Source: a virus | Reading direction: 5' to 3' (one strand) | UHGV virus genome: UHGV-0139594 | Length of the DNA stretch: 32,537 nucleotides | Shown: positions 1 through 32,537 of the stretch, one piece after another | Layout of the letters: every line of letters starts with the position of its first letter | How positions within the stretch are numbered: position 1 is the stretch's first letter | The notes under the pieces: generated by a model | What the model was told of the DNA's origin: nothing | Databases searched by the model: none | The model's input: only the letters and a program-made list of their open reading frames with translations | Position numbers and translations under genes: made by a program

Positions 1-78
1 ACAAGGCCATTGACGCATCGCCCGGTTAGTTTTAACCTTGTCCACCGTGATTCACGTTCGTGAACATGTCCTTTCAGG

Positions 79-154
79 GCCGATATAGCTCAGTTGGTAG
101 AGCAGCGCATTCGTAATGCGAAGGTCGTAGGTTCGACTCCTATTATCGGCACCA
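79..154 (+). tRNA. thrW: tRNA-Thr (anticodon CGT), thrW-type; 76 nt with encoded CCA
   Basis: Sequence GCCGATATAGCTCAGTTGGTAGAGCAGCGCATTCGTAATGCGAAGGTCGTAGGTTCGACTCCTATTATCGGCACCA folds as a canonical cloverleaf (acceptor stem GCCGATA/TATCGGC, anticodon CGT at 112..114). Matches my recollection of enterobacterial thrW. Confidence 0.93.
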
Positions 155-168
155 TTAAAATCAATAAG

Positions 169-1332
169 TTACACATCATTAGTACCTTCCTTATTTTTTG
201 ACTGGGACAAATTTGGGACCGATGGGTTCAGGATCGAGTCTATTTGCCGTGCGTGTTCGGTAAGGTGATTAGGTGCAAGGTGAGCATATCGACGAACCAT
301 TTCGATAGACTCCCAGCCTCCCATTTCCTGTAACACTGACAACGGGACTCCGGCTTGAACCAGCCAACTTGCCCAGGTGTGTCTCAAGTCGTGAAATCTG
401 AAATCATCAATACCAGCCCGTCTCAGCGCCGCTTTCCAGGCTGTGTTTGCGTCATACCGCATCTTCCTTACTGTTGGCGCTTTCGTTCCGTCTGGTTTGG
501 TACAGCTTTCCTTGTACACAAATACCCAACGGTGATGATTCCCGATTTGTTTTTTCAATACGCGACATGCAGTATCATTCAGCGCAACGCCAATTGCGCG
601 GTTTGATTTACTCTCTTCCGGGTTTATCCATGCCACCCGGCGCTGCATATCTATTTGTTGCCATTCAAGGTTGATGATGTTCGAGCGTCTTAAGCCTGTT
701 GCCAGTGCAAATTCAACAACAGACTTTAATGGCTCCGGACATTCATCAATCAGCCTTTGTGCTTCATGGGGCTCCAGCCAGCGGATCCGTTTATTCTTTG
801 GTTGAGGCACTTTAATAATTGGTGCCTTATCCAGCATTTTCCATTCACGCTCTGCGGCTCTTAGTAGGGCCTTTATAAATGAAAGATGCGTAGCCTTCGT
901 TGCAACTGACGCTGGTTTTGGCGTGTATTCTGGAACAGGTTTCCCTTTTTTTCTGCATGCTTCTGCCCTGAGTTTCCAGTTTTCCTCATGACGCCGGTTC
1001 GTCATTTTCTGCATTGCTGAATAAATTTTTGATTCAGTAATGTCTCTTAGTTGCATTCCTGCGAAATGTTGAAGCCAGAATCCGATCCGGCTTTTGTCAT
1101 CGTCCAGCGATTTTTTATGTGCTTTCTCTTCAAGCCACCTGACACACGCTTCCTCGAACGTTATATCAGGTATTTCACCAAGTTTGCTGACCCGCCATGC
1201 TTCAGCCTTTAGCTTGTCATGGAGTTCTGTCGCCTGCCTTTTGTCCTTTGTTCCAAGAGACTGTTTAAATCTTTTACCGTTCGGCAATGTGAAACTGGCG
1301 TACCATATTTCACCTCTGCGGAAGAGTGACAT
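169..1332 (-). CDS. int: Tyrosine recombinase / phage integrase, P22 Int-like
   Basis: 387-aa ORF starting [14 protein letters not shown], with C-terminal catalytic region [15 protein letters not shown]...VRRYAHL (R-H-R-Y signature). Lies 15 bp from the tRNA 3' end and is transcribed toward it. Confidence 0.95.
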
Positions 1333-1559
1333 TTTCTTTCCTCTGTTATGCCATCACCCGCGCTCACCTGGACAGTATGCAGCGGAGACTGAAGAGCCGC
1401 AATGCAGGCTTGTCGTGTTGTGAGGTAAGGAGATTTATTCTTAGTGGGATCTTTGCGTGTTGCCTGAAGACGCCCTGTGCGTATCCAGTTAATGGCAGTC
1501 GGTCTGGATATCTTGAGAAAATGACAGGCCTCATCGAGTGTGAGGCTGTATGGCTCCAT
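1209..1559 (-). CDS. xis: Excisionase (Xis), P22-like
   Basis: Internal start [36 protein letters not shown] gives a 116-aa winged-helix excisionase-like protein. Its ATG overlaps the stop of the upstream gene (TAATG), and its 3' end overlaps int in another frame, as in lambdoid int-xis pairs. Confidence 0.75.
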
Positions 1560-1864
1560 TATTTCACCTCTTGTTGTGACATTGTTGAAAAATGGATACC
1601 TGCTCGTTGCTGCCAGACGATCCAACCGAGAGTCATATCCCATGCCATGTATTCGTTATCGCCGTTTTTTGCTCTCCGACGATCTACTAAGTCACCGAAA
1701 CGCTTTTCCATGAATAATTCATAAGCTTCGCGTTCATCTGGTTCTACTTCCAGAGATAGGAGTGCGATTTCATAAGCACGGCGCTCAATATCGTCTCGCA
1801 CGTCAAGGCTGCTGATACGCTCTTTAATTTCTTTAATCAGTTCTTTGTCGGTAAAAGTGGTCAT
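1559..1864 (-). CDS. Hypothetical early-left operon protein (acidic, 101 aa)
   Basis: ORF in translationally coupled chain (stop/start overlaps at both ends). No recognisable domain. Confidence 0.55.
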   Translation of the reverse strand: MTTFTDKELIKEIKERISSLDVRDDIERRAYEIALLSLEVEPDEREAYELFMEKRFGDLVDRRRAKNGDNEYMAWDMTLGWIVWQQRAGIHFSTMSQQEVK

Positions 1865-2226
1865 TATGCTCCAGCCTCCGGTGCTTTTGGCATTACTGCC
1901 CAGTGAGTGATATTGACGTTTTCAAGGTCCCCGACCTGAAATGTCCACTGCCATTCTCCGGTTTCTTTTTGTCCCCAGGTGTACCAGAGAGAACGCCAGC
2001 CAATTAGCCAGCCTTCTCCGTTAGCATCGAATAACAAAACACTTTCATTTGCTGGTGGCAGTTCAGTTGACACTGGTATTACTTTGTTTTCCTGTGCTGC
2101 ACATTTAGCTTCAAGCGCATCGAATTTACGCACCAGGTATTCAGCATCTGTTTCATTCACTTTCAGATCTCGCGGTACACATCTCCCACGAAGAAACCCT
2201 TCCATTTCGAAAACATTCATGCGCAT
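1864..2226 (-). CDS. Hypothetical early-left operon protein (Eaa-like, 120 aa)
   Basis: ORF coupled to downstream gene; position and size typical of lambdoid ea-region proteins. No firm domain call. Confidence 0.55.
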   Translation of the reverse strand: MRMNVFEMEGFLRGRCVPRDLKVNETDAEYLVRKFDALEAKCAAQENKVIPVSTELPPANESVLLFDANGEGWLIGWRSLWYTWGQKETGEWQWTFQVGDLENVNITHWAVMPKAPEAGA

Positions 2227-2780
2227 TTGCGTAACTCCGATAACTCGTTAAAACGTTCCATAAACATCCCGTAGGCATGGCCCGGTGCCTGTGGAATCAC
2301 TTTGAACATCTCTGTTGCCGGGATACCTTCCAGTACAGGCCAGAAAGAGCCATCATCAAGCCCGAGATCGCGGCGTTCGGTTGCCAGCATAATGAGATCG
2401 GCATATTTCACTGGCGTGCTCATAACAGGAGGTAACCCGTATTTCTCACGGATTACGGCGTCTATTTTTTCTTCCATCCGTTTATAGTCAGGAAGAAGTC
2501 GTTTCAGTGGTGCGGGGATGTCCTAGCAATATGCTTCTGTTGCATCATGCATTAAAGCTTCAAAAGCAAATTCCTGTGGCACCAGCTGGCTGCAAAGCAC
2601 CGCATGTTGGGCGACACTGTAGAAGTGTGAAAGATGTCCTGCAAAGCGACAGATATTTGAAAGGGAAACCGCGATATCGTTAATAACGATGTCGTCTTTA
2701 TTTATCCTGTCATAATAAAAATGCTTCCCGGAAAAAGTTTTAATAAATGACATTTTGTTCTCCACGTATATGCGCTGCAC
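2217..2780 (-). pseudogene. HD-domain phosphohydrolase (YfbR-like 5'-deoxynucleotidase family) interrupted by a single in-frame amber codon
   Basis: Track ORFs 2523..2780 and 2217..2477 are in the same frame, separated only by TAG at 2523..2525. Read-through translation gives ...LMHDATEAYC*DIPAPLKRLL..., reconstituting the HD...E...GDhPxPxK motif across the stop. Confidence 0.6.
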
Positions 2781-2789
2781 CGCGCTGAA

Positions 2790-3260
2790 TTCGGGTAAAA
2801 GGAAGCCCTCACCGTCCGGCGATTATTGAGTCAATTACATTTCCATAAATGCCCCCGTAGGGGCGGTTAGTTTCTCCACAAAACAGAGAAGAACACCTGC
2901 GGTGGCAGCCGCCCGGATGGATTGGGTTATGAGCCCGTCGTCCGGTGATGCTCTTCTCTGTTTTGTAAAAAGGACGGTACCAGCCGGAAGCAAGGGTACA
3001 AGCTGGTACCGCCAAGACTACACACAGCATAAAGTTGTGGTGCCGGGTGCCTCCCGGTGCCTGGCGAAGGTTGCACACCAGGCGGGTGGGTATCCACAGA
3101 AGGTCGACTGTCAGCCTCAACCTTAACCCGCGTGCGCTGAGCCGCATTCACCACAACGCTAAGGATTCTCTCTGGTTGAAAATACTTAGCTGTTATGTGC
3201 CTGTCTTTTCACCACTTCAGGCTCGGTGGTATCCTTTTAAGCCCGTATACATAAAAGGAA
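2790..3260. other. GC-rich, ORF-poor segment with nested inverted repeats; candidate structured RNA or degraded insert
   Basis: No convincing ORF; several overlapping junk ORFs in multiple frames. Long-range complementary segments: ACAAAACAGAGAAGA/TCTTCTCTGTTTTGT, GGTACCAGC/GCTGGTACC, GTTGTGGTG/CACCACAAC, CCCCGTAGGGG. Confidence 0.25.
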
Positions 3261-3266
3261 AATCAA

Positions 3267-3512
3267 ATGACTTTTGATGAAAAAGAACTTGATAATGCAA
3301 TTAATAAAATCATCGTAACGTCGCTCTTTTCCTGTCTCAGCGACACTCAGCAAAAACAGTTCTACGAATCGGCTTTCAACATGATCGAGCGTTGTTGTTT
3401 CTGCGATGCCGACGAGTTACCTGAAAAAATCAGGAAACAGTTGGCTGATGCTCTTCGAGTGCGACTTTCTGACCAATTTTCTGAAATGTACTCTCCGAAT
3501 TTGGACAAATAG
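3267..3512 (+). CDS. Hypothetical protein (81 aa)
   Basis: ORF with AAGGAA-type RBS upstream of ATG. Plus-strand gene inside an otherwise minus-strand early-left region. Confidence 0.45.
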   Translation: MTFDEKELDNAINKIIVTSLFSCLSDTQQKQFYESAFNMIERCCFCDADELPEKIRKQLADALRVRLSDQFSEMYSPNLDK

Positions 3513-3705
3513 AAAAAGGCCATTTCCATTCAGGGTCTGATGGAAAGACTTCAGCCTGTTCTAAAGCACGGCGTAAAGAGAACACAACTCCAGCCATAAT
3601 CTGATGTTTCCCATTGGTCCAGCTATCGCCGCTCTGATCTACAGGAGCGGCTATGTCGTATGACCAAACGACTTCACCACTATTGTTTAAAATCTGGACT
3701 TTCAT
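3430..3705 (-). CDS. Hypothetical protein (91 aa)
   Basis: ORF downstream of the zinc-finger gene in the leftward operon. Its 3' end overlaps the convergent 3267..3512 ORF, so true extent is uncertain. Confidence 0.35.
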   Translation of the reverse strand: MKVQILNNSGEVVWSYDIAAPVDQSGDSWTNGKHQIMAGVVFSLRRALEQAEVFPSDPEWKWPFSICPNSESTFQKIGQKVALEEHQPTVS

Positions 3706-3713
3706 TTTGTTCT

Positions 3714-3917
3714 TTAACCTCCAGATTTCCGCGCATCTAAAGGCGCATTCTCATTTGGTGTGAACTGAATAGTTGTGCTGATATTGATTAATGCCCCGAC
3801 ACACAAGACTACGCACTCAGAGCAGATAGCAACTTCATCTTTTCCGCCTTTGGCGATGATTTTTTTTGCCTGCAGCTCGTTTGCGCCACAAAACGAGCAT
3901 GTGAAATAACGGTTCAT
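3714..3917 (-). CDS. Small ClpX-type C4 zinc-finger protein (first gene of leftward early operon)
   Basis: MNRYFTCSFCGANELQAKKIIAKGGKDEVAICSECVVLC resembles the ClpX N-terminal zinc-binding domain (CxxC...CxxC). Start chosen at the second ATG, which has an AAGAGAG RBS. Confidence 0.55.
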   Translation of the reverse strand: MNRYFTCSFCGANELQAKKIIAKGGKDEVAICSECVVLCVGALINISTTIQFTPNENAPLDARKSGG

Positions 3918-4004
3918 TTGCGCTCTCTTACACATAGTATTTAACGAATCATCCGGTCATTCATACGCCACCGGCGGCTACTTCGTGGGCGTCCTGCCTG
4001 TTCG

Positions 4005-4080
4005 TTGTTTTAACACCTTTAAGTTGTAATTTAGTTGTGGTTTTGAATGTTGTCAACAACTTTATGTGGTTTGAACGAGT
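4005..4080. promoter_or_regulatory. OL-like operator/promoter region (divergent promoters)
   Basis: Contains motif blocks CACCTTTAAGTTGT, AGTTGT, ATGTTGT and ACAACTTTATGT that recur, rearranged, in the cI-cro intergenic region. Confidence 0.45.
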
Positions 4081-4119
4081 AGCCAAGGAGTGCAAGGATT
4101 ATCAAAAAAAGGAGGTTGT

Positions 4120-5010
4120 ATGGAAGACGCGCTTTACGCTTTTAATTACACACAGAACCGGGACAAGTTATTTGCTAACTTGATTAGCATCATTGATGGA
4201 ATCATTGCAGATGGAGTTGTCCGTGAAGAGGAGGTTCTTTACTTAGATACATGGTTACTTGAAGCAAAGCAGATTATCAATAATGGAGTTATAAAAAGTC
4301 TATCAGCACGGGTGTCGGATATTCTTGCGGATGGAATAATCACATCAGAAGAACGTGATGACCTTAAAAATAGCCTTCTCCAAATACAGAGGGAAATTCT
4401 TGATATCCCTGAAATTGATTTTTACTCCAAGGATGTAGATGTCCATTTACTTAATGGACTATGTAAAGGATTAATTGCTGATCGGAACTTAACTCAAGAA
4501 GAAATAAGATATCTTAATTGGTGGCTTGAGCAAAATGGAGCTTTGAAGAACAACTACCCAGGAAAAAAACTTTATGCACTTGTAAAGGAAATTCTTAAAG
4601 ATGGTGTTATTACTGAAGATGAGAGTTTAACTCTACATAAGGCATTAGTAGACTTCACAGGATGTGACTTGGAAAGTGGGGTGGTGGATGGTTTGGCGAC
4701 CAGGCTGCCTATTGATGTAGGGGCTTCGATAGAGTTAGAGGGTAAAACCTATTGTCTTACAGGCACTTTTGTTGCAGGAAAGAGAGCCGTAGTTGAAAAT
4801 TTGATTAAAAATGCTGGTGGGAACATCAGTAGTGGAATTACTCAAAAGTTGGATTTTTTAGTAATTGGGACGCTTTCCTCCCGTGATTGGAAATTCTCAA
4901 GTCACGGAAGGAAGATCGAAAAGGCTATATCTTATAGGGATGATAATGGTGCAAAACTTAAAATTATTTCTGAAGAAATGCTTTTCGATGCATTACCAAG
5001 TTCGCGATGA
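4120..5010 (+). CDS. Accessory protein with four tandem TerB-like (ADG...EE) helical repeats and a C-terminal BRCT domain
   Basis: GGAGG RBS 4 nt before ATG 4120. Repeats IADGVVREEEVLYLDTWLL, LADGIITSEERDDLKNSLL, IADRNLTQEEIRYLNWWLE, LKDGVITEDESLTLHKALV. C-terminus GKTYCLTGTF...GKRAVVENLIKNAGGNISSGITQKLDFLVIG resembles the LigA-type BRCT domain. Confidence 0.8.
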   Translation: MEDALYAFNYTQNRDKLFANLISIIDGIIADGVVREEEVLYLDTWLLEAKQIINNGVIKSLSARVSDILADGIITSEERDDLKNSLLQIQREILDIPEIDFYSKDVDVHLLNGLCKGLIADRNLTQEEIRYLNWWLEQNGALKNNYPGKKLYALVKEILKDGVITEDESLTLHKALVDFTGCDLESGVVDGLATRLPIDVGASIELEGKTYCLTGTFVAGKRAVVENLIKNAGGNISSGITQKLDFLVIGTLSSRDWKFSSHGRKIEKAISYRDDNGAKLKIISEEMLFDALPSSR

Positions 5011-5679
5011 CCAGAATACCCTACCTATAACATGAATTCTGGCTCGTCTATCTTCAAAGGTGAGTATTTCATCTGGGTACTCATCTTTGTTGAAGCTTCT
5101 AAGAATCAAGCCACCGTCAGGTAAGTTGATAAGTATTTTAACCCTTAGCAATACACCATCTCGTACGGCATAAAGATCGCCATCACGAATAGGAACGGTT
5201 TGAGAAATATCAACGGCAACAAGATCTCCATTATTGAGAACCGGTAATAAACTGTTCCCCCATATTTTTACGATCTTGGCATTAGATGCACATACGCCAG
5301 ATTTTCTCAAATCTGCTCTTCTTAATGGAAACCAGTCAATAGCTGATTCAACTATTTCAGCCAGACATCCGTTACCTGCCGATAACTCGACATCTAAAAC
5401 AGGAATGTTTACGAAAATATCGGGGTCTAATGCGGTGCTTTCTGCTTCTTTTACAACAAGATCAGGTATGGATGCGTTGTCTTCAATACCAAGTTGTAAC
5501 CACTTTTGTGATACACCTAAAACTTTTGCAATTTCTTTAATTTTGCGCGGTTGTAGAGTTTCGCCATTCTCTATTTTGGCTACAGATTGTTGTGAAAGTC
5601 CAATTTTTTCAGCTAGTTGAGCTTGGCTCATGCCAGCTTTCTCTCTACCTATCTTTAATCGTTCTGCCAGTGTTTTCAC
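4993..5679 (-). CDS. cI: CI-like prophage repressor (XRE-type HTH + S24 LexA-like peptidase domain)
   Basis: N-terminal HTH (MSQAQLAEKIGLSQQSVAKIENGE) and C-terminal S24 autopeptidase-like region. Divergent from the cro-like gene across an operator-rich intergenic region. Confidence 0.88.
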   Translation of the reverse strand: MKTLAERLKIGREKAGMSQAQLAEKIGLSQQSVAKIENGETLQPRKIKEIAKVLGVSQKWLQLGIEDNASIPDLVVKEAESTALDPDIFVNIPVLDVELSAGNGCLAEIVESAIDWFPLRRADLRKSGVCASNAKIVKIWGNSLLPVLNNGDLVAVDISQTVPIRDGDLYAVRDGVLLRVKILINLPDGGLILRSFNKDEYPDEILTFEDRRARIHVIGRVFWSSRTW

Positions 5680-5689
5680 AACATATCCC

Positions 5690-5805
5690 TCTCTTTTTTG
5701 ATGAGGTTACAACTTTATGTTTTAGCTTTCCAACACCTAAAAGTTGTGATAAAAGTTGTTAATGTTGTATTCTTGCAACTCGTAACAACTTAACTACCTA
5801 AAAAG
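5690..5805. promoter_or_regulatory. OR-like operator/promoter region between cI and cro
   Basis: Repeated half-site-like motifs ACAACTTTATGT, CACCTAAAAGTTGT, AAGTTGT, ATGTTGT, CAACTCGTAACAACTT. Confidence 0.5.
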
Positions 5806-5814
5806 GAGAAAGCT

Positions 5815-6063
5815 ATGACACCTGAGCAATTAGCCTTATCGGAGGCAATCGCTCTGGCTGGTGGTCAATCAGAATTGGCTCGGAAGCTCACAGCCAGCAG
5901 CGGTCATTTAGTAAAGCAACAACATGTCTGGAACTGGTTGAACAGAGAAAAGCGTCCCCCTGCAAAGCTCTCGATATTCATTGAAAAGACCACTGGCATA
6001 TCAAAAGAAAAATTACGTCCAGATATTTTTCAAAAGATTAAAGATTCATCAGATGAAAAGTAA
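5815..6063 (+). CDS. cro: Cro-like (YdaS-like) HTH regulator
   Basis: 82-aa ORF with AAGGAG RBS, divergent from the repressor; HTH-like segment and typical position. Confidence 0.75.
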   Translation: MTPEQLALSEAIALAGGQSELARKLTASSGHLVKQQHVWNWLNREKRPPAKLSIFIEKTTGISKEKLRPDIFQKIKDSSDEK

Positions 6064-6085
6064 CCACAGTTTTAAGGAGATAGCC

Positions 6086-6637
6086 GTGGGTAAGCATCAC
6101 TGGAAAGTAGAAAAACAGCCTAAGTGGTACGTGAAAGCTGTCAGAAAAACTATCGCGGCGTTGCCGGGTGGTTACGCTGAAGCTGCTGACTGGCTGGATG
6201 TAACAGAGAACGCATTATTTAACCGCCTTCGTGCCGATGGCGATCAGATTTTCCCGCTGGGATGGGCAATGGTTTTACAGCGCGCAGCTGGCACTCACTA
6301 CATTGCGGATGCTGTCGCACAGTCTGCTGGTGGGGTGTTCGTATCGCTTCCTGAAATTGAGGAAGTAGAGAACGCCGATATAAACCAGCGCCTGCTGGAA
6401 GTCATCGAACAGATCGGGAGTTACTCAAAGCAGATTCGTTCGGCAATCGAAGATGGGGTAGTGGAGCCACACGAGCAGACAGCAATTAACGACGAGCTGT
6501 ATCTCTCAATTTCGAAGCTGCAGGAGCATGCAGCACTGGTCTACAAAATCTTTTGCATTTCAGAAAGTAATGACGCCCGCGAGTGTGCAGCTCCGGGCGC
6601 CGTGGCGTGTCGTGACTGTGGAGAAACTAACGCATGA
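6086..6637 (+). CDS. CII-like regulatory protein (phage 186 CII / CP76 family-like)
   Basis: Directly after cro. GTG at 6086 has an AAGGAG RBS; ATG at 6053 is an alternative start. Family call is weak recollection only. Confidence 0.55.
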
Positions 6638-6992
6638 ACAGTTTAACAACACACTACCGTCGCTCGCAACTGATTGCGCTTCCTGTACCGGGTGGAAAAG
6701 CGAAGGTGGAGTATTGCTATGCAGTTAATGTACCTGGTGACAGGGAAATTGTAACCCACAGCTTTGCTGAGTGGGCTGTGGGTGATTTCAACCGGCAGAA
6801 GGAGACAGTCCTTTGCGACAAGTTAACCGCTGGTTCAAAGATCACTACGGAGTGCCCGTCAGAGTCATTCGTTGGGAGCCGGAAACACAACGAGTTATCT
6901 ACCTCCGCGAAGGCTATGAGCATGAGTGCTTCAGCCCGCTCGAACAGTTTCGTCGTAAATTCAGGGAAATAGAGGTCGGTCATGAGCACTAA
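6634..6992 (+). pseudogene. Hypothetical protein with apparent frameshift (two frames needed for a protein-like product)
   Basis: Frame of ORF 6634..6972 is protein-like to about residue 59, then turns into a Ser-rich tail. The -1 frame from about 6786 to its stop at 6990..6992 reads [61 protein letters not shown]-run at about 6811..6815 is the likely shift site. Confidence 0.5.
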
Positions 6993-7923
6993 ATTAACCG
7001 GCTATGTATGGGATGGTTGCGCTGCATCAGGCATGAAATTATCCAGCGTGGCAATTATGGCCCGCCTGGCTGATTTCAGTAATGACGAAGGTGTGTGCTG
7101 GCCATCAATTGAAACTATTGCCCGTCAGATTGGCGCGGGGATGAGTACCGTCAGGACGGCTATCGCACGGCTGGAAGCAGAAGGCTGGTTAACGCGTAAG
7201 GCGCGTCGCCAGGGTAACCGCAATGCGTCGAATGTTTATCAGCTTAACGTTGCGAAGCTTCAGGCAGCGGCATTTTCTCAACTGTCAGATTCTGACCCGT
7301 CAAAATCTGACGCATCAAAATCTGACCCGTCAAAATTTGATGCGTCGAAATCTGGCAAAAAAGCGGGTTTTCACCCGTCAGAATCTGGCGGGGATCCGTC
7401 AGTAAAATCAAAACATGATCCGTCAGATAAAAAACCTTCTCGTCCGGACGCTTCGCAACCGGACACGCAGACGGCTGAACAGGAGTTTTTAACTCGCCAT
7501 CCTGATGCGGTTGTATTCAGCCCTAAAAAGCGCCAGTGGGGAACGCAGGATGATTTGACCTGCGCACAGTGGCTCTGGAAAAAAATCATCGCCCTGTACG
7601 AGCAGGCCGCCGAATGTGACGGCGAGGTGGTTCGTCCCAAAGAACCGAACTGGACAGCCTGGGCAAACGAAATTCGCCTGATGTGTGTGCAGGATGGTCG
7701 TACTCACAAACAAATCTGCGAGATGTACAGCCGCGTCAGCCGCGATCCGTTCTGGTGCCGTAACGTGCTCAGCCCGTCGAAGTTGCGGGAAAAATGGGAT
7801 GAGCTTTCCCTGCGCTTATCACCGTCCGTCAGCACGTACACCGAAAAACGCGAAGACCCGTACTTCAAATCCAGTTACGACAACGTGGACTACAGCCAGA
7901 TCCCGGCAGGATTCAGGGGGTGA
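6982..7923 (+). CDS. Replication initiator / replisome organizer (lambda O-like role) with N-terminal wHTH
   Basis: N-terminus MARLADFSNDEGVCWPSIETIARQIGAGMSTVRTAIARLEAEGWL is a typical phage replication-protein wHTH; the gene contains an internal iteron array. Confidence 0.8.
   Translation: MSTKLTGYVWDGCAASGMKLSSVAIMARLADFSNDEGVCWPSIETIARQIGAGMSTVRTAIARLEAEGWLTRKARRQGNRNASNVYQLNVAKLQAAAFSQLSDSDPSKSDASKSDPSKFDASKSGKKAGFHPSESGGDPSVKSKHDPSDKKPSRPDASQPDTQTAEQEFLTRHPDAVVFSPKKRQWGTQDDLTCAQWLWKKIIALYEQAAECDGEVVRPKEPNWTAWANEIRLMCVQDGRTHKQICEMYSRVSRDPFWCRNVLSPSKLREKWDELSLRLSPSVSTYTEKREDPYFKSSYDNVDYSQIPAGFRG
7283..7402. repeat. Iteron array (putative ori) inside the replication initiator gene
   Basis: Tandem 15-bp units ACCCGTCAAAATCTG / ACGCATCAAAATCTG / ACCCGTCAAAATTTG / ATGCGTCGAAATCTG / ACCCGTCAGAATCTG plus degenerate copies, followed by an A-rich stretch. 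Encodes the SDSDPSKSDASKSDPSK low-complexity linker. Confidence 0.7.
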
Positions 7924-8414
7924 TCATGAGTCTTTTGAATGACGTTCAGAAATTCATTGAAGCCCATCCGGGGTGTACTTCCGGAGACATTGCGGATGCT
8001 TTTGCAGGTTACTCACGGCAGCGCGTTCTGCAGTCAGCAAGCAAGTTACGTCAGAGTGGGCGTGTGGCTCACCGTTGTGAAGGGGATACACGCAGACATT
8101 TCCCGCGCCAGACAAAGATATCGCAGGAGGCGGAACCGCAACCAGTTCGTGAAACCAGACCTGTGCGCAATTTCTATGTCGGCACTAACGATCCCCGGGT
8201 GATTTTGTGCCTGACCCGCCAGGCGGAAGAACTGGAGTCGAGGGGCTTATACCGTCGTGCTGCAACCGTGTGGATGGCGGCATTCCGTGAAAGCCACTCC
8301 CAGCCAGAGCGAAACAATTTTCTTGCGCGTCGTGAGCGGTGTTTACGGAAAAGCAGCAAGCGCGCTGTACCGGGTGATGAGTGGTATCTGTCAGGGAATT
8401 ACGTGGGGGCTTAA
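7920..8414 (+). CDS. Hypothetical protein with PerC-like C-terminal region
   Basis: ATGA start/stop overlap with the rep gene. AEELESRGLYRRAATVWMAAF resembles the PerC-family signature (recollection only). Confidence 0.45.
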   Translation: MIMSLLNDVQKFIEAHPGCTSGDIADAFAGYSRQRVLQSASKLRQSGRVAHRCEGDTRRHFPRQTKISQEAEPQPVRETRPVRNFYVGTNDPRVILCLTRQAEELESRGLYRRAATVWMAAFRESHSQPERNNFLARRERCLRKSSKRAVPGDEWYLSGNYVGA

Positions 8415-9067
8415 TGAGTAATAAATATTGCCAGGCGCTGGTCGAACTGCGGAACAAACCAGCCCATGAACTGAAGGAAGTGGGCGATCAGTGGCGCACG
8501 CCGGATAACATTTTCTGGGGAATTAACACCCTGTTTGGCCCGTTTGTTCTGGATCTGTTCACTGACGGTGATAACGCCAAATGTGCCGCGTATTACACGG
8601 CGGAAGACAACGCGCTGGCGCATGACTGGTCAGAACGTCTTGCGGAGCTTAAAGGTGCTGCCTTTGGTAATCCCCCATACAGCCGCGCCAGTCAGCATGA
8701 GGGGCAATACATCACCGGCATGCGTTACATCATGAAGCATGCCAGTGCCATGCGTGATAAAGGCGGGCGCTATGTTTTCCTGATCAAAGCTGCCACCAGC
8801 GAAGTGTGGTGGCCGGAAGATGCAGATCATATTGCTTTTATTCGCGGGCGTATTGGTTTTGAACTGCCTGTCTGGTTTATCCCGAAAGACGAGAAGCAGG
8901 TACCGACAGGCGCTTTCTTCGCTGGTGCTATTGCTGTTTTCGACAAGACCTGGAAGGGACCGGCAATCAGCTACATCGGGCGCGATGAACTTGAGGCATG
9001 TGGTGAGGCCTTTCTGGCGCAGGTTCGCCAGCAGGCGGAAAAACTGGTCAGGGAGATGGCGGCATGA
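8414..9067 (+). CDS. Phage Dam-type N6-adenine DNA methyltransferase
   Basis: NPPY motif (GNPPYS); start ATG overlaps the upstream stop (TAATG). Confidence 0.75.
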   Translation: MSNKYCQALVELRNKPAHELKEVGDQWRTPDNIFWGINTLFGPFVLDLFTDGDNAKCAAYYTAEDNALAHDWSERLAELKGAAFGNPPYSRASQHEGQYITGMRYIMKHASAMRDKGGRYVFLIKAATSEVWWPEDADHIAFIRGRIGFELPVWFIPKDEKQVPTGAFFAGAIAVFDKTWKGPAISYIGRDELEACGEAFLAQVRQQAEKLVREMAA

Positions 9068-9390
9068 CGACGTTAACTCAATGCCAGCAGCAGGTGCTGG
9101 ATATGCTGATTTCTTACCAGAAAGAACGTGGCTTCCCGCCAACCAATCAGGAGGTGGCAACCATGCTGGGATACCGTTCGGTGAATGCAGCGGTGGAGCA
9201 TCTTCGCGCACTGGAGAAAAAAGGCGTCATCACGATAAAGCGTGGCGTGGCCCGGGGGATAACGCTTCATACCGCGGTGAAGGACGACGACAGTGAGGCG
9301 GTCGGGATTATCCGCGCACTGCTTGCCGGTGAGGAAAACGCCAGGCTGCGTGCAGCCCACTGGTTACATGAGAGGGGCCTGAAAGTATGA
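9064..9390 (+). CDS. Orphan LexA-like DNA-binding domain protein (no S24 peptidase domain)
   Basis: LTQCQQQVLDMLISYQKERGFPPTNQEVATMLGYRSVNAAVEHLRALEKKGVITIKRGVARGITL aligns closely with the LexA N-terminal wHTH ([65 protein letters not shown]). Protein is only 108 aa. Confidence 0.7.
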   Translation: MTTLTQCQQQVLDMLISYQKERGFPPTNQEVATMLGYRSVNAAVEHLRALEKKGVITIKRGVARGITLHTAVKDDDSEAVGIIRALLAGEENARLRAAHWLHERGLKV

Positions 9391-9776
9391 AGCTGATCTT
9401 GCCTTTCCCGCCCAGCGTGAACACGTATTGGCGACACCCCAACAAAGGGGCATTTGCAGGTAAGAGCCTGATAAGCGCGGCGGGGCGAAAATTTCAGAGC
9501 GCGGCGTGCGCAGCAATAGTTGAACAGTTACGTCGTCTGCCGAAACCAACGTCGGCACCTGCTTCAGTGGAGATCGTGTTGTTTCCTCCGGATAACAGGA
9601 TCCGCGATCTGGACAACTATAACAAGGCGCTGTTTGACGTTCTGACCCACGCGGGTGTGTGGGAAGACGACAGCCAGGTGAAAAGAATGCTGGTGGAGTG
9701 GGGACCGGTTATCCCGGGAGGGAAGGTCGAGATCACTATCAGTAAGTACGAGAAAACGGCGGGTGCAGCCGCCTGA
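9387..9776 (+). CDS. rusA: RusA-family Holliday junction resolvase
   Basis: LPFPPSVNTYWRH ... DLDNYNKALFDVLTHAGVWEDDSQV matches RusA motifs; typical Nin-region position. Confidence 0.85.
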   Translation: MKLILPFPPSVNTYWRHPNKGAFAGKSLISAAGRKFQSAACAAIVEQLRRLPKPTSAPASVEIVLFPPDNRIRDLDNYNKALFDVLTHAGVWEDDSQVKRMLVEWGPVIPGGKVEITISKYEKTAGAAA

Positions 9777-9795
9777 TTAAGAGGAGAAACGAAGT

Positions 9796-10605
9796 ATGAA
9801 TAATCTGATGGTCATTGATGGTATTGAAGTTCGTCGTGATGCTTATGGGCGTTACAGCCTGAACGATCTGCATCGCGCAGCAGTAGCATCTGGTGCAAAT
9901 GCCAGAACCAAGGAGCCAGGAAAGTTTCTTTCCAGCCAACAAACTGTTGAACTTGTTCATGAATTGACCAACACCCAGAATTTGGGTGTTGACCCGGTGA
10001 GTGTGATTCATGGGGGAAATGAACGGGGAACTTATGTCTGCAAGGAACTGGTGTATGCCTATACAATGTGGATCAGCCCGTCATTCCATCTGAAGGTGAT
10101 CCGTACTTTCGACATGGTAACCAGCGCACCGGAAAAATTATCCGGACAGGCTGCTGACAAGATGCAGGCTGGTGTGATTCTGCTGGACTTTATGCGCCGG
10201 GAATTAAACCTGTCTAACTCTTCAGTGCTTGGTGCCTGTCAGAAACTCCAGGAGGCTGTTGGCTTACCGAATCTGGCACCGCGCTATGCCATTGATGCTC
10301 CTGCTGACGCGCCTGATGGTTCAAGCCGCCCCACGCTGTCACTGAGTGCACTGCTGAAGCAGTATGGTATCCACCTGACAGCTAATCAGGCATATCACCA
10401 GATGGTGAAGCTGGGGATCGTCGAGCAGCGCGAACGATACAGCCGTACCGCGATTAACAACATCAAAAAATTCTGGTCGCTGACAGCGAAAGGCTGCATG
10501 TTCGGCAAGAACATCACCAGTCCCGCAAATCCGCGCGAGACGCAGCCGCATTTCTTCGAATCCCGATTCCCTGAGCTGTTAAAGCTGCTCGATACCGTTC
10601 ATTGA
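9796..10605 (+). CDS. KilA-N domain protein (antirepressor-like)
   Basis: N-terminal MVIDGIEVRRDAYGRYSLNDLHRAA is KilA-N-like. Confidence 0.7.
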   Translation: MNNLMVIDGIEVRRDAYGRYSLNDLHRAAVASGANARTKEPGKFLSSQQTVELVHELTNTQNLGVDPVSVIHGGNERGTYVCKELVYAYTMWISPSFHLKVIRTFDMVTSAPEKLSGQAADKMQAGVILLDFMRRELNLSNSSVLGACQKLQEAVGLPNLAPRYAIDAPADAPDGSSRPTLSLSALLKQYGIHLTANQAYHQMVKLGIVEQRERYSRTAINNIKKFWSLTAKGCMFGKNITSPANPRETQPHFFESRFPELLKLLDTVH

Positions 10606-10606
10606 G

Positions 10607-11602
10607 GTGACCGTGAGAGCACTACTGACCCCTGAAATTGCCCCGCGTATGGGGATCGTATTGTTCAGGCCAGGTTCAGAGCTGATGCCCCTGTTTATGC
10701 AGGGGCGTGTCCTGCTGGAGCCTGAGCCGGAACGTTATTCATCTTTCGCCAGTGGTGCCGTTCCCGCGGCATCACAACCGCTGGCGGATGATCCTGCTGT
10801 TCGGGCCGTGTTCCGCAATGAGGCAGTGATCCGTCGTGCTGGTGGCGTGGAATGTCTTGAAAGCTGGTTACTTCGTGAAAAAGGCTGCCAGTGGCCTCAT
10901 TCCGACTGGCACAGCGAGAACATGACCACAATGCGACACGCTCCTGGCGCAATCCGTCTGTGCTGGCACTGCGATAACCAGCTGCGTGATCAGTTCACGG
11001 AACGGCTGGAATCAATGGCAACGGATAACTGTGCCCGCTGGGTGTTGTCTGTCGTGCGTCGGGATCTCGGTTTTGATGACAGTCACGTTGTGACAATGCC
11101 GGAACTGTGCTGGTGGCTGGTTCGTAATGACCTGGCGGATGCCTTACCGGAAAGTGCAGCCTGTAAGGCACTGAGATTACCAAAGCCTGTTGTGCCGTCT
11201 GTCACCCGGGAAAGTGACCTTGTGCCTTCGGTTCCTGCCACCAGCATCATCCAGGATAAGGCGAAAAAGGTGCTGGCGCTGAAAGTGGATCCGGAGTCGC
11301 CGGAGTCTTTTATGTTACGCCCAAAACGTCGCCGCTGGGTTAATGAAAAGTACACGCGCTGGGTTAAGACACAGCCGTGTGCATGTTGTGGAAAGCCCGC
11401 TGATGATCCCCACCACCTGATAGGCCACGGTCAGGGGGGAATAGGTACAAAAGCGCATGACCTTTTTGTGTTGCCTTTGTGCAGAAAGCATCACGACGAG
11501 CTGCACGCGGATACCGTGGCATTTGAAGAGAAGTATGGCTTTCAACTGGAGCTGATGTTTCGTTTTATCGATCGTGCGCTGGCAACAGGCGTACTGGCGT
11601 AA
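10607..11602 (+). CDS. DUF968-family protein (YdfU-like)
   Basis: C-terminal CACCGKPADDPHHLIGHGQGGIGTKAHDLFVLPLCRKHHDELH Cys/His cluster typical of DUF968. Start codon uncertain (GTG). Confidence 0.65.
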   Translation: MTVRALLTPEIAPRMGIVLFRPGSELMPLFMQGRVLLEPEPERYSSFASGAVPAASQPLADDPAVRAVFRNEAVIRRAGGVECLESWLLREKGCQWPHSDWHSENMTTMRHAPGAIRLCWHCDNQLRDQFTERLESMATDNCARWVLSVVRRDLGFDDSHVVTMPELCWWLVRNDLADALPESAACKALRLPKPVVPSVTRESDLVPSVPATSIIQDKAKKVLALKVDPESPESFMLRPKRRRWVNEKYTRWVKTQPCACCGKPADDPHHLIGHGQGGIGTKAHDLFVLPLCRKHHDELHADTVAFEEKYGFQLELMFRFIDRALATGVLA

Positions 11603-11616
11603 GTGGAGAACTCTAA

Positions 11617-12195
11617 ATGATTAATCCTTCTGAAATTGGCAAAACGGGTGAAATGGTTCGTCTTCGTACTCTGGAAAGTATCTGGGTTCAGGGTAAGCTC
11701 CGCATGTGGGGACGCTGGTCTTATATCGGCGGTGGTAGTGGTGGGAACATGTTTAACCAGCTACTGGCATCTGGAAAAATTACCAAAACGGCAATTAAAG
11801 AAGCGCTACGCCGGATGAAAAAAGCGGGTATCAGCAAACCAGAGCTGGAAGCGTTTTTCAAAGAGATTCAGGAAGGGCAGAATAAAAGCGGTCTGGCGTT
11901 CTGTACCGATGAGGAAGCGCTGACCATCAACGCTGTACTCAGCGATGTCCTTGTGCAGTCAGGACATAAGAATTTATACGCTCTTATTGAAGATCGTTAT
12001 ATCAAACGCCTTAGCAAAAAGGCAATGGCAAGAGACCTAAATAAAAAGCATCCTGAATGGTGTTTGCGAACCTGTGAAAGCCGGATTGATGTTTGGCTAA
12101 ATGTAGCAGAATCGATGCTATACAAGCCAATGTGTGATGCATTTGGCACAAATGGCGACAGATTCCGCTTGAATAGTTGCGCGGAAAGTGCTTGA
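11617..12195 (+). CDS. Putative late-gene antiterminator (Q-like) by position
   Basis: Last gene before a strong intrinsic terminator and the lysis cassette; no confident family assignment. Confidence 0.45.
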   Translation: MINPSEIGKTGEMVRLRTLESIWVQGKLRMWGRWSYIGGGSGGNMFNQLLASGKITKTAIKEALRRMKKAGISKPELEAFFKEIQEGQNKSGLAFCTDEEALTINAVLSDVLVQSGHKNLYALIEDRYIKRLSKKAMARDLNKKHPEWCLRTCESRIDVWLNVAESMLYKPMCDAFGTNGDRFRLNSCAESA

Positions 12196-12244
12196 ATTAT
12201 GTTAAGCTCAGAGCGTTAAAGCGAACTGATGCAACAGAACAAAT

Positions 12245-12270
12245 AAAAACCCGCCATTGTGCGGGTTTTT
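12245..12270. terminator. Bidirectional rho-independent terminator
   Basis: AAAAACCCGCCATTGTGCGGGTTTTT: GC stem with 6-nt loop, A-tract upstream and T-tract downstream. Sits between convergent genes. Confidence 0.8.
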
Positions 12271-12276
12271 GCATAT

Positions 12277-12756
12277 CTAGAGCAGACCTATAGCGCCACC
12301 GGCAATAGCAGTAAGTAAAGGATGTTCTGCTAACTTTCTTAGCAGCCCCTTTGCTTCTTCTTTCTGCTGTGGCGTACCCTGAGAGCTATTTATTAAGTTA
12401 TTCAGCGTCTCGATGCTATTGGTAATCTCCTGACGGTTATGATCTCCAATCTGTACATTCCCTCCGTGAATGTTGATTTGCTGAGAAGAAATAGTTGGTT
12501 GTATCTTTTTGGGGCCAACCTTGAGTTGGAAGTGTGGGCCAAAACCGCCAATGCTAGTGTCGTAAAAATTAGCTTTATAAATTTCTTTATGTTCTTCCTT
12601 ACCGTTTGGAAGGAGTCGAACAACAGTATCCCCGTCATCGATGTCGGCCATTTGGTCGTTTACGATAATTGTATCACCTGCAAACTTGGCCTTATACGGG
12701 CCGCATCTGCTGCCATCACGTTTTAAGATGTAGGCATCGTCTTTAGCTGTAAACAT
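12277..12756 (-). CDS. Moron: hypothetical 159-aa protein between Q-like gene and holin
   Basis: Opposite-strand ORF in the Q-S intergenic hotspot, ending at the bidirectional terminator. C-terminal hydrophobic tail LLTAIAGGAIGLL. Confidence 0.6.
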   Translation of the reverse strand: MFTAKDDAYILKRDGSRCGPYKAKFAGDTIIVNDQMADIDDGDTVVRLLPNGKEEHKEIYKANFYDTSIGGFGPHFQLKVGPKKIQPTISSQQINIHGGNVQIGDHNRQEITNSIETLNNLINSSQGTPQQKEEAKGLLRKLAEHPLLTAIAGGAIGLL

Positions 12757-12868
12757 TTCTACTCCTGTGTAAAGTCATAGCCAGAAAACGCTGACGCTAA
12801 ACATTTACCGTTAAATGTCAGGGAAGTATGAGATATAGGTCAAAAAAGACAATTTAATGAAACATAAG

Positions 12869-12894
12869 GCCTCGCAATTAAGCGGGGCTTTTTT
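12869..12894 (+). terminator. Rho-independent terminator upstream of lysis genes (tR'-like position)
   Basis: GCCTCGC-AATTAA-GCGGGGC stem-loop followed by TTTTTT. Confidence 0.55.
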
Positions 12895-13008
12895 CATTTC
12901 AGGCTCACGGGAATCATCCGCTACGTGCTTTGGTGATAAATACAGCCCGAGAAACCTGATACACCTTTCATCATTAAGCGCCATCCGAACTATCGGAGGT
13001 GAGAGACC

Positions 13009-13350
13009 ATGAAAATGCATAACGATCCTCATTCCTGGCCTGACTTACTTGAATTGTTTCAGAGCTGGTGGCGTGGAGACACACCGCTGGGCGCAGTGAT
13101 TATGTCGATTGTTATGGCTGGCTTGCGCATTGCATATTTTGGCGGTGGTGGGGGCTGGAAACGAAAAACGCTCGAGATTTTGCTCTGTGGTGCTCTGACG
13201 CTGACTTTTGCATCCGCTCTTGAGTATGTCGGATGGCCTAAATCTCTTTCTGTTGCCATTGGTGGTGGCGTTGGGTTGATCGGTGTCGATGCTATTCGTG
13301 GGGCTGCAATGAGTGTAATCGGTAATAAGTTTGGTGGCTCTAAGGAGTAA
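13009..13350 (+). CDS. Holin with dual-start MKM motif (lambda S-like arrangement)
   Basis: GGAGG RBS; starts MKM (two possible starts as in S107/S105); transmembrane segments; immediately precedes the endolysin. Confidence 0.8.
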   Translation: MKMHNDPHSWPDLLELFQSWWRGDTPLGAVIMSIVMAGLRIAYFGGGGGWKRKTLEILLCGALTLTFASALEYVGWPKSLSVAIGGGVGLIGVDAIRGAAMSVIGNKFGGSKE

Positions 13351-13353
13351 TTT

Positions 13354-13830
13354 ATGCAGGTACTAAATTCCCAGCGTAAAGCTTTCCTTGATATGGTGGC
13401 TTGGTCAGAAGGAACGGATAACGGGCGACAACCGACACGTAATCACGGTTATGATGTTATTGTTGGCGGCGAACTGTTTACTGATTACTCTGATCACCCT
13501 CGCAAACTTGTCACGTTAAACCCCAAACTCAAATCAACAGCCGCCGGACGTTATCAGCTTCTTTCACGCTGGTGGGATGCTTACCGTAAACAGCTTGGTT
13601 TGAAAGACTTCTCCCCCAAAAGCCAGGACGCAGTGGCATTGCAGCAGATTAAAGAGCGTGGCGCTTTACCGATGATTGATCGCGGTGATATCCGTCAGGC
13701 TATCGATCGTTGCAGCAATATCTGGGCGTCGTTACCTGGTGCAGGTTACGGTCAGTATGAACATAAAATCGGTGACCTGATTTCCCGGTTTAAAGAGGCT
13801 GGTGGGGGGGTAAATGAAGTTGAGCTATAA
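13354..13830 (+). CDS. R: Endolysin, lambda R-like lytic transglycosylase
   Basis: 158 aa, near-identical over long stretches to my recollection of lambda R (QRKAFLDM.AWSEGTDNGRQ.TRNHGYDVIVGGELFTDYSDHPRKLVTLNPKLKST.AGRYQLLSRWWDAYRKQLGLKDFSPKSQDAVALQQIKERGALPMIDRGDIRQAIDRCSNIWASLPGAGYGQ). Confidence 0.92.
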   Translation: MQVLNSQRKAFLDMVAWSEGTDNGRQPTRNHGYDVIVGGELFTDYSDHPRKLVTLNPKLKSTAAGRYQLLSRWWDAYRKQLGLKDFSPKSQDAVALQQIKERGALPMIDRGDIRQAIDRCSNIWASLPGAGYGQYEHKIGDLISRFKEAGGGVNEVEL

Positions 13831-14206
13831 GCTGGTTATCGCTGCATTCTTCTTTACTGTCATCGGTTCTTTCATCTGGTCTGCCAACCACTACTACAGC
13901 AAATATCAGCACGAAAAGAAACGTGCTGATGAGGCTGTACAAAATGTTGAATCTGCAACAGCCATTACCCGTAACGTCCTGCAATCACTGCAAATCGTCA
14001 ATACAGTTATAGAGGTTAACCAGCATGCAAAACAGCAGATCGCACTGGAGTCACAGAGAACCCAGGAAGATATCAAAGTGGCTGTTGCGGATGATGATTG
14101 TGCTTCACGTCCTGTGCCTGCTGCCGCTGCTGACCGGTTGCGGAAATTCGCGAACGGTTTACGTGAGCGCTCCGGTGGCACCACTGCCAGCCAGCCTGAC
14201 TTCTGA
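13814..14206 (+). CDS. Rz: Rz-like i-spanin
   Basis: N-terminal transmembrane helix (LVIAAFFFTVIGSFIW), coiled-coil body, position after endolysin. Confidence 0.7.
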   Translation: MKLSYKLVIAAFFFTVIGSFIWSANHYYSKYQHEKKRADEAVQNVESATAITRNVLQSLQIVNTVIEVNQHAKQQIALESQRTQEDIKVAVADDDCASRPVPAAAADRLRKFANGLRERSGGTTASQPDF

Positions 14207-14348
14207 TACTCCTGTACCGTTTATACCCAATCCGCTGACGTATGGTGCCAGCCTGGAGCTGAATGTGAGTCTGTTGTCTGCACTGGCTAACTGCAATCGG
14301 GATAAAGCTGATATTCGTAAAATAGATGCAGAGAGAACTAACCATTAA
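14091..14348 (+). CDS. Rz1: Rz1-like o-spanin lipoprotein, overlapping Rz in +1 frame
   Basis: Signal peptide with lipobox MMIVLHVLCLLPLLTGC; Pro-rich mature part; begins inside Rz and extends past its stop. Confidence 0.65.
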   Translation: MMIVLHVLCLLPLLTGCGNSRTVYVSAPVAPLPASLTSDTPVPFIPNPLTYGASLELNVSLLSALANCNRDKADIRKIDAERTNH

Positions 14349-14369
14349 GCAATAAAATTGTCAAATTGA

Positions 14370-14996
14370 TCAGTTGTCAAATGAATATACGTTAAAGGTA
14401 TATGTCGACATAATTTCACCAAGTACCTCAATACATATACTTTTTTTATGAAAATTACTGGGAAATGAACTTAGCTCTTCAAGGTATTGCACATAAGTGC
14501 TGATATCACTTGCATCACGTTCAAGGAATTTCACTTGGCCAAAAGAAGGAGTATTAATCCTGGTTCTTTGCTGGATTATATGGATAAAATGTGTAGTTGG
14601 TGAAACTATTACTCTTGAAATATCGGAAATGATGTCTTCTTGAACTTGCCGATAAAGTAAATCCTTTGGGTAATGGTGTTTTATCTCGATGGTTGCAACA
14701 TTGCCATTATGTTCAGACGTTAATATCGACTGGTTATAAAGTGATATGTCAACAGCGCCGATACCGAGTTTTGGATGCTCACTTAAAGCAGTTAGTGTGC
14801 TGATTTGATTGAGTATAACAACTAACTCATCACGTATTTGTGTTTCATGTTTGCGATTGTAGAAGTAGCCATTCAGTTCATTTAACTTTTTATGCATCCT
14901 ATCGTGACTAATTGCTTCGATCAGTAAATCCTGAATCATACTTTTCTCTAGGTAATCCGAACGGTTGTAAGTGACAGTATTGTGCTGGCATGTCAT
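14370..14996 (-). CDS. Moron cassette gene B: hypothetical 208-aa protein with a possible PD-(D/E)xK-like motif
   Basis: AT-rich ORF on the opposite strand in the bor position. Segment GIGAVDISLY ... VATIEIKHH loosely fits D...(D/E)xK spacing; speculative. Confidence 0.55.
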   Translation of the reverse strand: MTCQHNTVTYNRSDYLEKSMIQDLLIEAISHDRMHKKLNELNGYFYNRKHETQIRDELVVILNQISTLTALSEHPKLGIGAVDISLYNQSILTSEHNGNVATIEIKHHYPKDLLYRQVQEDIISDISRVIVSPTTHFIHIIQQRTRINTPSFGQVKFLERDASDISTYVQYLEELSSFPSNFHKKSICIEVLGEIMSTYTFNVYSFDN

Positions 14997-15039
14997 TAAT
15001 ATGTAAAGGTATTGTGAATGCCAGAAAGATAACGAAGTA

Positions 15040-15375
15040 TCATCGATAGAAAAACTTTACAGCCCACTCGTAAACAGCTTTGTAAATCGGTTCATGGTAA
15101 ATACTATCGATACTATTCAGATGTGCGATCATCGCCTCCACAGTTGTAGTGGTTGTTTCTAATATTTCGATTATTGCAGGGCGGTCATCATCTTCATCGA
15201 AGTATTCGAACAGCAGTACAGGTTTACCATGCCATTCAGCATCAGAGACTCTAAGGTTACAACTACCGCTCAACTCAAAGTGAATTTTGTAATTACCTTC
15301 TACAGAATGGCCTACGGGGAAAAAGTATAGGGTGTCATCTTTGTTCAAAAGCCATTCCCATTCATAACTATTCAT
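15040..15375 (-). CDS. Moron cassette gene A: hypothetical acidic 111-aa protein
   Basis: AT-rich ORF upstream of gene B on the same strand, 43-bp gap. AGGAG RBS before the second ATG (MNSYEWEWLL). Confidence 0.55.
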   Translation of the reverse strand: MNSYEWEWLLNKDDTLYFFPVGHSVEGNYKIHFELSGSCNLRVSDAEWHGKPVLLFEYFDEDDDRPAIIEILETTTTTVEAMIAHLNSIDSIYHEPIYKAVYEWAVKFFYR

Positions 15376-15525
15376 TTGTGAACTCCTGTTCATTGAGTTT
15401 CAACAACTATCAACTACATCCAGCGAAGCATAAAAGATCGTTTATGGCAAAACCGGAATGGAGTGCGATTCGATTCTGAGAAGGATGCCACGTATCGTAC
15501 GCGAACCATCCAAGAGGATTATGCA

Positions 15526-15876
15526 ATGCCCCTACGAACCCCAAAAGCCTGCCGTGTTCGCGGCTGCCGCCATACCACTACTGACCCGTCAGGCTACTGC
15601 GAAAGCCACAAAAGCGAAGGCTGGAAGCAATACAAACCTGGACAATCCCGTCATCAGCGCGGCTACGGTTCGAAGTGGGACAGTATCCGCGCGCGTGTTC
15701 TGAAGCGTGACAAAGGTCTGTGTCAGTTATGTCTGCGTGCTGGTGTGGTGCGTGAGGCGAAAACTGTTGACCACATCATCCCTAAAGCGCATGGCGGCAC
15801 TGATGCTGACAGTAATCTGCAGAGTCTGTGCTGGCCGTGTCATAAGGCGAAGACGGCCCGTGAACGGTTAAAGTGA
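15526..15876 (+). CDS. HNH endonuclease (terminase-associated)
   Basis: CxxC ... DHIIPKAHGGTDADSNLQSLCWPCH HNH motif; directly upstream of the small terminase as in HK97-like cos phages. Confidence 0.8.
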   Translation: MPLRTPKACRVRGCRHTTTDPSGYCESHKSEGWKQYKPGQSRHQRGYGSKWDSIRARVLKRDKGLCQLCLRAGVVREAKTVDHIIPKAHGGTDADSNLQSLCWPCHKAKTARERLK

Positions 15877-15885
15877 TAATAATTC

Positions 15886-15962
15886 TCAACTGTCTGAGGG
15901 GAGGGGCGGGTCAAATCCCTGCAGCCTGACGTCTTCCGGACTGCCCGCCCCATCGTTTTTTT
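15886..15962. other. GC-rich inverted repeat plus T-tract between HNH and terS; terminator and/or cos-region candidate
   Basis: GGGGCGGG (about 15903..15910) pairs with CCCGCCCC (about 15944..15951), followed by TTTTTTT. Confidence 0.3.
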
Positions 15963-16001
15963 ATACCCGCGAAAAATGAAATTTAACCAGGAGTGCCGCA
16001 T

Positions 16002-16496
16002 ATGGCTGGAACGGCGGGGCGTTCCGGGCGTCGCCCCAAGCCAACGGCGCGCAAGGCGCTGGCCGGAAACCCCGGCAAGCGAGCCCTGAACAAAGATGAA
16101 CCTGTTTTTACGCCCATCAAAGGTGTTGAGCCACCGGAGTGGTTCGCAGAAGAAAATCTCCCTCTCGCCACGATCATGTGGCAACTGACAACCAAAGAAC
16201 TCTGCGGTCAGGGCCTGCTGTGCGTGACTGACCTCGCGGTGCTTGAGCGGTGGTGCGTAGCCTATGAGTTCTGGCGACGTGCCGTGAAAAATATTGCCAG
16301 CCAGGGCAACACCATCACCGGTGCAATGGGCGGTATGGTCAAAAATCCGGAGCTGACCGCCAAGAAAGAACAGGAGTCCGAGATGAGCAGCACGGGGGCA
16401 ATGCTCGGACTCGACCCCAGCAGCCGCCAGCGTCTGATTGGCCTGGCGGGGCAGAAGAAAGCCACTAACCCGTTTCTGAAAATTATCGAATCATGA
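16002..16496 (+). CDS. Terminase small subunit (P27-family-like)
   Basis: AGGAG RBS before ATG 16002; basic N-terminus [14 protein letters not shown] typical of P27-type TerS; precedes the large terminase. Confidence 0.75.
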
Positions 16497-17344
16497 GCCG
16501 GAAATCTTACCCCAACGTAAATGCAGCCAATCAGTATGCCCGTCATGTCGTGCGCGGAAAGATTGTGGCCTGCCAGTTTGTGATTCAGGCCTGCCAGCGC
16601 CATCTTGATGACCTGATGGCGGAAAAAAGTAAGTCGTTTCGTTACCGCTTCGACAAGGACCTGGCTGAACGGGCCGCGAAATTTATTCAGCTGTTGCCGC
16701 ACACCAAGGGTGAGTGGGCATTCAAACGGATGCCCATCACGCTGGAGCCGTGGCAGCTATTTGTGATCTGCTGTGCGTTTGGCTGGGTCAATAAAGGCAC
16801 CCGGTTGCGCCGCTTCCGGGAGGTGTATACCGAAATCCCCCGTAAGAACGGCAAATCAGCAATCTCTGCCGGTGTTGCCCTGTATTGTTTTGCCTGTGAT
16901 AACGAGTTTGGCGCGGAAGTGTATTCCGGTGCCACGACAGAGAAACAGGCGTGGGAAGTCTTTCGCCCGGCGCGACTGATGTGTAAACGCACACCCATGC
17001 TGACGGAAGCGTTCGGGATTGAGGTTAACGCCTCAAACATGAACCGTCCGGAGGATGGCGCGCGGTTTGAACCGCTGATCGGTAACCCCGGTGATGGTTC
17101 ATCACCCCACTGTGCGGTGGTGGATGAATATCACGAGCACGCCACCGATGCGCTTTATACCACGATGCTTACCGGGATGGGGGCGCGACGTCAGCCACTG
17201 ATGTGGGCCATCACCACCGCCGGGTACAACATTGAGGGGCCGTGCTACGACAAGCGGCGGGAAGTTATCGAGATGCTCAACGGTTCGGTAACCCTGCGCA
17301 CATTATCGGTTATGGATCGGTGTTTGACTGTCGTTCTGAGCTGA
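16493..17344 (+). pseudogene. Terminase large subunit, truncated after the ATPase domain
   Basis: Walker B-like AVVDEYHEH and ITTAG motif present, but ORF is only 283 aa. Its last ~36 codons are an out-of-frame read of the prohead protease gene. No nuclease domain and no portal gene follow. Confidence 0.65.
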
Positions 17345-17832
17345 TATTTGGTTCATTCCGCGAAATCATCCGGCCCGGCGCTTTTGACGATGTGCTTGGT
17401 GATGATGTACGCGCACTGTTTAACCACGATCCTAATTTTATTCTTGGGCGTAGTGCAGCAGGCACGCTGAATCTTTCAGTTGATGAGCGCGGATTGCGCT
17501 ATGACATCCAGGCTCCGGAGACACAGACCATTCGTGATCTGGTGCTGGCCCCGATGCAACGTGGAGATATTAACCAGTCATCTTTTGCTTTCCGTGTCGC
17601 CCGTGACGGCGAGGAGTGGTATCAGGATGAGGACGGGGTTGTTATTCGCGAGATAACCCGCTTTTCCCGTCTGCTGGATGTCAGTCCTGTGACATATCCT
17701 GCCTATCAGGAGGCTGACTCGGCTGTTCGCTCCATGAAAGCATGGCAGGAGGCGCGCAACAGCGGCGCGCTACAGAAAGCCATTAATCAACGTATGGCGC
17801 GTGAGCGCGTCCTGACCCTTCTTAACGCGTAA
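17242..17832 (+). CDS. Prohead protease, HK97 family
   Basis: [10 protein letters not shown]...[12 protein letters not shown]...ALFNHD...[21 protein letters not shown] matches HK97 gp4-type protease motifs. Frame opens only at 17236, so start (GTG 17242) is uncertain. Confidence 0.75.
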
Positions 17833-17842
17833 AGGAAACATC

Positions 17843-19072
17843 ATGAAACTGCATGAACTGAAACAGAAACGTAATACTATCGCAACTGACATGCGTGCCC
17901 TGAATGAAAAAATTGGTGATAACGCATGGACGGAAGAGCAGCGCACTGAGTGGAACAAAGCAAAATCCGAACTGGAAGCGCTTGATGAACGAATTGCACG
18001 CGAAGAAGAACTGCGTCGTCAGGATCAGGCGTACATTGAAAGCAATGAGGAAGAGCAGCGTCAGAATCTTGATCCGGAAAACAATCCGCAACAGGATGAG
18101 AAACGAGCTCAGGTTTTTGATAAGTGGATGCGTCACGGTGCCAGTGAGCTGACATCAGAAGAACGAAAGGCGTTGCGTGAACTTCGTGCCCAGGGCGTAG
18201 CTCAGGATGAAAAGGGCGGATATACCGTACCAGAAACATTCCTGGCGAAAGTTGTTGAGAAGATGAAATCCTACGGTGGCATCGCCAGTGTGGCGCAGAT
18301 TCTTACCACTTCAGACGGTCGCACTATGGAGTGGGCAACAGCTGATGGTACTTCCGAAGTTGGTGTTCTGCTGGGCGAAAATGAAGAAGCCGGTGAAGAA
18401 GACACCGATTTCGGTATGGGAAGCCTTGGGGCGCTCAAAATGACATCGAAAATAATTCGTGTGTCTAATGAGTTGCTGCAGGACAGTGCGATCGATATGG
18501 AAGCTTATCTTGCCCGTCGCATTGCTGAACGTATTGGTCGTGGTGAAGCCCGTTATCTGATTCAGGGGACGGGGGCTGGTACGCCTAAACAACCCAAAGG
18601 GCTGGCAGCATCAGTGACCGGCACAACACAGACTGCCGCGGCAAATGCGGTGAAGTGGCAGGAAATTCTGGCTCTGAAACACAGCATTGATCCTGCATAT
18701 CGTCGCGGACCGAAATTCCGCCTGGCGTTTAACGATAATACGCTGAAACTGATCAGTGAGATGGAAGACGGTCAGGGACGCCCTTTATGGTTGCCGGATA
18801 TTGTTGGTGTGGCACCTGCTTCAGTGTTGAATGTACCGTATGTCATTGATCAGGAAATTGATGATATCGGGGCGGGTAAAAAATTCATGTTCTGTGGTGA
18901 CTTTGATCGCTTCATTATCCGTCGTGTGCGATACATGATTCTTAAACGTCTGGTTGAGCGTTACGCGGAATATGATCAGACCGGTTTTCTGGCCTTCCAT
19001 CGTTTTGACTGTATCCTGGAAGACACCTCTGCCATTAAAGCGCTGGTGGGGAAAGGTAGCGTTGGTGGTTGA
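17843..19072 (+). CDS. Major capsid protein, HK97 fold, with N-terminal coiled-coil delta (scaffold) domain
   Basis: 409 aa; N-terminal ~120 aa charged coiled coil; follows protease. Confidence 0.85.
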   Translation: MKLHELKQKRNTIATDMRALNEKIGDNAWTEEQRTEWNKAKSELEALDERIAREEELRRQDQAYIESNEEEQRQNLDPENNPQQDEKRAQVFDKWMRHGASELTSEERKALRELRAQGVAQDEKGGYTVPETFLAKVVEKMKSYGGIASVAQILTTSDGRTMEWATADGTSEVGVLLGENEEAGEEDTDFGMGSLGALKMTSKIIRVSNELLQDSAIDMEAYLARRIAERIGRGEARYLIQGTGAGTPKQPKGLAASVTGTTQTAAANAVKWQEILALKHSIDPAYRRGPKFRLAFNDNTLKLISEMEDGQGRPLWLPDIVGVAPASVLNVPYVIDQEIDDIGAGKKFMFCGDFDRFIIRRVRYMILKRLVERYAEYDQTGFLAFHRFDCILEDTSAIKALVGKGSVGG

Positions 19073-19150
19073 TTAGTCTTTTTACGTAATACAGCACGCC
19101 GCGTAATGCGGTTTTTTTGTGCCCGCGTTCTGGCGGGCACAGGAGGTTTT

Positions 19151-19474
19151 ATGCTGTTAAAAATGGAAGAGATTAAGCTTCAGCTTCGTCTGGATGATGA
19201 TTTCTCTGATGAAGATGAGTTGCTTGAACTACTTGGGAAGGCCGCTCAGAGTCGGACGGAAAACTTCCTTAACCGTACGTTGTATGCAACCGCAGATGAC
19301 AGGCCTGCGGATGATCCTGATGGGCTTGTGATATCTGATGATGTGAAGCTGGCGCTCCTGCTACTTGTCAGCCATTTCTACGAAAACCGCTCAACGGTTA
19401 CAGACGTTGAGAAAATGGAGTTGCCAATGAGCTTTAACTGGTTGGTTGCTCCTTATCGCCTTATACCACTATGA
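19151..19474 (+). CDS. Head-tail connector protein (gp6-like)
   Basis: AGGAGG RBS; MLLKMEEIKLQLRLDDDFSDEDELLELLGKAAQ matches the gp6-like head-tail connector signature. Confidence 0.75.
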   Translation: MLLKMEEIKLQLRLDDDFSDEDELLELLGKAAQSRTENFLNRTLYATADDRPADDPDGLVISDDVKLALLLLVSHFYENRSTVTDVEKMELPMSFNWLVAPYRLIPL

Positions 19475-19881
19475 AAATTCGTCAGGCGCAGACCAGCGCA
19501 ACCTACATTCTGCCTGACCCAGGCGAGCTGAATAAACGCGTCCTGATCCGCCAGCGGGTGGATATGCCCGTGGATAACTTTGGCGTGGAGCCTCAATACC
19601 CGGTTGCGTTCCGGGCATGGGCGAAGGTTATCCAGACCAGTGCCACCACCTGGCAGGAAACCGCGCAGATCGGAGATGCCATCACCCATTACATCACCAT
19701 TCGCTACCGCCGGGGGATCACTGCTGATTATGAGGTGGTCTGTGATGACAGTGTGTACCGGGTGAAACGTCAGCGTGATCTGAACGGGGCGCGGCGCTTT
19801 CTGCTGCTGGAGTGTACGGAACTGGGTGCCGAAGAACAAATGGGAGGACGCAGTGGAGCAGACAGCATTTTTACACGTTGA
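19471..19881 (+). CDS. Head-tail adaptor / head closure protein
   Basis: Size and position in the HK97-like head completion module; ATGA overlap with upstream gene. Confidence 0.65.
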   Translation: MKIRQAQTSATYILPDPGELNKRVLIRQRVDMPVDNFGVEPQYPVAFRAWAKVIQTSATTWQETAQIGDAITHYITIRYRRGITADYEVVCDDSVYRVKRQRDLNGARRFLLLECTELGAEEQMGGRSGADSIFTR

Positions 19882-20377
19882 TTTCAAACAACCGGAGGAG
19901 ATGGAGTTTAATCGTGCCAGGCTCCGAAGGGCATTTGTTCAAATCGGGCGTGTCTATATGCGTGATGCCCGGCGGCTGGTGATGCGACGTGGTCGGTCTG
20001 CTCCAGGTGAAAACCCCGGCTATCAGACCGGACGACTTGCGCGTTCTATAGGTTATTACGTCCCCCGTAAAAGCTCCCGTCGTTCTGGCCTGATGGTCAG
20101 AATTTCCCCTAACCAGAAAAACGGGCAGGGTAACCGGCGTTTTCCTGAAGGTTCTGCGTATTATCCGGCGTTTCTGTATTACGGTGTGCGTCATGCCGCA
20201 TACGGGATGAGCAAAAAGGATAAGCGCCAGAAAAAGCAGCATTCATCCCGCTGGCGGCTGGCACCACGTAATAACTTTATGGCTGATGTCATCGACCAGC
20301 GTCGTTACTGGACACAAAAGTTACTGTCCCGTGAGTTACAGCGGTCATTACGTCCTGTAAGAAGGAAAAAAACATGA
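19853..20377 (+). CDS. HK97 gp10-family tail component
   Basis: Position and basic composition. GTG 19853 preceded by GGGAGG; other starts at 19826 or 19901 are possible. Confidence 0.55.
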   Translation: MEQTAFLHVDFKQPEEMEFNRARLRRAFVQIGRVYMRDARRLVMRRGRSAPGENPGYQTGRLARSIGYYVPRKSSRRSGLMVRISPNQKNGQGNRRFPEGSAYYPAFLYYGVRHAAYGMSKKDKRQKKQHSSRWRLAPRNNFMADVIDQRRYWTQKLLSRELQRSLRPVRRKKT

Positions 20378-20934
20378 AACTGACGCCTGTTATTGCTGCG
20401 CTGCGTGCCCGCTGCCCGTATTTTGAAAACCGGGTGGCAGGTGCGGCCCAGTTCAAAAATCTGCCGGAGGTCGGAAAGCTGAAACTCCCGGCGGCATATG
20501 TGGTACCGGGGGATGATTCTCCGGGAGAAAACAAAAGCCAGACCGACTACTGGCAGGAACTGAAAGAGGGCTTCTCCGTGATTGTCATACTGAGTAACGG
20601 GCGTGATGAGCGCGGTCAGTTTGCCTCGTATGATGTGGTGGACGATGTCCGGCAGATGCTCTTTAAGGCCCTGCTGGGCTGGAACCCGGAAGCGTGCGGT
20701 AACCCGATTACCTATGACGGCGGCACGCTGCTGGATCTGAATCGTCATGAGCTGATTTATCAGTTCGATTTTTCGGTCATCAGCGAGCTGACCGAAGACG
20801 ATACCCGCCAGCAGGATGAGCTGAACAGTCTGGATGAACTGCGAACGCTGGCGATTGATGTTGATTATCTCGATCCCGGTAACGGGCCTGACGGCGATAT
20901 CGAACATCACACCGAAATACCCCTTCCTTCCTGA
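20374..20934 (+). CDS. Putative tail completion/terminator protein (found upstream of Mu-like sheath genes)
   Basis: ATGA overlap with upstream gene; position upstream of the sheath. Confidence 0.55.
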   Translation: MKLTPVIAALRARCPYFENRVAGAAQFKNLPEVGKLKLPAAYVVPGDDSPGENKSQTDYWQELKEGFSVIVILSNGRDERGQFASYDVVDDVRQMLFKALLGWNPEACGNPITYDGGTLLDLNRHELIYQFDFSVISELTEDDTRQQDELNSLDELRTLAIDVDYLDPGNGPDGDIEHHTEIPLPS

Positions 20935-20942
20935 GAATCTTC

Positions 20943-21113
20943 ATGTTTGTGAAACCTGTTAAAGGGCGGTCAGTGCCTGACCCTGCCCGCGGTGACCTTT
21001 TGCCCACCGAAGGGCGAAATGTTGATGAGAACAACTACTGGCTGCGCCGTGAAGCAGCGGGTGATATCCGGCGCGTGAATAAAAAGGTGAACACCGATGA
21101 CGATAAGCTTTAA
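20943..21113 (+). CDS. Small conserved protein preceding the tail sheath (DUF2635-like, 56 aa)
   Basis: MFVKPVKGRSVPDPARGDLLPTEGRNVDENNYWLRREAAGDIRRV; below the 60-aa track cutoff; overlaps the sheath start. Confidence 0.6.
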   Translation: MFVKPVKGRSVPDPARGDLLPTEGRNVDENNYWLRREAAGDIRRVNKKVNTDDDKL

Positions 21114-22344
21114 CACCATTCCGTCGAATACGCTGGTTCCGCTGTTTTATGCGGAAATGGATAACTCGGCGGCGAATACTGCACAGGACAGCGGGGCATC
21201 GTTGCTGATTGGTCACGCCAATAACGGTGCAGAGATTGTTGCCAACAGTCTGGTGCTGATGCCGTCGGCAGACTATGCACGCCAGATTTGTGGTGCGGGA
21301 AGTCAGCTGGCGCGTATGGTCGAGGCTTATCGCCAGACCGATCCGTTTGGCGAGCTGTATGTGATTGCCGTTCCGGAAGCCACAGGCGCGGCGGCAACGG
21401 TTACGCTGACGGTGACCGGAGCAGCAACCGAAACCGGCACGGTGAATGTTTATGTGGGACGTACCCGCGTGCAGGCACCGGTGACCAACGGCGATAACGT
21501 CACGACGATTGCCAGCAGTATCCAGGATGCCATCAATGCCGTTCCGGCCCTGCCGTTTACGGCCTCATCTTCGGCAGGCGTGGTCACGCTGACCGCGCGT
21601 CATAAGGGGCTTTGCGGGAATGAAATTCCTGTCAGCCTCAATTACTACGGCTTTGGTGGGGGCGAAGTGCTGCCAGCGGGCGTACAGATTGCCGTGGCGA
21701 CGGGGAGCGCCGGAACGGGCGCTCCGGTTCTCACCGGTGCGGTGGCTGCAATGGCGGATGAGCCGTTTGATTATATTGGCTTGCCGTTCAACGACACGGC
21801 CTCCGTTAACACGCTGGTGACCGAGATGAACGATACCAGCGGTCGCTGGAGCTATGCGCGTCAGCTGTATGGTCATGTGTATACGGCAAAGATCGGCACG
21901 CTGTCAGAACTGGTGACCGCAGGTGACCAGTTTAACCAGCAGCACATTACCCTGGCGGGATACGAAAAAGACACTCAGACGCCAGCCGACGAGCTGGCGG
22001 CAAGCCGTACCGCCCGCGCAGCGGTGTTTATTCGCAACGATCCGGCACGTCCCACGCAGACCGGTGAGCTGGTGGGTATGCTGCCTGCACCGAAGGGGAA
22101 ACGGTTCACGATGACCGAGCAACAGACCCTGCTGTCTCATGGCGTGGCAACGGCGTATGTCGAAAGTGGGGTAAACGCTCTACGTGGCATACACAACGAT
22201 TTACAAGAGCTAAACGAAAGGCTTTACCGTGGTTTTAGCCTGACCGTCGAGGAAGTCGAGATCACCTTGTCCGGCATATTCAGATTCAACTTTCAGGCCC
22301 AGCAGCGCGGTAATCAGATCCACTTCAACACGGTTTGCGTGTGA
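21097..22344 (+). CDS. Contractile tail sheath protein (Mu gpL-like), probably 3'-truncated
   Basis: MTISFNTIPSNTLVPLFYAEMDNS ... GSQLARM ... VTLTARHKGLCGNEIPVSLNYYG match Mu-like sheath signatures. Protein is 415 aa against an expected ~490, and the sheath-like sequence seems to stop near 22150. Confidence 0.7.
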   Translation: MTISFNTIPSNTLVPLFYAEMDNSAANTAQDSGASLLIGHANNGAEIVANSLVLMPSADYARQICGAGSQLARMVEAYRQTDPFGELYVIAVPEATGAAATVTLTVTGAATETGTVNVYVGRTRVQAPVTNGDNVTTIASSIQDAINAVPALPFTASSSAGVVTLTARHKGLCGNEIPVSLNYYGFGGGEVLPAGVQIAVATGSAGTGAPVLTGAVAAMADEPFDYIGLPFNDTASVNTLVTEMNDTSGRWSYARQLYGHVYTAKIGTLSELVTAGDQFNQQHITLAGYEKDTQTPADELAASRTARAAVFIRNDPARPTQTGELVGMLPAPKGKRFTMTEQQTLLSHGVATAYVESGVNALRGIHNDLQELNERLYRGFSLTVEEVEITLSGIFRFNFQAQQRGNQIHFNTVCV

Positions 22345-22716
22345 ACGGTAATGAGCCTCAGAGAAATCATTAACCGCTACCAGCATAGCATCAGAACGGT
22401 TTGGATATTGGCGGCTGTATTGTTCCAGGTCACGAGAAGTAACAGCGTTAATACTGCCGACGTGTTTCATCTGGAAAAGTTTGTTTGACCATTCCTGACG
22501 TTTAGAGGCGTTCCAGTCGCTTTGAGCGTAAGGCGAGGTTTCCCCAGCTACCTGCACAAACTGATCAATCAGGTCGGTAAGAAGAATGCTGTTTTCTGTA
22601 TGATATTGCACATCGAACAGATCGAGATTAGTAATCAGGGTATTAAGTGCATTCTCATAAGCAAAAGGAGTTACTACCGCAGTATTAACGCCAAAATATG
22701 TTGATAAATCATTCAT
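22210..22716 (-). CDS. Hypothetical protein (168 aa), last gene of a minus-strand operon
   Basis: ORF in a 3-gene minus-strand cluster; its 3' end overlaps the sheath ORF tail. No confident homology. Confidence 0.45.
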   Translation of the reverse strand: MNDLSTYFGVNTAVVTPFAYENALNTLITNLDLFDVQYHTENSILLTDLIDQFVQVAGETSPYAQSDWNASKRQEWSNKLFQMKHVGSINAVTSRDLEQYSRQYPNRSDAMLVAVNDFSEAHYRSHANRVEVDLITALLGLKVESEYAGQGDLDFLDGQAKTTVKPFV

Positions 22717-22730
22717 TATTATTTTCCTTG

Positions 22731-23114
22731 TTAAGTCGTAGGGATCGCAAGTTCTTCATAACTAGCAATTACAAAGCCGAGAGATTGCAGTTTTGCAATA
22801 ACACTTGCCTTTTCCATGCTGTTAAATTCAATCCCATCTTCAGCCAGAATAACGAAAGTAGGATGTGCAACCACTACGCTTTCCTGTCCTTCATAAGCCG
22901 GTTCAACTACTACGTGAGCAATATCAGATGCGGTTGTTGCTTTGGTGCCATCGGCTTTCAGCAAAGCCCCGACAATAAGATCGTCAGTGAGAGGTGAAGC
23001 CAGTTTGACGAGGCGATCTTGCAGCACCGGATCAGCAGCGTAAGCTACTACCTTACAGCGTGAACGGGAGTTATCCGCATTCACTACTTTTAATTTTCCA
23101 TATGGGTTAGCCAT
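22731..23114 (-). CDS. Hypothetical protein (127 aa)
   Basis: ORF in the same operon. Weak resemblance to head-decoration-type proteins (ADGTKATTASDIAHVVVE), not reliable. Confidence 0.45.
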   Translation of the reverse strand: MANPYGKLKVVNADNSRSRCKVVAYAADPVLQDRLVKLASPLTDDLIVGALLKADGTKATTASDIAHVVVEPAYEGQESVVVAHPTFVILAEDGIEFNSMEKASVIAKLQSLGFVIASYEELAIPTT

Positions 23115-23118
23115 AAGA

Positions 23119-23316
23119 TTATTTTCCTTTCAGTTGTTTAATTTTAGATTTAAGGGCATCAGCAAGACTAACCGCATCAGCCGATTTAAATAATTGAGCA
23201 GTGGTAGAACGAAGACTTTCGGGAGTAACTCCCAACAGTGCGGCAACCTTAATGAGGTTTTCATCACTAACAATCATCGTTTCCCCGTCTTTGCTGATAA
23301 TCATTTCTTGTTTCAT
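23119..23316 (-). CDS. Hypothetical small protein (65 aa)
   Basis: Start taken at the internal ATG (MKQEMIISKDG) with an AGGAA-type RBS; first gene of the cluster. Confidence 0.4.
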   Translation of the reverse strand: MKQEMIISKDGETMIVSDENLIKVAALLGVTPESLRSTTAQLFKSADAVSLADALKSKIKQLKGK

Positions 23317-24300
23317 AAATAACGTTCCTGTTAGTGCCAGACAAATAAAAAGCCCCAATGCCGTAAGAGGTTAATTCTGACCAGCAAAGGGGCTTTAACG
23401 TGCGGGCAATTACATAATTGATAAGTTAAACTATAAGAGGATTAAACATATCAGCAAATACACTTTTTAAATATACTTGATGATATGCTTAAAGGGTGAA
23501 TAGATACTCCTGAAAACATGCTCTTAGGAAAACATGCGGAATCAATCAGGAATATCTATTCGGGGCGCGGTGGCCAACCGCTATCTTTCATGGTGTGGAT
23601 GCACCAGTCAGATTTTAAGGAATCACTATTCCAATCTACTCACAGATTAAATTTTTAATAATGATTAACTACACCAACAGTAATCTACCGTTTCAGAAAA
23701 TCGTTTTTACAACCAAAGCTTATAGATCCGCATTCTATAAAACCCGTTTTGCTATCAATATTTCCAAAGTTTATTGCACCATTCTTAGCTAAACTCTCTC
23801 TGCTTGCGGCTAACGCTATGCAGATGATTGTTTTTGACAACAACTTAATAGATTGTTCTGTTACTAACTTCTGTCATTAAATAATAGTTTAATGATGTTA
23901 GTAAATAGTTATAAAATATAACTATCAGTGTAAGGCTCTTTAATATTTTCTGACAAAATAAGGAGCTTTAGGATAAGCATAGATGAAAAATAAGAGCGGG
24001 AAGGGCAAGGAGATAACACCTACCCGCTTTTATCAAAATTAAGCACAATGCCTAACAACATTCATCAACACAACGTAGAAACAATCAACAATCAAAGAGG
24101 GAGTTATGATTATTCTAAAACTTCTTGAGAGATGGAAGGTAATATTTGTTAGAGGTTAATGCCACTCAACCTTTGAGGCTATCACCTTCCATATGCAGGG
24201 ATTTATGACAGTAGAAGGATTAACACCAGTCAAAACCTTTTTATCTACCCCTAATATCATTATATAATGAAATCGTTATAAATGCAAATGATTTTCATTA

Positions 24301-24609
24301 TCATTTAGAGAAAATAGCACTTTTTGCTAAATCGTCTACTAATTGCTGAATCTCTTCACTTGCAGCCTTTAACGTGCTGGCGGTGTCTGTGATGGTTTGA
24401 GTGCACATCTTGGCATCGTCCTCAATTAGCTCTAAATCGCTCACCAGAGAGATAAAATCGTCAAGGCTTACATTCACCTTCATTAAGCTAATAACGCATT
24501 GAGAGAGCGTGTAATCGCATAAATCTGAATAGGCTTGATTTATTCTTGTTTGTAGTGAGATAGTCAGATCTAAAAGTTGTTCCATTGCATTGCTAATATC
24601 TTCTTCCAT
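24301..24609 (-). CDS. Hypothetical acidic protein (102 aa)
   Basis: AAGGAG RBS; start overlaps upstream stop (TAATG); AT-rich. Confidence 0.5.
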   Translation of the reverse strand: MEEDISNAMEQLLDLTISLQTRINQAYSDLCDYTLSQCVISLMKVNVSLDDFISLVSDLELIEDDAKMCTQTITDTASTLKAASEEIQQLVDDLAKSAIFSK

Positions 24610-24854
24610 TATGCGGCTTCTCCTTGTAATGCATCATTAATCATATTCAATACGATGTTAAAAGGTGTCTTGAGCGTCAGCACTTCATCACGATAACGCT
24701 CTAATGCTTCGTAGTCTTCTGTTTCTTTTGCCAGTCGGATTAACTCAGCATAGTTTTTTGCATCAGACAGGATCATCTGAAATAATTGTGTTTCTTGAAT
24801 ATAGCCAATCATTATTTTTCCTTTTTCGAATATTTTCATTGGGCGCTTATACAT
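24609..24854 (-). CDS. Hypothetical protein (81 aa or shorter)
   Basis: Coupled to downstream gene; alternative start at internal Met with AAAGGA RBS. Confidence 0.45.
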   Translation of the reverse strand: MYKRPMKIFEKGKIMIGYIQETQLFQMILSDAKNYAELIRLAKETEDYEALERYRDEVLTLKTPFNIVLNMINDALQGEAA

Positions 24855-24869
24855 ACACCCATCATTTTA

Positions 24870-25253
24870 TTAGTTAGAACGTTTGTTAGAAGCTAATGTA
24901 TCTTCTAAATGAGCCATCAGATCGACTTCCGATGCACCACCTACACAATTATTGAAAGCGTTAAATCCCAAAAAATGATGATAGGAGCTAAACCCTAAAA
25001 GTTGCCAACGCTTCAGAGTGCCATCAGAAATTATTGTTTGTTTTCTTGTTCTTGGGCGAAAGTAAACGCCTGGCATTGACTGGATTATTTCTAATTCTTT
25101 ATTACTTAATTCAGGGGATTCTATTTCAAGAATAAATATTATCTCTTCCCCTGGAATTTCATTATTGGTATGTGTCGGTGGACGTTGTCTTTTTGAATTG
25201 AAATTACTGTTTTTTTCAATACGTTTTAAGTTATTCTTTTTCTTTCTTCCCAT
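24870..25253 (-). CDS. Hypothetical protein with basic N-terminus (127 aa)
   Basis: AAGAGGG RBS; N-terminal Lys/Arg-rich segment MGRKKKNNLKRIEKN. Confidence 0.5.
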   Translation of the reverse strand: MGRKKKNNLKRIEKNSNFNSKRQRPPTHTNNEIPGEEIIFILEIESPELSNKELEIIQSMPGVYFRPRTRKQTIISDGTLKRWQLLGFSSYHHFLGFNAFNNCVGGASEVDLMAHLEDTLASNKRSN

Positions 25254-25627
25254 TTTCCCTCTTTTTATGTGGATTATAAAAACTTAATGCCATTGTTACG
25301 ATGAATATCGCCATAAATGCATTTGCCATATGTATTGCCCGATCTGTTGTTATTGATTGTTTGTGAGAAACAATTCAAAATCTTTGTTTAATTTCAAAAG
25401 ACGAAATGTAGTGCTGTTAATCCCTTCATAATCCAGCACACCGAACGATGTAAAATGATTTAACCAACAATTTCTGATAGTGCGCTGTAGCCGCCTAAAC
25501 TACAAAAGCTAACCACTGTCGGTGGTGAAAACTCTATTTCCAAAATAGCTTTTAAAATGTTGTATCCGCTTTCAGTTATTTCAATAGTTTTGTTTCCTAT
25601 AGTGATGTTATAAGTCATTTATTCTCC

Positions 25628-26221
25628 TTAGAAGGGTAGTGAATCATATATTGTGCTCTCACTTTTGAGATCAATTATCAAAGAGTCAAAATCATTTTCA
25701 CAAAGATAGATATTCTTTGAATCTAATGCTCGTTTTACAAAATCTTCTGTTTCTTCGTGCGGTGGTTTCTTCTTATCAAGGGAAAGAAGCCAAGTAAAAA
25801 TTTCGGGCCGCTCAGGGAACTCTGGCTCTTGTGTTTCTTCTTCAACGATGATTTCGGAAACATTCAATATTTCATTAGATTCGTCTTCTTTCTCAGAAGG
25901 ATCAGGTAGTGATGATTCTCCTTTTGGAATATCAAGCACTCGATAAAGGTTAGAGCTTCCTGGTCGTGCATCTTTTATAATTAATCCCATTTCGAGCAAT
26001 TTCTTAACCCTTTCTTCTGCTGCTCTTGGTGTTATGCCAAAAACATCGCCTATCTTAGCGTAAGAGGGAAATGCACGATCAAACCCTCTCAGATAGCAGT
26101 AAAGGTTTTTAGCACTATCTGTAAATTTATGCCCGTTTACTTGGCTTATTTTTAGAATCCACATAGGAACTTTTACAAATTGTTCTTCATTAATCATTAA
26201 AAATCTCCTTGATGTAATCAC
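25628..26221 (-). CDS. Rep-like winged-helix protein (putative replication initiator of an iteron replicon)
   Basis: N-terminal wHTH (NLYCYLRGF...SYAKIGDVFGITPRAAEERVKKLLEMGLI) resembling replication-initiator DNA-binding domains; acidic C-terminal half; iteron array about 1.2 kb upstream. Confidence 0.55.
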   Translation of the reverse strand: MITSRRFLMINEEQFVKVPMWILKISQVNGHKFTDSAKNLYCYLRGFDRAFPSYAKIGDVFGITPRAAEERVKKLLEMGLIIKDARPGSSNLYRVLDIPKGESSLPDPSEKEDESNEILNVSEIIVEEETQEPEFPERPEIFTWLLSLDKKKPPHEETEDFVKRALDSKNIYLCENDFDSLIIDLKSESTIYDSLPF

Positions 26222-26250
26222 GCTCTACGGCGCTACTATGGTGATAAAAA

Positions 26251-26421
26251 TCACTTGCTTTTGTTTGAGAGTGTTTCAGCCTCTCTTTTCAACATATCAA
26301 GAATGTAATCTGTAACAGTGATACGTTTACTTCTGGCTTCTTTAAACAACACCTGAAATACTTCATCAGGAATATGAAAGCAAGTGCGTGGTTGTCTTTT
26401 CTTTTCTGTAGTTTCGCTCAT
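26251..26421 (-). CDS. Small ribbon-helix-helix-like protein (56 aa)
   Basis: MSETTEKKRQPRTCFHIPDEVFQVLFKEARSKRITVTDYILDMLKREAETLSNKSK; GGAGAAGGAGAA RBS; below track cutoff. Confidence 0.5.
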   Translation of the reverse strand: MSETTEKKRQPRTCFHIPDEVFQVLFKEARSKRITVTDYILDMLKREAETLSNKSK

Positions 26422-26442
26422 AGTTTTCTCCTTCTCCTGTTA

Positions 26443-26625
26443 TTATTCTTTCTCTGCTTCTGCCTTACGCAGTTCATCAATAATTTTTAGTGCATCGTCA
26501 AAGCATTTTTCACGCTCTGGATAACCTCTACTCCTTGCCATATTACGATTCATTACTATTTGATGTCGTGTTAGCTCACCTTTTTTAAATGCCTCTGCGA
26601 CGTGTTTCGGTGTAAACCATTTCAT
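26443..26625 (-). CDS. Hypothetical small basic protein (60 aa)
   Basis: ORF immediately upstream of the RHH gene on the same strand. Confidence 0.45.
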   Translation of the reverse strand: MKWFTPKHVAEAFKKGELTRHQIVMNRNMARSRGYPEREKCFDDALKIIDELRKAEAEKE

Positions 26626-27454
26626 AAAAACTCCTTATTCAGTTAAAAGAAAAAAAACACCTTGCAAGCCTGACGGCTTCAAAGTGCATTGATTTTGATT
26701 ATTTAGAGAAGAATGTTTTTCTGTCCCTCTAATACCTATTATTACATATAAAGAAACATTTGTCAATACCCTTTTCGCAAAAATACGATCTTTTTCAGCA
26801 GCTTAAAATTTTTCTTAGCAATTCGTGCTCTTATGAGTACTCCTATTCTTCCTTATTCTCTAAAACGCTCTCTGACGAGGTTTTGATAAATACAATACAT
26901 TCCCTTATGTAGAGGCTGTTTAGCTCGCCAGAGGCTTATTTAAGCGGTAGAAACTTATTTAACCTTCAACTACTAAAACCATTCTTTCTTTTTTGTTTGT
27001 TGTTGGTTGTTGTCTGTGTCTATGTGCTAACATCGCTAATGCGTAGCACACAAGGTTATTGCACTCGTCAGAGTATTGCACAATAGATTTTCTCTTAAAT
27101 AGATTGATGATCGTTAGATTGGCGTAAGCCTCATCAATGGAACTATTGAAGCGCACAGCGCATAGACACTAACAACCATTCGCTTACGCTCAGGTTATTG
27201 CACATAGTAGATTACATATTCGTTGTGAGCGGCATTAGCGAACATAGATCTACTAACTAACATCAACAAACAAAAACTATGTGTTATGACAAGCAGTCTA
27301 ACGACTAACACTCTAACTTGTGCAAGGTTCTGGCGAATGCCAATAGATTAAGGGATAGTCGTTAGACTCCCCTAACGGGTATCCCTATAATTATTCTTTA
27401 AAGATAAAGGAATTTATAAAAGATAATTTAATTGTAGTTTGATAGTTGATCTAA

Positions 27455-27600
27455 TAGGTAACAAAATTCTGTAGGGGTGGCTAACAGTTTTCTGTGGGGG
27501 TGTCTAACATAATTCTGTTAGGGTTGGGGTAACAGTTTTCTGTTAGGGTGCATATTTCTTTAAAAGTTAAGGATAACAGAATTCTGTGGGGGTAGCTCAC
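27455..27600. repeat. Iteron array: five copies of a ~23-bp unit (AACAnnnTTCTGTnGGGGTnG)
   Basis: AACAAAATTCTGTAGGGGTGG, AACAGTTTTCTGTGGGGGTG, AACATAATTCTGTTAGGGTTGG, AACAGTTTTCTGTTAGGGTG, AACAGAATTCTGTGGGGGTAG at roughly 23-bp phasing. Confidence 0.7.
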
Positions 27601-28709
27601 AGTGACCTACCGTTACATCCATTTATCACATAACATCTGTGCAATGATCTTCTAAAAGTGTTTCTTGCTACCAAAATTAAACATCTAAAACAGGCTTAAA
27701 TTCAATGTAATTGATGATTAATCCCTGTGTAATTCCTACGTAAAAATTCAATGAAAAGTAGCTTAAAAGTGCAATTCTTACTTTCTTCACTTTTACATCA
27801 CTTTCGCAAAGCCTTGTGTAATGCGGCTACAGCGCACTATCAGAAATTGTTGATTAAAAATCAATCTATTATTTGTCGAACAAGTTTCTTTCACGTGTTG
27901 AAAATTTATGTTTAAATTTGCTTTCAATCTTTAATGTGCAATCACTATCAACATAAAAATAAAAAACCTTCTATTATATTTCATAGCATACAAAAGTCAA
28001 TAGAAGCCCTCTCGTGCTCCTACGTAAAAAATCCACCACTTTTCCCCTGATACATCAACTCAAGGCGTTCCATGTGTTCCTTAGTGCATATTACGATTAT
28101 TATGTTAAATGGATTTTGGCCCATATTTTGACCTGCACCCGCATAAACACTGGTTTCATCGCTTACAGCCCTTGTGAGACGTGGTGCTGTTTCTAGCATC
28201 TGATCCGACATAAAACCGATCATTCTCGTGTTTAGTGAAAGTTTAGTGAGAGACATTACAGAAAGGCTTTCTGTGTAATGATTTAATAGGTAAAAACGAT
28301 GTTGATTACGCAAGAAAATTCCTTGCTGATATTTGGGGATTCTGGATTTTCCAGATCGGGGGGCGGTGAAAATCGCGTTAAGCACTTCTCGCAATCTAGC
28401 CATAAGGGAAGGGATAAAGGTATTTAGATGTATTTATAGCTATTTATGGCTATTTATTTTTTATTTACCTTAATTTAAAAATAGCCTTATAAATCAATAA
28501 GATACAGGACTATCTGTTTATATTTTAATCAATTAAATCAAGTTTAATACCCTTAAACCACCTGAAAATAACCTTAAATACCCCAATAATTAATTTTAAC
28601 GATTCCTGTGCTCTCTCCTACTTTGCAAAAAGGCAAAAAAAGCCCATAGAGGCACAAAAATATTAAAACCAATAACTCAATAATGCCTCTACAAGAGCTT
28701 CTCTAACTG

Positions 28710-29261
28710 TTATTTTTGATTGAGCTTACATCGATCCCATTGTTCTGTCGTTCTTGTGATACGATCGCTTATTGCAAAATTTAATAGCCAAGAATCATAA
28801 GCATAAACCTTGCTTTTATCATCTGCCATCATAAACTTGCCGTTAGCATTCAGTTTTGGCGATATCAAATATGTTCCATTTAATCTGTTAGCCTTGAAGC
28901 TATCTGCATATAAAGTTACTTGTGCGTATCCCTGAACACGTAATGCCCCTAAACGTCCGTTTTCGATTGATGCAATAGAGTATTGGCAAAGATAATTTTT
29001 GGCAGCAGGAGTCGTTTTCACTCCTTCAGTTTTTCGTGAATTATTTGATTGCGAGCTTCGAATAGAGGATGAAGGATAAGAGTATGAATGATTTTTATAA
29101 GATGAAGGGGCATAAGAGCCAATCCGGCACGTCTTACCAACAGCTATACACGAGTTACCACAAGGTATTCCTTTTTTGCAGTTTTTAGCAACTGCGGTAG
29201 AAGTTCCCCCTACAAACAACGTTGTAAAAATCATCATCCTCACAAATGCAGACCTGCGCAT
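28710..29261 (-). CDS. Secreted Cys-rich protein of unknown function (183 aa)
   Basis: N-terminal signal peptide (MMIFTTLFVGGTSTAVA), Cys cluster CKKGIPCGNSCIAVGKTC, Ser-rich linker, ~100-aa C-terminal domain; AT-rich. Confidence 0.55.
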   Translation of the reverse strand: MRRSAFVRMMIFTTLFVGGTSTAVAKNCKKGIPCGNSCIAVGKTCRIGSYAPSSYKNHSYSYPSSSIRSSQSNNSRKTEGVKTTPAAKNYLCQYSIASIENGRLGALRVQGYAQVTLYADSFKANRLNGTYLISPKLNANGKFMMADDKSKVYAYDSWLLNFAISDRITRTTEQWDRCKLNQK

Positions 29262-29655
29262 ATAACCTCCCTTTTTAGATTATTCTTATGCTATACACTT
29301 GCTTAAAAAAATAAAAGTGCCCTCTAACCTTTATCGTTCTCCATCACAATTTGAGAAGTAAGAGCAGCAACCTCAAGCGATGATCACGTTTGCGCCGATT
29401 TCAGAGAAAAAGACAGTAACTGAACTCACTATGAAGGCTAAACGTATCTTTACACTTGATGAAAACGTTCAAAAAACAACCTAACCCCAAAATTCAACAA
29501 ATAACAACATATTGTTTTTAAAAGAAAATTAAATCTACATCAAATATTGGTTGACGTAGATTGAGGTGAATAGTAGACTATTAGGGTAAATTGCCATTCT
29601 TGCAACATCATTTAATGCATGTTCTAATCCTCCTATCCCAAAACCGGAGGAAGTT

Positions 29656-29814
29656 ATGCATTTACTTTCAAAACATCTTCACACTATTCACTTTCTCGTT
29701 ATTGATGTATTCATTGTGGCTATTAGTTACCGCATTTGCATCGCTTCCAGTGAAGAGATGGACGCTGTTGCAATTATTGCTCAAGCAATGGCGATGTTAA
29801 CTAAACGACTTTAA
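29656..29814 (+). CDS. Hypothetical small hydrophobic protein (52 aa)
   Basis: GGAGG RBS 5 nt before ATG; converges on a hairpin shared with the next small gene. Confidence 0.35.
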   Translation: MHLLSKHLHTIHFLVIDVFIVAISYRICIASSEEMDAVAIIAQAMAMLTKRL

Positions 29815-29880
29815 TAATTTCACTATCAGGCGCATAAACACATCTTTGATCGCTGGATGTGTTATGCGCCTACTGGTGAT

Positions 29881-30033
29881 TCAATCCTTAAGCCATTTCA
29901 ACTCACTAAGGAGTTTTCTTTCTTCGTTCTCTCTCTGTTTACGCTCTAGCCAGGCTTTTCCTTCTGGCGTAGGCAGGAACTTACGAGCGTGAATCTTGCG
30001 GTTATTACGTTTGATAGCTGCAATGTTTTTCAT
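29881..30033 (-). CDS. Hypothetical small basic protein (50 aa)
   Basis: AGAGG RBS; MKNIAAIKRNNRKIHARKFLPTPEGKAWLERKQRENEERKLLSELKWLKD. Confidence 0.35.
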   Translation of the reverse strand: MKNIAAIKRNNRKIHARKFLPTPEGKAWLERKQRENEERKLLSELKWLKD

Positions 30034-30639
30034 CGTGTGCCTCTGTATTCATATGAAAATTAACAAGTTACATACTACACAGGGAGACTACGCATAAAAC
30101 ACAATACAAGTAAAGATACATTTTCAAGACAATAGGAGCCATAAAGCGCCTTTGATGGTTATACCAAAAAATAAGCGCCGTAGGCGTATCCACTAAAAAG
30201 GGCTTTTTCACAAAAGCTATGAAGTCTTAGCAGTTCTTCTCTTATCAGGCACCCGTTGTACTCCGGTGGACGAAACCGTGCTAGAGCTTGATTCTTTCCC
30301 GATCAAGTTAGGTTTTGAAGAGGTGGGCTTTAATCCACTATTGCACTTAAAACTCTTCCCATCATTTAGCCTGTTTATCCTCTGCAACGTCTCACGACGT
30401 GTAGCATCATTGGACACCGCGCCAGGTGTGGAACATCTTGCTAAGAGTTTTGGTAGAAGGTTTAGAGACGGTGGCACGTCTTCCAGCTTCAAAGGAACTT
30501 GTTACGAGGTTGAGCCTGGGAACTACTCGCCCATACGTGTTAAACTACCAAAAGCCCATAACAACGTATAGGCGTTTGTAAGTGATAACAGAAGATACAA
30601 TTTCTTAGAGAAGTTAAGCTAAGTTATTGATTTTCTTGA

Positions 30640-30685
30640 TGGTGCCGATAATAGGAGTCGAACCTACGACCTTCGCATTACGAAT
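30640..30685 (-). repeat. Inverted 46-bp copy of the thrW 3' end (anticodon loop to CCA): att core remnant
   Basis: TGGTGCCGATAATAGGAGTCGAACCTACGACCTTCGCATTACGAAT is the exact reverse complement of tRNA positions 31..76 (window 109..154). Confidence 0.85.
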
Positions 30686-30889
30686 TATAAGAATCCGCTT
30701 CTAATTCAAAGCATTACCCCATCAACACTGCGCTCACACGTCCCGCCACATCAAAACATGTAAAGCCTTGCAAGCCATTGTGAGGCCTTATGTGTCTCAG
30801 TTTTGTCCCACTACGACCTGCACAGAAAATAAGAAAATAGCGGTGATATCAAACAGTACAGAAGTCTTTTTTCTTTCAAATGGAGAAAC

Positions 30890-31168
30890 TGATTAACCCG
30901 TTTAATTGTACTCCTCATGGGCAATCAGCAGTCCTCAGAGTAATGGAATGGCAGAAAGGTTCGTGAAAACGATGAAGGAAGACTACATCGCGTTCATGCC
31001 GAAACCGAATGTAAGAACGGCATTGCATAATCTTGCAGTGGCGATCGAACATTACAATGGAAACCATCCGCACAGTGCGTTGGGTTATCGCTCTCTGCGA
31101 GAATATCGACGTCAGCGGGTAACGTTAACTTAAGATACACCCCCTGTCTGGAAATAAGGGGGCAAGAA
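30890..31168 (+). mobile_element. IS2-like (IS3 family) remnant: 3' end of transposase OrfB plus terminal repeat
   Basis: [59 protein letters not shown] resembles the IS2 OrfB C-terminus; downstream TGTCTGGAAATAAGGGGGCAA resembles the IS2 right end. No upstream transposase sequence. Confidence 0.6.
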
Positions 31169-31174
31169 CAATGA

Positions 31175-31927
31175 TCAGATTCCCTGGTGAGTAAGAATTT
31201 TACTTTCTGAACTCCTCTGAGAGTATTGACTTGGAGAAATACCAAAATAACGTCTAAATACATAAGTAAAGTATGAGACACTGGCATAACCACAGACCTT
31301 AGCTACTTTACTAATAGGATAACAACGAGTGCTGAGTAAATATTCAGCCATTTGCATCCTCTCATCAAGTATGATCTTACTGAATGATACCCCCTCTTCT
31401 TTCAATTTCCTCTTTAGTAAACTTTCGCTGAGATATAATCTTGATGATATATCCTTAAGACGCCATGGTGCAGATAAATCCGTATGAATAATCGTTTTAA
31501 CTTTAGCCCCTGTGCTTTTCAAACATCCAAACAGAAATACTCCAAATTGTTTTTCAGAAGAAAATGCAGAGAGACATGTAAAAGCAATAGACTCATCAAA
31601 AATTTCTATGTATTCAGCACAGTGATTAGCCCAACTAATTAATCCTTTAATTAAACTGAAGTCAGCAAAGTTTATTTTTAAATAAGATGGATATTCCCTA
31701 CAATCAGAAATATCCCTTAAGTTATTAGCTTTCAAATAGCGACTAATAAACTCAGCGCCAAAATCCGCCACTATCACTCTTTCAGGATACGTCAGGAAAA
31801 AATCTCTAGAGCTAGAGTCGACAAGTACAGATGAACCTCTCTCCAGAAACACAATCTCTTTTCCTAAATAAACATCAAAGGACTCCAAAATCAATATAAC
31901 TGAACATGTAGTTGCCATATCATCCAC
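31175..31927 (-). CDS. AraC-family transcriptional regulator, AppY/Rns-like
   Basis: C-terminal double HTH (WRLKDISSRLYLSESLLKRKLKEEGVSFSKIILDERMQMAEYLL...VAKVCGYASVSYFTYVFRRYFGISPSQY); AT-rich gene with AT-rich upstream region. Confidence 0.8.
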   Translation of the reverse strand: MDDMATTCSVILILESFDVYLGKEIVFLERGSSVLVDSSSRDFFLTYPERVIVADFGAEFISRYLKANNLRDISDCREYPSYLKINFADFSLIKGLISWANHCAEYIEIFDESIAFTCLSAFSSEKQFGVFLFGCLKSTGAKVKTIIHTDLSAPWRLKDISSRLYLSESLLKRKLKEEGVSFSKIILDERMQMAEYLLSTRCYPISKVAKVCGYASVSYFTYVFRRYFGISPSQYSQRSSESKILTHQGI

Positions 31928-32410
31928 CCAATTTAACTGAAACTAGGATGAAGTATATGCATATAAAGTTCACTTTGCCAAACTTCAGTATAAAAAACCA
32001 CATAAAAAATAGGGTGTGATAAAAAATACCGTAACAATAAAGCAAAGGATTATAAATTCCGTTACAGTTACAAATGATACTCAAGAAACAATTCCTTAGG
32101 AAAAACTTATTTACAGCCAATAAGTAAGACACTTATATGATATCAAGTTTTCATAAAACATAACTAGGCTAAATAGCTTCGCCTAATACCGCTACACTTT
32201 TGCCAGCCCATGTGTGCCTCCGGGTATTGACCCCTTCTCTACGCAACTTCAGTTCCCACCACCAACTTTGCGGCAGCTTTGTAGGATCAATGTCTAAAAG
32301 AATAATGGTGACCGATAAGAAAACGACTGAATAACTGCAGATTTTCGCTCGAAATCTTCCTGTCAGATCCATAGCGAATCAAGTGCTGAATGTCACAGTA
32401 TCGAACAGAA

Positions 32411-32537
32411 GGTAATGACTCCAACTTATTGATAGTGTTTTATGTTCAGATAATGCCCGATGACTTTGTCATGCAGCTCCACCGATTTTGAGAACGACAG
32501 CGACTTCCGTCCCAGCCGTGCCAGGTGCTGCCTCAGA
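32411..32537 (-). mobile_element. IS1, partial (terminal inverted repeat and insB 3' end), cut by window edge
   Basis: GGTAATGACTCCAACTTATTGATAGTGTTTTATGTTCAGATAATGCCCGATGACTTTGTCATGCAGCTCCACCGATTTTGAGAACGACAGCGACTTCCGTCCCAGCC matches the IS1 end as I recall it. Confidence 0.85.

Follow-up and report, generated by a model that had tools for sequence, protein, structure and literature searches.

How is an in-frame stop codon to be read when the gene around it is otherwise intact? This question is raised by an HD-domain gene in the viral genome UHGV-0139594, the whole 32,537-nt stretch of which is referred to here as the window. A preliminary description of this DNA noticed two open reading frames separated by an amber codon within the catalytic motif, and offered two readings, a recent nonsense mutation or a gene expressed only with amber suppression. 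Here, we identify the gene as yfdR and report that it was most probably inactivated by a recent C-to-T change at its only Dcm site, a recurrent mutational hotspot, under relaxed selection. Both the cause, namely the single Dcm site of the gene, and the recurrence are absent from the preliminary description.

A single amber codon interrupts an otherwise intact yfdR gene

Translation of the minus strand of window 2217-2780 yields one 188-codon frame with a sole internal stop (...LMHDATEAYC-stop-DIPAPLKRLLPDYKRMEEK...), confirming the earlier proposal that the two ORFs, given in the mechanical ORF list as 2523..2780(-) and 2217..2477(-), are one frame interrupted by TAG alone at 2523..2525. The coordinates were right, and the minus strand of the gene went unmentioned. 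By matching annotated yfdR genes, we assigned the start to the ATG at 2753, which delimits a yfdR pseudogene of 178 codons at 2217..2753 (minus strand, TGA at 2217..2219) with the in-frame amber at codon 77 (2523..2525, minus strand, reading CTA in plus-strand coordinates).

Megablast of the region found yfdR in 2,971/5,426 complete E. coli genomes, in which the copies are annotated as "yfdR: 5'-deoxynucleotidase" and the best identity is 99.8% over 564 nt; none of the 5,426 complete E. coli genomes holds an exact match to the window yfdR region. The nearest intact allele, encoding WP_000008235.1 (locus L001, strain ECCHD184), shows 1 mismatch in 564 nt, at window 2525, where one C to T converts CAG (Gln77) to TAG. 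This base is nt 229 of the gene, on the minus strand, and the change reads C to T on the coding strand and G to A on the plus strand. The lesion is thus a single base in a gene that is otherwise intact, as first described, and the ortholog comparison then recommended for finding the replaced residue gives Gln77 rather than Gly. The window copy matches the YfdR orthologous group at near-identity over its full length and with like flanking genes, and it lacks the uninterrupted 178-codon frame of that group through the TAG at codon 77. It is therefore a predicted pseudogene copy of the YfdR family.

Between the repaired protein and Atu1052, an HD-domain protein (PDB 2GZ4), there is an alignment over residues 19-175 (E = 1.5e-12), which places the metal-ligand pattern at His50, His69-Asp70 (HD dipeptide codons at 2544..2549, minus strand) and Asp119. 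Glu73 and Asp78 belong to the HD..E...D.P.P.K block; Asp78 is the conserved Asp directly after the stop (2520..2522, minus strand, a codon that contains gene nt 233|234), and Gln77 aligns with the Gly of "GD". As the preliminary description had it, the amber falls inside the HD motif block, between the HD..E residues and the conserved Asp. The HD..E...D.P.P.K part of the block drawn there stands and its "GD" does not, YfdR having Q-D where YfbR and Atu1052 have G-D. The label "YfbR-like" fared similarly, in that the gene does encode an HD-domain protein and the assignment to YfbR was loose: the repaired protein scores 23.6 bits against PF12917 (curated cut-off 25.9) and 19.9 bits against NF003009, the YfbR equivalog model (cut-off 122). 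Although YfdR has the H..HD..E...D.P.P.K..D layout in common with YfbR (PF12917, NF003009) and Atu1052 (2GZ4), it differs from YfbR in falling below these curated thresholds and in carrying Gln at position 77 instead of the Gly of "GD", and it is not a YfbR equivalog. YfdR also has nucleotide affinities much below those of YfbR (PMC4776307).

The amber distributes these residues over two fragments. The N-terminal fragment ORF (76 aa, 2523..2753, minus strand) retains His50, His69-Asp70 and Glu73 and is without Asp78 and Asp119. Asp119 is instead carried by the C-terminal fragment ORF (86 aa from Met93, 2217..2477, minus strand), whose translation is putative and which has no HD motif. The H...HD...D motif of the HD superfamily is therefore not found on one polypeptide, the His and HD residues and Asp119 lying on separate fragments. 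Because the 76-aa product is without Asp78 and the fourth metal ligand, Asp119, truncated YfdR should be inactive.

The gene lies in a decaying SfV-like prophage

The window yfdR sits in a defective SfV-like prophage at thrW. Host DNA in the window amounts to 78 nt plus thrW, a tRNA-Thr(CGT) gene that forms the prophage attachment site (79..154, plus strand), followed by a tyrosine integrase gene of the SfV/P22 type (169..1332, minus strand); in relatives, proA lies on the far side of thrW. The phages closest to the window are SfV, SfII and SfIV. Within the lambdoid prophage layout, yfdR occupies the int-proximal early-left region, with yfdS and yfdT as neighbours and, in relatives, also yfdP and yfdQ. 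Relative to strain STEC799, an internal deletion of ~2.35 kb, with its junction at 17286..17294 and a short microhomology (TA/ACC) there, has taken out the portal gene together with the 3' part of the large terminase gene, and SfV-like homology ends at 22173, where the prophage is truncated inside the tail-sheath gene. Given that the host prophage is already defective, yfdR would be decaying under relaxed selection.

The window gene shares its name, its length of 178 aa and its neighbourhood with YfdR of K-12, a DnaA-binding HD-domain protein encoded by prophage CPS-53/KpLE1 (PMC4776307), and K-12 matches a 100-nt probe spanning the site at 97% identity. Unlike the K-12 gene, the window copy is cut at codon 77, and its prophage is not CPS-53 but the SfV-like one at thrW.

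Two further features of the window are recorded here. The remaining 10 kb (22173-32537) has few long ORFs and matches other E. coli regions annotated as a baseplate protein, many hypothetical proteins and an autotransporter; in some genomes, these matching regions adjoin an integrase and tRNA-Thr. Furthermore, the ORF at 2809..3147 contains a second Dcm site, at 3053-3073 (minus strand), which likewise has the xxC-CAG-Gxx register (..NLRQAPGG..). The equivalent site reads CTAGG in two IMG/VR loci, and the RefSeq relatives L001, L002, L013, L014 and L186, all inspected, annotate a stretch overlapping 3053-3073 as a "frameshifted hypothetical protein" pseudogene.

The stop lies at the only Dcm site of the gene

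The stretch 2522..2526 reads CCAGG in intact alleles and CTAGG in the window, and is the sole CCWGG of the gene. In the ancestral context, TGC-CAG-GAC, the mutated base is the inner cytosine of CCAGG (nt 228-232), so that the change at nt 229, CCAGG to CTAGG, is the inner C-to-T change of a Dcm hotspot. Single-base changes that create a stop in yfdR number 66, eight of which are transitions (in 7 codons), and among those eight nt 229 alone falls within a Dcm site. Since the base is the inner C of a Dcm site, C229T matches the product expected from deamination of 5-methylcytosine.

E. coli is generally dcm+, and we assume that the site is methylated in this host. We infer that deamination caused the lesion by the following route: Dcm would methylate the inner cytosine of the yfdR CCAGG, the 5-methylcytosine would deaminate to thymine and leave a T:G mismatch, and a mismatch missed by Vsr before replication would turn CAG into TAG. 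Vsr very-short-patch repair normally restores the C after deamination of 5-methylcytosine, and escapes give CTWGG (PMC2715241, PMC3527292). Hypermutability of this kind would account for the independent appearance of one and the same stop codon in several lineages of prophage. The identical C-to-T change would also result from a replication error; of the two causes, deamination is the likelier, given the Dcm context.

An enrichment control drew on near-identical pairs among 141 IMG/VR loci, unselected for yfdR lesions. Dcm 5-methylcytosine positions make up 0.72% of C/G contexts in this control and carry 2 of 37 rare C>T/G>A changes against 0.27 expected, an enrichment of about 7-fold (Poisson P about 0.03) that counts two events. 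The value compares with an 8-fold figure attributed to Cherry 2018 in a passage of PMC9520237.

The same stop recurs on different yfdR haplotypes

The exact 76-aa truncated product is present on 35 contigs, one of them a 4.99-Mb chromosome, drawn from NCBI, ENA and Logan assemblies; within the assembly collection it occurs in 97 blocks. At the nucleotide level, the TAG is carried by at least six yfdR haplotypes, which lie 0, 7, 8, 16, 37 and 37 substitutions from the window. The TAG carriers among the 10 matches listed are clearly different prophages with three integrase types and attachment sites (some with an SfV/P22-type integrase at thrW-proA, some with a 390-aa integrase bearing a different arm-binding domain, and one with an intE/xisE-type integrase adjoining icd), a diversity that is inflated in appearance, as the loci were picked via the truncated product with diverse contexts favoured.

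For four of the TAG haplotypes there is a CAG twin, the two agreeing at every position of the gene except nt 229. The window and L001 show 1 difference in 5153 nt, and L006 (TAG) and L014 (CAG, strain 1190) show 2 differences in 5337 nt; L003 (TAG) differs within the gene from L013 (CAG, ATCC 11775) at nt 229 alone, as does L011 (TAG) from L036, L044 and L054 (CAG). Each TAG allele with a CAG twin is thus a tip variant, with no deeper clades, and this bears out the "recent nonsense mutation" of the preliminary description for every TAG allele tested. For the haplotypes of L004 and L008, the data contain no exact CAG twin, the nearest being 3 to 9 differences away, and these two could therefore be recombinants of another TAG allele.

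Parsimony on a neighbour-joining tree built from 83 haplotypes requires six changes for the six with T229, a result that is supportive in kind, because recombination makes common polymorphisms homoplasic too. Recombination is also the basis of an alternative that we consider very improbable, in which the amber arose once and was then passed between prophages. In favour of a single origin are the extensive mosaicism of lambdoid prophages, the strong homoplasy that the tree shows for common yfdR polymorphisms, and the large part of the window haplotype found in L004, L008 and L011. However, polymorphic nt 222, 240 and 243 flank nt 229 at distances of 7, 11 and 14 nt, and the haplotypes of the window, L003 and L006 are distinguished by nt 222 on one side and by nt 240 or 243 on the other, which would confine a transferred tract to less than about 18 to 21 nt, three times over. 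Moreover, these three alleles each have a gene-identical CAG twin, two of them identical over ~5 kb. Since a single origin needs three gene-conversion tracts of less than about 20 nt, the haplotypes compared indicate at least three independent origins of the TAG, and probably more.

The complementary product at the same site recurs as well. The bottom-strand change G231A (CAG to CAA, silent, equivalent to window 2523) is found in 4/141 IMG/VR loci (L056, L073, L079 and L122) on at least three backgrounds, and one of these loci differs from its twin at nt 231 alone. The sole nonsense allele of yfdR found away from the Dcm site is a true internal amber at Gln60 (CCGCAGG to CCGTAGG) in L166 (3001-3180), on a 4.0-Mb contig. 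Recurrence at the Dcm site is therefore above that at comparable non-Dcm sites, as seen in the twins, in G231A, in the single occurrence of the Gln60 amber and in the roughly 7-fold enrichment. An apparent "Gln60 stop" product (P0006) on 22 contigs was set aside, 9/10 of its listed places being contig ends and L166 alone being real.

Rarity of the amber allele and alternative explanations

The amber fragment is found on 35 contigs, compared with >1,000 contigs for each of two intact alleles checked. Codon 77 in the 141 IMG/VR loci, which were retrieved by 30-mers excluding the site, is CAG in 135, CAA in 4 and CAT in 1, with no TAG among them, and in the last of the 141, L083, a deletion junction falls at codon 77; the exact TAG-containing 35-mer has 0 matches in IMG/VR. 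Among complete-genome records, 2419/2425 match without interruption across the site, and in the complete E. coli genomes the TAG allele is never the best match and no carrier was found. A census by the C-terminal fragment ORF is dominated by deletions and IS-truncated remnants and is no measure of TAG frequency. Rarity and tip position together point to a recurrent, short-lived mutation that would be neutral or mildly deleterious, and not to a maintained feature.

These frequencies bear on whether loss of YfdR might instead be adaptive, with the hotspot supplying variants and selection favouring inactivation of a DnaA-binding prophage protein. K-12 YfdR binds DnaA domain I, and raised yfdQRST copy number inhibits replication initiation (PMC4776307). 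The many kinds of yfdR lesion (the amber, a -1 frameshift, a truncated form that runs out into foreign sequence, and deletions) are also in keeping with selection for loss. Even so, we think this quite unlikely: intact alleles dominate the contig counts, codon 77 is sense in 140/141 IMG/VR loci with one deletion-truncated copy and no TAG, nearly all complete-genome records are uninterrupted across the site, and the TAG alleles are tips rather than deeper clades. The same rarity weighs on the second reading of the preliminary description, by which the gene would be functional through amber suppression or read-through, Gln being inserted and wild-type protein restored. Gln, the ancestral residue of yfdR, is what supE (glnV) suppressors and near-cognate tRNA-Gln insert at UAG, and the frame downstream of the TAG is intact. 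This intactness is uninformative, because the TAG alleles are all of very recent origin. Orthologs do not conserve the TAG (0/141 IMG/VR loci), and the only tRNA that ARAGORN finds in the window is the tRNA-Thr(CGT) of thrW, so that expression dependent on suppression is unsupported; to our knowledge, natural E. coli isolates rarely carry amber suppressors. We hold this reading to be even less credible than a single origin of the allele.

Least credible of all is an error of sequencing or assembly, a thought invited by the coverage of the window contig (ENA ERZ1744290, metagenomic), which is only ~10.7x, and by the failure to find the allele in complete RefSeq E. coli genomes. Against this, the independent metagenome ERZ28623851 contains L021, which matches the window without a difference along 3261 nt, TAG included, and the exact 76-aa product recurs on the 35 contigs. 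With this identity across samples, assembly error is ruled out, and a recent, repeated C-to-T change at the Dcm site is the reading that we retain.

Relation to known mutational hotspots

The yfdR amber is most probably a fresh instance of a mechanism known since the 1970s. Amber hotspots due to 5-methylcytosine deamination at Dcm sites are known from lacI and lambda cI, with Coulondre et al. 1978 reportedly among the sources. Lieb 1991, another source on such hotspots, appears in the reference list of PMC2715241. Like yfdR, the lacI and lambda cI hotspots have CCAGG in the xxC-CAG-Gxx register, in which an inner C to T converts Gln to amber, and they show the same independent recurrence together with the complementary G-to-A change at the same site. 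Whereas the lacI and cI cases were selected in the laboratory, the yfdR amber occurs as natural variation of an accessory prophage gene across public assemblies, where methylation is assumed. It thereby offers a clean natural illustration of how one methylated cytosine may give the same nonsense mutation repeatedly in unrelated prophages. When an enterobacterial gene that is otherwise intact contains an in-frame stop, the first question should be whether the stop lies in the Dcm register xxC-CAG-Gxx or CC-TGG, with recoding or suppression considered afterwards. As a cryptic-prophage pseudogene, the window yfdR is of little weight in itself, and the part that could repay work is the deletion endpoint described below.

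Other lesions cluster around the Dcm site

Large deletions run into yfdR and stop within it in many degraded prophages. Eight of ten large-deletion ends inside yfdR fall at one position, 1-2 bases 3' of CCAGG. The endpoint is nt 233|234 (window 2520|2521) in L016, L019, L022, L023, L024, L181 and L083, and nt 234|235 in L020 alone. The ten ends were counted after excluding IS-associated and scaffold joins; the look-up via a free-standing C-terminal ORF detects ends within ~72 nt (gene nt 205-276), and L083 came from the separate IMG/VR scan. Were the ends even over 72 nt, eight of ten in one 2-nt bin would have a chance of ~1e-11, for a bin that was chosen post hoc. The deletion partners differ, being phage genes of lambda-like, HK97-like and Mu-like modules, and the microhomology between recovered parental partner sites and the CAT at nt 234-236 is 0-3 nt. 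One junction is in a finished genome (AP022095.1), and several were seen in more than one sample. To judge from the sequences compared, the eight deletions are independent events in at least eight lineages.

Several explanations of the endpoint were tried and rejected. Assembly chimeras do not account for it, as the joins are without a long shared k-mer, occur in multiple samples and include the finished genome AP022095.1; nor does a secondary integrase site, att-core similarity being at shuffle level, or IS-mediated adjacent deletion, no IS being left at the joins. A general role of Dcm sites in deletions was likewise set aside, the two junctions of the window itself having no CCWGG nearby. 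A partner-side pattern ("C at -4") holds in 7/8 cases, is post hoc and is broken by L181. The junctions of L178, L179, L180 and L184 are scaffold concatenations from one pseudo-chromosome series, with N at the join in L179 and L180. The cause of the endpoint may be a candidate Vsr-linked break or a candidate site-specific nuclease that cuts A|CATCC.

A further lesion within the Dcm site is a -1 C frameshift (CCAGG to CAGG, equivalent to window 2525-2526) with the product ...EAYCRTSPHH-stop. It is found in L182, L183 (1224-1500) and L185. The two backgrounds concerned differ in their integrases and account for 7 and 3 contigs.

Six bases of yfdR thus hold the recurrent C229T, the recurrent silent G231A, the -1 C frameshift and the fixed endpoint of eight deletions. 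It is conceivable, though in our view unlikely, that this Dcm site is a multi-lesion fragile point beyond a base-substitution hotspot, at which, for example, nicking by Vsr, or some other site-specific cut, at or next to the deaminated Dcm site would leave a one-ended break that is then resolved by microhomology joining. If the clustering were mechanistic, cytosine methylation and its repair would directly drive prophage inactivation by deletion.

Elsewhere in the gene, artificial joins were noted at nt 159|160 (L178, L184) and at nt 243|244 (with N there) in pseudo-chromosome assemblies of the PCJK, PCLW and PCKD series. A 61-aa product (P0004), on 31 contigs from sources including E. coli O121:H19, is that of a yfdR diverging after codon 53 (...NRPGNPGD-stop), and its tail, by its resemblance, may represent read-through into the left end of IS629. 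Truncations of yfdR also adjoin IS elements of the IS3 family (L015 and L018, nt 255) and IS1 (L176, nt 214), and IS insertion is another route by which yfdR decays.

Follow-up and report, generated by a model that had tools for sequence, protein, structure and literature searches.

The GC-rich gap at positions 2790 to 3260 of the viral genome UHGV-0139594 (the whole stretch of 32,537 nucleotides that was analysed is hereafter the window) is two conserved, folded RNAs encoded on the minus strand, with no gene remnant. The first, Module A, belongs to the prophage small-RNA family STnc100/PasD as a divergent member and ends in a terminator. The second, Module B, is a three-way junction with an arm that matches initiator tRNA. 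The original prediction had viewed the segment as a single element, a view that gave way to two separate RNA modules and two terminators.

Composition, Fold, and Strand

The segment has a GC content of 0.54–0.59 against 0.39–0.46 in its flanks. Measured in 200-nt windows, positions 2801–3200 gave 0.535, 0.590, and 0.560, and the flanks 0.405–0.46 on the left and 0.385–0.44 on the right, in agreement with the original description of a segment richer in GC than its neighbours. The three complementary pairs described there were likewise all recovered in place, as the following inverted repeats:

2878–2902 / 2942–2966, inverted repeat 1, a 15-nt perfect core extending to 25 nt at 84% complementarity
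2975–2984 / 3002–3011, inverted repeat 2, 10 nt, perfect
3034–3042 / 3149–3157, inverted repeat 3, 9 nt, perfect

By chance, 470 nt should hold a perfect 15-mer inverted repeat about 1e-4 times (by the arithmetic 470^2/2/4^15), while repeats of 9–10 nt are borderline by themselves, with about 0.4 expected by chance. All three repeats are helices that covary in relatives, and the covariation check proposed for homologous prophages thus turned up compensatory base changes in every helix noted.

The strand, left unassigned originally, is the minus strand, which is also the sense strand of the early-left (pL) operon. Folded as a 361-nt RNA, this strand reaches −162 kcal/mol (z = −7.9 against dinucleotide shuffles), whereas the plus strand of the segment gives z = −4.3 against the same kind of shuffles. 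These values, together with conserved G-U pairs in helices P2 and P4 of Module A and in the Module B stem, identify the minus strand as the RNA sense.

The segment is kept as one unit in SfV, SfII, ST64B, phiNP, phiES15, and many prophages, contrary to the suggestion of a degraded foreign insert. The element is conserved across many Enterobacterales genera, and roughly one in two complete E. coli genomes carries it: of 5426, 2788 match at least part of it and 678 match 80% or more.

Module A: An STnc100/PasD-Like Core Coupled to a Terminator

Module A comprises a core, a linker, and an intrinsic terminator, preceded by a short hairpin:

3034–3157, minus strand, Module A core, STnc100/PasD-family fold (Rfam match and covariation)
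3157–3149 / 3042–3034, minus strand, P1, closing helix, GTTGTGGTG/CACCACAAC, the 9-nt repeat of the original prediction
3152–3146, minus strand, GGUGAAU motif
3146–3129, minus strand, P2, covarying
3124–3118, minus strand, pseudoknot strand AAGGUUG
between the pseudoknot strand and P4, minus strand, P3, a variable region
3082–3076 / 3066–3060, minus strand, P4, 7 of 7 pairs with double changes
3073–3067, minus strand, P4 loop CAACCUU, pairing with the AAGGUUG pseudoknot strand
3057–3043, minus strand, P5
3059–3038, minus strand, invariant family 22-mer CACCGGGAGGCACCCGGCACCA, exact match
3158–3199, minus strand, hairpin hp0, CAUAACAGCUAAG...CUUAGCGUUGUG (minimum-free-energy fold and leader comparison, read by eye)
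3012–3033, minus strand, conserved linker UUUAUGCUGUGUGUAGUCUUGG between core and terminator
2967–3011, minus strand, intrinsic terminator T1, first in the pL operon, forming the 3′ end of Module A
3011–3002 / 2984–2975, minus strand, T1 stem, GGTACCAGC/GCTGGTACC, the 10-nt repeat of the original prediction
2974–2967, minus strand, T1 U tract UCCUUUUU

The family assignment rests on Rfam's own STnc100 model (RF02076), an independent test, as a window score from a model built here would be circular. In a 1.1-kb search, an Rfam scan of the kind originally suggested, the model matched 3187–2964 on the minus strand with 43.4 bits (E = 7.4e-8), and the alignment runs end to end and untruncated over model positions 1–206, including the 3′ terminator hairpin. 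The score lies below the curated gathering threshold of 47 bits; a whole-window Rfam scan at that threshold did not report STnc100, and automated annotation lacks the call for this reason. The invariant 22-mer retrieves at least 120 viral loci, and of 14 that were sampled Rfam assigns 10 to STnc100 at its gathering threshold, the exceptions being loci L012, L015, L063, and L083.

Comparison of relatives supports the fold. Over 23 distinct cores, covariation is seen in helices P1, P2, and P4, and 89.7% of cells are paired, as opposed to 41–47% when the partners are slid, with covariation scores of 0.370 and 0.126, respectively; the sequences come from related prophages, and the counts are not independent events. 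The window sequence pairs in all four helices P1, P2, P4, and P5, the invariance of P5 being by construction, as the search pattern contained it. The pseudoknot is kept in relatives by at least ten different complementary pairs besides the AAGGUUG/CAACCUU of the window. As subtypes differ in its register when aligned with MAFFT, an alignment-free test was used, in which 21 of 36 gave p < 0.05 against shuffled loops. This pseudoknot is a feature derived here and may lie outside Rfam's STnc100 model.

Coupling to a terminator is nearly constant in the family. A terminator was found within 170 nt of the core in 100 of 111 cases, at a median distance of 48 nt, against 21 of 112 on reverse complements. 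Orthologues of T1 have different GC-rich stems that are always followed by U5–7, and despite these differing stems phiNP, phiES15, and several viral contigs all retain UGCUGUGUGUAGUCUU within the linker. The linker may serve as a seed or a structural strand; a search of the window for a complementary target returned only the linker itself. At the other end, the 3′ arm of hp0 overlaps the 5′ strand of P1, and by eye hp0 is the counterpart of longer 'ACACAAC...GUUGUGU' stems in ST64B and the leaders of other related phages.

STnc100 is among the most often annotated enterobacterial sRNA families and has no assigned function (PMC9029176). Its copies are transcribed, one being Northern-positive in EDL933 (PMC5331693), and the PasD1/2 sRNAs of EPEC prophages give Hfq-dependent Northern signals and have RIL-seq targets (PMC8550237). 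A common fold has been described for STnc100 and PasD (bioRxiv 10.64898/2026.05.13.724894). Copies of STnc100 also occur in tandem beside tRNA genes. The window RNA shares with this family the full-length model match with its 3′ terminator hairpin, the identical 22-nt signature and GGUGAAU motif, and a prophage-borne location with a terminator downstream, and it has the same P1, P2, P4, P5, and pseudoknot as the loci that Rfam calls. It differs in P2, which reads GCGGC...GC-CGC instead of CCCCC...GG-GGG and is kept by compensatory changes, and in its place in the early-left operon, with pL about 860 nt upstream, whereas described copies lie near Q, stx, and lysis genes. Moreover, the window copy has no recognisable promoter of its own and is fused to a second structured module. 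A literature search with the exact core and arm-A sequences found no paper.

Module B: A Three-Way Junction with an Initiator-tRNA Arm

Immediately downstream of T1 lies the second RNA:

2878–2966, minus strand, Module B, three-way junction (fold and covariation)
2966–2947 / 2897–2878, minus strand, lower stem of 20–25 bp, the 15-nt repeat of the original prediction
2945–2941 / 2917–2913, minus strand, arm A, enclosing GGGCUCAUAACCC at 2936–2924
2912–2899, minus strand, arm B

Module B folds at −51.2 kcal/mol (z = −8.3), and its lower stem reaches 2971/2873 if the T1 U tract pairs with GGAGA. Across 15 sequences, 94.6% of cells are paired as against 35–51% with partners slid, and nine pairs show double changes. 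The 13 nt of GGGCUCAUAACCC in arm A are identical to the anticodon stem-loop of E. coli tRNA-fMet, including its three G-C pairs, a tRNA sequence confirmed in each of 5426 E. coli genomes. Klebsiella phages have this arm in an RNA of about 70 nt whose acceptor-like stem precedes (G/A)CCA and which lies immediately behind tRNA-Asn or tRNA-Arg genes.

No Rfam family covers Module B; permissive thresholds gave only chance matches for it and for the Klebsiella RNA, and positions 2845–2985 had no tRNA hit at E ≤ 10. ARAGORN and the Rfam tRNA model found only thrW (79–154) in the window and no cloverleaf in the segment, and tRNA detection in 21 related loci plus the window returned true tRNAs only. 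As originally stated, the segment is neither tmRNA nor RNase P RNA, ARAGORN and Rfam finding nothing of that kind.

Two kinds of known RNA invite comparison. Arm A carries the same 13-nt anticodon stem-loop as tRNA-fMet, much as mRNA operators such as that of thrS mimic tRNA arms, and the Klebsiella version, with its acceptor-like stem and NCCA, sits in a tRNA gene cluster. Module B differs from a tRNA in having no D arm or T loop, in going undetected by ARAGORN and the Rfam tRNA model, and in having the acceptor-like stem replaced in the window by the stem of 20–25 bp, with no CCA. From what is generally known of RNase III substrates, this stem also resembles those of the lambda N leader, sib, and the T7 early sites: it is near-perfect over 20–25 bp with one conserved internal mismatch and likewise lies in an untranslated leader between early-operon genes. 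Its apex, unlike theirs, is a conserved three-way junction and not a simple loop, and cleavage here is a prediction.

Position in the Early-Left Operon

Three further elements define the surroundings of the two RNAs:

4056–4028, minus strand, pL promoter TTGACA-N17-TAAATT, flanked by operator repeats
2851–2865, both strands, GC hairpin T2 (GCCCC-UAC-GGGGC), terminator-like, at the yfdP–yfdQ deletion junction
3190–3266, plus strand, conserved block, tentatively read by eye as an extended −10 promoter (−35 TTTTCA, TGG TATCCT) for the ORF at 3267–3512

Operator-like ACAACTTTATGT / AAGTTGT repeats are common to pL and the cI–cro intergenic region (5700–5795), which bears out the placement of the segment inside the early-left operon, and pL is presumed to be the source of the transcript carrying both modules. 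Between the predicted pL start and the Module A core lie about 860 nt and two ORFs. A consensus scan found no convincing sigma-70 promoter directly upstream of the core, and with pL repressed in the lysogen, expression there is doubtful. No N-like ORF was found upstream, and the phage has Q. Domains in neighbouring ORFs are zf-ClpX, BRCT, HTH/S24, DUF551, or none; no reverse-transcriptase domain is among them, in keeping with the original view that the segment is not a retron.

The same 25 nt of T2 recur in SfV between yfdQ and yfdR, and a deletion junction between two T2 copies marks the left edge of the segment at about 2853. At the right edge, 46 nt of the block at 3190–3266 have 95% identity in Klebsiella phages, and in three related loci (L130, L132, and L140) the block always lies 30–45 nt from the start of a plus-strand ORF; this block is probably not part of the RNA, and the consensus promoter scan did not return its promoter.

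T1 occupies the position of lambda tL1, being the first terminator behind the immediate-early genes of pL. In Klebsiella phages the family core extends from the start site of the late promoter, just behind Q, to tR′, which recalls the pR′–tR′ 6S transcript. No lambda leader is known to share the STnc100-like fold. None of the names searched by prefix in the EDL933 ncRNA list (main text) lies near the equivalent thrW prophage site, and K-12 data do not apply, the leader being deleted in CPS-53.

Possible Functions

With chances a little better than even, the segment is best understood as a structured non-coding part of the pL transcript that yields an sRNA at T1 and then a processing or insulating leader. 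Module A comprises a pseudoknotted core of about 124 nt closed by P1, the conserved 22-nt linker, and T1. Transcription from pL, some 860 nt upstream, would end partly at T1, given that T1 is the first terminator downstream of that promoter, and would release an RNA with the STnc100-like domain as its 3′ portion and a U-tailed terminator hairpin. This U-tailed form is that of Hfq-dependent sRNAs, and related members are stable, Hfq-associated, and base-pairing. The analysis shows the strand, fold, family resemblance, terminator coupling, non-coding status, and operon position; we infer that the RNA accumulates, binds Hfq, and acts in trans. Transcripts reading through T1 would continue into Module B, whose long stem may act as an RNase III-type processing site, cut by that enzyme, or may insulate the downstream early-left genes (yfdP/yfdQ/yfdR ... 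xis, int), to whose leader it belongs. For a simple base-pairing sRNA, conservation of the core and pseudoknot as extreme as this is unusual, and it hints at a protein, RNA polymerase, or ligand as partner.

In an alternative that we regard as unlikely, the pseudoknotted core is a sensor or RNA-polymerase-binding domain deciding whether transcription stops at T1 and T2. The core would then work in cis, like a riboswitch aptamer with its terminator or the put antiterminator RNAs of HK022, and gate the delayed early-left genes in a phage with Q and without N. Consistent with this, the core and a terminator are coupled in 90% of family members at a riboswitch-like distance (median 48 nt), and the core combines highly conserved unpaired nucleotides and a pseudoknot with a variable peripheral stem, P3. 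The core also precedes the first two pL terminators of a window that encodes no N-like protein, and in Klebsiella phages it begins at the transcription start of the late promoter downstream of Q, followed by tR′. Moreover, the T1 5′ arm CGGUACCAG resembles the core 3′ end CGGCACCAC, and an alternative pairing of the T1 3′ arm, read from the fold, is possible. Against this, no anti-terminator pairing common to the subtypes was found, those seen being subtype-specific and possibly coincidental; some relatives, such as that of HK639, stand alone with their own promoter and terminator and have nothing downstream to regulate; and relatives occur as Hfq-associated, trans-acting RNAs.

The likeness to put RNAs is also limited. 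Both are structured RNAs that precede terminators in the pL operon of a lambdoid phage lacking N, and the window RNA is comparable in size to the 126-nt putL-like RNA annotated in HK639. The put RNAs consist of two stem-loops (PMC9378689) in about 70 nt, whereas the window RNA is a five-helix pseudoknotted fold, and its core is not promoter-proximal, lying behind two ORFs. Identity with HK022 put was rejected, the 22-nt core motif being absent from the immunity region at up to three mismatches. Identity with the HK639 putL-like RNA was rejected as well: by eye the two are unrelated, and HK639 has, besides its put-like RNA, a separate, ordinary STnc100 gene in the late region.

A less probable alternative makes both modules descendants or mimics of tRNAs that phage operons carry and that RNase III, RNase P, or RNase E excises. 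Their role would be that of decoys or substitutes countering host factors directed at tRNA, for example nucleases of the initiator-tRNA anticodon loop; tRNA-fMet is cleaved by VapC. The identity of GGGCUCAUAACCC in arm A with the tRNA-fMet anticodon stem-loop and the Klebsiella RNA, with its acceptor-like stem and (G/A)CCA behind tRNA-Asn or tRNA-Arg, speak in its favour. To these may be added T-arm-like GGUUCGAUUCC hairpins in related early-left leaders, a tRNA-like insert closed by GUUGUGG/CCACAAC exactly at the place of the STnc100-like core in locus L214, and the order of P5 and then the P1 3′ strand, which is the layout of a T arm followed by an acceptor 3′ strand. Tandem STnc100 copies adjoin tRNA genes, and the stems of 20–25 bp have the length of RNase III substrates. 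Nonetheless, ARAGORN and the Rfam tRNA model reject all candidates, the window version has neither a CCA end nor a T loop, 13 identical nucleotides could be a functionless relic, and no defence or toxin partner was identified.

It is also conceivable, although we rate it a long shot, that the two ideas merge, with the STnc100 fold being more than the scaffold of an sRNA, namely a tRNA-derived, pseudoknotted, terminator-coupled switch used in early-left and late operons, and the junction representing an undescribed tRNA-like class with a tRNA-fMet-arm mimic. If this were true, the STnc100 fold would be a phage-specific switch, or an element binding RNA polymerase or another protein, that controls read-through of the first terminators in both operons, and arm A might be a decoy or ligand for factors recognising tRNA-fMet (anticodon-loop nucleases, MetRS, IF3, or the 30S P site).

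That the segment is a protein-coding gene, intact or decayed, is scarcely credible. Public records carry CDS or pseudogene annotations here, and the original term 'ORF-free' does not hold literally:

2809–3147, minus strand, 112-aa ORF, annotated SfII_35 and, by PGAP, 'frameshifted hypothetical protein'
further mechanical ORFs of 75 aa (minus strand), 74 aa (plus strand), and 80 aa (plus strand)

None of these behaves as coding, and the accompanying claim of no convincing ORF therefore stands. The 112-aa ORF has no Pfam or NCBIfam hit. In comparison with its ST64B and sal3 orthologues (77% nucleotide identity), it shows 24 gap positions and 4–5 in-frame stops, and substitutions fall 14/17/15 by codon position. 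The other candidate, the 74-aa plus-strand ORF, was searched against NCBIfam and PHROGs; it matches phrog_3651 (E = 3e-49) and has no NCBIfam hit. Translations of the two strands are 'conserved' to much the same degree (amino-acid identities of 49% and 54%) and distant relatives give fragmentary matches that switch frame, and the PHROG match thus reflects conserved DNA among close relatives. Covariation preserves RNA helices instead. The coding tests thus failed on both strands, which speaks against the decayed gene that homology might have revealed; together with the STnc100 match (E = 7e-8) and the compensatory changes, this upholds the original preference for a structured RNA over a promoter region or gene.

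Finally, the notion that the segment is a recombination scar or degraded insert holding no more than two ordinary terminators and some chance palindromes, suggested by the terminator-like T1 and T2 and by the deletion junction between T2 copies at about 2853, is highly improbable, being contradicted by compensatory changes in P1, P2, P4, the pseudoknot, and the three-way junction and opposed by fold z-scores of −7.9 and −8.3, the covariance-model match to STnc100, and conservation over many Enterobacterales genera.

Significance

The early-left subtype, the pseudoknot, and the tRNA-like junction appear to be undescribed, in a family that is known and functionally uncharacterised. The STnc100 family extends, below the Rfam threshold, into the early-left operons of SfV/SfII/ST64B-type phages, and the covariation-backed pseudoknot and near-constant terminator coupling narrow the mechanisms worth testing. 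Adjoining the core is another motif, tRNA-like and unannotated, which carries an initiator-tRNA anticodon arm and recurs in phage tRNA clusters. The hypothetical-protein and frameshifted-pseudogene annotations of this region should accordingly become ncRNA features.

Prophage context of the segment

The window is a lambdoid prophage of the SfII/SfV/CPS-53 type at tRNA-Thr(CGU), and across positions 1-6700 it differs from E. coli ECCHD184 at just one base. A near-consensus leftward promoter between operator-like repeats (ACAACTTTATGT, AAAGTTGT and GTTGTnnnnGTTGT, found at two sites, 5700-5795 and 4015-4075) is taken to be pL/oL. The GC-rich segment (2790-3260) lies about 860 nt downstream of this promoter, with yfdR-yfdS-yfdT-xis-int as the next genes beyond it. 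A search of the window yielded no N-like protein in this phage, and a Q-like antiterminator is present.

Features of the prophage
79-154, tRNA-Thr(CGU), integration site
169-1332, minus strand, integrase
3705-3430, minus strand, 91-aa ORF (phrog_3195) between pL and the segment
3935-3714, zf-ClpX-type ORF between pL and the segment
4056-4028, leftward, promoter TTGACA-N17-TAAATT between operator-like repeats
4993-5679, minus strand, repressor (HTH and peptidase S24)
5815-6063, cro-like gene, bordering the operator-like repeats together with the repressor
11617-12195, Q-like antiterminator

Some neighbouring genes deserve separate mention. Codon 77 of yfdR (5'-deoxynucleotidase, 2753-2217, minus strand) is a TAG stop at 2523-2525, caused by A instead of G at base 2525, the sole difference from ECCHD184 at that codon, and the gene is therefore split into ORFs 2523-2780 and 2217-2477. 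On the strand opposite to cI and pL, the interval separating them contains a 306-aa ORF (4090-5010, plus strand) whose C-terminal part is a BRCT domain and which overlaps the 3' end of cI. Its match to PDC-S48, a candidate defence family of PADLOC, is weak (E 2.7e-7), and it may be expressed in the lysogen as an accessory or defence gene. The slot between the Q-like and holin genes, which holds STnc100 or tRNA genes in many lambdoid phages, is here occupied by a 159-aa ORF (12277-12756, minus strand) with two flanking terminators and no Pfam match.

A divergent STnc100-like RNA

The original prediction, that this GC-rich stretch with nested inverted repeats encodes a structured RNA, was right in kind, and the finding is real, as indicated by an STnc100 match, covarying helices and failed coding tests. 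GC content is 0.54-0.59 across 2801-3200 versus 0.39-0.46 on either side, and all three inverted repeats lie exactly where they had been placed, the 15-mer being extendable to 25 nt. The folding energy of the minus-strand RNA (3200-2840) is -162 kcal/mol (z = -7.9, versus -4.3 for the plus strand), and conserved G-U pairs show that the RNA is read from the minus strand.

A permissive Rfam scan aligned the pL-proximal part of this RNA (Module A) full-length with STnc100 (RF02076; 3187-2964, minus strand; 43.4 bits, E 7.4e-8), and the default scan was silent because this score falls slightly below the 47-bit gathering score. In the alignment, the predicted repeat GTTGTGGTG/CACCACAAC is the closing helix P1, while GGTACCAGC/GCTGGTACC, followed by UCCUUUUU, is the hairpin of the terminator T1. 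Scanning viral contigs with the most conserved 22 nt, CACCGGGAGGCACCCGGCACCA (3059-3038 in the window), recovered at least 120 loci representing 37 core types below 90% identity. STnc100 was called at the gathering threshold in 10 of 14 sampled loci, often as tandem copies beside tRNA genes or isrI; the sub-threshold loci were the window-like subtypes L015, L063 and L083, plus L012. In viral contigs, arrays of two to three copies beside tRNA-Arg(UCU) or isrI occur at L021 (342-1038), L010 (1121-1794), L027 (7683-8235) and L023.

Architecture of the family, 5' to 3'
5' strand of P1, followed by GAAU
P2, a hairpin whose loop is UNNGC and which has a bulged A
Short strand pairing with the P4 loop (pseudoknot)
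P3, a variable hairpin, followed by (C)GCGG
Hairpin P4
Hairpin P5, CCGGG-AGGCA-CCCGG
P1 3' strand

Pairing was counted in 23 distinct cores after removal of the variable P3; these cores come from related prophages and are not independent samples. Of their cells, 89.7% were paired (77% when shuffled, 41-47% with partners slid), and the covariation score was 0.370 versus 0.126. Double changes occur in every one of the seven P4 pairs and in three pairs each of P2 and P1, RNAalifold being concordant, whereas the invariance of P5 is built in by the search pattern. P2 stays intact in the window, where G-C/C-G swaps have altered the canonical CCCCC/GGGG, and the window's pseudoknot has a sequence of its own, AAGGUUG/CAACCUU, where relatives pair CCAGUC/GACUGG, AUCAGCG/UGCUGGU, CUGGUGU/ACACCGG, AGACUGACAAA/UUUGUCAGUCU and others; this complementarity was significant against shuffled loops in 21 of 36. 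Module A belongs to a prophage RNA family that is known but functionally uncharacterised; it is a divergent member, scores below threshold and occupies an unusual place in its operon.

Coding potential

Mechanical ORFs of 74-112 aa run through both strands of the segment. The 112-aa minus-strand ORF (SfII_35, a "frameshifted" pseudogene in PGAP) has no match in Pfam, NCBIfam or PHROG, and its alignment with ST64B and sal3 (77% nucleotide identity) contains 24 gap positions and 4-5 in-frame stops, with substitutions of 14/17/15 by codon position. The plus-strand 74-aa ORF matches phrog_3651. Compared with diverged orthologues, translations of the two strands reach much the same amino-acid identity (49% and 54%), and the translated matches turn fragmentary and change frame. 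These ORFs were rejected as genes, being annotation artefacts of conserved, stop-poor, GC-rich DNA.

Terminators, genomic position and elongation control

A GC-rich hairpin with a U tract follows within 170 nt 3' of the core in 100 of 111 unique cores (median 48 nt), versus 21 of 112 reverse-complement controls, and a good sigma-70 promoter abuts P1 in 16 cores versus 1 of 112. In Klebsiella lambdoid phages, the core begins about 7 nt after a TTGAAA-N17-TAAATT promoter, itself roughly 190 nt downstream of Q, and it ends at tR', matching where the short late leader transcript lies in lambda. In HK639, the core is an independent gene located between Q and the holin gene, with a promoter and a terminator of its own. 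Published work likewise places STnc100 and PasD, sRNAs of EPEC prophages, near Q, stx and lysis genes (bioRxiv 10.64898/2026.05.13.724894 among the sources); one EDL933 STnc100 copy is Northern-positive (PMC5331693), PasD is Hfq-dependent with RIL-seq targets (PMC8550237), and no STnc100 has been assigned a function (PMC9029176). Early-left cores, flanked by the repressor side and by kil or yfdP, occur in the window, SfV, SfII, ST64B, 118970_sal3 and phiES15, and none of these six has a recognisable promoter of its own. In phiNP, T1 and the downstream Module B occupy the equivalent leader position, and a domain closed by a GUUGUG/CACAAC helix replaces the STnc100-like core.

The main rival to sRNA release at T1 is a cis-acting elongation switch, put-like or riboswitch-like. 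Since no N is encoded and terminators follow the element, kinship with the put antiterminator RNAs was tested. The core motif is absent from the HK022 immunity region at up to 3 mismatches, the annotated putL-like RNA of HK639 (126 nt) is unrelated to the element on comparison by eye, the STnc100 gene of that phage being located elsewhere, and put RNAs are two-stem structures adjoining their promoter (PMC9378689). The element therefore falls outside the put family. A switch acting in cis, put-like or riboswitch-like in function, keeps a modest probability as the main rival.

A three-way junction with a tRNA-like arm

Module B, downstream of T1, is built on the predicted 15-nt repeat, which forms the base of a 20-bp stem that grows to 25 bp once the T1 U tract pairs with a conserved GGAGA; the stem closes a three-way junction (z = -8.3). 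Across 15 early-left versions, 94.6% of cells were paired (35-51% when slid), with one conserved internal mismatch and nine pairs showing double changes, one stem position being G-C in eight sequences and C-G in seven. The minus strand has two copies of GUGGAGAA(A)C, at 2758-2765 and 2872-2879; one copy is the yfdR Shine-Dalgarno region (GUGGAGAACAAAAUG), and the other lies at the 3' base of the stem in Module B, paired with the T1 U tract.

Conservation is higher in the apical arm than in the stems. Within the arm, GGGCUCAUAACCC exactly reproduces the E. coli initiator tRNA's anticodon stem-loop (confirmed in 5426 of 5426 E. coli genomes), a sequence for which a literature search found no occurrence. 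The apical sequence gave at least 120 matches of 22 types among viral loci, and in the genome collection it spans 24 species, all Enterobacterales save for one Chryseobacterium assembly. In Klebsiella phages, this arm is carried by a tRNA-sized RNA of about 70 nt in the late region, directly after tRNA-Asn or tRNA-Arg (L127 3942-4010; L128 ~4028-4100; L135, L143, L157, L167 and L176), which has an acceptor-like stem (GGCCUG/CAGGCC; 6-7 bp) preceding GCCA or ACCA, a long arm with a CUCAUAA terminal loop and a covarying second arm. The arm's identity would suit decoys mimicking tRNA, but ARAGORN and Rfam call neither the window's Module B nor the Klebsiella version, and such a role appears improbable, more so than a switch.

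We could not find a described counterpart of Module B. Related early-left leaders (L214 ~1000-1200, minus strand; L131, L133 and L196) consist of repeated units, each combining a terminator with a long stem (ACACAAC...GUUGUGU) whose apical insert varies; hairpins of the T-arm-like type GGUUCGAUUCC are present in some inserts. The slot of the window's STnc100-like core is filled in L214 by a tRNA-like insert (D-arm-like, then GUGGGUUCGAAUCCCAC and AACCACAAC). Judged from such motifs, these related leaders look like arrays of tRNA-derived modules.

Edges of the segment

At the left edge, the 25-nt sequence of the hairpin T2 (2851-2865) recurs in SfV between yfdQ and yfdR, SfV (L001) having it twice, at 2184-2208 and 3501. 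The genes yfdP-yfdQ are present in SfV, ST64B and mEp460 and absent from the window and SfII, which suggests loss by deletion between two T2 copies, with a putative junction near 2853 at T2. At the right edge, the block 3190-3236 is 95% identical in Klebsiella phages, and in every case a plus-strand ORF starts 30-45 nt away from it, here the following:

3267-3512, plus strand, 81-aa ORF, phrog_3311 member

Block 3190-3266, including the hairpin ACCACTTCAGGCTCGGTGGT, reads by eye as a candidate plus-strand extended -10 promoter, one that the consensus promoter scan did not list. The ORF overlaps the 91-aa minus-strand ORF (3430-3705) by about 80 nt, its predicted transcript would converge with pL transcription, and its slot holds different plus-strand ORFs in Klebsiella and Cronobacter phages.

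Function of the leader

Taken together, the element is a terminated, structured, non-coding pL leader, and its mechanism past that point is what we infer. The reading favoured over both a cis-acting switch and tRNA-mimic decoys, with somewhat better than even confidence, is that an sRNA would be set free at T1, while the Module B stem may serve as a processing or insulating element.

Follow-up and report, generated by a model that had tools for sequence, protein, structure and literature searches.

A helical-repeat and BRCT domain protein beside the cI-type repressor of a lambdoid E. coli prophage: a candidate phage-sensing or lysogeny-control factor

The immunity region of a lambdoid E. coli prophage contains, between OL/PL and the repressor gene cI, a gene whose product joins a duplicated array of helical hairpins to a BRCT domain in which the phosphate-binding pocket is intact. 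The prophage is represented by the UHGV virus genome UHGV-0139594, and the whole analysed stretch of 32,537 nucleotides is called the window in the following. Our leading interpretation, to which we assign a probability of about 0.4, is that the protein is a sensor of phosphate groups, DNA ends or nicks, which is expressed in the lysogen and acts in exclusion; lysogen expression, ligand, and exclusion phenotype are the three elements that we infer. The features on which the analysis is based are compiled in Table 1.

A first-pass annotation had described an open reading frame of 296 codons, preceded by a strong ribosome-binding site, which converges on cI with an 18-bp overlap of the 3' ends. 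These assignments hold: The reading frame extends from the ATG at 4120 to the stop codon at 5008-5010, the identical CDS is deposited in RefSeq under the name 'BRCT domain-containing protein', and the segment 4993-5010 is shared by both genes. The repressor shares 25% identity with lambda CI along its full length (E=7e-6). A partner gene or a membrane-protein gene adjoining the BRCT gene was not found in the window. The GC content is 37-40% over about 3900-6100, compared with about 51% in the flanks, and near-identical DNA of this segment is absent from deposited phage genomes, where matches are limited to a short conserved part of the PL leader. The BRCT gene and the repressor gene are inherited as a fixed low-GC cassette.

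Table 1. Positions of features in and around the BRCT gene
Feature	Position	Strand	Remarks
OL operator cluster	4012..4067		AACACCTTTAAGTTGT at 4012-4027 and ACAACTTTATGT at 4056-4067; both recur at OR
PL-like leftward promoter	4028..4056	-	TTGACA (4056..4051), 17-nt spacer, TAAATT (4033..4028); consensus scan; conserved
Candidate weak promoter of the BRCT gene (putative)	4071..4099	+	TTGAAC 4071-4076, 17-nt spacer, AAGGAT 4094-4099
Shine-Dalgarno sequence	4109..4116	+	AAGGAGG, 3 nt 5' of ATG; kept in homologous loci
CDS, helical-repeat and BRCT protein	4120..5010	+	296 aa; WP_000389078.1; PHROG 3989
Hairpin repeat 1, A-type	4168..4266	+	aa 17-49; invariant G27, D31, E38, W45
Hairpin repeat 2, B-type	4288..4401	+	aa 57-94; DILADGIITSEE, D71-x6-E78
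Hairpin repeat 3, A-type	4429..4548	+	aa 104-143; invariant G117, E128; D121
Hairpin repeat 4, B-type	4561..4659	+	aa 148-180; ILKDGVITEDE, D161-x6-E168
Linker	4660..4734	+	aa 181-205; low model confidence; conserved G181
BRCT domain	4735..4992	+	aa 206-291; pocket residues T214, G215, R222, K243, K265
cI-type repressor	4993..5679	-	XRE-HTH and peptidase S24; convergent to BRCT gene
OR copies of the two operator motifs	5709-5720 and 5732-5747		between cI and cro
Gene in cro position	5815..6063	+	Pfam YdaS_toxin family (Cro-like HTH proteins match YdaS_toxin)

The location of the gene between OL/PL and cI was confirmed, and the OL operators recur at OR: Motif ACAACTTTATGT is found at 4056-4067 and 5709-5720 (chance expectation 0.37 matches per window), motif AACACCTWWAAGTTGT at 4012-4027 and 5732-5747 (0.08 matches per window). 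For the proposal that the gene has its own promoter in the OL region, the outcome is divided. A sigma-70 consensus scan upstream of the gene gave no passing promoter on the plus strand; what stands is a poor but conserved candidate, which contains a TG at 4091-4092 within its spacer and whose TTGA and AAGGAT elements are kept at fixed spacing in loci of E. coli, Serratia, Providencia, and Rosenbergiella. An Rfam scan of 3850-4130 produced no match, and folding of the PL leader gave no structure beyond that of shuffled sequences (z=0.2).

A full-length match (E=1.5e-128) assigns the protein to PHROG 3989, whose function category is unknown; aa 2-295 align with positions 2-295 of the 296 in the profile. 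The family is large, with 1596 clusters (50% identity, E<1e-10), and is found in common prophages of Enterobacterales, Vibrio, Aeromonas, and Pseudomonas. Thus, the architecture is not new, as had been implied: The family is already annotated in RefSeq, as PHROG 3989, and as orf2 of phage K139. Orf2 of K139 (NP_536630.1) and the kp3 product of phage Kappa belong to the same family, possess the same architecture, and are encoded in the immunity region, where their genes adjoin that of the repressor; the window protein is 32.6% identical to K139 Orf2 over 95% of its length. In K139, which is P2-like, orf2 is co-directional with cI, whereas the window gene is convergent, overlaps cI by 18 bp, and belongs to a lambdoid prophage. 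The K139 genome annotation groups cI-orf2-glo-int as the lysogenic operon of PL, the start site of which has been mapped. In the literature on BRCT domains in prophages and phage defence, we found no phenotype for any member of the family.

Co-occurrence with cI was seen in most related immunity regions: A convergent cI is present in 74 of 80 relatives on viral contigs (at least 55% identity), and in 71 of these the two genes overlap by 9-18 bp. The same arrangement was observed in all 10 species-level loci of Enterobacterales and also in Citrobacter and Serratia prophages with different flanks. Among P2-like or other phage loci, 13 of 16 have cI directly upstream on the same strand; homologues directly following cI in this orientation occur in K139 as well as in Aeromonas, Oceanimonas, Aliivibrio, and metagenomic prophages. 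In P2-like prophages, the BRCT gene is constant directly after cI in the lysogenic operon and the subsequent cargo varies, a pattern that fits lysogeny control no less well than the idea of a swappable defence gene. In lambdoid phages with a related cI, the slot between OL and cI is filled by different genes. That the repressor-side slot is a known place for accessory genes expressed in the lysogen is supported. In addition, about 26 Pseudohongiella-like marine species have the gene on the chromosome in conserved synteny and away from phage genes, which suggests a cellular function. These copies partly touch an argument named earlier against a role in immunity, namely orthology to a housekeeping protein.

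The assignment of the C-terminus to the BRCT domains of the LigA/RFC1 class was substantiated by Pfam, AlphaFold2, and Foldseek. The Pfam model PF00533 matches aa 206-290 with 29.0 bits (gathering cut-off 21.3) and is also matched by 75 of 78 family members. An AlphaFold2 model of the window protein (pLDDT 84.8; 88.8 for a second model) places strands of the BRCT domain at residues 210-214, 235-237, 246-249, and 281-284, and helices at 222-231, 261-276, and 285-291, in the beta-alpha-beta-beta-alpha-beta-alpha order of solved BRCT domains. The best Foldseek matches in the PDB are BRCT domains of RFC1, LigA, XRCC1, and PARP1, and the BRCT structures matched include 2ebu, 2k7f, 6wh1, 3pc6, and 2cok; in a PDB sequence search, the best BRCT matches were 2ebu and 2k6g (E=2e-3). 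Among 78 diverse homologues, the pocket residues T214 (74), G215 (76), R222 (76), and K265 (77) are nearly always conserved, a lysine occupies position 242 or 243 in most sequences, and W257 and G263 are invariant. Judged from this residue pattern, the phosphate-binding pocket is intact. LigA and RFC1 (p140), which gave the best matches in sequence and structure, have the T-G, R, and K pocket residues in common with the window protein. There, the BRCT domain is attached to a ligase or clamp-loader body, whereas here it is attached to a helical repeat domain; moreover, the BRCT domain of the family carries, unlike those of LigA and RFC1, an SRDW...GRK insertion, represented by the family-specific motif S254-R-D-W257...G263-R-K265. 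BRCT domains of the LigA/RFC1 class bind 5'-phosphorylated DNA.

The four repeats proposed for the N-terminus were also recovered and can be described more exactly as two copies of a unit of about 90 residues, each pairing a hairpin of the A-type (GILxGIxAD-x6-E..L..WL) with one of the B-type (DILxDGxIT..E..DL). A comparison of aa 1-98 with aa 99-185 gave a Smith-Waterman score of 108, compared with 26 ± 5 for shuffled sequences, none of which reached 108 in 2000 trials; at the profile level, hhalign reported a probability of 99.7% (E=2.4e-25). The designation of these repeats as TerB-like fared less well. The likeness to TerB and the N-terminal domain of DjlA (PF05099) consists in helical hairpins with a paired 'a-D-G-x5-E' motif. 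Pfam TerB does not match the window protein at E<=5, and hhalign comparisons of the N-terminal profile with single TerB, DjlA, and YmfL sequences were confined to a motif of 20-22 residues, which for TerB and DjlA is xDGx5E with a probability below 1%. What remains are weak Pfam TerB matches in 16 of 78 family members (best E=9.5e-5) and DUF533 matches in 6, so that a TerB likeness of the N-terminus is weakly supported by the sequences. A Foldseek comparison of the N-terminal domain with viral models gave nothing significant (best E=0.31), and a profile search of PDB sequences, for which the N-terminal alignment served as query, returned chance-level matches to EF-hand loops only.

Relatives of the window protein are combined with several other domains and neighbours. 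Residues 119-251 match positions 239-377 of the 411 in the PADLOC profile PDC-S48 (E=2.4e-7); note that PDC entries of PADLOC are candidate systems. Full PDC-S48 members consist of a DEDDh domain, repeats, and a BRCT domain (P0221, E=4e-33) and were also recovered by the family search. The repeats and the BRCT part are common to both; PDC-S48 has an exonuclease and two hairpins, whereas the window protein, in which no RNase_T/DEDDh exonuclease domain was matched, has four hairpins and is linked to a repressor. In Hymenobacter, the DEDDh exonuclease and a short repeat-BRCT form are encoded by adjacent separate genes. Fusions of the family module to DEDDh exonucleases and to LigA-like HhH2-BRCT tails exist as well, and the module forms the end of a 2042-aa protein matching PDC-S37, MkoA, and the helicase-nuclease Hhe. 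At six loci, the gene forms a tight operon together with that of an Ion_trans K+ channel having the filter sequence TVGYGD; two of these loci lie within K139-like prophages, between cI and int. One Shewanella copy adjoins AbiE and Fic, and downstream of one Oceanimonas copy are GmrSD and HEPN genes. The combination of exonuclease and BRCT domain does not by itself signify defence, because a mycobacterial DnaQ-BRCT protein, which is comparable in domain combination, has been reported to be a replication proofreader (bioRxiv 10.1101/2023.10.24.563508).

The position of the gene had been compared to that of rexAB in phage lambda. The comparison is valid for the slot between OL/PL and cI, which is the same; it does not extend to homology, partner, or orientation. 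RexA homology is ruled out, as hhalign gave a probability of 0.9% for the family profile versus lambda RexA. The genes rexAB are co-transcribed with cI from the maintenance promoter, whereas the window gene is located on the strand opposite cI; this feature of Rex is present only in the P2-like relatives. RexA pairs with RexB, and the six relatives mentioned above pair with an ion channel; the window has no RexB-like membrane partner, and the Ion_trans channels of the relatives are not RexB-like by Pfam naming. By analogy, a Rex-like logic could apply, in which a sensor of phage DNA is coupled to an effector.

In our proposal, the protein would be a cytoplasmic, non-enzymatic adaptor of two parts, connected by a flexible linker: a helical domain that is duplicated, comprises four D-x6-E hairpins, and resembles TerB at the motif level, and a BRCT domain of the LigA/RFC1 class. 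It would be made in the lysogen, and its BRCT pocket would bind a phosphate-bearing ligand arising with foreign or damaged DNA, the likeliest being a 5'-phosphorylated DNA end or nick. A superinfecting phage might then be blocked directly, by the capping or occupation of ends and nicks that need ligation or replication, or indirectly, by an effector engaged via the helical domain. The assignment as a sensor or targeting unit follows from the relatives, which attach the module to interchangeable effectors (DEDDh exonuclease, Hhe-like helicase-nuclease, K+ channel). More generally, hairpin repeats and BRCT domain may constitute a portable sensor, which responds to ends or nicks of phage DNA or to a different infection signal bearing phosphate, and which bacteria and prophages plug into interchangeable effectors. 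With a K+ channel, the result would be a depolarising pair of the Rex kind; the other effectors would be DEDDh exonucleases and Hhe-like helicase-nucleases. The form of this prophage, which stands alone and is locked to the repressor, would then be a new single-gene factor of exclusion or abortive infection, capping ends or borrowing a host effector. We regard this wider scheme as rather unlikely. The window protein itself has neither an effector domain nor a partner gene alongside, which speaks against exclusion; given the orientation convergent to cI and a promoter that is only a weak candidate, expression in this lysogen is no more than presumed.

It is possible, if rather unlikely, that the protein is instead an accessory of lysogeny, induction, or repair, i.e. 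a recruited cellular factor of DNA metabolism and not an exclusion protein. Through its BRCT domain, the protein would sense breaks or nicks and tune what becomes of the prophage DNA or of the adjacent S24 repressor; it might set the threshold of RecA-dependent CI cleavage, or assist when nicks are sealed and repaired in the course of integration, excision, or replication. In agreement with this alternative, the gene is the constant neighbour of S24-type repressors, in either orientation and in two phage architectures that are unrelated to each other, with the cargo varying; BRCT domains of the LigA/RFC1/DnaQ class are found in replication and repair proteins; and both the above fusions and the syntenic, vertically inherited chromosomal copies of Pseudohongiella-like species fit it. 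However, homologues of cI (36-44% identity) are present in 397 phage records and the BRCT family in 17, so that this type of repressor does not need the BRCT protein. Furthermore, operons with K+ channels and neighbours from defence islands are hard to square with repair, and a gene-by-gene inspection of five chromosomal Pseudohongiella-type loci and of the channel-operon loci identified no gene of the LexA/S24 type beside the family member.

We consider it improbable that the gene belongs to the lytic phase and serves as an antisense brake on cI. Its promoter would be repressed by CI at OL and would fire only after induction or on infection; the transcript would enter the 3' end of cI and favour lysis, and the protein would serve the replication or end protection of phage DNA. 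The 3' ends do converge and overlap (the overlap is kept in 71 of the 80 relatives), no terminator was found between the two genes, and the candidate -35 element is 4 bp from an operator. This operator overlaps neither the candidate -10 nor the candidate -35 element, however, and the P2-like homologue is co-directional and downstream of cI in a lysogenic operon, which is the opposite regulatory logic. Moreover, strong conservation of the protein persists down to 30% identity, indicating selection on the protein and not on the transcript. Finally, although some members are named 'NAD-dependent DNA ligase' in databases and the NCBIfam models LigA and PRK06195 match in part, the reading of the gene as a mis-annotated remnant, either of such a ligase or of the DNA polymerase III epsilon subunit, is ruled out by domain content: The matches are confined to the BRCT region with 20-30 bits, or 20-28 bits for LigA (cut-offs 369-1051), adenylation, OB, zinc-finger, HhH, and exonuclease domains are absent, and the conservation over the full length, with 1596 clusters at E<1e-10, marks an intact gene in its own right.

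Immunity factors that are expressed in the lysogen and encoded beside prophage repressors have been encountered repeatedly, rexAB, stk, and bstA being among the examples. If the BRCT pocket reads a signal of DNA ends or phosphate groups, this would be the first role of a BRCT domain in bacterial immunity or lysogeny, and the family would offer a simple sensor, the neighbouring genes revealing its effectors. If it is the cleavage of the repressor or the repair of prophage DNA that is tuned instead, the protein would be a new component of the lambda-type switch. The BRCT family at the repressor may therefore be regarded as a candidate for a phage-sensing or lysogeny-control factor.

The window is a lambdoid E. 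coli prophage, integrated at the tRNA-Thr gene beside proA. As the first-pass annotation had noted, it encodes a 296-aa protein with a strong ribosome-binding site; exactly this CDS is named 'BRCT domain-containing protein' in RefSeq. The gene is convergent with the cI repressor gene, with an overlap of 18 bp at the 3' ends, and the repressor can be aligned over its full length with lambda CI (25% identity, E=7e-6). Two operator motifs, which occur upstream of the BRCT gene and again in the gap between cI and the cro position, are far commoner in the window than in shuffled sequence. Given these OL motifs and a good leftward promoter (PL) upstream, the BRCT gene sits between OL/PL and cI, as proposed. 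The analogy drawn to the rex slot of lambda is confined to this position: the slot matches, whereas membership of the protein in Rex was rejected. Several complete genomes match the stretch 3700-5700 at 100% identity, and at least 80% of it is present in 47 out of 5426 complete E. coli genomes. The GC content of the BRCT-cI-cro cassette, 37-40% versus about 51% in flanking phage genes, fits an immunity module that is exchanged separately.

Features of the window and of loci carrying relatives (L-numbers; positions within each locus)
Feature	Position	Strand	Remarks
BRCT protein CDS	4120-5010	+	296 aa; ATG 3 nt past AAGGAGG
Repressor	4993-5679	opposite to BRCT gene	HTH + peptidase S24, 228 aa
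Operator motif ACAACTTTATGT	4056-4067; 5709-5720		upstream of BRCT gene; cI/cro-position gap
Operator motif AACACCTWWAAGTTGT	4012-4027; 5732-5747		upstream of BRCT gene; cI/cro-position gap
PL	4056..4028	-	TTGACA-17-TAAATT
Candidate weak promoter of BRCT gene	4071-4076; 4091-4092; 4094-4099	+	-35 TTGAAC; TG; -10 AAGGAT
BRCT-cI-cro cassette	~3900-6100		low GC
CII-position protein	6086-6637	+	YmfL; Pfam Phage_CP76
Non-coding stretch	3942-4015		~70 bp, immediately 3' of PL
First PL-operon gene	3714-3935	-	72 aa, ClpX-type C4 zinc finger
Likely decayed gene	2809-3300		convincing ORF absent
K+ channel genes	L040:5877-6587, L053:1006-1722, L058:4218-4934, L079:5852-6607, L087:4229-4954, L182:4897-5661
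Hymenobacter exonuclease + short form	L091, L093-L096, L099		around 4000-5600
Pseudohongiella-like loci	L044-L075 and others		e.g. L011:2651-6399
Aeromonas-type tandem paralogues	L007-L009 (4362-4982 / 1606-2226), L183:3341-3961

The claim that the gene has its own promoter in the OL-like region was borne out in part. A sigma-70 consensus scan passed no plus-strand site upstream of the gene; when the sequences 5' of the gene in E. coli, Pseudomonas lundensis, Serratia, Providencia, Proteus and Rosenbergiella were aligned, two elements proved to be conserved in addition to operators and PL. These are TTGA, immediately 3' of the operator at 4056-4067, and, 17 nt past it and about 10 nt 5' of the ribosome-binding site, AAGGAT (AACTAT in Proteus). 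From the sequence, we read TTGAAC, TG and AAGGAT as a weak candidate promoter, which with PL forms a back-to-back pair around an operator, a layout resembling PR/PRM of lambda.

Many phages that otherwise differ, among them SfV, SfII, SfIV, mEp460 and YeP1-3, share the non-coding stretch immediately 3' of PL at 87-98% identity. This stretch probably accounts for most of 1401 partial E. coli matches; it gave no Rfam match and folds no better than shuffles. An N-like gene is absent after PL in the window. The zinc-finger protein is unusual as an early gene product and might interfere with ClpX substrate delivery. In the region of the left arm that corresponds to 2809-3300, RefSeq annotates a hypothetical gene with a frameshift.

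An AlphaFold2 model built from 41 diverse homologues (mean pLDDT 84.8) has nine helices over aa 2-180, then a linker of low confidence (181-205), and ends in a canonical BRCT fold, for which Pfam BRCT scored 29 bits on aa 206-290 (cut-off 21.3). RFC1 BRCT domains are the nearest PDB sequences, and Foldseek matched BRCT domains of RFC1, LigA, XRCC1, LigIII and PARP1, which substantiates the supposed LigA-like BRCT domain. Among 78 homologues with 26-82% identity, the BRCT pocket residues are near-invariant: T214 was kept in 74, G215 and R222 in 76 each, K265 in 77, and W257 and G263 in all. The latter three belong to a family-specific S-R-D-W...G-R-K stretch.

Residues 1-185 are an internal duplication: the Smith-Waterman score of the halves is 108 (shuffles, 26 +/- 5), and hhalign gave a probability of 99.7% at the profile level. 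Each half contains an A-type (GILxGIxAD-x6-E..L..WL) and a B-type hairpin (DILxDGxIT..E..DL), hence the four D-x6-E hairpins correspond to the four repeats seen earlier. Their presumed TerB likeness is weak: TerB matched 16 of the 78 relatives (best E=9.5e-5) and DUF533 six, but TerB did not match the window protein, and hhalign alignments to TerB or DjlA were limited to the hairpin motif. One copy of this motif also occurs in the CII-position protein; the BRCT protein weakly matches the YmfL model NF041471 (E=1.6e-4) and phrog_6499, and five family members match Phage_CP76. The hairpin may be a phage regulatory building block common to YmfL and the BRCT protein.

The protein belongs to the BRCT superfamily and to PHROG 3989 / K139 Orf2; PHROG 3989 (function category unknown) matches it end to end. 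Among representatives clustered at 50% identity, an exhaustive search gave 1596 clusters at E<1e-10. The family comprises a long form (about 295 aa, four hairpins and BRCT) and a short form (about 210 aa, two hairpins and BRCT), as well as repeats + BRCT + HhH2 + BRCT and DEDDh exonuclease + repeats + BRCT fusions. A 2042-aa helicase and MTES_1575 nuclease protein, which matches PADLOC PDC-S37, MkoA and Hhe, ends in the repeats + BRCT module. The exonuclease fusions are the PADLOC candidate PDC-S48 (P0221, E=4e-33); of this profile, the window protein matches the sensor half alone and is consequently no PDC-S48 member, the module being common to both. Membership in LigA was likewise rejected. 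In the literature, we found no paper that gives any family member a function.

Co-occurrence in immunity regions of related prophages was confirmed. Convergent cI accompanies the gene in 74 of 80 viral-contig relatives (at least 55% identity), with an overlap of 9, 15 or 18 bp in 71 of the 80; convergent overlapping cI is also present in 10/10 species-level Enterobacterales loci, and convergent cI is kept in Citrobacter and Serratia prophages despite differing other modules. In 397 phage records, homologues of cI (36-44% identity) are present while the BRCT gene is absent, and other small ORFs occupy its slot in a Stx1 phage. In P2-like and other prophages, the BRCT gene lies directly 3' of cI on the same strand in 13/16 loci, and next come variable cargo (including glo, a K+ channel and unknown genes of 232-518 aa) and then int. 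In Vibrio phage K139 the homologue lies within the annotated PL lysogenic operon, which has a mapped transcription start; according to the depositors' annotation, it is expressed in the lysogen. Aeromonas-type P2-like prophages carry tandem paralogues after cI, a 206-aa short form and then a 296-aa long form.

Several neighbours are putative effectors. At six otherwise unrelated loci, two of them in K139-like prophages, between cI and int, a K+ channel of the voltage-gated type (about 240 aa; Pfam Ion_trans; TVGYGD filter; no PADLOC match) forms a tight operon with a family gene, in either order; the genes overlap by up to 8 nt or lie up to 27 nt apart. By analogy, the two could be a Rex-like pair of sensor and channel. 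In Hymenobacter, a separate DEDDh exonuclease gene directly upstream of the short form constitutes a split PDC-S48. A Shewanella copy adjoins AbiE and Fic, and an Oceanimonas copy is followed by GmrSD and HEPN genes. In about 26 Pseudohongiella-like marine Gammaproteobacteria species, the gene keeps a conserved, syntenic chromosomal neighbourhood that lacks phage genes, which suggests a cellular role; it is divergent from genes for a membrane protein of about 114 aa and a protein of about 480 aa without a Pfam domain, and an ABA4-like gene lies 3'. A functional link to the 480-aa protein is possible.

The position of the BRCT gene next to the repressor, which in P2-like phages is within the lysogenic operon, leads us to favour a lysogen-expressed exclusion function, with a probability of roughly 0.4. 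However, the window protein lacks an effector, the gene is a constant neighbour of cI whereas true cargo varies, and one bacterial lineage holds it as a stable chromosomal gene; for these reasons, lysogeny control, damage sensing or repair is a serious, if on the whole doubtful, rival function. Since no terminator was found in the window between the convergent BRCT and cI ORFs, antisense interference is possible, but the gene arrangement of P2-like phages follows the reverse logic, which makes a lytic-phase or antisense role improbable. A ligase or epsilon-subunit remnant was excluded by profile searches.

The four-hairpin and BRCT architecture, for which the first-pass annotation knew of no described immunity-region protein, is already in databases (PHROG 3989, K139 Orf2, RefSeq annotation). 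Considering the conserved BRCT pocket and partner effectors that act on DNA or membrane, the repeats + BRCT module appears to be a unit for sensing or targeting, and we class the BRCT gene as a repressor-linked prophage accessory gene whose module is common to defence candidates.

What the first reader, a model, noticed from the sequence alone, without database searches (positions are those of the whole stretch)
9064..9390. Orphan LexA DNA-binding domain encoded in the Nin-like region
The 108-aa protein aligns very closely with the N-terminal wHTH of LexA but has no S24 autopeptidase domain. Such a protein would be non-cleavable by RecA. If it binds SOS boxes it could act as an SOS-insensitive repressor or, as heterodimers, as a dominant-negative modulator of host LexA. 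Either would couple or uncouple prophage behaviour from host DNA damage. I found no obvious CTGT-N8-ACAG box in the window, so any target is probably elsewhere.
Basis: partly seen in the sequence, partly recalled or inferred. Interest (0 to 1): 0.55.

Follow-up and report, generated by a model that had tools for sequence, protein, structure and literature searches.

The report
Phage LexA-like DNA-binding protein without protease
A common E. coli prophage gene encodes the DNA-binding head of the SOS repressor LexA joined to a small helical tail in place of the self-cleaving domain; it is a real, already annotated but unstudied regulator that DNA damage probably cannot switch off and that probably no longer reads the classical SOS box.

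Summary
Window 9064-9390 (+) encodes a 108-aa protein. Residues 1-68 are a LexA winged helix-turn-helix (Pfam PF01726 E=2.9e-19; model 0.9 A from LexA on DNA). There is no S24 peptidase domain.

- Heterodimers with host LexA are unlikely, because LexA dimerises through the domain this protein lacks.
- Binding to canonical SOS boxes is doubtful. The DNA-contact residue Glu44 is replaced in all 157 family members examined, and positions 44/45 are hypervariable while the scaffold is invariant.
- No SOS box occurs in the window.

The gene is not new. It is identical to RefSeq WP_000210154.1 ("LexA family transcriptional regulator"), belongs to PHROG 362, occurs in 2233 of 5426 complete E. coli genomes, and is found in phages mEp460, SfV, cdtI and Stx2 phages. 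It sits in a translationally coupled Dam-LexA-like-RusA block of the early-right operon.

The only characterised analogue I found is GIL01 gp6, a truncated LexA homologue that binds its own palindrome and activates late genes.

Best reading: a RecA-insensitive, dimeric, LexA-derived regulator with altered operator specificity, made during lytic growth. Its target is unknown. Interest is moderate.

The parts
9064..9390 (+). Gene for the 108-aa LexA-like DNA-binding protein (identical at DNA level to the gene for RefSeq WP_000210154.1, 'LexA family transcriptional regulator')
   Evidence: ORF list; Pfam PF01726 E=2.9e-19; PHROG 362 E=1.6e-59, full length; 100% nucleotide identity to E. coli ECCHD184 locus D3W51_RS18520
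9064..9267 (+). Residues 1-68: winged helix-turn-helix of LexA type (helices 6-22, 28-35 and 40-52; strands 56-58 and 66-68)
   Evidence: AlphaFold models, pLDDT about 88-90; Foldseek hit to 3jso_B, rmsd 0.9 A over 67 columns
9178..9219 (+). Residues 39-52: recognition helix SVNAAVEHLRALEK. Ser39, Asn41, Ala42 and Glu45 are as in LexA; Glu44 is Val and Pro40 is Val
   Evidence: Alignments to LexA; contact residues from PMC3091678; family variation
9274..9285 (+). Residues 71-74: flexible linker (pLDDT below 50 in both models)
   Evidence: low-confidence segments 72-75 and 71-73; length varies in the family
9286..9369 (+). Residues 75-102: conserved helix-turn-helix hairpin (helices 75-88 and 93-102). 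It has no counterpart in LexA and is the inferred dimerisation or partner-binding module
   Evidence: AlphaFold pLDDT about 88-90; Ala97 and Leu101 invariant and Ala93 nearly invariant across 54 members down to 40% identity
9050..9067 (+). Ribosome-binding site AGGGAGA (9050-9056), then an ATG (9064) that overlaps the TGA stop of the upstream Dam gene (9065-9067): translational coupling, with no promoter of its own
   Evidence: Sequence; no promoter-like site upstream of the gene
9387..9390 (+). ATGA overlap: the stop of the LexA-like gene (9388-9390) overlaps the start of RusA (9387-9389)
   Evidence: Sequence; the same 4-nt overlap with RusA occurs in Salmonella- and Citrobacter-type homologues at 50-58% identity

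Best explanation
The gene encodes a small transcription-factor-like protein descended from a gammaproteobacterial LexA.

Shown: it keeps the LexA winged-helix DNA-binding fold.

Shown: it has lost the hinge cleavage site and the S24 protease/dimerisation domain. Inferred from that: neither RecA* nor DNA damage can inactivate it.

Shown: it has gained a conserved C-terminal helical hairpin on a flexible linker. Inferred: the hairpin supplies dimerisation, so that two heads can bind a palindromic operator as LexA does.

Inferred from gene overlaps and position: it is translated from the early-right (pR, nin-region) polycistronic message together with Dam and RusA. That makes it a lytic-phase protein, not the lysogenic immunity repressor.

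Inferred: the base-reading positions of the recognition helix (44, 45, also 28 and 40) have diverged from LexA and differ between subfamilies. Its operator is therefore probably LexA-like in geometry but not the canonical CTGT-N8-ACAG box.

Inferred: the 3.8-kb module that carries the gene moves between phages with unrelated immunity and late regions and contains almost no non-coding DNA. The operator is therefore most likely outside the module, plausibly on the host chromosome, and the protein acts in trans. The sign of regulation (repression or activation) is not known.
For: Fold and homology. Absence of S24 and sub-threshold lexA equivalog score.

Hairpin: predicted twice with pLDDT about 90, separated from the head by a low-confidence linker, pTM 0.57-0.58. 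It is conserved to 40% identity.

Cleavage site: the 'AGE' that aligns with LexA's Ala84-Gly85 site is not conserved in distant members and lies in the predicted inter-helix turn.

Operon position: the start overlaps the Dam stop and the stop overlaps the RusA start. There is no promoter-like site upstream. Homologues in Salmonella, Citrobacter, Cronobacter and Klebsiella prophages are likewise found between replication genes and Q. A separate CI-type HTH+S24 repressor lies at 4993-5679.

Specificity: Glu44 is absent in 157 of 157 tail-bearing members but present in most S24-bearing LexAs retrieved. In 15 representatives below 80% identity, Ser39, Asn41, Arg64, Gly65 and Ile66 are invariant, while positions 28, 40, 44 and 45 have 2.2-2.9 bits of entropy. 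Changes in LexA helix 3 are known to change operator specificity (PMC4951493).

Precedent: GIL01 gp6, a truncated LexA homologue, binds its own palindrome rather than the LexA box (PMC6182141).

Module mobility: window ~7848-11611 is shared at about 96-97% identity by phages that differ on both sides.

Purifying selection.
Against: No DNA target was identified, so altered specificity is an inference from residue variation alone.

The E. coli-type protein still has four of LexA's five helix-3 contact residues and the wing Arg64-Gly65, so it may still bind SOS boxes.

Dimerisation through the hairpin is untested. The hairpin could instead bind another protein.

Expression only during lytic growth is inferred from gene order. 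A weak internal promoter active in lysogens is not excluded.

Variability at positions 44/45 could reflect relaxed constraint rather than diversified specificity.
Confidence: 0.45

Rival explanations
1. RecA-proof SOS-box mimic. The protein binds canonical host SOS boxes as a dimer. Because it cannot be cleaved, it re-represses all or part of the SOS regulon once the prophage is induced. That would shut off, for example, LexA-controlled antirepressors of rival prophages, colicins, SOS toxins or mutagenic polymerases. This is essentially the first reader's 'SOS-insensitive repressor'.
For: 43% identity to E. coli LexA over 90 residues and 51% in the structural alignment of the domain. Ser39, Asn41, Ala42, Glu45 and the wing Arg64-Gly65-Ile66 are retained. 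The LexA N-terminal domain alone retains some ability to bind SOS boxes and repress (PMC10584840). There is no operator-like non-coding DNA in the mobile module, which points to a host target. In Klebsiella prophages the homologue lies about 600 nt downstream of a perfect SOS box and promoter, in the same gene string as phage dinI, whose product binds RecA filaments and helps regulate the SOS response (PMC9926225, abstract).
Against: Glu44 is never retained (0 of 157). Position 45 is E, D, L, G, T or I across subfamilies whose hosts are all Enterobacteriaceae. A mimic of an invariant host site should keep the host's reading residues. The Klebsiella homologue has Leu44-Leu45. The characterised phage analogue, gp6, does not bind the LexA box.
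Confidence: 0.28
2. gp6-like activator or repressor of a phage promoter. The protein binds a phage-borne palindrome and times expression of phage genes, as GIL01 gp6 does at the late promoter P3.
For: Direct precedent for a truncated phage LexA homologue (PMC6182141). Early-operon position. Variable reading residues would fit operators that co-evolve with each phage lineage.
Against: Lambdoid late transcription is driven by Q antitermination, and a Q-family gene follows the module. The module recombines with different Q and late regions. No repeated or SOS-like palindrome stands out in the window. Loci encoding the identical Salmonella-type protein carry different nearby palindromes.
Confidence: 0.12
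3. Non-transcriptional DNA-binding accessory. The winged helix tethers a neighbouring DNA-metabolism enzyme (RusA resolvase, Dam, or the DUF968 HNH protein) to DNA, and the hairpin is the docking element.
For: A 4-nt overlap with RusA is conserved across subfamilies at 50-58% identity while the upstream gene varies. DUF968 is always nearby. One database protein appears to fuse the LexA domain with RusA (P0285).
Against: RusA is separated from the gene by an inserted gene in Cronobacter and is absent from the Klebsiella context. The fusion proteins are single database entries, consistent with frameshift errors at the ATGA overlaps. Gene overlap is common in phage operons.
Confidence: 0.08
4. 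Dominant-negative partner of host LexA, acting through mixed dimers.
For: None beyond the shared N-terminal domain.
Against: LexA dimerises through its C-terminal domain (PMC3091678). That domain is absent here, and the hairpin shows no convincing similarity to it.
Confidence: 0.02

Closest known systems
GIL01 gp6 (Bacillus thuringiensis tectivirus), a phage-encoded truncated LexA homologue (Fornelos et al. 2018, PMC6182141)
   Same: Encoded by a temperate phage. Consists essentially of the LexA winged-helix domain without the S24 domain. Made from an early operon. Derived from the host's LexA lineage (gp6 is 44% identical to B. thuringiensis LexA; this protein is 43% identical to E. coli LexA over 90 residues).
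   Different: gp6 has no C-terminal helical hairpin. It belongs to a Firmicute lineage, and no tblastn similarity was found at E<1e-3. Its operator (GaCACAn nTGTGaC at the -35 of P3) and its activator role are demonstrated, whereas nothing has been tested for this protein. The lambdoid phage already has Q for late gene control.
E. coli LexA repressor (TIGR00498; PDB 1lea, 3jso)
   Same: Same DNA-binding fold (rmsd 0.9 A). Same Ser39, Asn41, Ala42, Glu45, His46, Leu47 and wing Arg64-Gly65-Ile66.
   Different: No S24 domain, no catalytic Ser119 or Lys156, no conserved Ala84-Gly85 site and no C-terminal dimer interface. Glu44 is Val. No SOS box at its own gene. Phage-borne, and part of a lytic operon.
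LexA(1-84) N-terminal cleavage fragment
   Same: An isolated LexA head that retains some ability to bind SOS boxes and repress (PMC10584840).
   Different: The fragment is removed by ClpXP (PMC10584840). This protein has a different, structured C-terminus ending in ...GLKV, so its stability is unknown.
PHROG 362 / RefSeq 'LexA family transcriptional regulator' (mEp460 'LexA DNA binding domain protein', SfV orf42, cdtI phage, Stx2a/Stx2c phages; probably pham 237 of PMC8136144)
   Same: This is that family: the full-length profile match has E=1.6e-59, and the nucleotide sequence is 96-100% identical.
   Different: Nothing differs. These are annotation labels only, and I found no experimental study of the family.

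Membership tests
Canonical LexA repressor (NCBIfam TIGR00498) | N-terminal LexA-type winged helix-turn-helix | tested here: met
   PF01726 E=2.9e-19, full profile; Foldseek 3jso_B rmsd 0.9 A
Canonical LexA repressor (NCBIfam TIGR00498) | C-terminal S24 peptidase/dimerisation domain with catalytic Ser and Lys | tested here: not met
   The protein ends at residue 108. There is no Peptidase_S24 hit. The lexA equivalog scores 70.5 against a cut-off of 110.95, matching profile positions 1-91 only
Canonical LexA repressor (NCBIfam TIGR00498) | Ala-Gly self-cleavage site in the hinge | tested here: not met
   An 'AGE' at residues 88-90 aligns with LexA's AAGE. However, it lies in a predicted inter-helix turn and is replaced in relatives by, for example, RES, RKE, DQP and EEP
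Canonical LexA repressor (NCBIfam TIGR00498) | Helix-3 base-contact residues Ser39, Asn41, Ala42, Glu44 and Glu45 | tested here: not met
   Four of five are kept and Glu44 is Val. Glu44 is absent in 157 of 157 family members
Canonical LexA repressor (NCBIfam TIGR00498) | Binds CTGT-N8-ACAG and autoregulates through an SOS box at its own promoter | tested here: not met
   The autoregulation part is not met: there is no SOS box anywhere in the window and the gene has no promoter of its own. Actual DNA binding cannot be tested with these tools
Pfam PF01726 LexA_DNA_bind / PHROG 362 | Profile match above the curated threshold over the full domain or family length | tested here: met
   69 bits against a cut-off of 23.7; PHROG 362 residues 1-108 against profile positions 1-106, E=1.6e-59
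Phage-encoded truncated LexA homologues (type: GIL01 gp6) | Temperate-phage gene encoding a LexA DNA-binding domain without the S24 domain | tested here: met
   description of gp6 in PMC6182141
Phage-encoded truncated LexA homologues (type: GIL01 gp6) | Binds a phage palindrome distinct from the LexA box and activates the late promoter | not testable with these tools
   No candidate site was found in the window. Late control here is expected from the Q-family gene at 11617-12195
Phage-encoded truncated LexA homologues (type: GIL01 gp6) | Sequence relationship to gp6 itself | tested here: not met
   tblastn against 50,697 phage records at E<1e-3 returns 63 records. No Bacillus phage or tectivirus is named. 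The resemblance is one of kind, not of common phage ancestry
Lambdoid immunity repressor (CI-like) | Divergently transcribed from cro, with HTH plus S24, and maintains lysogeny | tested here: not met
   That role is filled by the gene at 4993-5679 (-), which has HTH_3 and Peptidase_S24. The LexA-like gene lies 3.4 kb downstream in the rightward operon

The most novel reading that the evidence does not exclude
Roughly 40% of E. coli genomes, and many Salmonella, Klebsiella, Citrobacter and Cronobacter prophages, carry a RecA-proof LexA mimic. Once a prophage is induced, this protein would re-occupy SOS (or SOS-like) operators through a new hairpin-mediated dimer. That would impose a phage-controlled shut-off or re-wiring of the host DNA-damage response. 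Possible effects include silencing LexA-controlled antirepressors of competing prophages, SOS toxins, colicins and error-prone polymerases. The variable residues 44/45 would select different subsets of operators in different phage lineages.
Probability: 0.25. Interest if true: 0.75.

Novelty: new member of a known kind. Interest (0 to 1): 0.4.

Why it matters
If the protein binds SOS or SOS-like operators, very common prophages would carry a damage-insensitive override of the SOS response. That response controls mutagenesis, persistence, colicin release, induction of other prophages and Shiga-toxin phage behaviour; the same gene sits in Stx2a and Stx2c phages.

Even if its targets are different, it is a second, independent case, after GIL01 gp6, of a phage capturing the host LexA head and re-purposing it. 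Here the captured head comes with a new dimerisation-like module, which makes it a tidy system for studying how repressor specificity evolves after domain capture.

It is also a warning about annotation. Labels such as 'SOS-response repressor and protease LexA' or 'RecA-mediated autopeptidases', attached to this gene in some phage records, are wrong, because the protein has no protease domain.

Tried and rejected
1. SOS box in the window. The exact pattern is absent. One-mismatch hits number 15 against 10.3 expected. A 20-mer weight matrix built from E. coli SOS boxes recalled from memory gives a best score of 10.8, below the shuffled mean maximum of 11.8. Rejected.

2. Vestigial cleavage site. 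'LLAGEE' aligns with LexA's 'VAAGEP'. It is not conserved in distant members and lies in a helix-turn. Rejected as a functional cleavage site.

3. Phage-borne operator. All perfect inverted repeats with arms of 7 nt or more and a spacer of 12 nt or less were listed for the window and nine related loci. None is repeated, SOS-like or promoter-associated near the gene. About 1.6 nine-nt-arm palindromes are expected by chance in 32.5 kb. Loci encoding the identical Salmonella-type protein carry different palindromes, so those do not track the protein.

4. A 'natural experiment' with full-length LexAs that have Val44. The only S24-bearing hit with Val44 (P0213) also has Thr45, so it is not informative.

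5. Defence-system membership. PADLOC gives only a marginal CARF-model hit (E=3.6e-4) to the HTH region. Rejected.

6. A profile-based locus scan with the diverse alignment failed because no conserved 7-10-column stretch was available. I used the look-up of encoding contigs instead.

7. Primary papers on LexA-DNA contacts (Zhang 2010) and on ClpXP degradation of the LexA fragment (Neher 2003) are not held in the library. I relied on secondary statements in PMC3091678, PMC4951493 and PMC10584840.

8. Ten literature searches found no experimental paper on this enterobacterial family.

Full report
**1. What is there**

The window is the left part of a lambdoid prophage. Reading rightward, it contains:
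- tRNA-Thr at 79-154, followed by the integrase gene.
- A CI-type repressor with HTH_3 and Peptidase_S24 at 4993-5679 (-), and a cro-like gene at 5815-6063.
- A replication gene at 6982-7923.
- A run of overlapping rightward genes: PerC/YfdN (7920-8414), Dam (to 9067), the gene in question (9064-9390), RusA (9387-9776), KilA-N (9796-10605), DUF968/HNH (10607-11602) and a Q-family antiterminator (11617-12195).

Window 1-11611 is 99.5% identical to a prophage beside proA/tRNA-Thr in E. coli ECCHD184. In that genome the gene is annotated WP_000210154.1, 'LexA family transcriptional regulator'.

**2.

The 108-aa product matches the entire Pfam LexA_DNA_bind model (E=2.9e-19). It also matches the E. 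coli LexA DNA-binding domain in the PDB (E=6.5e-16) and is 43% identical to LexA over 90 residues.

Two AlphaFold runs, with 23 and 54 sequences, gave mean pLDDT of 84. Both show the LexA head: three helices and a two-stranded wing over residues 1-68.

There is no S24 domain, and the lexA equivalog model scores below its cut-off. The gene is under purifying selection: non-synonymous differences are 0.26-0.38 per site, while synonymous sites are near saturation (0.64-0.72) against homologues of 50-58% identity.

**3.

Residues 75-102 form a confidently predicted helix-turn-helix hairpin (pLDDT about 90). A low-confidence linker joins it to the head, and pTM is 0.57-0.58, as expected for two independently placed modules.

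The hairpin is conserved in every full-length relative down to 40% identity. Ala97 and Leu101 are invariant and Ala93 is nearly invariant. A 28-residue hairpin cannot bury its own hydrophobic stripes, so I infer that it pairs with a second copy or with a partner protein. The simplest role is to replace the dimerisation that LexA gets from its C-terminal domain. This is inference and was not tested.

The 'AGE' that aligns with LexA's cleavage site is the inter-helix turn and is not conserved in distant members. It is therefore not a cleavage site.

**4. How common and how well known it is**

The gene occurs at 95% or higher nucleotide identity in 2233 of 5426 complete E. coli genomes. It is also found in phages mEp460, SfV (orf42), SfII, SfIV, cdtI, 1720a-02 and many Stx2a/Stx2c phages.

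It belongs to PHROG 362, labelled 'transcriptional repressor'. It is probably the pfam01726 'pham 237' listed for Stx phages in PMC8136144.

Relatives with the same head-plus-hairpin architecture occur in prophages of Salmonella, Citrobacter, Cronobacter, Klebsiella, Enterobacter and Atlantibacter. Structure search shows many other phage proteins that consist of a LexA head alone.

Ten full-text literature searches found no experimental work on this enterobacterial family. They did find the one characterised analogue, GIL01 gp6. It is a truncated LexA homologue that binds its own palindrome at the late promoter and activates it, while host LexA represses the same promoter (PMC6182141).

**5. 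Context and expression**

The start codon overlaps the Dam stop (ATGA) and is preceded by AGGGAGA. The stop overlaps the RusA start (ATGA). No promoter-like site precedes the gene. I therefore infer that it is translated from the pR early-right transcript during lytic growth, and that it is not the immunity repressor.

In homologues at 50-58% identity the upstream gene varies: a different methylase family, an 800-aa methylase fusion, or the replication gene. The 4-nt overlap with RusA persists. In Cronobacter an inserted gene separates the two. In Klebsiella RusA is absent.

The block from about 7848 to 11611 (PerC to DUF968) is shared at about 96-97% identity by phages whose immunity/replication regions and Q/late regions differ. 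The block has almost no non-coding DNA.

**6. Does it read the SOS box?**

LexA's helix-3 DNA contacts are Ser39, Asn41, Ala42, Glu44 and Glu45 (PMC3091678). This protein has Ser, Asn, Ala, Val and Glu at those positions.

Among 157 hairpin-bearing relatives, position 44 is V, A, N, T, L, F or Y and never Glu. Most S24-bearing LexAs retrieved in the same search have Glu there.

In 15 representatives below 80% identity, Ser39, Asn41, Arg64, Gly65 and Ile66 are invariant. Positions 28, 40, 44 and 45 are the most variable, at 2.2-2.9 bits.

All hosts are Enterobacteriaceae. From general knowledge (not tested here), their LexA and SOS box are the same. A protein selected to mimic LexA at that box should have kept LexA's reading residues. 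Changes in LexA helix 3 are the established route to new operator motifs (PMC4951493), and gp6 shows that this happens in phages.

I therefore rank 'LexA-like geometry, altered specificity' (0.45) above 'canonical SOS-box mimic' (0.28).

The mimic is not excluded:
- The E. coli type keeps four of the five contact residues.
- The isolated LexA head can still repress (PMC10584840).
- The module has no room for an operator of its own.
- In Klebsiella prophages the homologue lies downstream of a perfect SOS box (TACTGTTTATTTATACAGTA) that overlaps a promoter, in one gene string with phage dinI.

**7. Rejected parts of the first interpretation**

Mixed dimers with host LexA would need the C-terminal domain, which is absent. 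The phage's coupling to DNA damage is already provided by its CI-type S24 repressor.

**8. Verdict**

This is a real gene, correctly recognised as a LexA head without a protease. It is already annotated and very common, and its function is untested. It is a new member of a known kind (phage-encoded truncated LexA homologues). Its distinguishing feature is a conserved helical hairpin that has apparently not been described.

Interest is moderate (0.4). The most novel reading still open is a damage-proof override of the SOS regulon carried by about 40% of E. coli genomes. I give it a probability of about 0.25. It would be of high interest if true.

Noticed in passing
window 9969-9991; L004 5891-5908; L005 5886-5907; L014 4961-4982: A perfect 9+5+9 palindrome, CAACACCCA-GAATT-TGGGTGTTG, lies about 173 nt into the KilA-N gene. 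Related loci carry different perfect palindromes at nearly the same offset (161-166 nt) in their KilA-N genes. This looks like a conserved hairpin or binding site with changing sequence. It does not track the LexA-like protein, because loci with the identical protein have different palindromes.
   Followed up: partly
L009-L012, 3385-3404 (Klebsiella prophages): A perfect SOS box, TACTGTTTATTTATACAGTA, overlaps a TTGAAC-17-TATACT promoter just upstream of a phage dinI. The string continues with a small ORF, the 130-aa LexA-like homologue (helix 3 SSNAVLLH), a 67-aa ORF and DUF968. This looks like an SOS-controlled operon that pairs DinI with a LexA head.
   Followed up: partly
proteins P0153, P0154, P0168, P0171, P0172, P0174, P0177, P0181-P0184, P0188, P0209, P0235, P0239: Many database proteins of 140-350 aa contain two tandem LexA DNA-binding domains in one chain and no S24 domain. 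They may be 'single-chain dimers' of the LexA head.
   Followed up: no
window 7920-8414: A PerC-family gene (YfdN-like, PF06069) lies two genes upstream in the same co-inherited module, which would make it another putative trans-acting regulator carried with the LexA-like gene.
   Followed up: no
window 4090-5010 (+): A 306-aa protein with a C-terminal BRCT domain (PF00533, E=1.4e-6) is encoded next to the CI-type repressor gene, and the 3' ends of the two convergent genes overlap. It has a weak match to PADLOC candidate model PDC-S48.
   Followed up: no
window 8792-8813; L013 3208-3233: An inverted repeat, GCCACCAGCGAAGTGTGGTGGC, lies inside the Dam gene and recurs in the Cronobacter Dam gene. 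It coincides with the peptide ATSEVWWP, so it may simply follow from codon choice.
   Followed up: partly
proteins P0023, P0092, P0098, P0120, P0141, P0291 (Dam+LexA domains) and P0285 (LexA+RusA domains): Single-entry database proteins appear to fuse the LexA-like domain to its upstream or downstream neighbour. These are most likely frameshifts at the ATGA overlaps rather than true fusions.
   Followed up: no
phage records (e.g. KF030445.1, LR595868.1, AB285204.1): Several deposited annotations call this gene 'SOS-response repressor and protease LexA' or 'RecA-mediated autopeptidases', although the protein has no protease domain.
   Followed up: yes
L009 2930-2946 and 3124-3141: Two similar palindromes, CAGATAT-CTC-ATATCTG and CAGATGT-AACA-ACATCTG, lie in the divergent intergenic region upstream of the Klebsiella dinI operon. 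They may be operators for an unidentified regulator.
   Followed up: no

Follow-up and report, generated by a model that had tools for sequence, protein, structure and literature searches.

Between the lysis genes and the packaging genes of an Escherichia coli prophage, two adjacent genes are transcribed against the late operon, and this locus raises two questions: whether the two genes form one system, as the first-pass annotation had suggested by calling them a two-component defence, abortive-infection or toxin-antitoxin module, and what the larger of the two does for the phage or for its host. The larger gene is called here gene A and the smaller one, located upstream of it, gene B; the whole stretch of DNA that has been analysed, 32,537 nucleotides in length, is called the window. 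The window represents an e14/SfI-SfII-like prophage whose integration site is tRNA-Thr (thrW), beside proA in E. coli; its closest complete genome is NZ_CP128596 (locus L001), with 99.6% identity across the cassette of A and B.

The two genes correspond to two minus-strand ORFs of the same orientation, 14370-14996 (208 aa) and 15040-15393 (117 aa). In all homologues, in the PHROG profiles and in PGAP, gene A starts at M20 (MIQDLL...) and gene B at M7, so that the 208-aa ORF is over-extended and A is a protein of 189 aa; the earlier description of two co-oriented ORFs stands, as does its length of 111 aa for B, but its length for A is 19 codons too long. The stop codons of A and of lysC, the last gene of the lysis cassette, are 21 nt apart, and a ribosome-binding site, AGGAG, is located 7 nt upstream of the start of B. 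The coordinates of these features and of their flanks are collected in Table 1.

Table 1. Cassette of genes A and B and its flanks, in window coordinates.
Feature	Position	Strand	Description
lysC (Rz1-like), left flank	14025..14348	+	final lysis-cassette gene, convergent with A
Variable cargo segment relative to same-flank prophages	14318..15525	.	blastn against L018, L019-L023
Gene A	14370..14939	-	189 aa, cytoplasmic, predicted single-domain PD-(D/E)xK, WP_053897784-like, phrog_12494
Catalytic-motif codons of A	14679..14750	-	D64 14750-14748, E85 14687-14685, K87 14681-14679
Spacer between B and A, 100 nt	14940..15039	-	promoter-like TTTACA-17-CACAAT at 15007-14979, not significant
Gene B	15040..15375	-	111 aa, acidic, phrog_14397
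B start to HNH start, 150 nt	15376..15525	.	part of variable segment
HNH endonuclease gene, right flank	15526..15876	+	precedes terminase small subunit
P27-family terminase small subunit (terS)	15993..16496	+	

In lambda, the lysogen-expressed moron bor is located between Rz/Rz1 and the packaging genes, and the first-pass annotation had placed the cassette in this bor position, describing it as a classical accessory slot whose content was consistent with horizontal acquisition. The survey of homologous prophages that it had proposed has revealed six other states of the slot in E. coli prophages that carry the same lysis and HNH/terS flanks: the slot is empty, with a gap of 26 bp between lysC and the HNH gene (L018), or it holds iss, a Bor homologue, on the minus strand (L019), a DUF2441 protein (L020), two small hypothetical genes (L021), a 74-aa gene together with a 146-aa gene (L022) or a GrlR-family gene (L023). 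The right joint, as aligned by blastn, is the start codon of the HNH gene, homology beginning at window position 15525 or 15526 in all six comparators; the left joint relative to the empty site lies inside the 3' end of lysC, where homology ends at 14317. The segment between these joints is therefore cargo that can be exchanged, and the slot is a true moron slot of the bor/iss kind. All three parts of the earlier placement are borne out: iss occurs on the minus strand at exactly that position, the content of the slot varies, and the segment is polymorphic with exact boundaries relative to the empty site.

Part of the 1.4-kb query is matched in 522 of the 5426 complete E. coli genomes, and the full cassette is present in 73 of the 5426. 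In each of the approximately 12 different prophage backbones examined, A converges on the end of the lysis cassette and lies on the strand opposite to the late genes; A and B, each occurring alone, keep the same slot and the same anti-late strand across many unrelated lysis/terminase backgrounds.

The cassette is also distinguished by its base composition, as had been noted from its AT-richness relative to the flanking phage genes: the sliding-window GC content is 0.36-0.39 over 14200-15400, compared with 0.47-0.50 upstream and 0.53-0.60 downstream, and the per-gene values agree (0.351 for A and 0.396 for B, with GC3 of 0.31 and 0.38, respectively, versus 0.48-0.59 for lysozyme, Rz, HNH and terS). 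Among E. coli alleles, the pN/pS of A and B is about 0.1-0.33, and between genera the two proteins remain 65-70% identical despite saturated synonymous sites; the low pN/pS and the preserved protein identity indicate that A and B are real genes under purifying selection.

The expression signals of the cassette are less distinct. A sigma-70 promoter scan has returned a single 9/12 match, upstream of A in the spacer between the two genes, which is no better than in shuffled sequences; two promoter-like sites occur in the cassette, against 4.0 +/- 1.8 in shuffled sequence, the scan has found no consensus promoter in the 150 nt upstream of B, and the combined promoter and terminator scan of the cassette has found nothing convincing, none of the matches being above chance. 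The promoter-like site in the spacer is consistent with a separate transcription of A, without being significant; A occurs without B elsewhere, and thus needs its own expression signals. Of the upstream region that had been attributed to the segment, the gaps of 150 nt between B and HNH and of 100 nt between B and A are present, but the promoter match stays at chance level.

In order to place the two proteins among known families, we have compared them with several collections of models. Neither protein matches Pfam or NCBIfam; their PHROGs matches, phrog_12494 for A and phrog_14397 for B, are both families of unassigned function; neither matches a family of PADLOC-DB v2.0.0 at E <=1, and the suggested check of the locus with PADLOC for a defence match has come out negative, as neither A nor B matches any model. 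Searches of the PDB by sequence, with three profiles of A (A1, A2, A3), have given nothing significant. A word-indexed search has found homologues of A in Enterobacterales only, at 60% identity or above and spread over several genera without a methylase, and an exhaustive HMM search has yielded 42 of 1.84 billion representative proteins at E <=1e-3, the full-length proteins among them being mostly ~180-250 aa long. No record with either gene has been found by tblastn in 50,697 GenBank phage records, and tblastn of plasmids, conducted with A only, has found one fragment. A search of the literature (accessions, PHROG ids and hotspot descriptions of the slot) has found no prior description; SNIPE (PMC13190303) is a membrane nuclease and is unrelated.

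The predicted structure of A has an alpha-beta-beta-beta-alpha-beta core with a mixed central sheet, and the structures closest to it are type II restriction endonucleases: R.SwaI (5tgq) and also BglI, EcoRV, NgoMIV and BamHI. Residue D64 is located just before strand beta2 and the E85-x-K87 motif in strand beta3, their codons being confirmed in the sequence; in an alignment of 33 sequences of the A family, reaching down to 19% identity, the sole invariant columns are K30, E32, D64, E85 and K87. The first reading of the sequence had guessed a restriction-endonuclease fold from the D...(D/E)xK spacing (GAVDISLY...ATIEIKHH), and this guess has proved sound: the motif is present, D64, E85 and K87 are invariant and the predicted fold agrees. 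One member of the family (P0091) matches PDDEXK_4 with 24.1 bits, above the gathering cut-off of 22.3; two members match HSDR_N weakly (E 1.4e-4), and the matches to PDDEXK_9 and DpnII-MboI are only weak. A link between the A family and the PDDEXK_4 proteins that neighbour some of its members has been rejected, hhalign giving a probability of 1.5%.

The assignment of A to the PD-(D/E)xK superfamily, with an intact, conserved predicted metal-binding site formed by E32, D64, E85 and K87, is well supported by the alignment and by the structural model, and the strict conservation of these residues suggests that A is a working enzyme. A is a new family, with no existing domain model, within a known superfamily. 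No modified-base or DNA-reader module (SRA, EVE/YTH, winged helix) and no sensor domain is recognisable in A. Alleles of A truncated to 166, 118 or 38 aa occur, so A can be lost. In Acinetobacter, members of the family (L016 7001-7936; P0094-P0102, P0108) are ~310 aa long and carry a C-terminal DUF6508; from this fusion, DUF6508 might be suspected of having a partner or regulatory role.

The neighbourhoods of distant homologues suggest a connection of A with defence. Seven non-Enterobacterales contexts of A-like genes are readable. In three of these seven (L015, L017, L026), the A-like gene directly adjoins a type I R-M operon or lies within it, and PDDEXK_4, REase-ARP, DUF2441, GmrSD_N and WYL genes also occur; the DUF2441 gene of the L026 island belongs to a family that is itself cargo of the E. 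coli slot (L020). In L024, the A-like gene shares an operon with a C5-methylase and a HATPase_c_3 protein. In the other three of the seven (L016, L027 and the plasmids L029/L030), the A-like gene has neither R-M genes nor a defence island next to it; on the plasmid contigs it adjoins HipA or Rep3, and a HipA toxin-antitoxin pair and a ResIII helicase are encoded on L029.

A homologue of A with 50% identity, in the prophage locus L077, shares the lysis-proximal slot with a Lamassu LmuA/LmuB pair (1-2377; E 1e-148 and 1e-163), being located between the lysis genes and this pair, and an AbiGi-family gene is found nearby, past the lysis cassette (5495-6223). Both neighbours support the junction as a defence hotspot.

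Methylases, on the other hand, do not accompany the gene: none has been found beside A in the window, in L001, in L002-L007 or in the IMG/VR loci inspected. A phage Dam-family N6-adenine methyltransferase (PF05869, E 1e-45) is encoded on the plus strand in the early region of the window (8381-9067), a 646-bp insertion relative to L001 that is unlinked to the cassette. We have rejected this gene as the cognate methylase of A: it is missing from L001, where the cassette is 99.6% identical, and A is thus not one member of a type II R-M pair.

On the whole, we favour the reading that A is a stand-alone, methylase-less nuclease moron, probably a defence gene, and that B is an independent moron; we give this reading as a whole a probability of about 0.5. 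Given the R-M, Lamassu and AbiGi neighbourhoods and the conserved site, defence is the best reading for A, and a plausible one; we infer it by guilt by association, from a handful of loci. A consideration that counts against a stand-alone nuclease is that an unregulated endonuclease should be toxic to the host.

The alternative that we take most seriously, although we consider it unlikely, is that A serves a purpose other than defence, as a lysogenic-conversion or fitness factor, a helper of repair or recombination, a silent DNA-binding regulator, or a nuclease of benefit to the phage, which may target rival prophages or plasmids or degrade host DNA. The occupation of the same slot by iss and GrlR speaks for this alternative; a silent binder is at odds with the invariant catalytic residues of A, a repair helper with the RusA that the prophage already has for junction resolution, and non-defence roles in general fit the repeated R-M, Lamassu and AbiGi neighbourhoods less well than a DNA-targeting immunity gene does.

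We turn now to the pairing of the two genes, i.e. to the proposal that A and B are a toxin-antitoxin, abortive-infection or defence module with A as the nuclease effector and B as an inhibitor, sensor or antitoxin. Within E. coli the proposal appears attractive, as A and B are adjacent and co-oriented in all 73 genomes with the full cassette and in about 25 IMG/VR contigs, and B is small and acidic; in three loci (L083-L085) B is intact next to an A cut to 38 aa, a pattern that is also seen in toxin decay, and an unrelated small gene occurs just upstream of several distant A homologues (75 aa in Enterobacter, 100 aa and IceA2-like in L017 and L026, 106 aa in L015). The divergent homologues speak against it: B is absent from 24 of 24 IMG/VR loci in which A is at most 70% identical, from the A-like loci L015-L030, from the Enterobacter prophages L002-L006, where an unrelated 75-aa gene precedes A, and from the Yersinia prophage L007, where no gene is called upstream of A and the gap has no open frame. 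Conversely, 15 of 15 divergent B loci lack A (8 from IMG/VR at <=73% identity and 7 others, L008-L014), and in L050 and L051 an A that is 96% identical is kept next to a 151-aa gene on the opposite strand, where B would be. The A and B pair is present solely in one E. coli lineage, at 96% identity or above. None of the small proteins encoded upstream of A in L003, L015, L016, L017, L024 and L026 is similar to B, and the only ones related to each other are the IceA2-like proteins of L017 and L026, for which reason a conserved small partner of A has been rejected. In addition, the gap of 100 nt between the two genes is not that of translational coupling, and the lack of a PADLOC match for either protein weighs in the same direction.

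The co-occurrence data have thus largely refuted the two-gene module, which we hold to be improbable: divergent A occurs without B and divergent B without A, which indicates that the two are independent morons that have become neighbours in a single E. coli lineage of near-identical members. That a small acidic ORF and an ORF with a nuclease fold adjoin each other in a single lineage does not count as evidence for a two-component system; the pairing dissolves once divergent homologues are compared.

The IceA2-like proteins deserve a separate mention. They are 100 aa long (L017 6680-6982, L026 5637-5939), consist of three GK(V/T)ELRKESGxxIRTI repeats, match the Helicobacter IceA2 family (E about 1e-5), are 53% identical to each other and are each encoded immediately upstream of the A-like gene in a type I R-M island.

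Gene B, on its part, encodes a protein with a pI of 4.6 and 20 D+E against 8 K+R residues. In Escherichia sp. and metagenomic prophages (L008-L014), B occurs alone beside the terminase small-subunit gene. B is an independent acidic moron and not a required partner of A; as a separate accessory gene, it would probably act by binding another protein.

Similarly improbable is the reading of A as a selfish, free-standing homing endonuclease that cuts A-less phage genomes near the lysis-terminase junction and enters them as a copy during repair, a mechanism that would account for its fidelity to this slot in unrelated phages. PD-(D/E)xK homing endonucleases exist, e.g. I-Ssp6803I, and the AT-richness of A, its presence/absence polymorphism with an intact empty site and its occurrence in the same slot in at least six different terminase/lysis backgrounds would fit. 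The boundaries argue otherwise: iss, DUF2441, GrlR and the small hypothetical genes use the same right joint at the HNH start codon, so that five unrelated cargos and the empty site have a common right joint and none is A-specific; the slot is therefore a general module-exchange point rather than one belonging to A. The flanks are completely different between phage backbones and thus offer no common target site for A, and distant relatives are located on plasmids and in chromosomal R-M islands, not at phage intergenic sites. Finally, phage homing endonuclease genes are typically co-oriented with their neighbours, unlike A, which is transcribed against the late operon.

The weakest alternative sees in A the endonuclease remnant of a type II R-M system in decay, the methylase having been lost or being located elsewhere in the prophage. 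This is very improbable: the best structural matches of A are type II restriction endonucleases, and methylases do occur at a distance (the Dam-family gene of the window and a D12-class gene in the Yersinia prophage L007), but no methylase adjoins A in any prophage locus examined, L001 has the cassette and no Dam-family gene, A is under purifying selection and has spread over Enterobacterales genera without a methylase, and an orphan endonuclease in decay should be either toxic or inactivated.

Returning to the preferred reading, A as a stand-alone defence nuclease, we can outline how such a gene would work. The protein would be an active DNA endonuclease, expressed in the lysogen from the strand opposite to the late operon, and it would restrict incoming phage or other foreign DNA alone, independently of a methyltransferase. 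For the sparing of host DNA, two options appear likeliest: A may depend on a feature that is absent from host DNA, in a type IV-like manner (e.g. modified bases), or housekeeping methylation may protect the host; regulation of the expression of A would be a further possibility. At prophage induction, late antisense transcription through A could shut the gene off.

A broader reading, which we offer tentatively as a possibility, joins these elements: A would represent a new family of minimal (~190 aa), single-domain, methylase-independent nucleases that act against phages alone, that shuttle between the moron slots of Enterobacterales and the type I R-M islands of other phyla, and that follow an unrecognised rule for the distinction of self and non-self, for which housekeeping Dam/Dcm methylation, phage base modifications and antisense shut-off would be the candidates. 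If A is active on its own, a very small single-gene system would be added to the prophage immune repertoire, and it would then have to be explained how a restriction-fold enzyme of 189 aa, with no methylase and no sensor, avoids killing its host. In lambdoid and e14/SfI-like prophages, the bor/iss junction between lysis and terminase genes would, in turn, be a defence hotspot that merits mining, as Lamassu is found in this slot in one relative (L077).

Additional features of the window are located outside the cassette. On the plus strand, 4090-5010 encodes a protein of 306 aa that has a BRCT domain at its C-terminus (E 1.4e-6) and weakly matches PDC-S48, a PADLOC candidate (E 2.7e-7); the gene adjoins a CI-like repressor (4993-5679, minus strand), at the moron position of the immunity region that is taken by rexAB in lambda, and is a possible defence gene. 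A 159-aa ORF on the minus strand (12277-12756), with no family match in Pfam or PADLOC, is located between a Q-like antiterminator (11617-12195) and the holin. Different minus-strand hypothetical genes occupy this position in L001, which makes it a second variable moron slot.

Two discontinuities have been found downstream of the cassette. At 16493-17832, the terminase large-subunit ORF comprises 283 aa; its homology to the intact L001 ends at 17289, and a different HK97 protease/capsid module follows directly, with no portal gene. The junction near 17289 is absent from all complete E. coli genomes, so the prophage is a defective recombinant or the assembly is chimeric. In 22173-32537, the prophage tail homology stops at 22173, within the tail-sheath gene, and the sequence beyond this point matches a different island that elsewhere has its own integrase and tRNA-Thr; this part contains a 47-bp perfect inverted copy of the 3' end of tRNA-Thr (att core, 30639-30685) and an AraC-family regulator (31175-31927).

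The comparison with known systems begins with the slot itself. Bor/Iss, a lipoprotein of the outer membrane, confers serum resistance; A and B share with bor/iss the slot and the minus-strand orientation, the iss of L019 occupying exactly that position, but they have no similarity to Bor/Iss and no predicted transmembrane segment or lipobox, homology being indicated neither by Pfam/NCBIfam matches nor by the predicted fold of A, which is different. With the small acidic B encoded upstream of A, which has a predicted nuclease fold, the E. coli cassette also resembles in its layout the two-gene nuclease/inhibitor modules, such as toxin-antitoxin systems or a nuclease effector with its immunity protein.

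With the type II restriction endonucleases, A shares the predicted core fold, the acidic residue of the first helix, the D before beta2 and the ExK in beta3, and its size of 189 aa is within the range of the small type II enzymes; a cognate methyltransferase, which characterises type II R-M systems, is not located next to A. Nucleases embedded in other systems are a further point of comparison, as in the embedded type IV system of Vibrio VPI-2, an accessory nuclease in an R-M/defence island (PMC11411939). Distant members of the A family occupy such positions in L015, L017 and L026, like embedded nucleases of the PDDEXK_4 and REase-ARP/PDDEXK_13 types, and P0091 passes the PDDEXK_4 threshold; the A of the window differs in that it matches no Pfam model and is located in a prophage, not in an R-M operon.

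The type IV enzymes, finally, are solitary endonucleases without a methylase, as A would be. Prophage-encoded restriction of this methylase-less type is represented by McrA of prophage e14 and by GmrSD of CT596; McrA is an HNH enzyme and GmrSD has DUF262/DUF1524, both with separate recognition modules. A differs from both in being a single predicted PD-(D/E)xK domain with no recognisable modified-base reader, and resembles them as a putative solitary nuclease moron, with no methylase, in an e14-related backbone (ymfK, ymfL, ymfT, ymfR).

Follow-up and report, generated by a model that had tools for sequence, protein, structure and literature searches.

A stretch of DNA of 32,537 bp, one whole assembled contig that we refer to as the window, carries, to judge from its sequence, an SfV-like E. 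coli prophage integrated at thrW, whose head is of the HK97 type and whose contractile tail is of the Mu type. By its gene content the element derives from the SfV family but is defective, and it is no functional phage. Comparison with intact relatives very probably identifies the lesion as a recent deletion of 2,363 bp, private to this lineage, that arose by illegitimate recombination in the late operon and left a locked-in cryptic prophage, unable to package DNA unaided.

The element shares 96-99% DNA identity with phage SfV and with intact E. coli prophages, and it is co-linear with SfV (NC_003444.1) at 96-99% nucleotide identity over window positions 15935-17289, 17286-20055 and 20374-22172 (blastn). 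The terS gene, the 5' half of terL, the protease, capsid, connector and sheath genes are 96-99% identical to those of SfV and its relatives SfI, SfII and SfIV. Gene order, integration in thrW, an att core of the 46-47-bp type and a cos-type terS/terL pair are likewise common to these phages and the window. ARAGORN placed a tRNA-Thr (CGT) gene, thrW, at 79..154 on the plus strand as the site of prophage integration, and a repeat match within the window marked the 3' 47 nt of thrW as the att core (109-155). The tyrosine integrase gene of the prophage lies next to it on the minus strand (169..1332; Pfam Phage_integrase, E=3.2e-48). This arrangement is that of SfV-type phages, for which integration in thrW and a 46-bp attP have been described (PMC3851460).

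Downstream of the integrase gene is a lambdoid early region encoding a repressor, a replication protein, Dam, RusA, KilA-N and antiterminator Q (Pfam, on an identical ENA contig), followed by a lysis cassette at 13009-14206. All ORFs of at least 300 aa in the window could be assigned, namely to the integrase, a BRCT protein, the replication protein, a DUF968 protein, the capsid and the sheath. The complete packaging and head module that characterizes SfV-type phages (terS, full terL, portal, protease and capsid) was not present. The window thus contains prophage genes at an att site without genes that are essential in intact close relatives, which is what defines a defective (cryptic) prophage.

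Relative to SfV the window lacks 2,363 bp, corresponding to NC_003444.1 1356-3718, and the same 2,363 bp are absent relative to an intact prophage of E. coli 21EVA (NZ_CP138427.1). By blastn, window positions 15935-17289 match SfV 1-1355 (97.5% identity) and positions 17286-20055 match SfV 3715-6484 (96.1%), and blastn end points together with base-by-base junction alignments placed the deletion junction at 17289..17290. In the 21EVA prophage, the flanks of the deletion are 98.0% (left, HNH-terS-terL 5' part) and 99.0% (right, protease-capsid) identical to the window. A megablast search against phage records likewise returned a split match that broke at one and the same query position in every record, with the HNH-terS-terL 5' part as its left half and protease-capsid as its right half. 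Because the relatives are 97-99% identical and were compared directly with the window, chance is not an issue for this finding. Two further references were discarded: the copy in E. coli Combat11I9 is full of frameshifts, and the linear record of phage SKA5 begins inside the module and was unusable for the left flank.

A preliminary description of the window, made from its sequence before these comparisons, had proposed a deletion of roughly 2 kb with a junction between 17230 and 17245, and had set alignment to intact relatives as the check. The alignments show a single co-linear deletion against both SfV and 21EVA; the proposed size was close to the 2,363 bp found, and the proposed interval sits about 50 bp upstream of the junction. 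At the junction the two sides share a microhomology of T (SfV) or TA (21EVA), that is 1-2 nt, which is set in an imperfect CGGTA-CCC / CGATAACCC similarity. In the SfV annotation terL occupies 559-2292, the portal gene 2392-3666 and the protease gene 3659-4261. The deletion has therefore removed TerL residues 267-577, the small spacer between terL and the portal gene, the entire portal gene and protease codons 1-20. The interval that SfV retains at 1356-3718 accordingly holds the TerL nuclease, the portal and the protease N-terminus, all missing from the window. The 21EVA prophage has a full terL (1,734 nt), a 162-nt ORF, a portal gene (1,227 nt) and a full protease gene (603 nt) in the place where the window misses 2,363 bp, and it shares with the window the lysis genes and two minus-strand morons upstream of the HNH gene.

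The gene order given in the preliminary description, terS followed by a 283-aa terL fragment, prohead protease and capsid, was borne out with correct coordinates. The 283-aa terL ORF (16493-17344, plus strand), assigned by gene order and Pfam, has TerL_ATPase as its sole Pfam match (residues 86-256, E=1.8e-26). It gave no Pfam match to TerL_nuclease (PF20441), and its tblastn match to SfV TerL stops at residue 266. Intact SfV TerL has 577 aa, with the ATPase domain at residues 86-256 and the nuclease domain at 268-560 (Pfam). The break thus falls in the linker after the ATPase domain, at codon 265/266, and the entire nuclease domain is gone, as had been proposed. The genuine TerL part comprises codons 1-265 plus 2 nt (16493..17289, plus strand) and is 98.9% identical to SfV TerL residues 1-266. 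Its ATPase motifs are complete, with a Walker A motif PRKNGKS at 16838-16858, a Walker B motif AVVDE at 17114-17128 and TTAG at 17213-17224. As a large terminase the product therefore has the ATPase domain and lacks the C-terminal RNase H-like nuclease.

The length of 2,363 bp is not divisible by 3, so the terL frame enters the protease DNA out of frame and stops at 17344. The translation past ...EMLNGSV is read from protease DNA and forms an out-of-frame tail of about 17-18 codons and a TGA stop (17291..17344, plus strand); the junction alignment agrees with the earlier reading that the terL frame runs out of frame into the protease gene.

The prohead protease remnant (Peptidase_S78; 17290..17832, plus strand) corresponds to SfV protease residues 21-200 and matches its Pfam model from model position 13 (E=2.2e-40). 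At the DNA level the match begins at SfV 3715, and the SfV protease CDS begins at 3659. The protease frame does open at 17236, immediately after an in-frame TGA at 17233-17235, as described before; homology had been said to start at the same point, and it starts at 17290, with codon 21. The native start codon and the overlap with the portal stop codon are lost. The only in-frame starts left are fortuitous GTG codons at 17242 and 17320, and a GAGG-like sequence (17234-17237) lies beside a candidate GTG start. The remnant retains the conserved FNHD (from 17419) and QSSFAF (from 17575) motifs. The truncated protease may thus not be null, given the motifs kept and a possible GTG start with a GAGG-like sequence; from what is established for HK97-type cos phages, the remnant would probably be poorly expressed.

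Neither the portal nor the C-terminal part of TerL was found elsewhere in the window. A tblastn search of SfV portal and the SfV TerL C-terminus against all six frames of the 32.5 kb returned no match (best E=1.2), and no portal Pfam domain was detected among the called genes, including those of the matching ENA contig. Neither Pfam nor PHROG gave a portal or terminase match for any of the low-GC ORFs or for the other large ORFs. The absence of a portal gene was thus confirmed, and a portal or TerL C-terminus located elsewhere in the element, which the preliminary description had named as evidence against its reading, did not turn up within the window. A tblastn search of the six frames with the SfV tube and tape measure proteins yielded only noise.

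The genes that flank the deletion are retained. An HNH endonuclease, the usual partner of HK97-type cos terminases, is encoded upstream of terS (15463..15876, plus strand; Pfam HNH, E=3.3e-16), in the same position as in the intact 21EVA prophage. The small terminase subunit, of the P27/Terminase_4 family, is intact (15993..16496, plus strand; Pfam Terminase_4, E=4.4e-21) and 98.2% identical to SfV TerS over 164 aa. The end of the SfV genome (cos, SfV coordinate 1) aligns at about position 15935, and the cos site is still intact. To the right of the protease remnant are the intact gene for an HK97-fold major capsid protein (17843..19072, plus strand), whose product is 99.8% identical to the SfV capsid over 409 aa (Pfam Phage_capsid, E=7e-65), and the head-tail connector genes (adaptor, head closure, Neck1 and tail terminator; 19106..20934, plus strand), all intact, identified by Pfam and PHROG and co-linear with SfV. 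None of the remaining late genes differs in length from its counterpart in intact relatives, at 97-99% identity, and this equality of gene lengths argues for a recent event.

HK97-type cos phages need both a portal and the TerL nuclease. The earlier conclusion that the prophage cannot package DNA would follow from this need. SfI, SfII, SfIV and SfV were all assigned cos packaging in a comparative study of SfIV (PMC3851460). We propose that illegitimate recombination joined the terL linker (codon 265/266) to protease codon 20/21 at 1-2 nt. With the portal lost, prohead nucleation and terminase docking would have no vertex to take place at, and with the TerL nuclease lost the cos site would not be cut; the protease would in addition lose its translational coupling to the portal gene. 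From gene content and the biology of HK97-type cos phages, no DNA packaging and no infectious virions would be expected without help. A co-resident SfV-like helper prophage, or a translocated copy elsewhere in the genome, might possibly supply portal and TerL in trans.

The junction is rare. It was present in none of 5,426 complete E. coli genomes searched with a 3.7-kb probe and a 301-bp probe; the 301-bp junction probe matched 1,395 genomes and was split at the junction in all 1,395. SfV-like prophage matches were found in about 2,000 of the 5,426 genomes, in as many as 6 places in one genome. In GTDB representatives, IMG/VR and JGI metagenomes, a 36-nt degenerate junction pattern had zero matches. 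ENA and Logan contigs encode the identical 283-aa chimera, and only 3-5 such contigs contain the junction. Over 20,852 bp one ENA scaffold agrees with the window at 99.986% identity, with a few base differences, and one Logan contig is identical to it over 7,811 bp. These ENA and Logan contigs may come from one biological sample, which would make them weak as independent support for the junction. On this distribution the deletion is a strain-private lesion and probably a recent one.

Such a distribution could also arise if an assembler had skipped 2.36 kb of a prophage that is in truth intact. The window is itself an assembled contig of metagenome or short reads that ends in IS1, and the few contigs with the junction, perhaps from one sample, have no counterpart in a finished genome. 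However, the joined points share only 1-2 nt, whereas graph assemblers misjoin at repeats of k-mer length, of which there is none here. The ENA scaffold and the Logan contigs, which come from two pipelines, moreover agree on both the junction and the 283-aa product. We therefore consider an assembly artefact very unlikely, and favor a deletion in the prophage itself.

The break in the packaging module proposed in the preliminary description stands, but the picture was incomplete: besides the N-terminal truncation of the protease, there is a break in the tail sheath gene, and the att cores stand in opposite orientations. The broken sheath gene (21097..22344, plus strand) was identified by blastn and tblastn against SfV and by Pfam sheath domains. 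Its similarity to SfV covers about 374 of 498 residues and ends at about position 22172-22227, beyond which the ORF continues into unrelated low-GC DNA; the sheath gene of SfV is unsplit. The DNA at 22225..30638 is part of a separate phage-like thrW island with 35% GC, lies on the minus strand, inverted relative to the sheath gene, and is 99.7% identical to the thrW islands of E. coli STECUZB006 and BA92. The first island gene (22210-22716), on the strand opposite to the sheath gene, encodes the N-terminal 168 aa of a 343-aa gene product, so that the join splits this island gene mid-way. The junction between sheath and island was absent from the 5,426 complete E. coli genomes.

A second 47-bp thrW att core lies at 30639..30685 on the minus strand, as an exact 47-nt reverse complement of 109-155. 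No direct copy of the att core was found in the window, and this inverted one is the sole other copy. The segment beyond it (30686-32537) contains a gene for an AraC-family regulator (31175-31927, minus strand) and then an IS1 end, at which the contig stops (32410..32537; matching the IS1 of E. coli BA92 at 100%). About 545 complete E. coli genomes contain this AraC-IS1 segment. In E. coli MLI104K1 it is followed by genes for the tail fibre, baseplate and tape measure of an SfV-like prophage, and it occupies the place where SfV carries its gtr genes. In the window, too, the AraC-family regulator and IS1 stand beside the att core instead of gtr genes: up to the contig end, the DNA beside the second att core contains neither gtrABC nor oac for serotype conversion, and no glucosyltransferase gene.

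An inversion that broke the sheath gene at one end and the neighboring island gene at the other would give this layout, and in that case the tail genes may still exist beyond the end of the contig. The broken sheath and the inverted att cores would mean that normal excision by Int/Xis is lost. A second rearrangement that split the sheath gene and inverted one att core would have removed this route out of the chromosome; the element would be a locked-in prophage at an early stage of decay.

The low-GC island deserves brief mention in its own right. It is about 12 kb long, phage-like, has 35% GC and occurs at thrW in several E. coli genomes (intact copy: L004, 5047-18371). The intact island encodes an integrase, a Dit-like tail protein, a 633-aa tape-measure-like protein and a replication-initiator-like protein, together with many ORFs without a family match, and its 343-aa protein shows a weak match to a major head protein family (PHROG, E=1e-4). 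No recognisable portal or terminase was found in the intact island of other strains. The island may be a satellite or an old remnant.

If the missing genes had been translocated, or if the element were routinely mobilised by a co-resident SfV-like helper in the manner of a satellite, the loss of portal and nuclease would not be disabling. The intact terS, cos region, HNH, capsid and connectors are compatible with this, as are the abundance of SfV-like prophages in E. coli, with matches in up to 6 places in one genome, and the presence of another large rearrangement at the same locus. The deletion, however, has a simple co-linear signature that is unique to one lineage, with no conserved reduced architecture; the inverted att cores and split sheath speak against a mobilisable unit; and nothing portal-like is present in the 32.5 kb. 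On this evidence we give the idea very little probability, and a true deletion in a stranded prophage accounts better for the data. A satellite of the PICI type (PICI or capsid-forming PICI) was rejected, because the reduced architecture is conserved nowhere and the flanks are of the full-phage type.

It is extremely improbable that the element is a domesticated remnant kept for a function, such as poisoning the packaging of SfV-like phages by TerS and ATPase-only TerL, or, in a variant of this reading, that its lysis and moron genes are retained under selection. The TerL fragment does end exactly at a domain boundary, with Walker A, Walker B and TTAG intact, and the other genes are free of disabling mutations, but a very recent deletion equally predicts intact genes, and the allele occurs in no other genome and hence gives no sign of selective maintenance. 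For the specific proposal that TerS and the nuclease-less, ATPase-only TerL act as a dominant-negative packaging inhibitor, shielding the host from superinfecting SfV-like phages, the likelihood is similarly slight. If it were true, the lesion would represent exaptation and not simple decay.

The favored reading, a recent private deletion in a cryptic prophage, is ordinary prophage decay, of a kind already known. Prophages are generally held to be quickly inactivated by deletion and rearrangement, and the present case is consistent with this view. CP4-6, at thrW in K-12, is a cryptic (defective) E. coli prophage. Like cryptic prophages of this kind, the element is a remnant at the thrW hotspot with deletions and rearrangements, lies near island DNA and IS elements and appears locked in; unlike them it is far less decayed, with two lesions visible and the remaining genes nearly identical to those of functional phages. 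It thus provides a clean example of early decay, in which two large lesions stand among genes that are about 97-99% identical to their functional counterparts. Annotations should mark this prophage as defective, give terL and the protease gene as pseudogenes and the portal gene as absent, and leave the prophage out of counts of inducible phages.

Several further ORFs were also noted. A 306-aa ORF with a C-terminal BRCT domain (4090-5010) lies within a patch of 37% GC and is convergent with a cI-like repressor gene (4993-5679, minus strand). Its match is PHROG 3989, a family of unknown function; the ORF resembles a moron, with a possible role in defence or exclusion. Three low-GC ORFs on the minus strand (12277-12756, 14370-14996 and 15040-15393), to which no function was assigned, are inserted in the late region, between Q and the holin gene and between the lysis genes and the HNH gene. 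Two of them, 14370-14996 and 15040-15393, are shared with the intact prophage of E. coli 21EVA.

Follow-up and report, generated by a model that had tools for sequence, protein, structure and literature searches.

An interrupted tail sheath gene in an SfV-like prophage as the probable scar of an inversion between two elements integrated at thrW in Escherichia coli

The virus genome UHGV-0139594 raises the question of why a tail sheath gene should stop two-thirds of the way along and run into DNA of a different kind. The window, by which we mean the whole stretch of DNA that was analysed (32,537 nt), is an entire contig from a short-read metagenome assembly of ~10x coverage (ENA ERZ1744290 NODE_413_length_32537). 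Its plus-strand ORF 21097–22344 encodes 415 aa and is sheath-like in codons 1–359 only. Either side of this point lie DNA segments whose identity, and whose orientation relative to each other, bear on how the joint was made.

The left side of the window is an SfV-like prophage in thrW. Phages of the SfV family integrate at this tRNA gene and carry int and cargo genes at opposite ends (PMC3306764, PMC3851460). The window copy has the same arrangement: the att core is the 3' end of the tRNA gene, with the integrase adjacent to it at attL, and the cargo end, consisting of the AraC gene and an IS fragment, lies by an att core at what was attR (30639–32409), being 99% identical to the corresponding end of the E. 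coli STEC799 prophage, although inverted. Positions 1–11598 are collinear with the complete thrW prophage of STEC799 at 99.2% identity, and the head genes and the 5' part of the sheath follow the same gene order as in that prophage (Table 1). Across the group as a whole (SfV, SfIV, SfI, SfII and E. coli thrW prophages such as that of STEC799), DNA identity is 96–99% over int, the early, lysis and head regions and the 5' part of the sheath. In contrast to the group, the window copy carries an AraC regulator as cargo instead of gtrABC, its distal end is inverted, and the contig is without the nuclease half of terL, the portal, the C-terminal domain of the sheath and all tail genes.

Some of these losses lie well upstream of the sheath. 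Relative to STEC799, 2,358 bp are missing that comprise the nuclease half of terL, a small ORF, the portal and the start of the protease, and the residual TerL, 283 aa with the ATPase domain only, is joined to a 5'-truncated protease gene. An HK97-type head module (terS, terL, portal, S78 protease, PF05065 capsid) is recognisable but incomplete: terS, the shortened protease and the capsid are present, terL has its ATPase domain alone, and the portal is deleted. Nor does the window hold an intact inducible prophage, with full packaging, head and tail genes between direct att sites. Given the break in the sheath and the terL-portal deletion, the prophage cannot make virions.

Table 1. Features of the window (a prime marks a truncated gene; J1 and J2 are the two joints described in the text).
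Feature	Position	Strand	Basis and remarks
tRNA-Thr(CGT) thrW	79–154	+	ARAGORN; the 3' 47 nt (109–155) are the att core, here the prophage attL
SfV-like prophage integrase, reading toward thrW	169–1332	-	98.7% DNA identity to the SfIV int region; 99% to the STEC799 thrW prophage
Early, regulatory, Q-antiterminator and lysis regions, small cargo genes	1333–15525		Comparison with the STEC799 prophage
HNH endonuclease (15526–15876), terS (16002–16496), terL' (16493–17344, ATPase domain only)	15526–17294	+	
Internal deletion junction terL'/protease'	17289–17294		Parental terL ...TTCGGTA/CCC, protease ...GACGATA/ACCC
protease' (17320–17832), major capsid protein (17843–19072), head-tail connector, head closure, Neck1	17320–21113	+	
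Tail terminator (20374–20934), DUF2635 (20943–21113)	within 17320–21113	+	
Native part of tail sheath	21097–22173	+	Codons 1–359 of 498, PF17482 missing; PHROG, Pfam, BLASTP
Meaningless 3' tail of the 415-aa chimeric ORF	22174–22344	+	Integrase piece out of frame, then gene X antisense
J1, inversion joint	22170–22173		4-bp GGTA common to sheath GGGGTA/CTACGC and island integrase GACGGTA/AACGCT; three-way alignment
57-bp filler	22170–22226	+	100% identical to the interior of the island integrase, from codon 319
Gene X'	22210–22716	-	N-terminal 164 codons (22225–22716) of a 343-aa lambda gpE-type major capsid protein, plus 4 junk codons
J2	22225–22226		2-bp TA; integrase piece GGCTTTA/GGGG to gene X GCGGGTA/CCGTGG
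Rest of thrW island	22717–30638	-	99.7% to BA92; small AT-rich genes, 127-aa gene adjoining X, Rep-O-like HTH protein (25628–26197)
Second 47-nt thrW att core	30639–30685	-	100% identical, inverted relative to thrW; hybrid att of prophage distal end and island
Distal, attR-side cargo end of the SfV-like prophage	30686–32409		98.9–99% to STEC799 (L005 5045–7080), opposite relative orientation
IS/rve_3 fragment	30948–31133		Within the prophage distal end
AraC-family regulator	31175–31918	-	Within the prophage distal end
End of an IS1 copy, end of contig	32410–32537		

Profile, domain, protein and DNA comparisons all place the end of sheath homology at codon 359 of 498 (position 22173). PHROG 165 (tail sheath) aligns residues 1–358 of the chimeric ORF with profile positions 1–360 of 493. 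Among the Pfam domains, PF17481 (the beta-sandwich domain) and PF04984 (the subtilisin-like domain) are present, and the C-terminal domain PF17482 is absent. By BLASTP the ORF is collinear with the intact 498-aa sheath of the STEC799 prophage to residue 359 and has zero similarity to it beyond. At the DNA level the sheath is 96–97% identical to those of phages SfIV, SfI, SfV and SfII, and this identity ends at 22172–22173. The last 56 codons of the ORF are junk read-through that overlaps the converging minus-strand ORF 22210–22716 by 135 bp, and the latter is truncated as well, comprising the N-terminal 164 codons of a 343-aa gene. Composition and orientation change at the same place: G+C content falls from 0.543 (15526–22173) to 0.372 (22227–30638), GC3 from 0.64 in the sheath to 0.34–0.42 in the first genes beyond it, and the coding strand switches from plus to minus. 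None of the tube, tape-measure, baseplate or fibre genes of the prophage was found downstream of the sheath within the window. With two of the three sheath domains, and with no tube, tape-measure or baseplate genes following in the window, the element is a remnant of the SfV/SfIV-type prophages and not a functional member.

All that an earlier note on this DNA had observed at the junction from the letters and their ORFs is borne out by these comparisons, namely that the sheath stops early (pairwise alignment with the full-length STEC799 sheath being collinear to residue 359 only), that the rest of its ORF overlaps a converging gene, that no later tail genes follow, that base composition and gene orientation shift, and that a terL/portal deletion lies upstream. 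The same note called the sheath Mu-like. This is right at the level of the protein family, the sheath being of the Mu gpL type, but wrong for the element, which is a phage of the SfV/SfIV/phiP27 type; no similarity to Mu was reported in the SfIV genome comparison (PMC3851460).

The joint itself is compound. Three-way alignment gave the order sheath, GGTA, 57 bp of an island integrase gene, TA, and the middle of an island capsid gene that we call gene X. At the first joint (J1) the sheath (...GTGGGGTA) is connected through the common GGTA, and the sheath's own sequence at the crossover, GGGGTA/CTACGC, is a GTAC site. The 57-bp piece has its counterparts at 12001–12057 and 10107–10163 of two reference island loci (L003 and L001, respectively). 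At the second joint (J2), the gene X partner is the single GGTACC site of the island. Compared with the native island, 3.9 kb are absent at J2: the 3' end of the integrase, a Dit-like gene, a tape-measure-like gene, a 65-aa gene and the C-terminal half of X. Within the island J2 preserves collinearity, and J1 is the sole non-collinear joint between the two att cores of the window.

The DNA beyond the joint has a natural home in E. coli. Positions 22225–30810 are 99.7% identical to an island (BA92 being among its carriers) that is present in 756 of 5,426 complete E. coli genomes, 83 of which have at least 80% of it. Its native form, as seen in strains BA92, M9682-C1 and 401651, is 13.5 kb long and lies between the att core and yagP'/paoD, with direct copies of the thrW 3' end (47 nt and 20 nt) as its borders. 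In these three strains it has its own tyrosine-type integrase (PF00589/DUF6538), a Dit-like gene (PF21821), a tape-measure-like gene (PHROG 16051) and a gpE-type capsid gene. The last of these is gene X, whose product matches 'major capsid protein E' proteins (PF03864) at 44–49% identity over 95% of its length; this identification was made by sequence, as a single-sequence structure model of the truncated X fragment was unusable (pLDDT 38.5), and a PDB sequence search with the fragment returned nothing significant. Pfam gave no matches for the small genes of the island other than the Rep-O-like HTH protein, itself a weak match, and for the small island and cargo genes PADLOC gave just a weak PDC-S48 match to a BRCT protein. 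Missing from the window copy are the integrase except for 57 bp, the Dit and tape-measure genes, and the C-terminal half of X. The AT-rich DNA downstream of the sheath thus belongs to another phage-like element, itself reduced, that shares its attachment site with SfV-like prophages and is their natural tandem neighbour. We know of no formal family name for this defective lambdoid-type element, and we do not class it with the phage satellites (PICI or P4-like), the marks of which are helper-dependent induction and genes that redirect packaging, such as alpA/pri-rep, terS or determinants of capsid size.

The orientation of the att sites shows how the two elements stand to each other. The window holds two 100%-identical 47-nt thrW att cores in inverted orientation (109–155 on the plus strand and 30685–30639 on the minus strand), whereas in reference genomes the thrW cores are direct repeats, the 47-nt core and the 20-nt remnant flanking the island. 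Successive integrations at one tRNA give direct repeats only, so one core must have been inverted relative to the other, and since the distal end of the prophage is also inverted beyond the island, the event was an inversion and not a simple truncation. The un-rearranged parts can be seen in other strains: the adjacency of island, att and AraC in strains 401651 and 2018-10-2CC, and the layout from thrW and int through to AraC and att in STEC799. From these we infer the ancestral order thrW, prophage (int...sheath...tail...AraC), att, island (...X...integrase), 20-nt att remnant, yagP'/paoD. This tandem layout is pieced together from three strains and was not found in full in any single complete genome; in 401651 the body of the prophage has been lost to ISAs1, and 2018-10-2CC is without most of the island. 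Tandem integration at thrW has been shown experimentally for SfI and SfX, which in S. flexneri 036_1d occupy one thrW with an att core between them (PMC3306764). The same logic applies to the prophage and the island, although here the second element is a 13.5-kb defective island instead of a full phage, and later inversion and partial deletion have altered the tandem.

This arrangement alters the remaining claims of the earlier note. A decayed prophage is indeed fused to DNA of different origin and composition, but that DNA is not unrelated, being a second thrW-integrating island; comparison with related genomes across the breakpoint did locate the break, and it identified the downstream DNA as the usual tandem neighbour at thrW. 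The single abrupt junction proposed there gives way to a 57-bp integrase piece between two microhomology joints, and a plain truncation does not fit the inverted att cores or the inverted prophage end beyond the island.

We consider it highly likely that the locus bears the scar of a genuine rearrangement of the chromosome in an E. coli lineage, namely an inversion involving tandem thrW elements with illegitimate microhomology joining. An SfV/SfIV-type temperate myovirus prophage and, after it, the 13.5-kb phage-like island would have stood in tandem at tRNA-thrW. Breaks in the DNA would then have occurred in the sheath after codon 359 (at GTA/C) and in gene X (at the single GGTACC of the island), and the segment between them would have been re-joined in inverted orientation by illegitimate, microhomology-mediated joining. 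Most simply, the 57 bp would be filler copied during repair from the integrase gene 3.9 kb away; alternatively, the inversion may have run into the integrase gene and been followed by a separate 3.9-kb deletion. The joining took place at microhomologies of 4 and 2 bp and at no site of a site-specific recombinase; the junctions resemble neither the att core nor the Pin sites nor the cos region.

Taken further, that alternative for the 57 bp becomes a history of two ordinary successive events, an inversion between the sheath and the island integrase (J1) and a later, unrelated 3.9-kb deletion between the integrase remnant and X (J2). J1 would by itself explain the inversion, J2 is collinear in the island and resembles a plain deletion with TA microhomology, and independent internal deletions are common in the SfV-like phage family. 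However, this history needs two independent breaks just 57 bp apart, and both outer partners, the sheath and X, are GTA/C while neither end of the 57 bp is, a pattern that is better fitted by cut ends bridged by copied filler. On balance we regard two separate events as possible but rather doubtful. The predicted fusions of the integrase 5' part to the sheath 3' part also weigh against them, albeit weakly, as all eight such products, with alleles and start codons guessed, were absent in an exact look-up.

Other searches for the reciprocal junction gave similar results. Three predicted products of GGTACC ligation between antisense X and sheath (alleles and start codons again guessed) were absent in an exact look-up. 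A homology search of truncated or chimeric island integrases yielded only P0004, a plain partial, and among short proteins with a sheath C-terminus all were unrelated fusions or contig-end partials. One candidate of another kind, a 359-aa partial sheath that ends at the breakpoint residue (P0269), is a different allele; as other partials end at 340–407, we judged it a coincidence of contig breakage.

A simple truncation, in which a deletion took the 3' end of the sheath together with every tail gene and brought the prophage up against unrelated flanking sequence, would agree with the want of later tail genes in the window and with the change in composition and orientation at the joint. Yet a deletion preserves orientation, whereas here the att cores, the island and the distal end of the prophage are inverted with respect to the prophage body, and the downstream DNA is the natural tandem neighbour; we find this explanation very improbable.

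Equally, the joint might have been made in the computer or the library, as a chimeric metagenome contig of two E. coli strains or loci, and the short reads, the ~10x coverage and the absence of the junction from any isolate or complete genome would be in keeping with this. Against it, the junction is 100% identical in two further contigs, ERZ1744294 NODE_507 and Logan SRR1818227_11617, which match the window at 100% over 12.8 and 7.8 kb, respectively, including both joints and the terL deletion. The three assemblies come from two assemblers (ENA, SPAdes-style, and Logan) and separate read sets, although the ENA and Logan samples may be related, so that their hosts are not necessarily independent. 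Because the junction is base-identical in all three, an assembly artefact is unlikely, and because the joints share merely 4 and 2 bp, so is a k-mer misjoin, which in a de Bruijn graph is not possible on so short an overlap. We therefore give an artefact hardly any credence. The junction was found in none of the 5,426 complete E. coli genomes, and its exact 87-nt sequence had no match in GTDB contigs (one genome per species); it thus marks a lineage so far seen in metagenomes only.

An error by a site-specific recombinase (a Pin-type invertase, or either integrase, acting on quasi-sites) would account for an inversion, all the more as related prophages encode pinE and the crossover dinucleotide TA is palindromic and allows either orientation, but the Pin sites of the reference prophage (TTCTCCCAAACC-AA-GGTTT) have a central AA and are unlike the junction sites, as are the att core and the cos region, and we think such an error extremely unlikely. 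Two specific candidates were rejected: Pin invertase quasi-sites, on account of the central AA of the natural sites (ACC-AA-GGT), and cleavage of the cos/terminase-HNH type, on sequence.

The inversion has consequences for what the contig can tell. Tail genes missing here may persist elsewhere in the same genome, past the IS1 copy at the contig end; if the inversion model is right, the DNA beyond IS1 would hold the inverted tail genes and the reciprocal joint. As the two att sites are now inverted, Int/Xis would be expected to flip the segment between them and not to excise it, leaving the prophage trapped.

As a case of prophage decay the finding is ordinary, an instance of a well-known kind. 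E. coli K-12 itself carries the defective SfV-like remnants e14 and CPS-53/KpLE1, with fused or truncated structural genes that reflect decay by internal deletion. These are simple deletion derivatives, whereas the window records an inversion between neighbouring elements. Double-strand breaks in E. coli can be repaired by microhomology-mediated (alternative) end joining, at times with templated filler insertions, and the joints of the window resemble its products in having microhomologies of 2–4 bp, much DNA lost on one side only, and a short filler whose template lies close by. We know of no description, as a property of alternative end joining, of a strong preference for TA together with GTA/C or GGTACC at one partner.

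Such a preference is apparent when the joints are set beside others in the SfV-like family, in which analogous chimeric ORFs occur (terS::sheath, RusA::sheath, Rep::sheath and Neck1::sheath). We counted 11 independent junction events: the three joints of the window, the fusions at a second position in the sheath ('sheath site 2'; L013, L015 and six more, counted as one event), one each in L016 and L017, two in L018, and three inferred from reference DNA. TA lies within the exact microhomology in eight of the 11, and in eight of the eight for which there is real DNA (P ~6e-8 against random pairs matched for microhomology length). In four of the 11 the crossover falls exactly at GTA/C in one partner (null ~0.35% per event; P = 3–8e-8), and among these sites are those of all three window joints (sheath GGGGTA/CTAC, gene X GGGTA/CCG and terL CGGTA/CCC). 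On the other hand, the joints in L016, L017 and the second deletion of L018 are without GTAC. Breakpoints thus coincide above chance with a short recognition sequence of restriction type, J2 lying on a full GGTACC.

The GGTACC sites themselves recur. Of the eight in the reference prophage, one is the terL breakpoint and another is 'sheath site 2' (ACGGTACCCGCT). At least eight different fusions share this last site as their invariant right-hand end, with left partners at distances of 1 to 20 kb. The gene X site is the exact reverse complement of the 'sheath site 2' 12-mer, and the integrase partner at J1 matches that 12-mer at 10 of 12 positions. When complete genomes were tested for matches ending at GGTACC, the region was intact in 1,079 of 1,116 records.

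Junctions in which one end is pinned to the nucleotide at a short palindrome, the other end varies, and the two meet at TA or GTA suggest double-strand breaks at a specific sequence, after which one side was resected and the ends were joined by microhomology. We therefore put forward, tentatively and from junction sequences, that the three junctions of the window and many deletions in SfV-like prophages could be repair scars of breaks at GTAC (often GGTACC) made by a putative nuclease that leaves TA ends. Either the host or a mobile element might supply such an enzyme, which could be of restriction type; one end would stay exactly as cut, the other would be resected by up to ~20 kb, and the two would be joined at TA or GTA microhomology, sometimes with templated filler. 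Neither BstEII-type GGTNACC, IS1 ends, RusA (which cuts 5' of CC), the gyrase consensus nor Chi matches all of the sites. As for precedent, GTAC-specific enzymes exist in the PabI family, the GTAC glycosylases occurring mainly in Epsilonproteobacteria (PMC4615327).

In annotating such a contig, both ORFs at the joint (the 415-aa 'sheath' and the converging one of 168 aa) are best treated as pseudogene fragments, and the absence of tail genes from the contig is no proof of their absence from the genome. More generally, a contig that gives the impression of a prophage joined to foreign DNA can record an inversion in which the two elements have one tRNA attachment site in common. If the proposed cleavage at GTAC is real, prophage decay would stem in part from the activity of a specific nuclease and not from random illegitimate recombination, and cleavage at specific sites would repeatedly inactivate and rearrange the prophages of E. 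coli, in a way that junction sequences alone make recognisable.

A single short site in the tail sheath gene recurs as a breakpoint among relatives of this prophage. The site, ACGGTACCCGCT, located at sheath codon ~414 in the reference prophage at thrW of strain STEC799 (locus L005), serves as the fixed right-hand breakpoint for at least eight distinct chimeric proteins, with left-hand partners that lie anywhere between the sheath N-terminus and replication genes ~20 kb away. The site at J2, where the integrase piece in the window joins gene X (the island's lambda gpE-type capsid gene), is the exact reverse complement of this sheath site. Matches to ACGGTACCCGCT with two or fewer mismatches were over-represented both in the window (seven vs. 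1.2 expected, a number reached in none of 100 shuffles) and in the STEC799 locus (10 vs. 2.5 expected). Two ACGGTACCCGCT-like copies in the window form a closely spaced inverted pair, each containing GGTACC. Coordinates of these and the other features are collected in the table.

Features of the window and of related loci (window coordinates unless a locus is named)
Feature	Location	Strand	Remarks
Sheath breakpoint site ACGGTACCCGCT	L005 18964-18975		sheath codon ~414; contains GGTACC
Chimeric proteins broken at this site	L005 18964-18975		P0224, P0226, P0227, P0231, P0233, P0234, P0235, P0237
ACGGTACCCGCT-like inverted pair	2974-2985; 3001-3012	+; -	early-left region; 15 bp between copies
Illegitimate junctions of SfV-like prophages, window	17289-17294; 22170-22173; 22225-22226
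Illegitimate junctions of SfV-like prophages, other loci	L013 ~6235; L015 ~3551; L016 ~1706; L017 ~1801; L018 ~1946 and ~2580
AT-rich island DNA	22227-30685		native copy, L003 10885-24417
36-nt inverted repeat	25459-25494; 27823-27858		97%
183-aa hypothetical gene of island	28710-29261		directly past 36-nt repeat
306-aa BRCT-domain protein	4090-5010	+	adjoins prophage repressor region
IS1 copy at contig end	32410-32537		inserted in prophage distal cargo region
Identical 47-nt att cores, inverted	109-155; 30639-30685	+; -	30.5 kb apart

Independent illegitimate junctions of SfV-like prophages also have a common crossover point, TA. Exact microhomology containing TA, frequently as GGTA, was found in eight of 11 junction events (all eight of those for which real DNA was available), and GTA/C, with the slash marking the point of exchange, was the exact crossover in one partner in four of the 11. 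Measured against random microhomology pairs, the TA and GTA/C biases each have a P of about 1e-7.

Partial sheaths are also annotated in E. coli draft genomes, one of which (P0269; NCBI MCT9990391.1 and three others), 359 aa long, ends at the exact residue at which the sheath in the window is broken. We judge this agreement to be coincidental, as P0269 is a different allele, with nine substitutions, and the end points of other partial sheaths range from 340 to 407.

The AT-rich DNA beyond the sheath belongs to a thrW element of 13.5 kb that occurs in 756 of the 5,426 complete E. coli genomes. The element encodes an integrase, Dit-like and tape-measure-like proteins, the lambda gpE-type capsid protein and a Rep-O-like HTH protein, with no recognizable terminase or portal among its genes, and could be either a defective prophage or a satellite. 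Within it, the 36-nt inverted repeat brackets ~2.3 kb that include the Rep-like gene, while at the position of the adjacent 183-aa hypothetical gene strain 401651 carries, on the opposite strand, a 183-aa serine 'recombinase family protein'; this segment may be invertible or exchangeable. Two other junction-bearing contigs (ERZ1744294 NODE_507 and Logan SRR1818227_11617) share an end point at window position 23868-23869, within an AT-rich gap where the island has few genes, and may point to strain heterogeneity or to a repeat there.

On the prophage side, the BRCT-domain protein weakly matched the candidate defence family PDC-S48 in PADLOC (E = 2.7e-7), and the terminal IS1 lies at a point equivalent to L005 ~7080, directly ahead of the GIY-YIG nuclease gene of intact relatives. 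The prophage integrase gene is intact in the window and, given the inverted orientation of the two att cores, Int-mediated recombination between them would be predicted to flip the entire segment instead of excising it.

Follow-up and report, generated by a model that had tools for sequence, protein, structure and literature searches.

A probable RepA-type initiator and cognate iteron origin in a truncated Escherichia coli phage satellite

We studied a 32,537-nt stretch of viral DNA (UHGV virus genome UHGV-0139594, hereafter the window), in which a satellite-derived segment carries a small leftward operon and, on the far side of an ORF-free block, an array of short direct repeats. The features discussed below are the following (window positions):

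22170-22226: integrase fragment, 57 bp
22225..30685: surviving satellite segment, from the N-terminal half of the capsid gene through the att repeat
25628..26197, minus strand: repA-like gene, 189 aa (the ORF reaches GTG 26221, i.e., 25628-26221, 197 aa)
25631..25648, minus strand: codons of the C-terminal tip Y-D-S-L-P-F, similar to the C-terminal tip of SSB
26251..26421, minus strand: ORF of a 56-aa ribbon-helix-helix (RHH)-like protein (AF2, Foldseek), putative accessory regulator
26443..26625, minus strand: ORF of a 60-aa protein, first gene of the operon
26650..26687, minus strand: intrinsic-terminator-like hairpin with a U8 run, in the leader between promoter and first ORF
26738..26766, minus strand: predicted sigma-70 promoter of the operon, TTGACA-17-AATAAT with extended TG
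26938..27398: conserved, strongly self-complementary, ORF-free block of ~450 nt between the operon promoter and the AT-rich stretch
27386..27458: AT-rich stretch, 73 bp, 82% A+T, putative DNA-unwinding element
27459-27478, 27482-27501, 27505-27524, 27530-27549 and 27574-27593, plus strand: five type-A iterons of 20 bp each
27591..27611: near-palindrome of 21 bp, GGTAGsTCACwGTGAsCTACC
27612..27900: ORF-free conserved flank with two AATCCCTGTGTAAT copies, at 27720 and 27809

The three minus-strand ORFs of 60, 56 and 197 aa listed in the first-pass annotation were all found. The longest can indeed be read from GTG 26221, but repA almost certainly starts at ATG 26197, giving 189 aa, because an AAGGAG motif lies 7 nt upstream and the 189-aa form is annotated in RefSeq. 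The 60-aa protein had no match in family-profile or PDB sequence searches. The 56-aa protein had no sequence-family match either, and nothing significant in a PDB sequence search; its AF2 model (pLDDT 89) presented an extended N-terminus followed by two helices, and the top Foldseek PDB matches were mostly RHH proteins (Arc, CopG, AmrZ and RHH antitoxins; probability up to 0.98, TM 0.5-0.7, non-significant E-values of 0.09-1), so the RHH-like label it had been given is backed at the fold level. Its gene is missing in the type-C elements described below and is swapped independently of repA. The leader hairpin has a 12-bp stem with one bulge and a GUCA loop; in relatives the stem is conserved and the loop varies.

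The pattern TAACANNNTTCTGTNNGGGT had five matches in the 32.5-kb window, all in the plus strand, at 27459, 27482, 27505, 27530 and 27574 (start-to-start spacing of 23, 23, 25 and 44 bp), against 0.04 expected from shuffles; five or more were reached in 0 of 100 shuffles. The five phased iterons of ~23 bp that had been claimed are therefore well above background. In three of the five units an asymmetric G-rich flank comes after a dyad core, ACAG-N4-CTGT. We regard the iterons at 27459..27593, from sequence comparison, as putative RepA binding sites and origin core. The array lies upstream of the operon, as had been described, but not directly: 834 bp separate it from the first start codon of the operon, ~690 bp from the predicted sigma-70 promoter and 1.26 kb from repA, with the self-complementary block in between. 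No DnaA boxes were found within 26.6-28.7 kb with one mismatch allowed, and their total over the whole window was below chance. Consensus promoters were predicted on both sides of the repeat region, at 27363-27391 in the plus strand and at 28000-27973 in the minus strand. At its outer edge the array meets the 21-bp near-palindrome, which is the unit amplified four to nine times as the type-B iteron array; most of the type-A and type-C arrays examined retain one to three copies at that edge, and the unit is absent from L019, L020 and the type-D loci. The flank at 27612..27900 is 85-100% identical in most type-A, -B and -C relatives.

The 82% A+T stretch at 27386-27458 had not been recorded in the first-pass annotation. 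It directly abuts the repeats on the operon side, and an AT-rich stretch of 70-90 bp adjoins the array in all four repeat types among the loci whose arrays were inspected. Next to it, the block at 26938..27398 gave folding z-scores of -5.05 (plus strand) and -3.57 (minus strand), and an unrelated sequence at the same position in locus L008 gave -8.88 and -5.74. The block gains or loses internal modules of ~100 nt between strains. RNAalifold on 15 block variants, in both strands, found compensatory changes in only two or three pairs; this covariation is weak, since the variants hardly differ in sequence, and it neither confirms nor refutes a structure. Rfam searches returned only the tRNA at the gathering threshold over the whole window and, in a permissive scan of 23300-28750, one chance-level match (Yfr8, E 0.35); no known RNA family accounts for the ORF-free blocks.

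In the AF2 model the 189-aa protein consists of a winged helix (about residues 1-90), an acidic disordered linker (93-127) and a three-helix domain (130-186); the "acidic tail" noted earlier is thus a real acidic region, placed in the linker and followed by a small helical C-terminal domain. The protein matched phrog_270, "replication initiation protein", at 1.2e-8, as well as several "O-like" PHROG families, and scored 20 bits with Pfam HTH_36 (gathering cut-off 25), a family that its sister alleles do match. It had no match to Phage_rep_O, no hmmscan hit to RepA_N (PF06970) at E<=1 and nothing significant in a PDB sequence search. A profile built from seven alleles collected 743 representatives. 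Of 108 distant representatives, 94 matched HTH_36, 90 phrog_270, 71 phrog_391 (O-like), 41 DnaD_N, 16 RP-C and nine Phage_rep_O, and RepL was also among the initiator families found. RepA_N, which Barth et al. 2023 (PMC10448857) report from HHsearch, was not among the 25 most frequent families of these 108 relatives by hmmscan, and Rep_3 was found neither for the protein nor among the most frequent families of the relatives. The homology search proposed as a check of the Rep-like assignment thus led to replication-initiator and not to regulator families (90 of 108), supporting at the sequence level a place within the phage replication-initiator winged-helix superfamily. With the RepA model as query, Foldseek retrieved only generic winged-helix regulators (LexA, ArsR and MarR, E > 0.08), a result that cannot tell an initiator from a regulator; PGAP names the protein "LexA family / transcriptional regulator". 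A scan of species-representative genomes with the RepA alignment gave two type-D loci and no others, since its patterns derived from the C-terminal domain, and was uninformative on diversity outside E. coli.

The protein ends in ...YDSLPF and its sister alleles in ...EDFDIPF; E. coli SSB ends in ...DFDDDIPF. Alignment A1 includes two C-terminal domains that have no feature in common but this tip, and residues Y184, P188 and F189 were invariant in it. A terminal [ILVMF]PF was present in 28 of 109 full-length distant representatives and in none of 267 control ORFs, and an SSB-like tip occurs in about a quarter to a half of the distant phage HTH_36 initiator members. A literature search gave no description of initiators with SSB-like tails.

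Comparison of related loci showed four types of RepA N-terminal domain on a shared C-terminal part, types A and C being ~28% identical; the modularity of this domain was already noted by Barth et al. (PMC10448857). The array beside the AT-rich stretch matched the N-domain type in 21 of 21 loci, which are phylogenetically non-independent, so that the weight lies in the mosaic pattern and not in the count. The repeats were ACCCCnACAGAAnnnTGTTA for type A (seven loci), GGTAGGTCACTGTGAGCTAGGG for type B (two), CCTAGGAAATGAGTTCC for type C (eight) and GTAACGnnnnGTTAC for type D (four). The DNA between N-domain and repeats, and the C-terminal domain, retained ~90-100% identity. Between the window and L004, for instance, the repeats were 20-54% identical and the RHH gene and RepA N-domain 24-50%, whereas the intervening DNA (27416-26860) was mostly 88-100% identical, a module indel excepted, and the C-terminal half of RepA 100%. 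L008 and L009 have an N-domain A with 96-100% nucleotide identity to that of the window and keep type-A repeats, but differ in the RHH gene and C-terminal domain, and their intervening sequence is unrelated; L008 combines the RHH allele of L006 with the repeats of the window. By this comparison the repeats track the winged helix and not the RHH protein. Such co-variation across conserved DNA is the signature proven experimentally for the RepA and ori of the Vibrio satellite PLE, and its finding in these 21 loci is new over Barth et al. 2023.

The segment at 22225..30685, whose last ~46 bp are the 3' part of tRNA-Thr, was 99.7% identical over 8466 bp (blastn) to the intact element L001. The deletion has removed the integrase, Dit and tape measure genes and one half of the capsid gene, and the replication module is intact; by sequence, then, the block is an internally deleted, rearranged copy of a ~13-kb integrative element. 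This agrees with one of the options raised before, the remnant of a satellite, and the family has been predicted: Barth et al. 2023 (NAR Genom Bioinform, PMC10448857) listed 224 putative E. coli phage satellites, "RepA" included, found through the RepA_N-T5orf172 "odn-like" genes of coliphages Inny, Muut and Mt1B1_P17. That paper maps no origin and does not contain the word "iteron", and a literature search found no later work on these satellites. The missing integrase had been correctly observed but is an artefact of the internal deletion. Intact relatives encode a tyrosine integrase, capsid, decoration-type genes, tape measure and baseplate/Dit proteins, and have att repeats at tRNA-Thr or at a second integration site. 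Searches with Pfam and PHROGs found no terminase, portal, protease, alpA, Pri-Rep or alpha primase-helicase in them, and the intact elements contain no partition NTPase and no loader gene. DNA matching the module is present in ~14% of complete E. coli genomes (741/5426), the satellite family being known so far by prediction. Only one of 895 places matched in these genomes was on a plasmid, and a plasmid database gave two partial matches, one of which, in a record of 4.9 Mb, is evidently chromosomal; a plasmid origin was rejected on these counts. The satellite Dit and tape measure are 63% and 32% identical to tail proteins of Mt1B1_P17, and these identities point to the Mt1B1_P17 group (Phapecoctavirus) as helper.

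The same phage carries copies of the RepA DNA-binding domain. Residues 1-105 of the Mt1B1_P17 protein QNJ49226 were 99% identical (104/105 aa) to RepA 1-105 of the window, with 98.9% nucleotide identity between the genes over 355 bp of the N-domain, and its residues 119-210 were 88% identical to a type-C RepA N-domain. The C-terminus matched MUG113 (23.6 bits, above the cut-off) and T5orf172 (17 bits), both GIY-YIG-type. Phage Inny carries a type-D domain copy with 97.7% identity. The second DNA-binding domain of each phage nuclease was described as without a satellite counterpart (PMC10448857); contrary to this description, that of Mt1B1_P17 has one in type-C RepA. The domain matches of this predicted two-domain fusion to a GIY-YIG-type nuclease are new. 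By analogy with the Vibrio PLE, where Odn, a phage nuclease, both binds and cuts the origin and needs the iterons to do so (PMC8263062), lytic coliphages most likely fight the satellite with a nuclease bearing the DNA-binding domain of its initiator.

We consider it likely that the module serves to replicate an E. coli phage satellite, with a RepA-type initiator and its cognate iteron origin. Sequence comparison shows the repeats with their statistics, the protein family, the co-variation of N-domain and repeats and the domain capture by phage nucleases; DNA binding, unwinding, replisome recruitment and helper dependence are what we infer. The N-terminal winged helix of the 189-aa protein would bind the five 20-bp repeats (27459-27593, phased at ~23 bp), probably as dimers since the repeats have a dyad core, and, bound beside the 82%-AT stretch, would open the DNA. 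The conserved C-terminal part (acidic linker, helical domain and terminal ...Y-D/E-x-L/I-P-F) would then recruit a replisome, for which the element has no genes and which would be supplied by the host or by a helper Phapecoctavirus such as Mt1B1_P17. The operon would be driven from the 26766-26738 promoter and gated by the leader terminator, so RepA would probably be made only after induction. The pairing of initiator and iteron origin proposed in the first-pass annotation is thereby upheld by the initiator-family homology, the 21-locus co-variation, the abutting AT-rich stretch and the domain copies in phage nucleases. Its description as plasmid-like is not, in the strict sense, given that there is no Rep_3-type two-domain Rep, there are no DnaA boxes and a long distance separates the repeats from rep. 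Several points weigh against the initiator-origin reading: the HTH_36 score below the cut-off, the lack of an hmmscan hit to RepA_N, fold matches confined to generic winged-helix regulators, the PGAP name, the 834-bp gap to the operon with no DnaA boxes around, the very unstable copy number of the repeats and the type-D sites in two type-C elements.

Three other functions were weighed for the protein and the repeats. The winged-helix protein might be the master transcriptional regulator of the satellite, a Stl-like repressor or activator whose C-terminal part would sense a helper-phage protein, with the repeats as operators. The fold matches to LexA N-domain, ArsR and MarR, the PGAP name, the operator-like dyad cores and the consensus promoters flanking the repeats fit this idea, and SaPI Stl is likewise built from a modular DNA-binding domain and a partner-binding domain. 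We nevertheless find it unlikely, as the operon promoter is 690 bp from the repeats with no overlap, the plus-strand promoter has lost its -35 element in L006 and L007, 90 of the 108 distant relatives fall in phage replication-initiator and not regulator families, the array always adjoins a 70-90 bp AT-rich stretch, and the PLE nuclease of the same architecture has the origin as its validated target (PMC8263062). Less probable still is that the protein is a packaging specificity factor like a small terminase (gpNu1-type) acting on a pac/cosB-type site. The gpNu1 of lambda, with its N-terminal winged helix and C-terminal partner-binding tail, resembles RepA (189-226 aa) in size and domain order; the element encodes capsid and tail parts without a terminase, so the helper's terminase must somehow be directed to satellite DNA; a near-palindrome lies at the array edge (27591-27611); and a phage nuclease would find a good target in a packaging site too. 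However, neither the protein nor the 25 commonest families of its 108 relatives gave a terminase-small-subunit match in Pfam or PHROGs, the relatives match initiator families instead (O-like, DnaD_N, RP-C and RepL), and cosB has no AT-rich stretch of the unwinding type.

Finally, the RHH protein might bind the repeats as a centromere-like partition site, on the model of R1 parC/ParR or TP228 ParG: the operon encodes a small RHH protein, and type Ib/II centromeres typically consist of phased direct repeats. This we think extremely improbable: the intact elements have no partition NTPase anywhere, type-C elements have repeats without the RHH gene, and L008 joins an L006 RHH allele to window-type repeats. 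The centromere reading was rejected on the ground that the repeats do not track the RHH allele.

As a probable initiator with its origin, the module can be compared with several known systems. The window element belongs to the same family as the satellites of Barth et al. (PMC10448857), as judged from its repA N-domain, near-identical to the Mt1B1_P17 domain, and from the gene set and tRNA att repeats of its intact relatives; the window copy is truncated and rearranged. The RepA of the Vibrio PLE combines a conserved C-terminus with a RepA_N domain that varies in step with a non-coding origin, and origin swaps proved the specificity (PMC8263062). Both systems share the N-domain/iteron co-variation with iterons in non-coding DNA, a conserved C-terminal domain, a satellite without helicase or primase, module swapping and origin restructuring between variants, and a lytic helper whose chimeric nuclease joins the satellite DNA-binding domain to a T5orf172-type domain. 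They differ in host, in helper (ICP1 or Phapecoctavirus), in their unrelated satellite genes, in the hmmscan family (HTH_36 here, not RepA_N) and in the tandem of two satellite-derived domains in the E. coli phage nuclease, and the E. coli system is known from sequence.

The N-terminal winged helix of lambda O is related to the "O-like" PHROG families, as is the 189-aa protein; ori-lambda likewise has four or five ~20-bp repeats of internal dyad symmetry, beyond which lies an AT-rich stretch, and no DnaA boxes, and the C-terminal part is presumed in both to recruit the helicase system. Unlike in lambda, the repeats lie outside the initiator gene (1.26 kb away), a P-like loader gene is lacking, the protein is ~110 aa shorter than O, and the Pfam Phage_rep_O match is absent from it and found in only 9/108 relatives. 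Iteron plasmids (pSC101, R6K, P1 and F) also have direct repeats phased at about two helical turns, an adjoining AT-rich stretch and a small regulator gene upstream of rep, but the Rep_3 type has a two-winged-helix initiator and DnaA boxes, which are missing here, where the repeats are 834 bp off the operon, partition and incompatibility repeats are absent and the element is integrative and phage-related. PICI, cfPICI and P4-like satellites are similarly integrative, of ~10-15 kb, located at tRNA genes and helper-dependent, and cfPICIs also encode capsid proteins; in intact relatives Pfam and PHROGs found no alpA, Pri-Rep/alpha primase-helicase, terminase small subunit, portal, protease, full capsid module or rpp, a difference also drawn by Barth et al. 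(PMC10448857).

A more tentative extension, possible but doubtful in our judgement, is that RepA is a minimal origin adaptor with a C-terminus mimicking the SSB tip and that the adjacent folding block is an origin RNA or signal. The tip would bring SSB-client replication proteins (PriA, primase, Pol III chi or helper-phage equivalents) to the AT-rich stretch, and the ~450-nt block, which folds strongly in two unrelated versions, would act as an RNA, either primer or activator, or as a single-strand initiation signal. If so, this would explain how a 13-kb element replicates without helicase, primase or loader, and the SSB-like tip would be a general, apparently undescribed recruitment device; it suggests a route of replisome recruitment for helper-dependent or minimal replicons.

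Placing the putative origin at 27386-27611, with four cognate RepA/iteron specificities, provides direct experimental targets, and the phage domain copies would extend the "origin-directed nuclease" arms race of Vibrio PLE and ICP1 to E. coli and the Phapecoctavirus phages. Phage-therapy collections make use of phages of this genus. The number of repeat copies is very unstable, ranging from four to nine in type B and from one to four in type C, and this instability together with the module swapping looks like escape from a nuclease. Type-D sites were also present in two type-C elements, L012 and L013.

We place a putative replication origin with four cognate specificities in a satellite family that was already predicted, together with its RepA, by Barth et al. 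2023 (PMC10448857). The family emerged from their catalogue of T5orf172 nucleases. In coliphages Inny, Muut and Mt1B1_P17 they met 'RepA_N-T5orf172' genes, and the DNA-binding part of these has matches among bacterial genes; the 224 loci around those bacterial genes have the look of a satellite family not described before, equipped with an integrase, with capsid, decoration, tape-measure and baseplate genes, and with a RepA whose N-domain is modular. The origin was not mapped in that work, which nowhere uses the word 'iteron'; we found no later literature on these E. coli satellites. Judged from sequence comparison, the additions made here are the origin, its four specificities, a match for the second nuclease domain, an SSB-like tip and a structured block. 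The first-pass annotation had described an iteron replicon, perhaps a satellite remnant; its observation was confirmed and both parts of its interpretation were supported.

The window is E. coli DNA. From 1 to ~22170 it contains tRNA-Thr(CGU), a prophage integrase and a myovirus-type prophage, which ends abruptly inside its own tail-sheath gene and is joined there to the 57 bp that remain of the satellite integrase (22170-22226). The segment 22225-30685 corresponds, at 99.7% identity, to part of a ~13-kb island that other strains carry between a tyrosine integrase and thrW. Intact relatives encoded an integrase (DUF6538 + Phage_integrase), a Dit-like tail protein (PF21821, 6e-28), a tape measure (phrog_16051, 4e-72) and a lambda-E-type capsid protein (PF03864 in several alleles) preceded by a 120-127-aa protein, but no terminase, portal, helicase or primase; the window copy lacked Dit, tape measure and half of the capsid gene. 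Among 5426 complete E. coli genomes, 741 had DNA matching the replication region, nearly always in the chromosome; the junction between prophage and satellite integrase occurred in no complete E. coli genome of the collection. The full tRNA-Thr (1-171) and a 46-bp tRNA fragment at the satellite end (30640-30685) lie in inverted orientation, which with the junction suggests that two elements integrated at thrW underwent an inversion or deletion between them. In the variable cargo slot that separates origin and att site, where other elements have a resolvase-family recombinase, this copy has a gene for a 183-aa protein whose N-terminus resembles a signal peptide (28710-29261, minus strand; phrog_2578/14768, 1e-17). 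Past the satellite end, 30906-31927 contains a transposase (rve-like) fragment and a gene for a 250-aa AraC-family regulator, unrelated to the replication module.

The sequence TAACANNNTTCTGTNNGGGT had five matches in the window, all on one strand and within 27459-27593, spaced 23, 23, 25 and 44 bp, against 0.04 expected from shuffles, so that the five phased repeats of the first-pass annotation were borne out. In three of the five units a dyad core, ACAG-N4-CTGT, precedes a G-rich flank. The minus-strand operon placed next to them is also real, with its three ORFs, but the array lies 834 bp from its first start codon, farther than had been pictured, and ~690 bp beyond the predicted promoter. 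A second departure from the origin as first drawn is a 73-bp stretch of 82% AT (27386-27458), which abuts the repeats on the operon side. A 21-bp near-palindrome, GGTAGsTCACwGTGAsCTACC, was seen at 27591-27611 and in two related loci (L006 7283-7470 and L008 7167-7235); 1-3 copies of it border most examined type-A and type-C arrays on their outer side, L019, L020 and the type-D loci have none, and it is the unit amplified 4-9 times, in nearly perfect copies, in type-B elements.

Positions of operon control elements and of a related phage gene
26766-26738, minus strand: predicted operon promoter
26650-26687, minus strand: intrinsic terminator (12-bp stem 26687-26658; T8/U8 26657-26650)
L015 (phage Mt1B1_P17 DNA) 2328-3314 = MT496970 20722-21708, minus strand: gene of QNJ49226

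The largest ORF most likely starts at ATG 26197, with AAGGAG 7 nt upstream, and thus encodes 189 aa, as in RefSeq, and not the 197 aa first proposed. Its product, RepA, matched phrog_270 'replication initiation protein' (1.2e-8) and several O-like families, and HTH_36 below threshold. A profile built from seven alleles retrieved 743 representative proteins; among 108 distant relatives, HTH_36 was matched by 94, phrog_270 by 90, an O-like family by 71, DnaD_N by 41, RP-C by 16, and RepL and Phage_rep_O by 9 each. In the AF2 model the winged helix extends to about residue 90, residues 93-127 form a disordered acidic linker, and the C-terminal domain consists of three helices; a fold search with this model was uninformative, returning generic winged-helix regulators only.

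The E. coli RepA alleles fell into four N-terminal domain types, loosely alike (A vs C ~28% identity), which share linker and C-terminal domain except for one alternative C-terminal domain in P0079. In the 20 related loci fetched (types total 7+2+8+4 loci), the array touching the AT-rich stretch matched the N-domain type in every locus.

RepA N-domain types and their repeats
Type A: window, P0079; ACCCCnACAGAAnnnTGTTA, 7 loci, 4-5 copies, period 23 bp
Type B: P0036; GGTAGGTCACTGTGAGCTAGGG, 2 loci, 4-9 copies, period 22 bp
Type C: P0013, P0083, P0107; CCTAGGAAATGAGTTCC, 8 loci, 1-4 copies, period about 22-23 bp
Type D: P0086; GTAACGnnnnGTTAC, 4 loci, 5 copies, phasing irregular

Because the loci are not independent, the mosaic pattern is a stronger argument than the match count. 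Between the window and the related locus L004, the repeats were 20-54% identical and the RHH gene and RepA N-domain 24-50%, whereas the intervening DNA (27416-26860) was mostly 88-100% identical outside a module indel and the RepA C-terminal half 100%. Loci L008 and L009 combine N-domain A with another RHH allele, another C-terminal domain and unrelated intervening sequence, and keep type-A repeats; the repeats therefore track the winged helix alone. A minor exception to one type per element was found in L012 and L013, both type-C elements, with four type-D palindromes outside the type-C array (7522-7664), which look like the footprint of a past module swap. In PLE, origin swaps showed that N-domain/origin co-variation defines the replicon (PMC8263062); the E. 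coli elements show this pattern, N-domain type being paired with repeat type.

In the proposed mechanism, RepA dimers would occupy the phased repeats and melt the AT-rich stretch next to them, and the conserved C-terminal part may then recruit the replisome of host or helper. All RepA alleles end in Y-D/E-x(0-3)-L/I-P-F (YDSLPF in the window, YEDFDIPF in P0079), the one trait that both versions of the C-terminal domain have in common. An [ILVMF]PF terminus was present in 28 of 109 full-length distant representatives (many being DDFDIPF or EDSLPF), 13 of the 29 closest and 0 of 267 control ORFs. In sequence it resembles the SSB tip DDDIPF, a docking point for many replication and repair proteins (PMC8509808); we found no paper on an SSB-like tip of replication initiators. 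In the SSB of Mt1B1_P17 (L024 5862-6794) the host-like motif PPMDFDDDIPF recurs exactly, but a further 15 residues, APIGLQYGRNFLHCF, come after it, so its 'tip' is internal; a further ORF of this phage (197 aa) ends in EEDDIPW.

Since a good intrinsic terminator, its stem conserved and its loop variable in relatives, separates promoter from first ORF, operon expression is probably gated; the terminator implies read-through or antitermination control, or a leader RNA of ~85 nt. The 56-aa RHH protein, a likely auto-regulator, is dispensable, as type-C elements lack its gene.

Protein QNJ49226 of Mt1B1_P17 (328 aa) has three parts: residues 1-105 were 99% identical to the same residues of window RepA, residues 119-210 were 88% identical to the type-C N-domain (P0013 residues 30-122), and the C-terminal domain matched MUG113 (23.6 bits, above cut-off) and T5orf172 (17 bits). 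Two DNA-binding domains of satellite origin thus stand in tandem in this odn-like protein, type A before type C, whereas Barth et al. 2023 (PMC10448857) reported the second domain of such proteins without satellite counterpart. Phage Inny has a type-D domain (97.7% identity); a search for a close phage copy of the type-B domain gave none. ICP1 has an equivalent protein, Odn, which binds the PLE origin and cleaves it, and which requires the iterons for this (PMC8263062); by analogy, the E. coli satellite repeats may be the nuclease target. The instability of their copy number, together with module swapping, resembles escape from the nuclease. The satellite Dit and tape measure were 63% and 32% identical to Mt1B1_P17 tail proteins (L001, an intact relative, 13271-15902, vs phage 77.7-80.5 kb), and this homology to the nuclease-carrying phage fits its group as helper. 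Neither a detectable match to the satellite capsid protein nor A-D repeat arrays were found in the first 100 kb of Mt1B1_P17.

Beside the AT-rich stretch, 460 nt without ORFs (26938-27398) folded far better than shuffles (z -5.05 on the plus and -3.57 on the minus strand), as did, even more strongly, the unrelated sequence that takes its place in L008 (7421-7860; z -8.88 and -5.74), the better-folding strand being antisense to the operon in both. Internal modules of ~100 nt are gained or lost while the closing long-range stems are kept; covariation was sparse, with variation among sequences too low for a covariation test, and Rfam gave no match. Possible roles of the block are those of a single-strand initiation signal or of an RNA, primer or activator, whose transcription runs toward the origin. 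A second ORF-free gap inside the satellite (23359-24300, 942 bp) separates a 102-aa ORF from a 79-aa ORF that lies downstream of the capsid module, and it has no annotation in any RefSeq relative. Its folding, compared with mononucleotide shuffles, gave z of about -4.6 to -5.1 in three of four half-and-strand tests and -1.9 in the fourth; this gap may be a packaging site or yield a further RNA.
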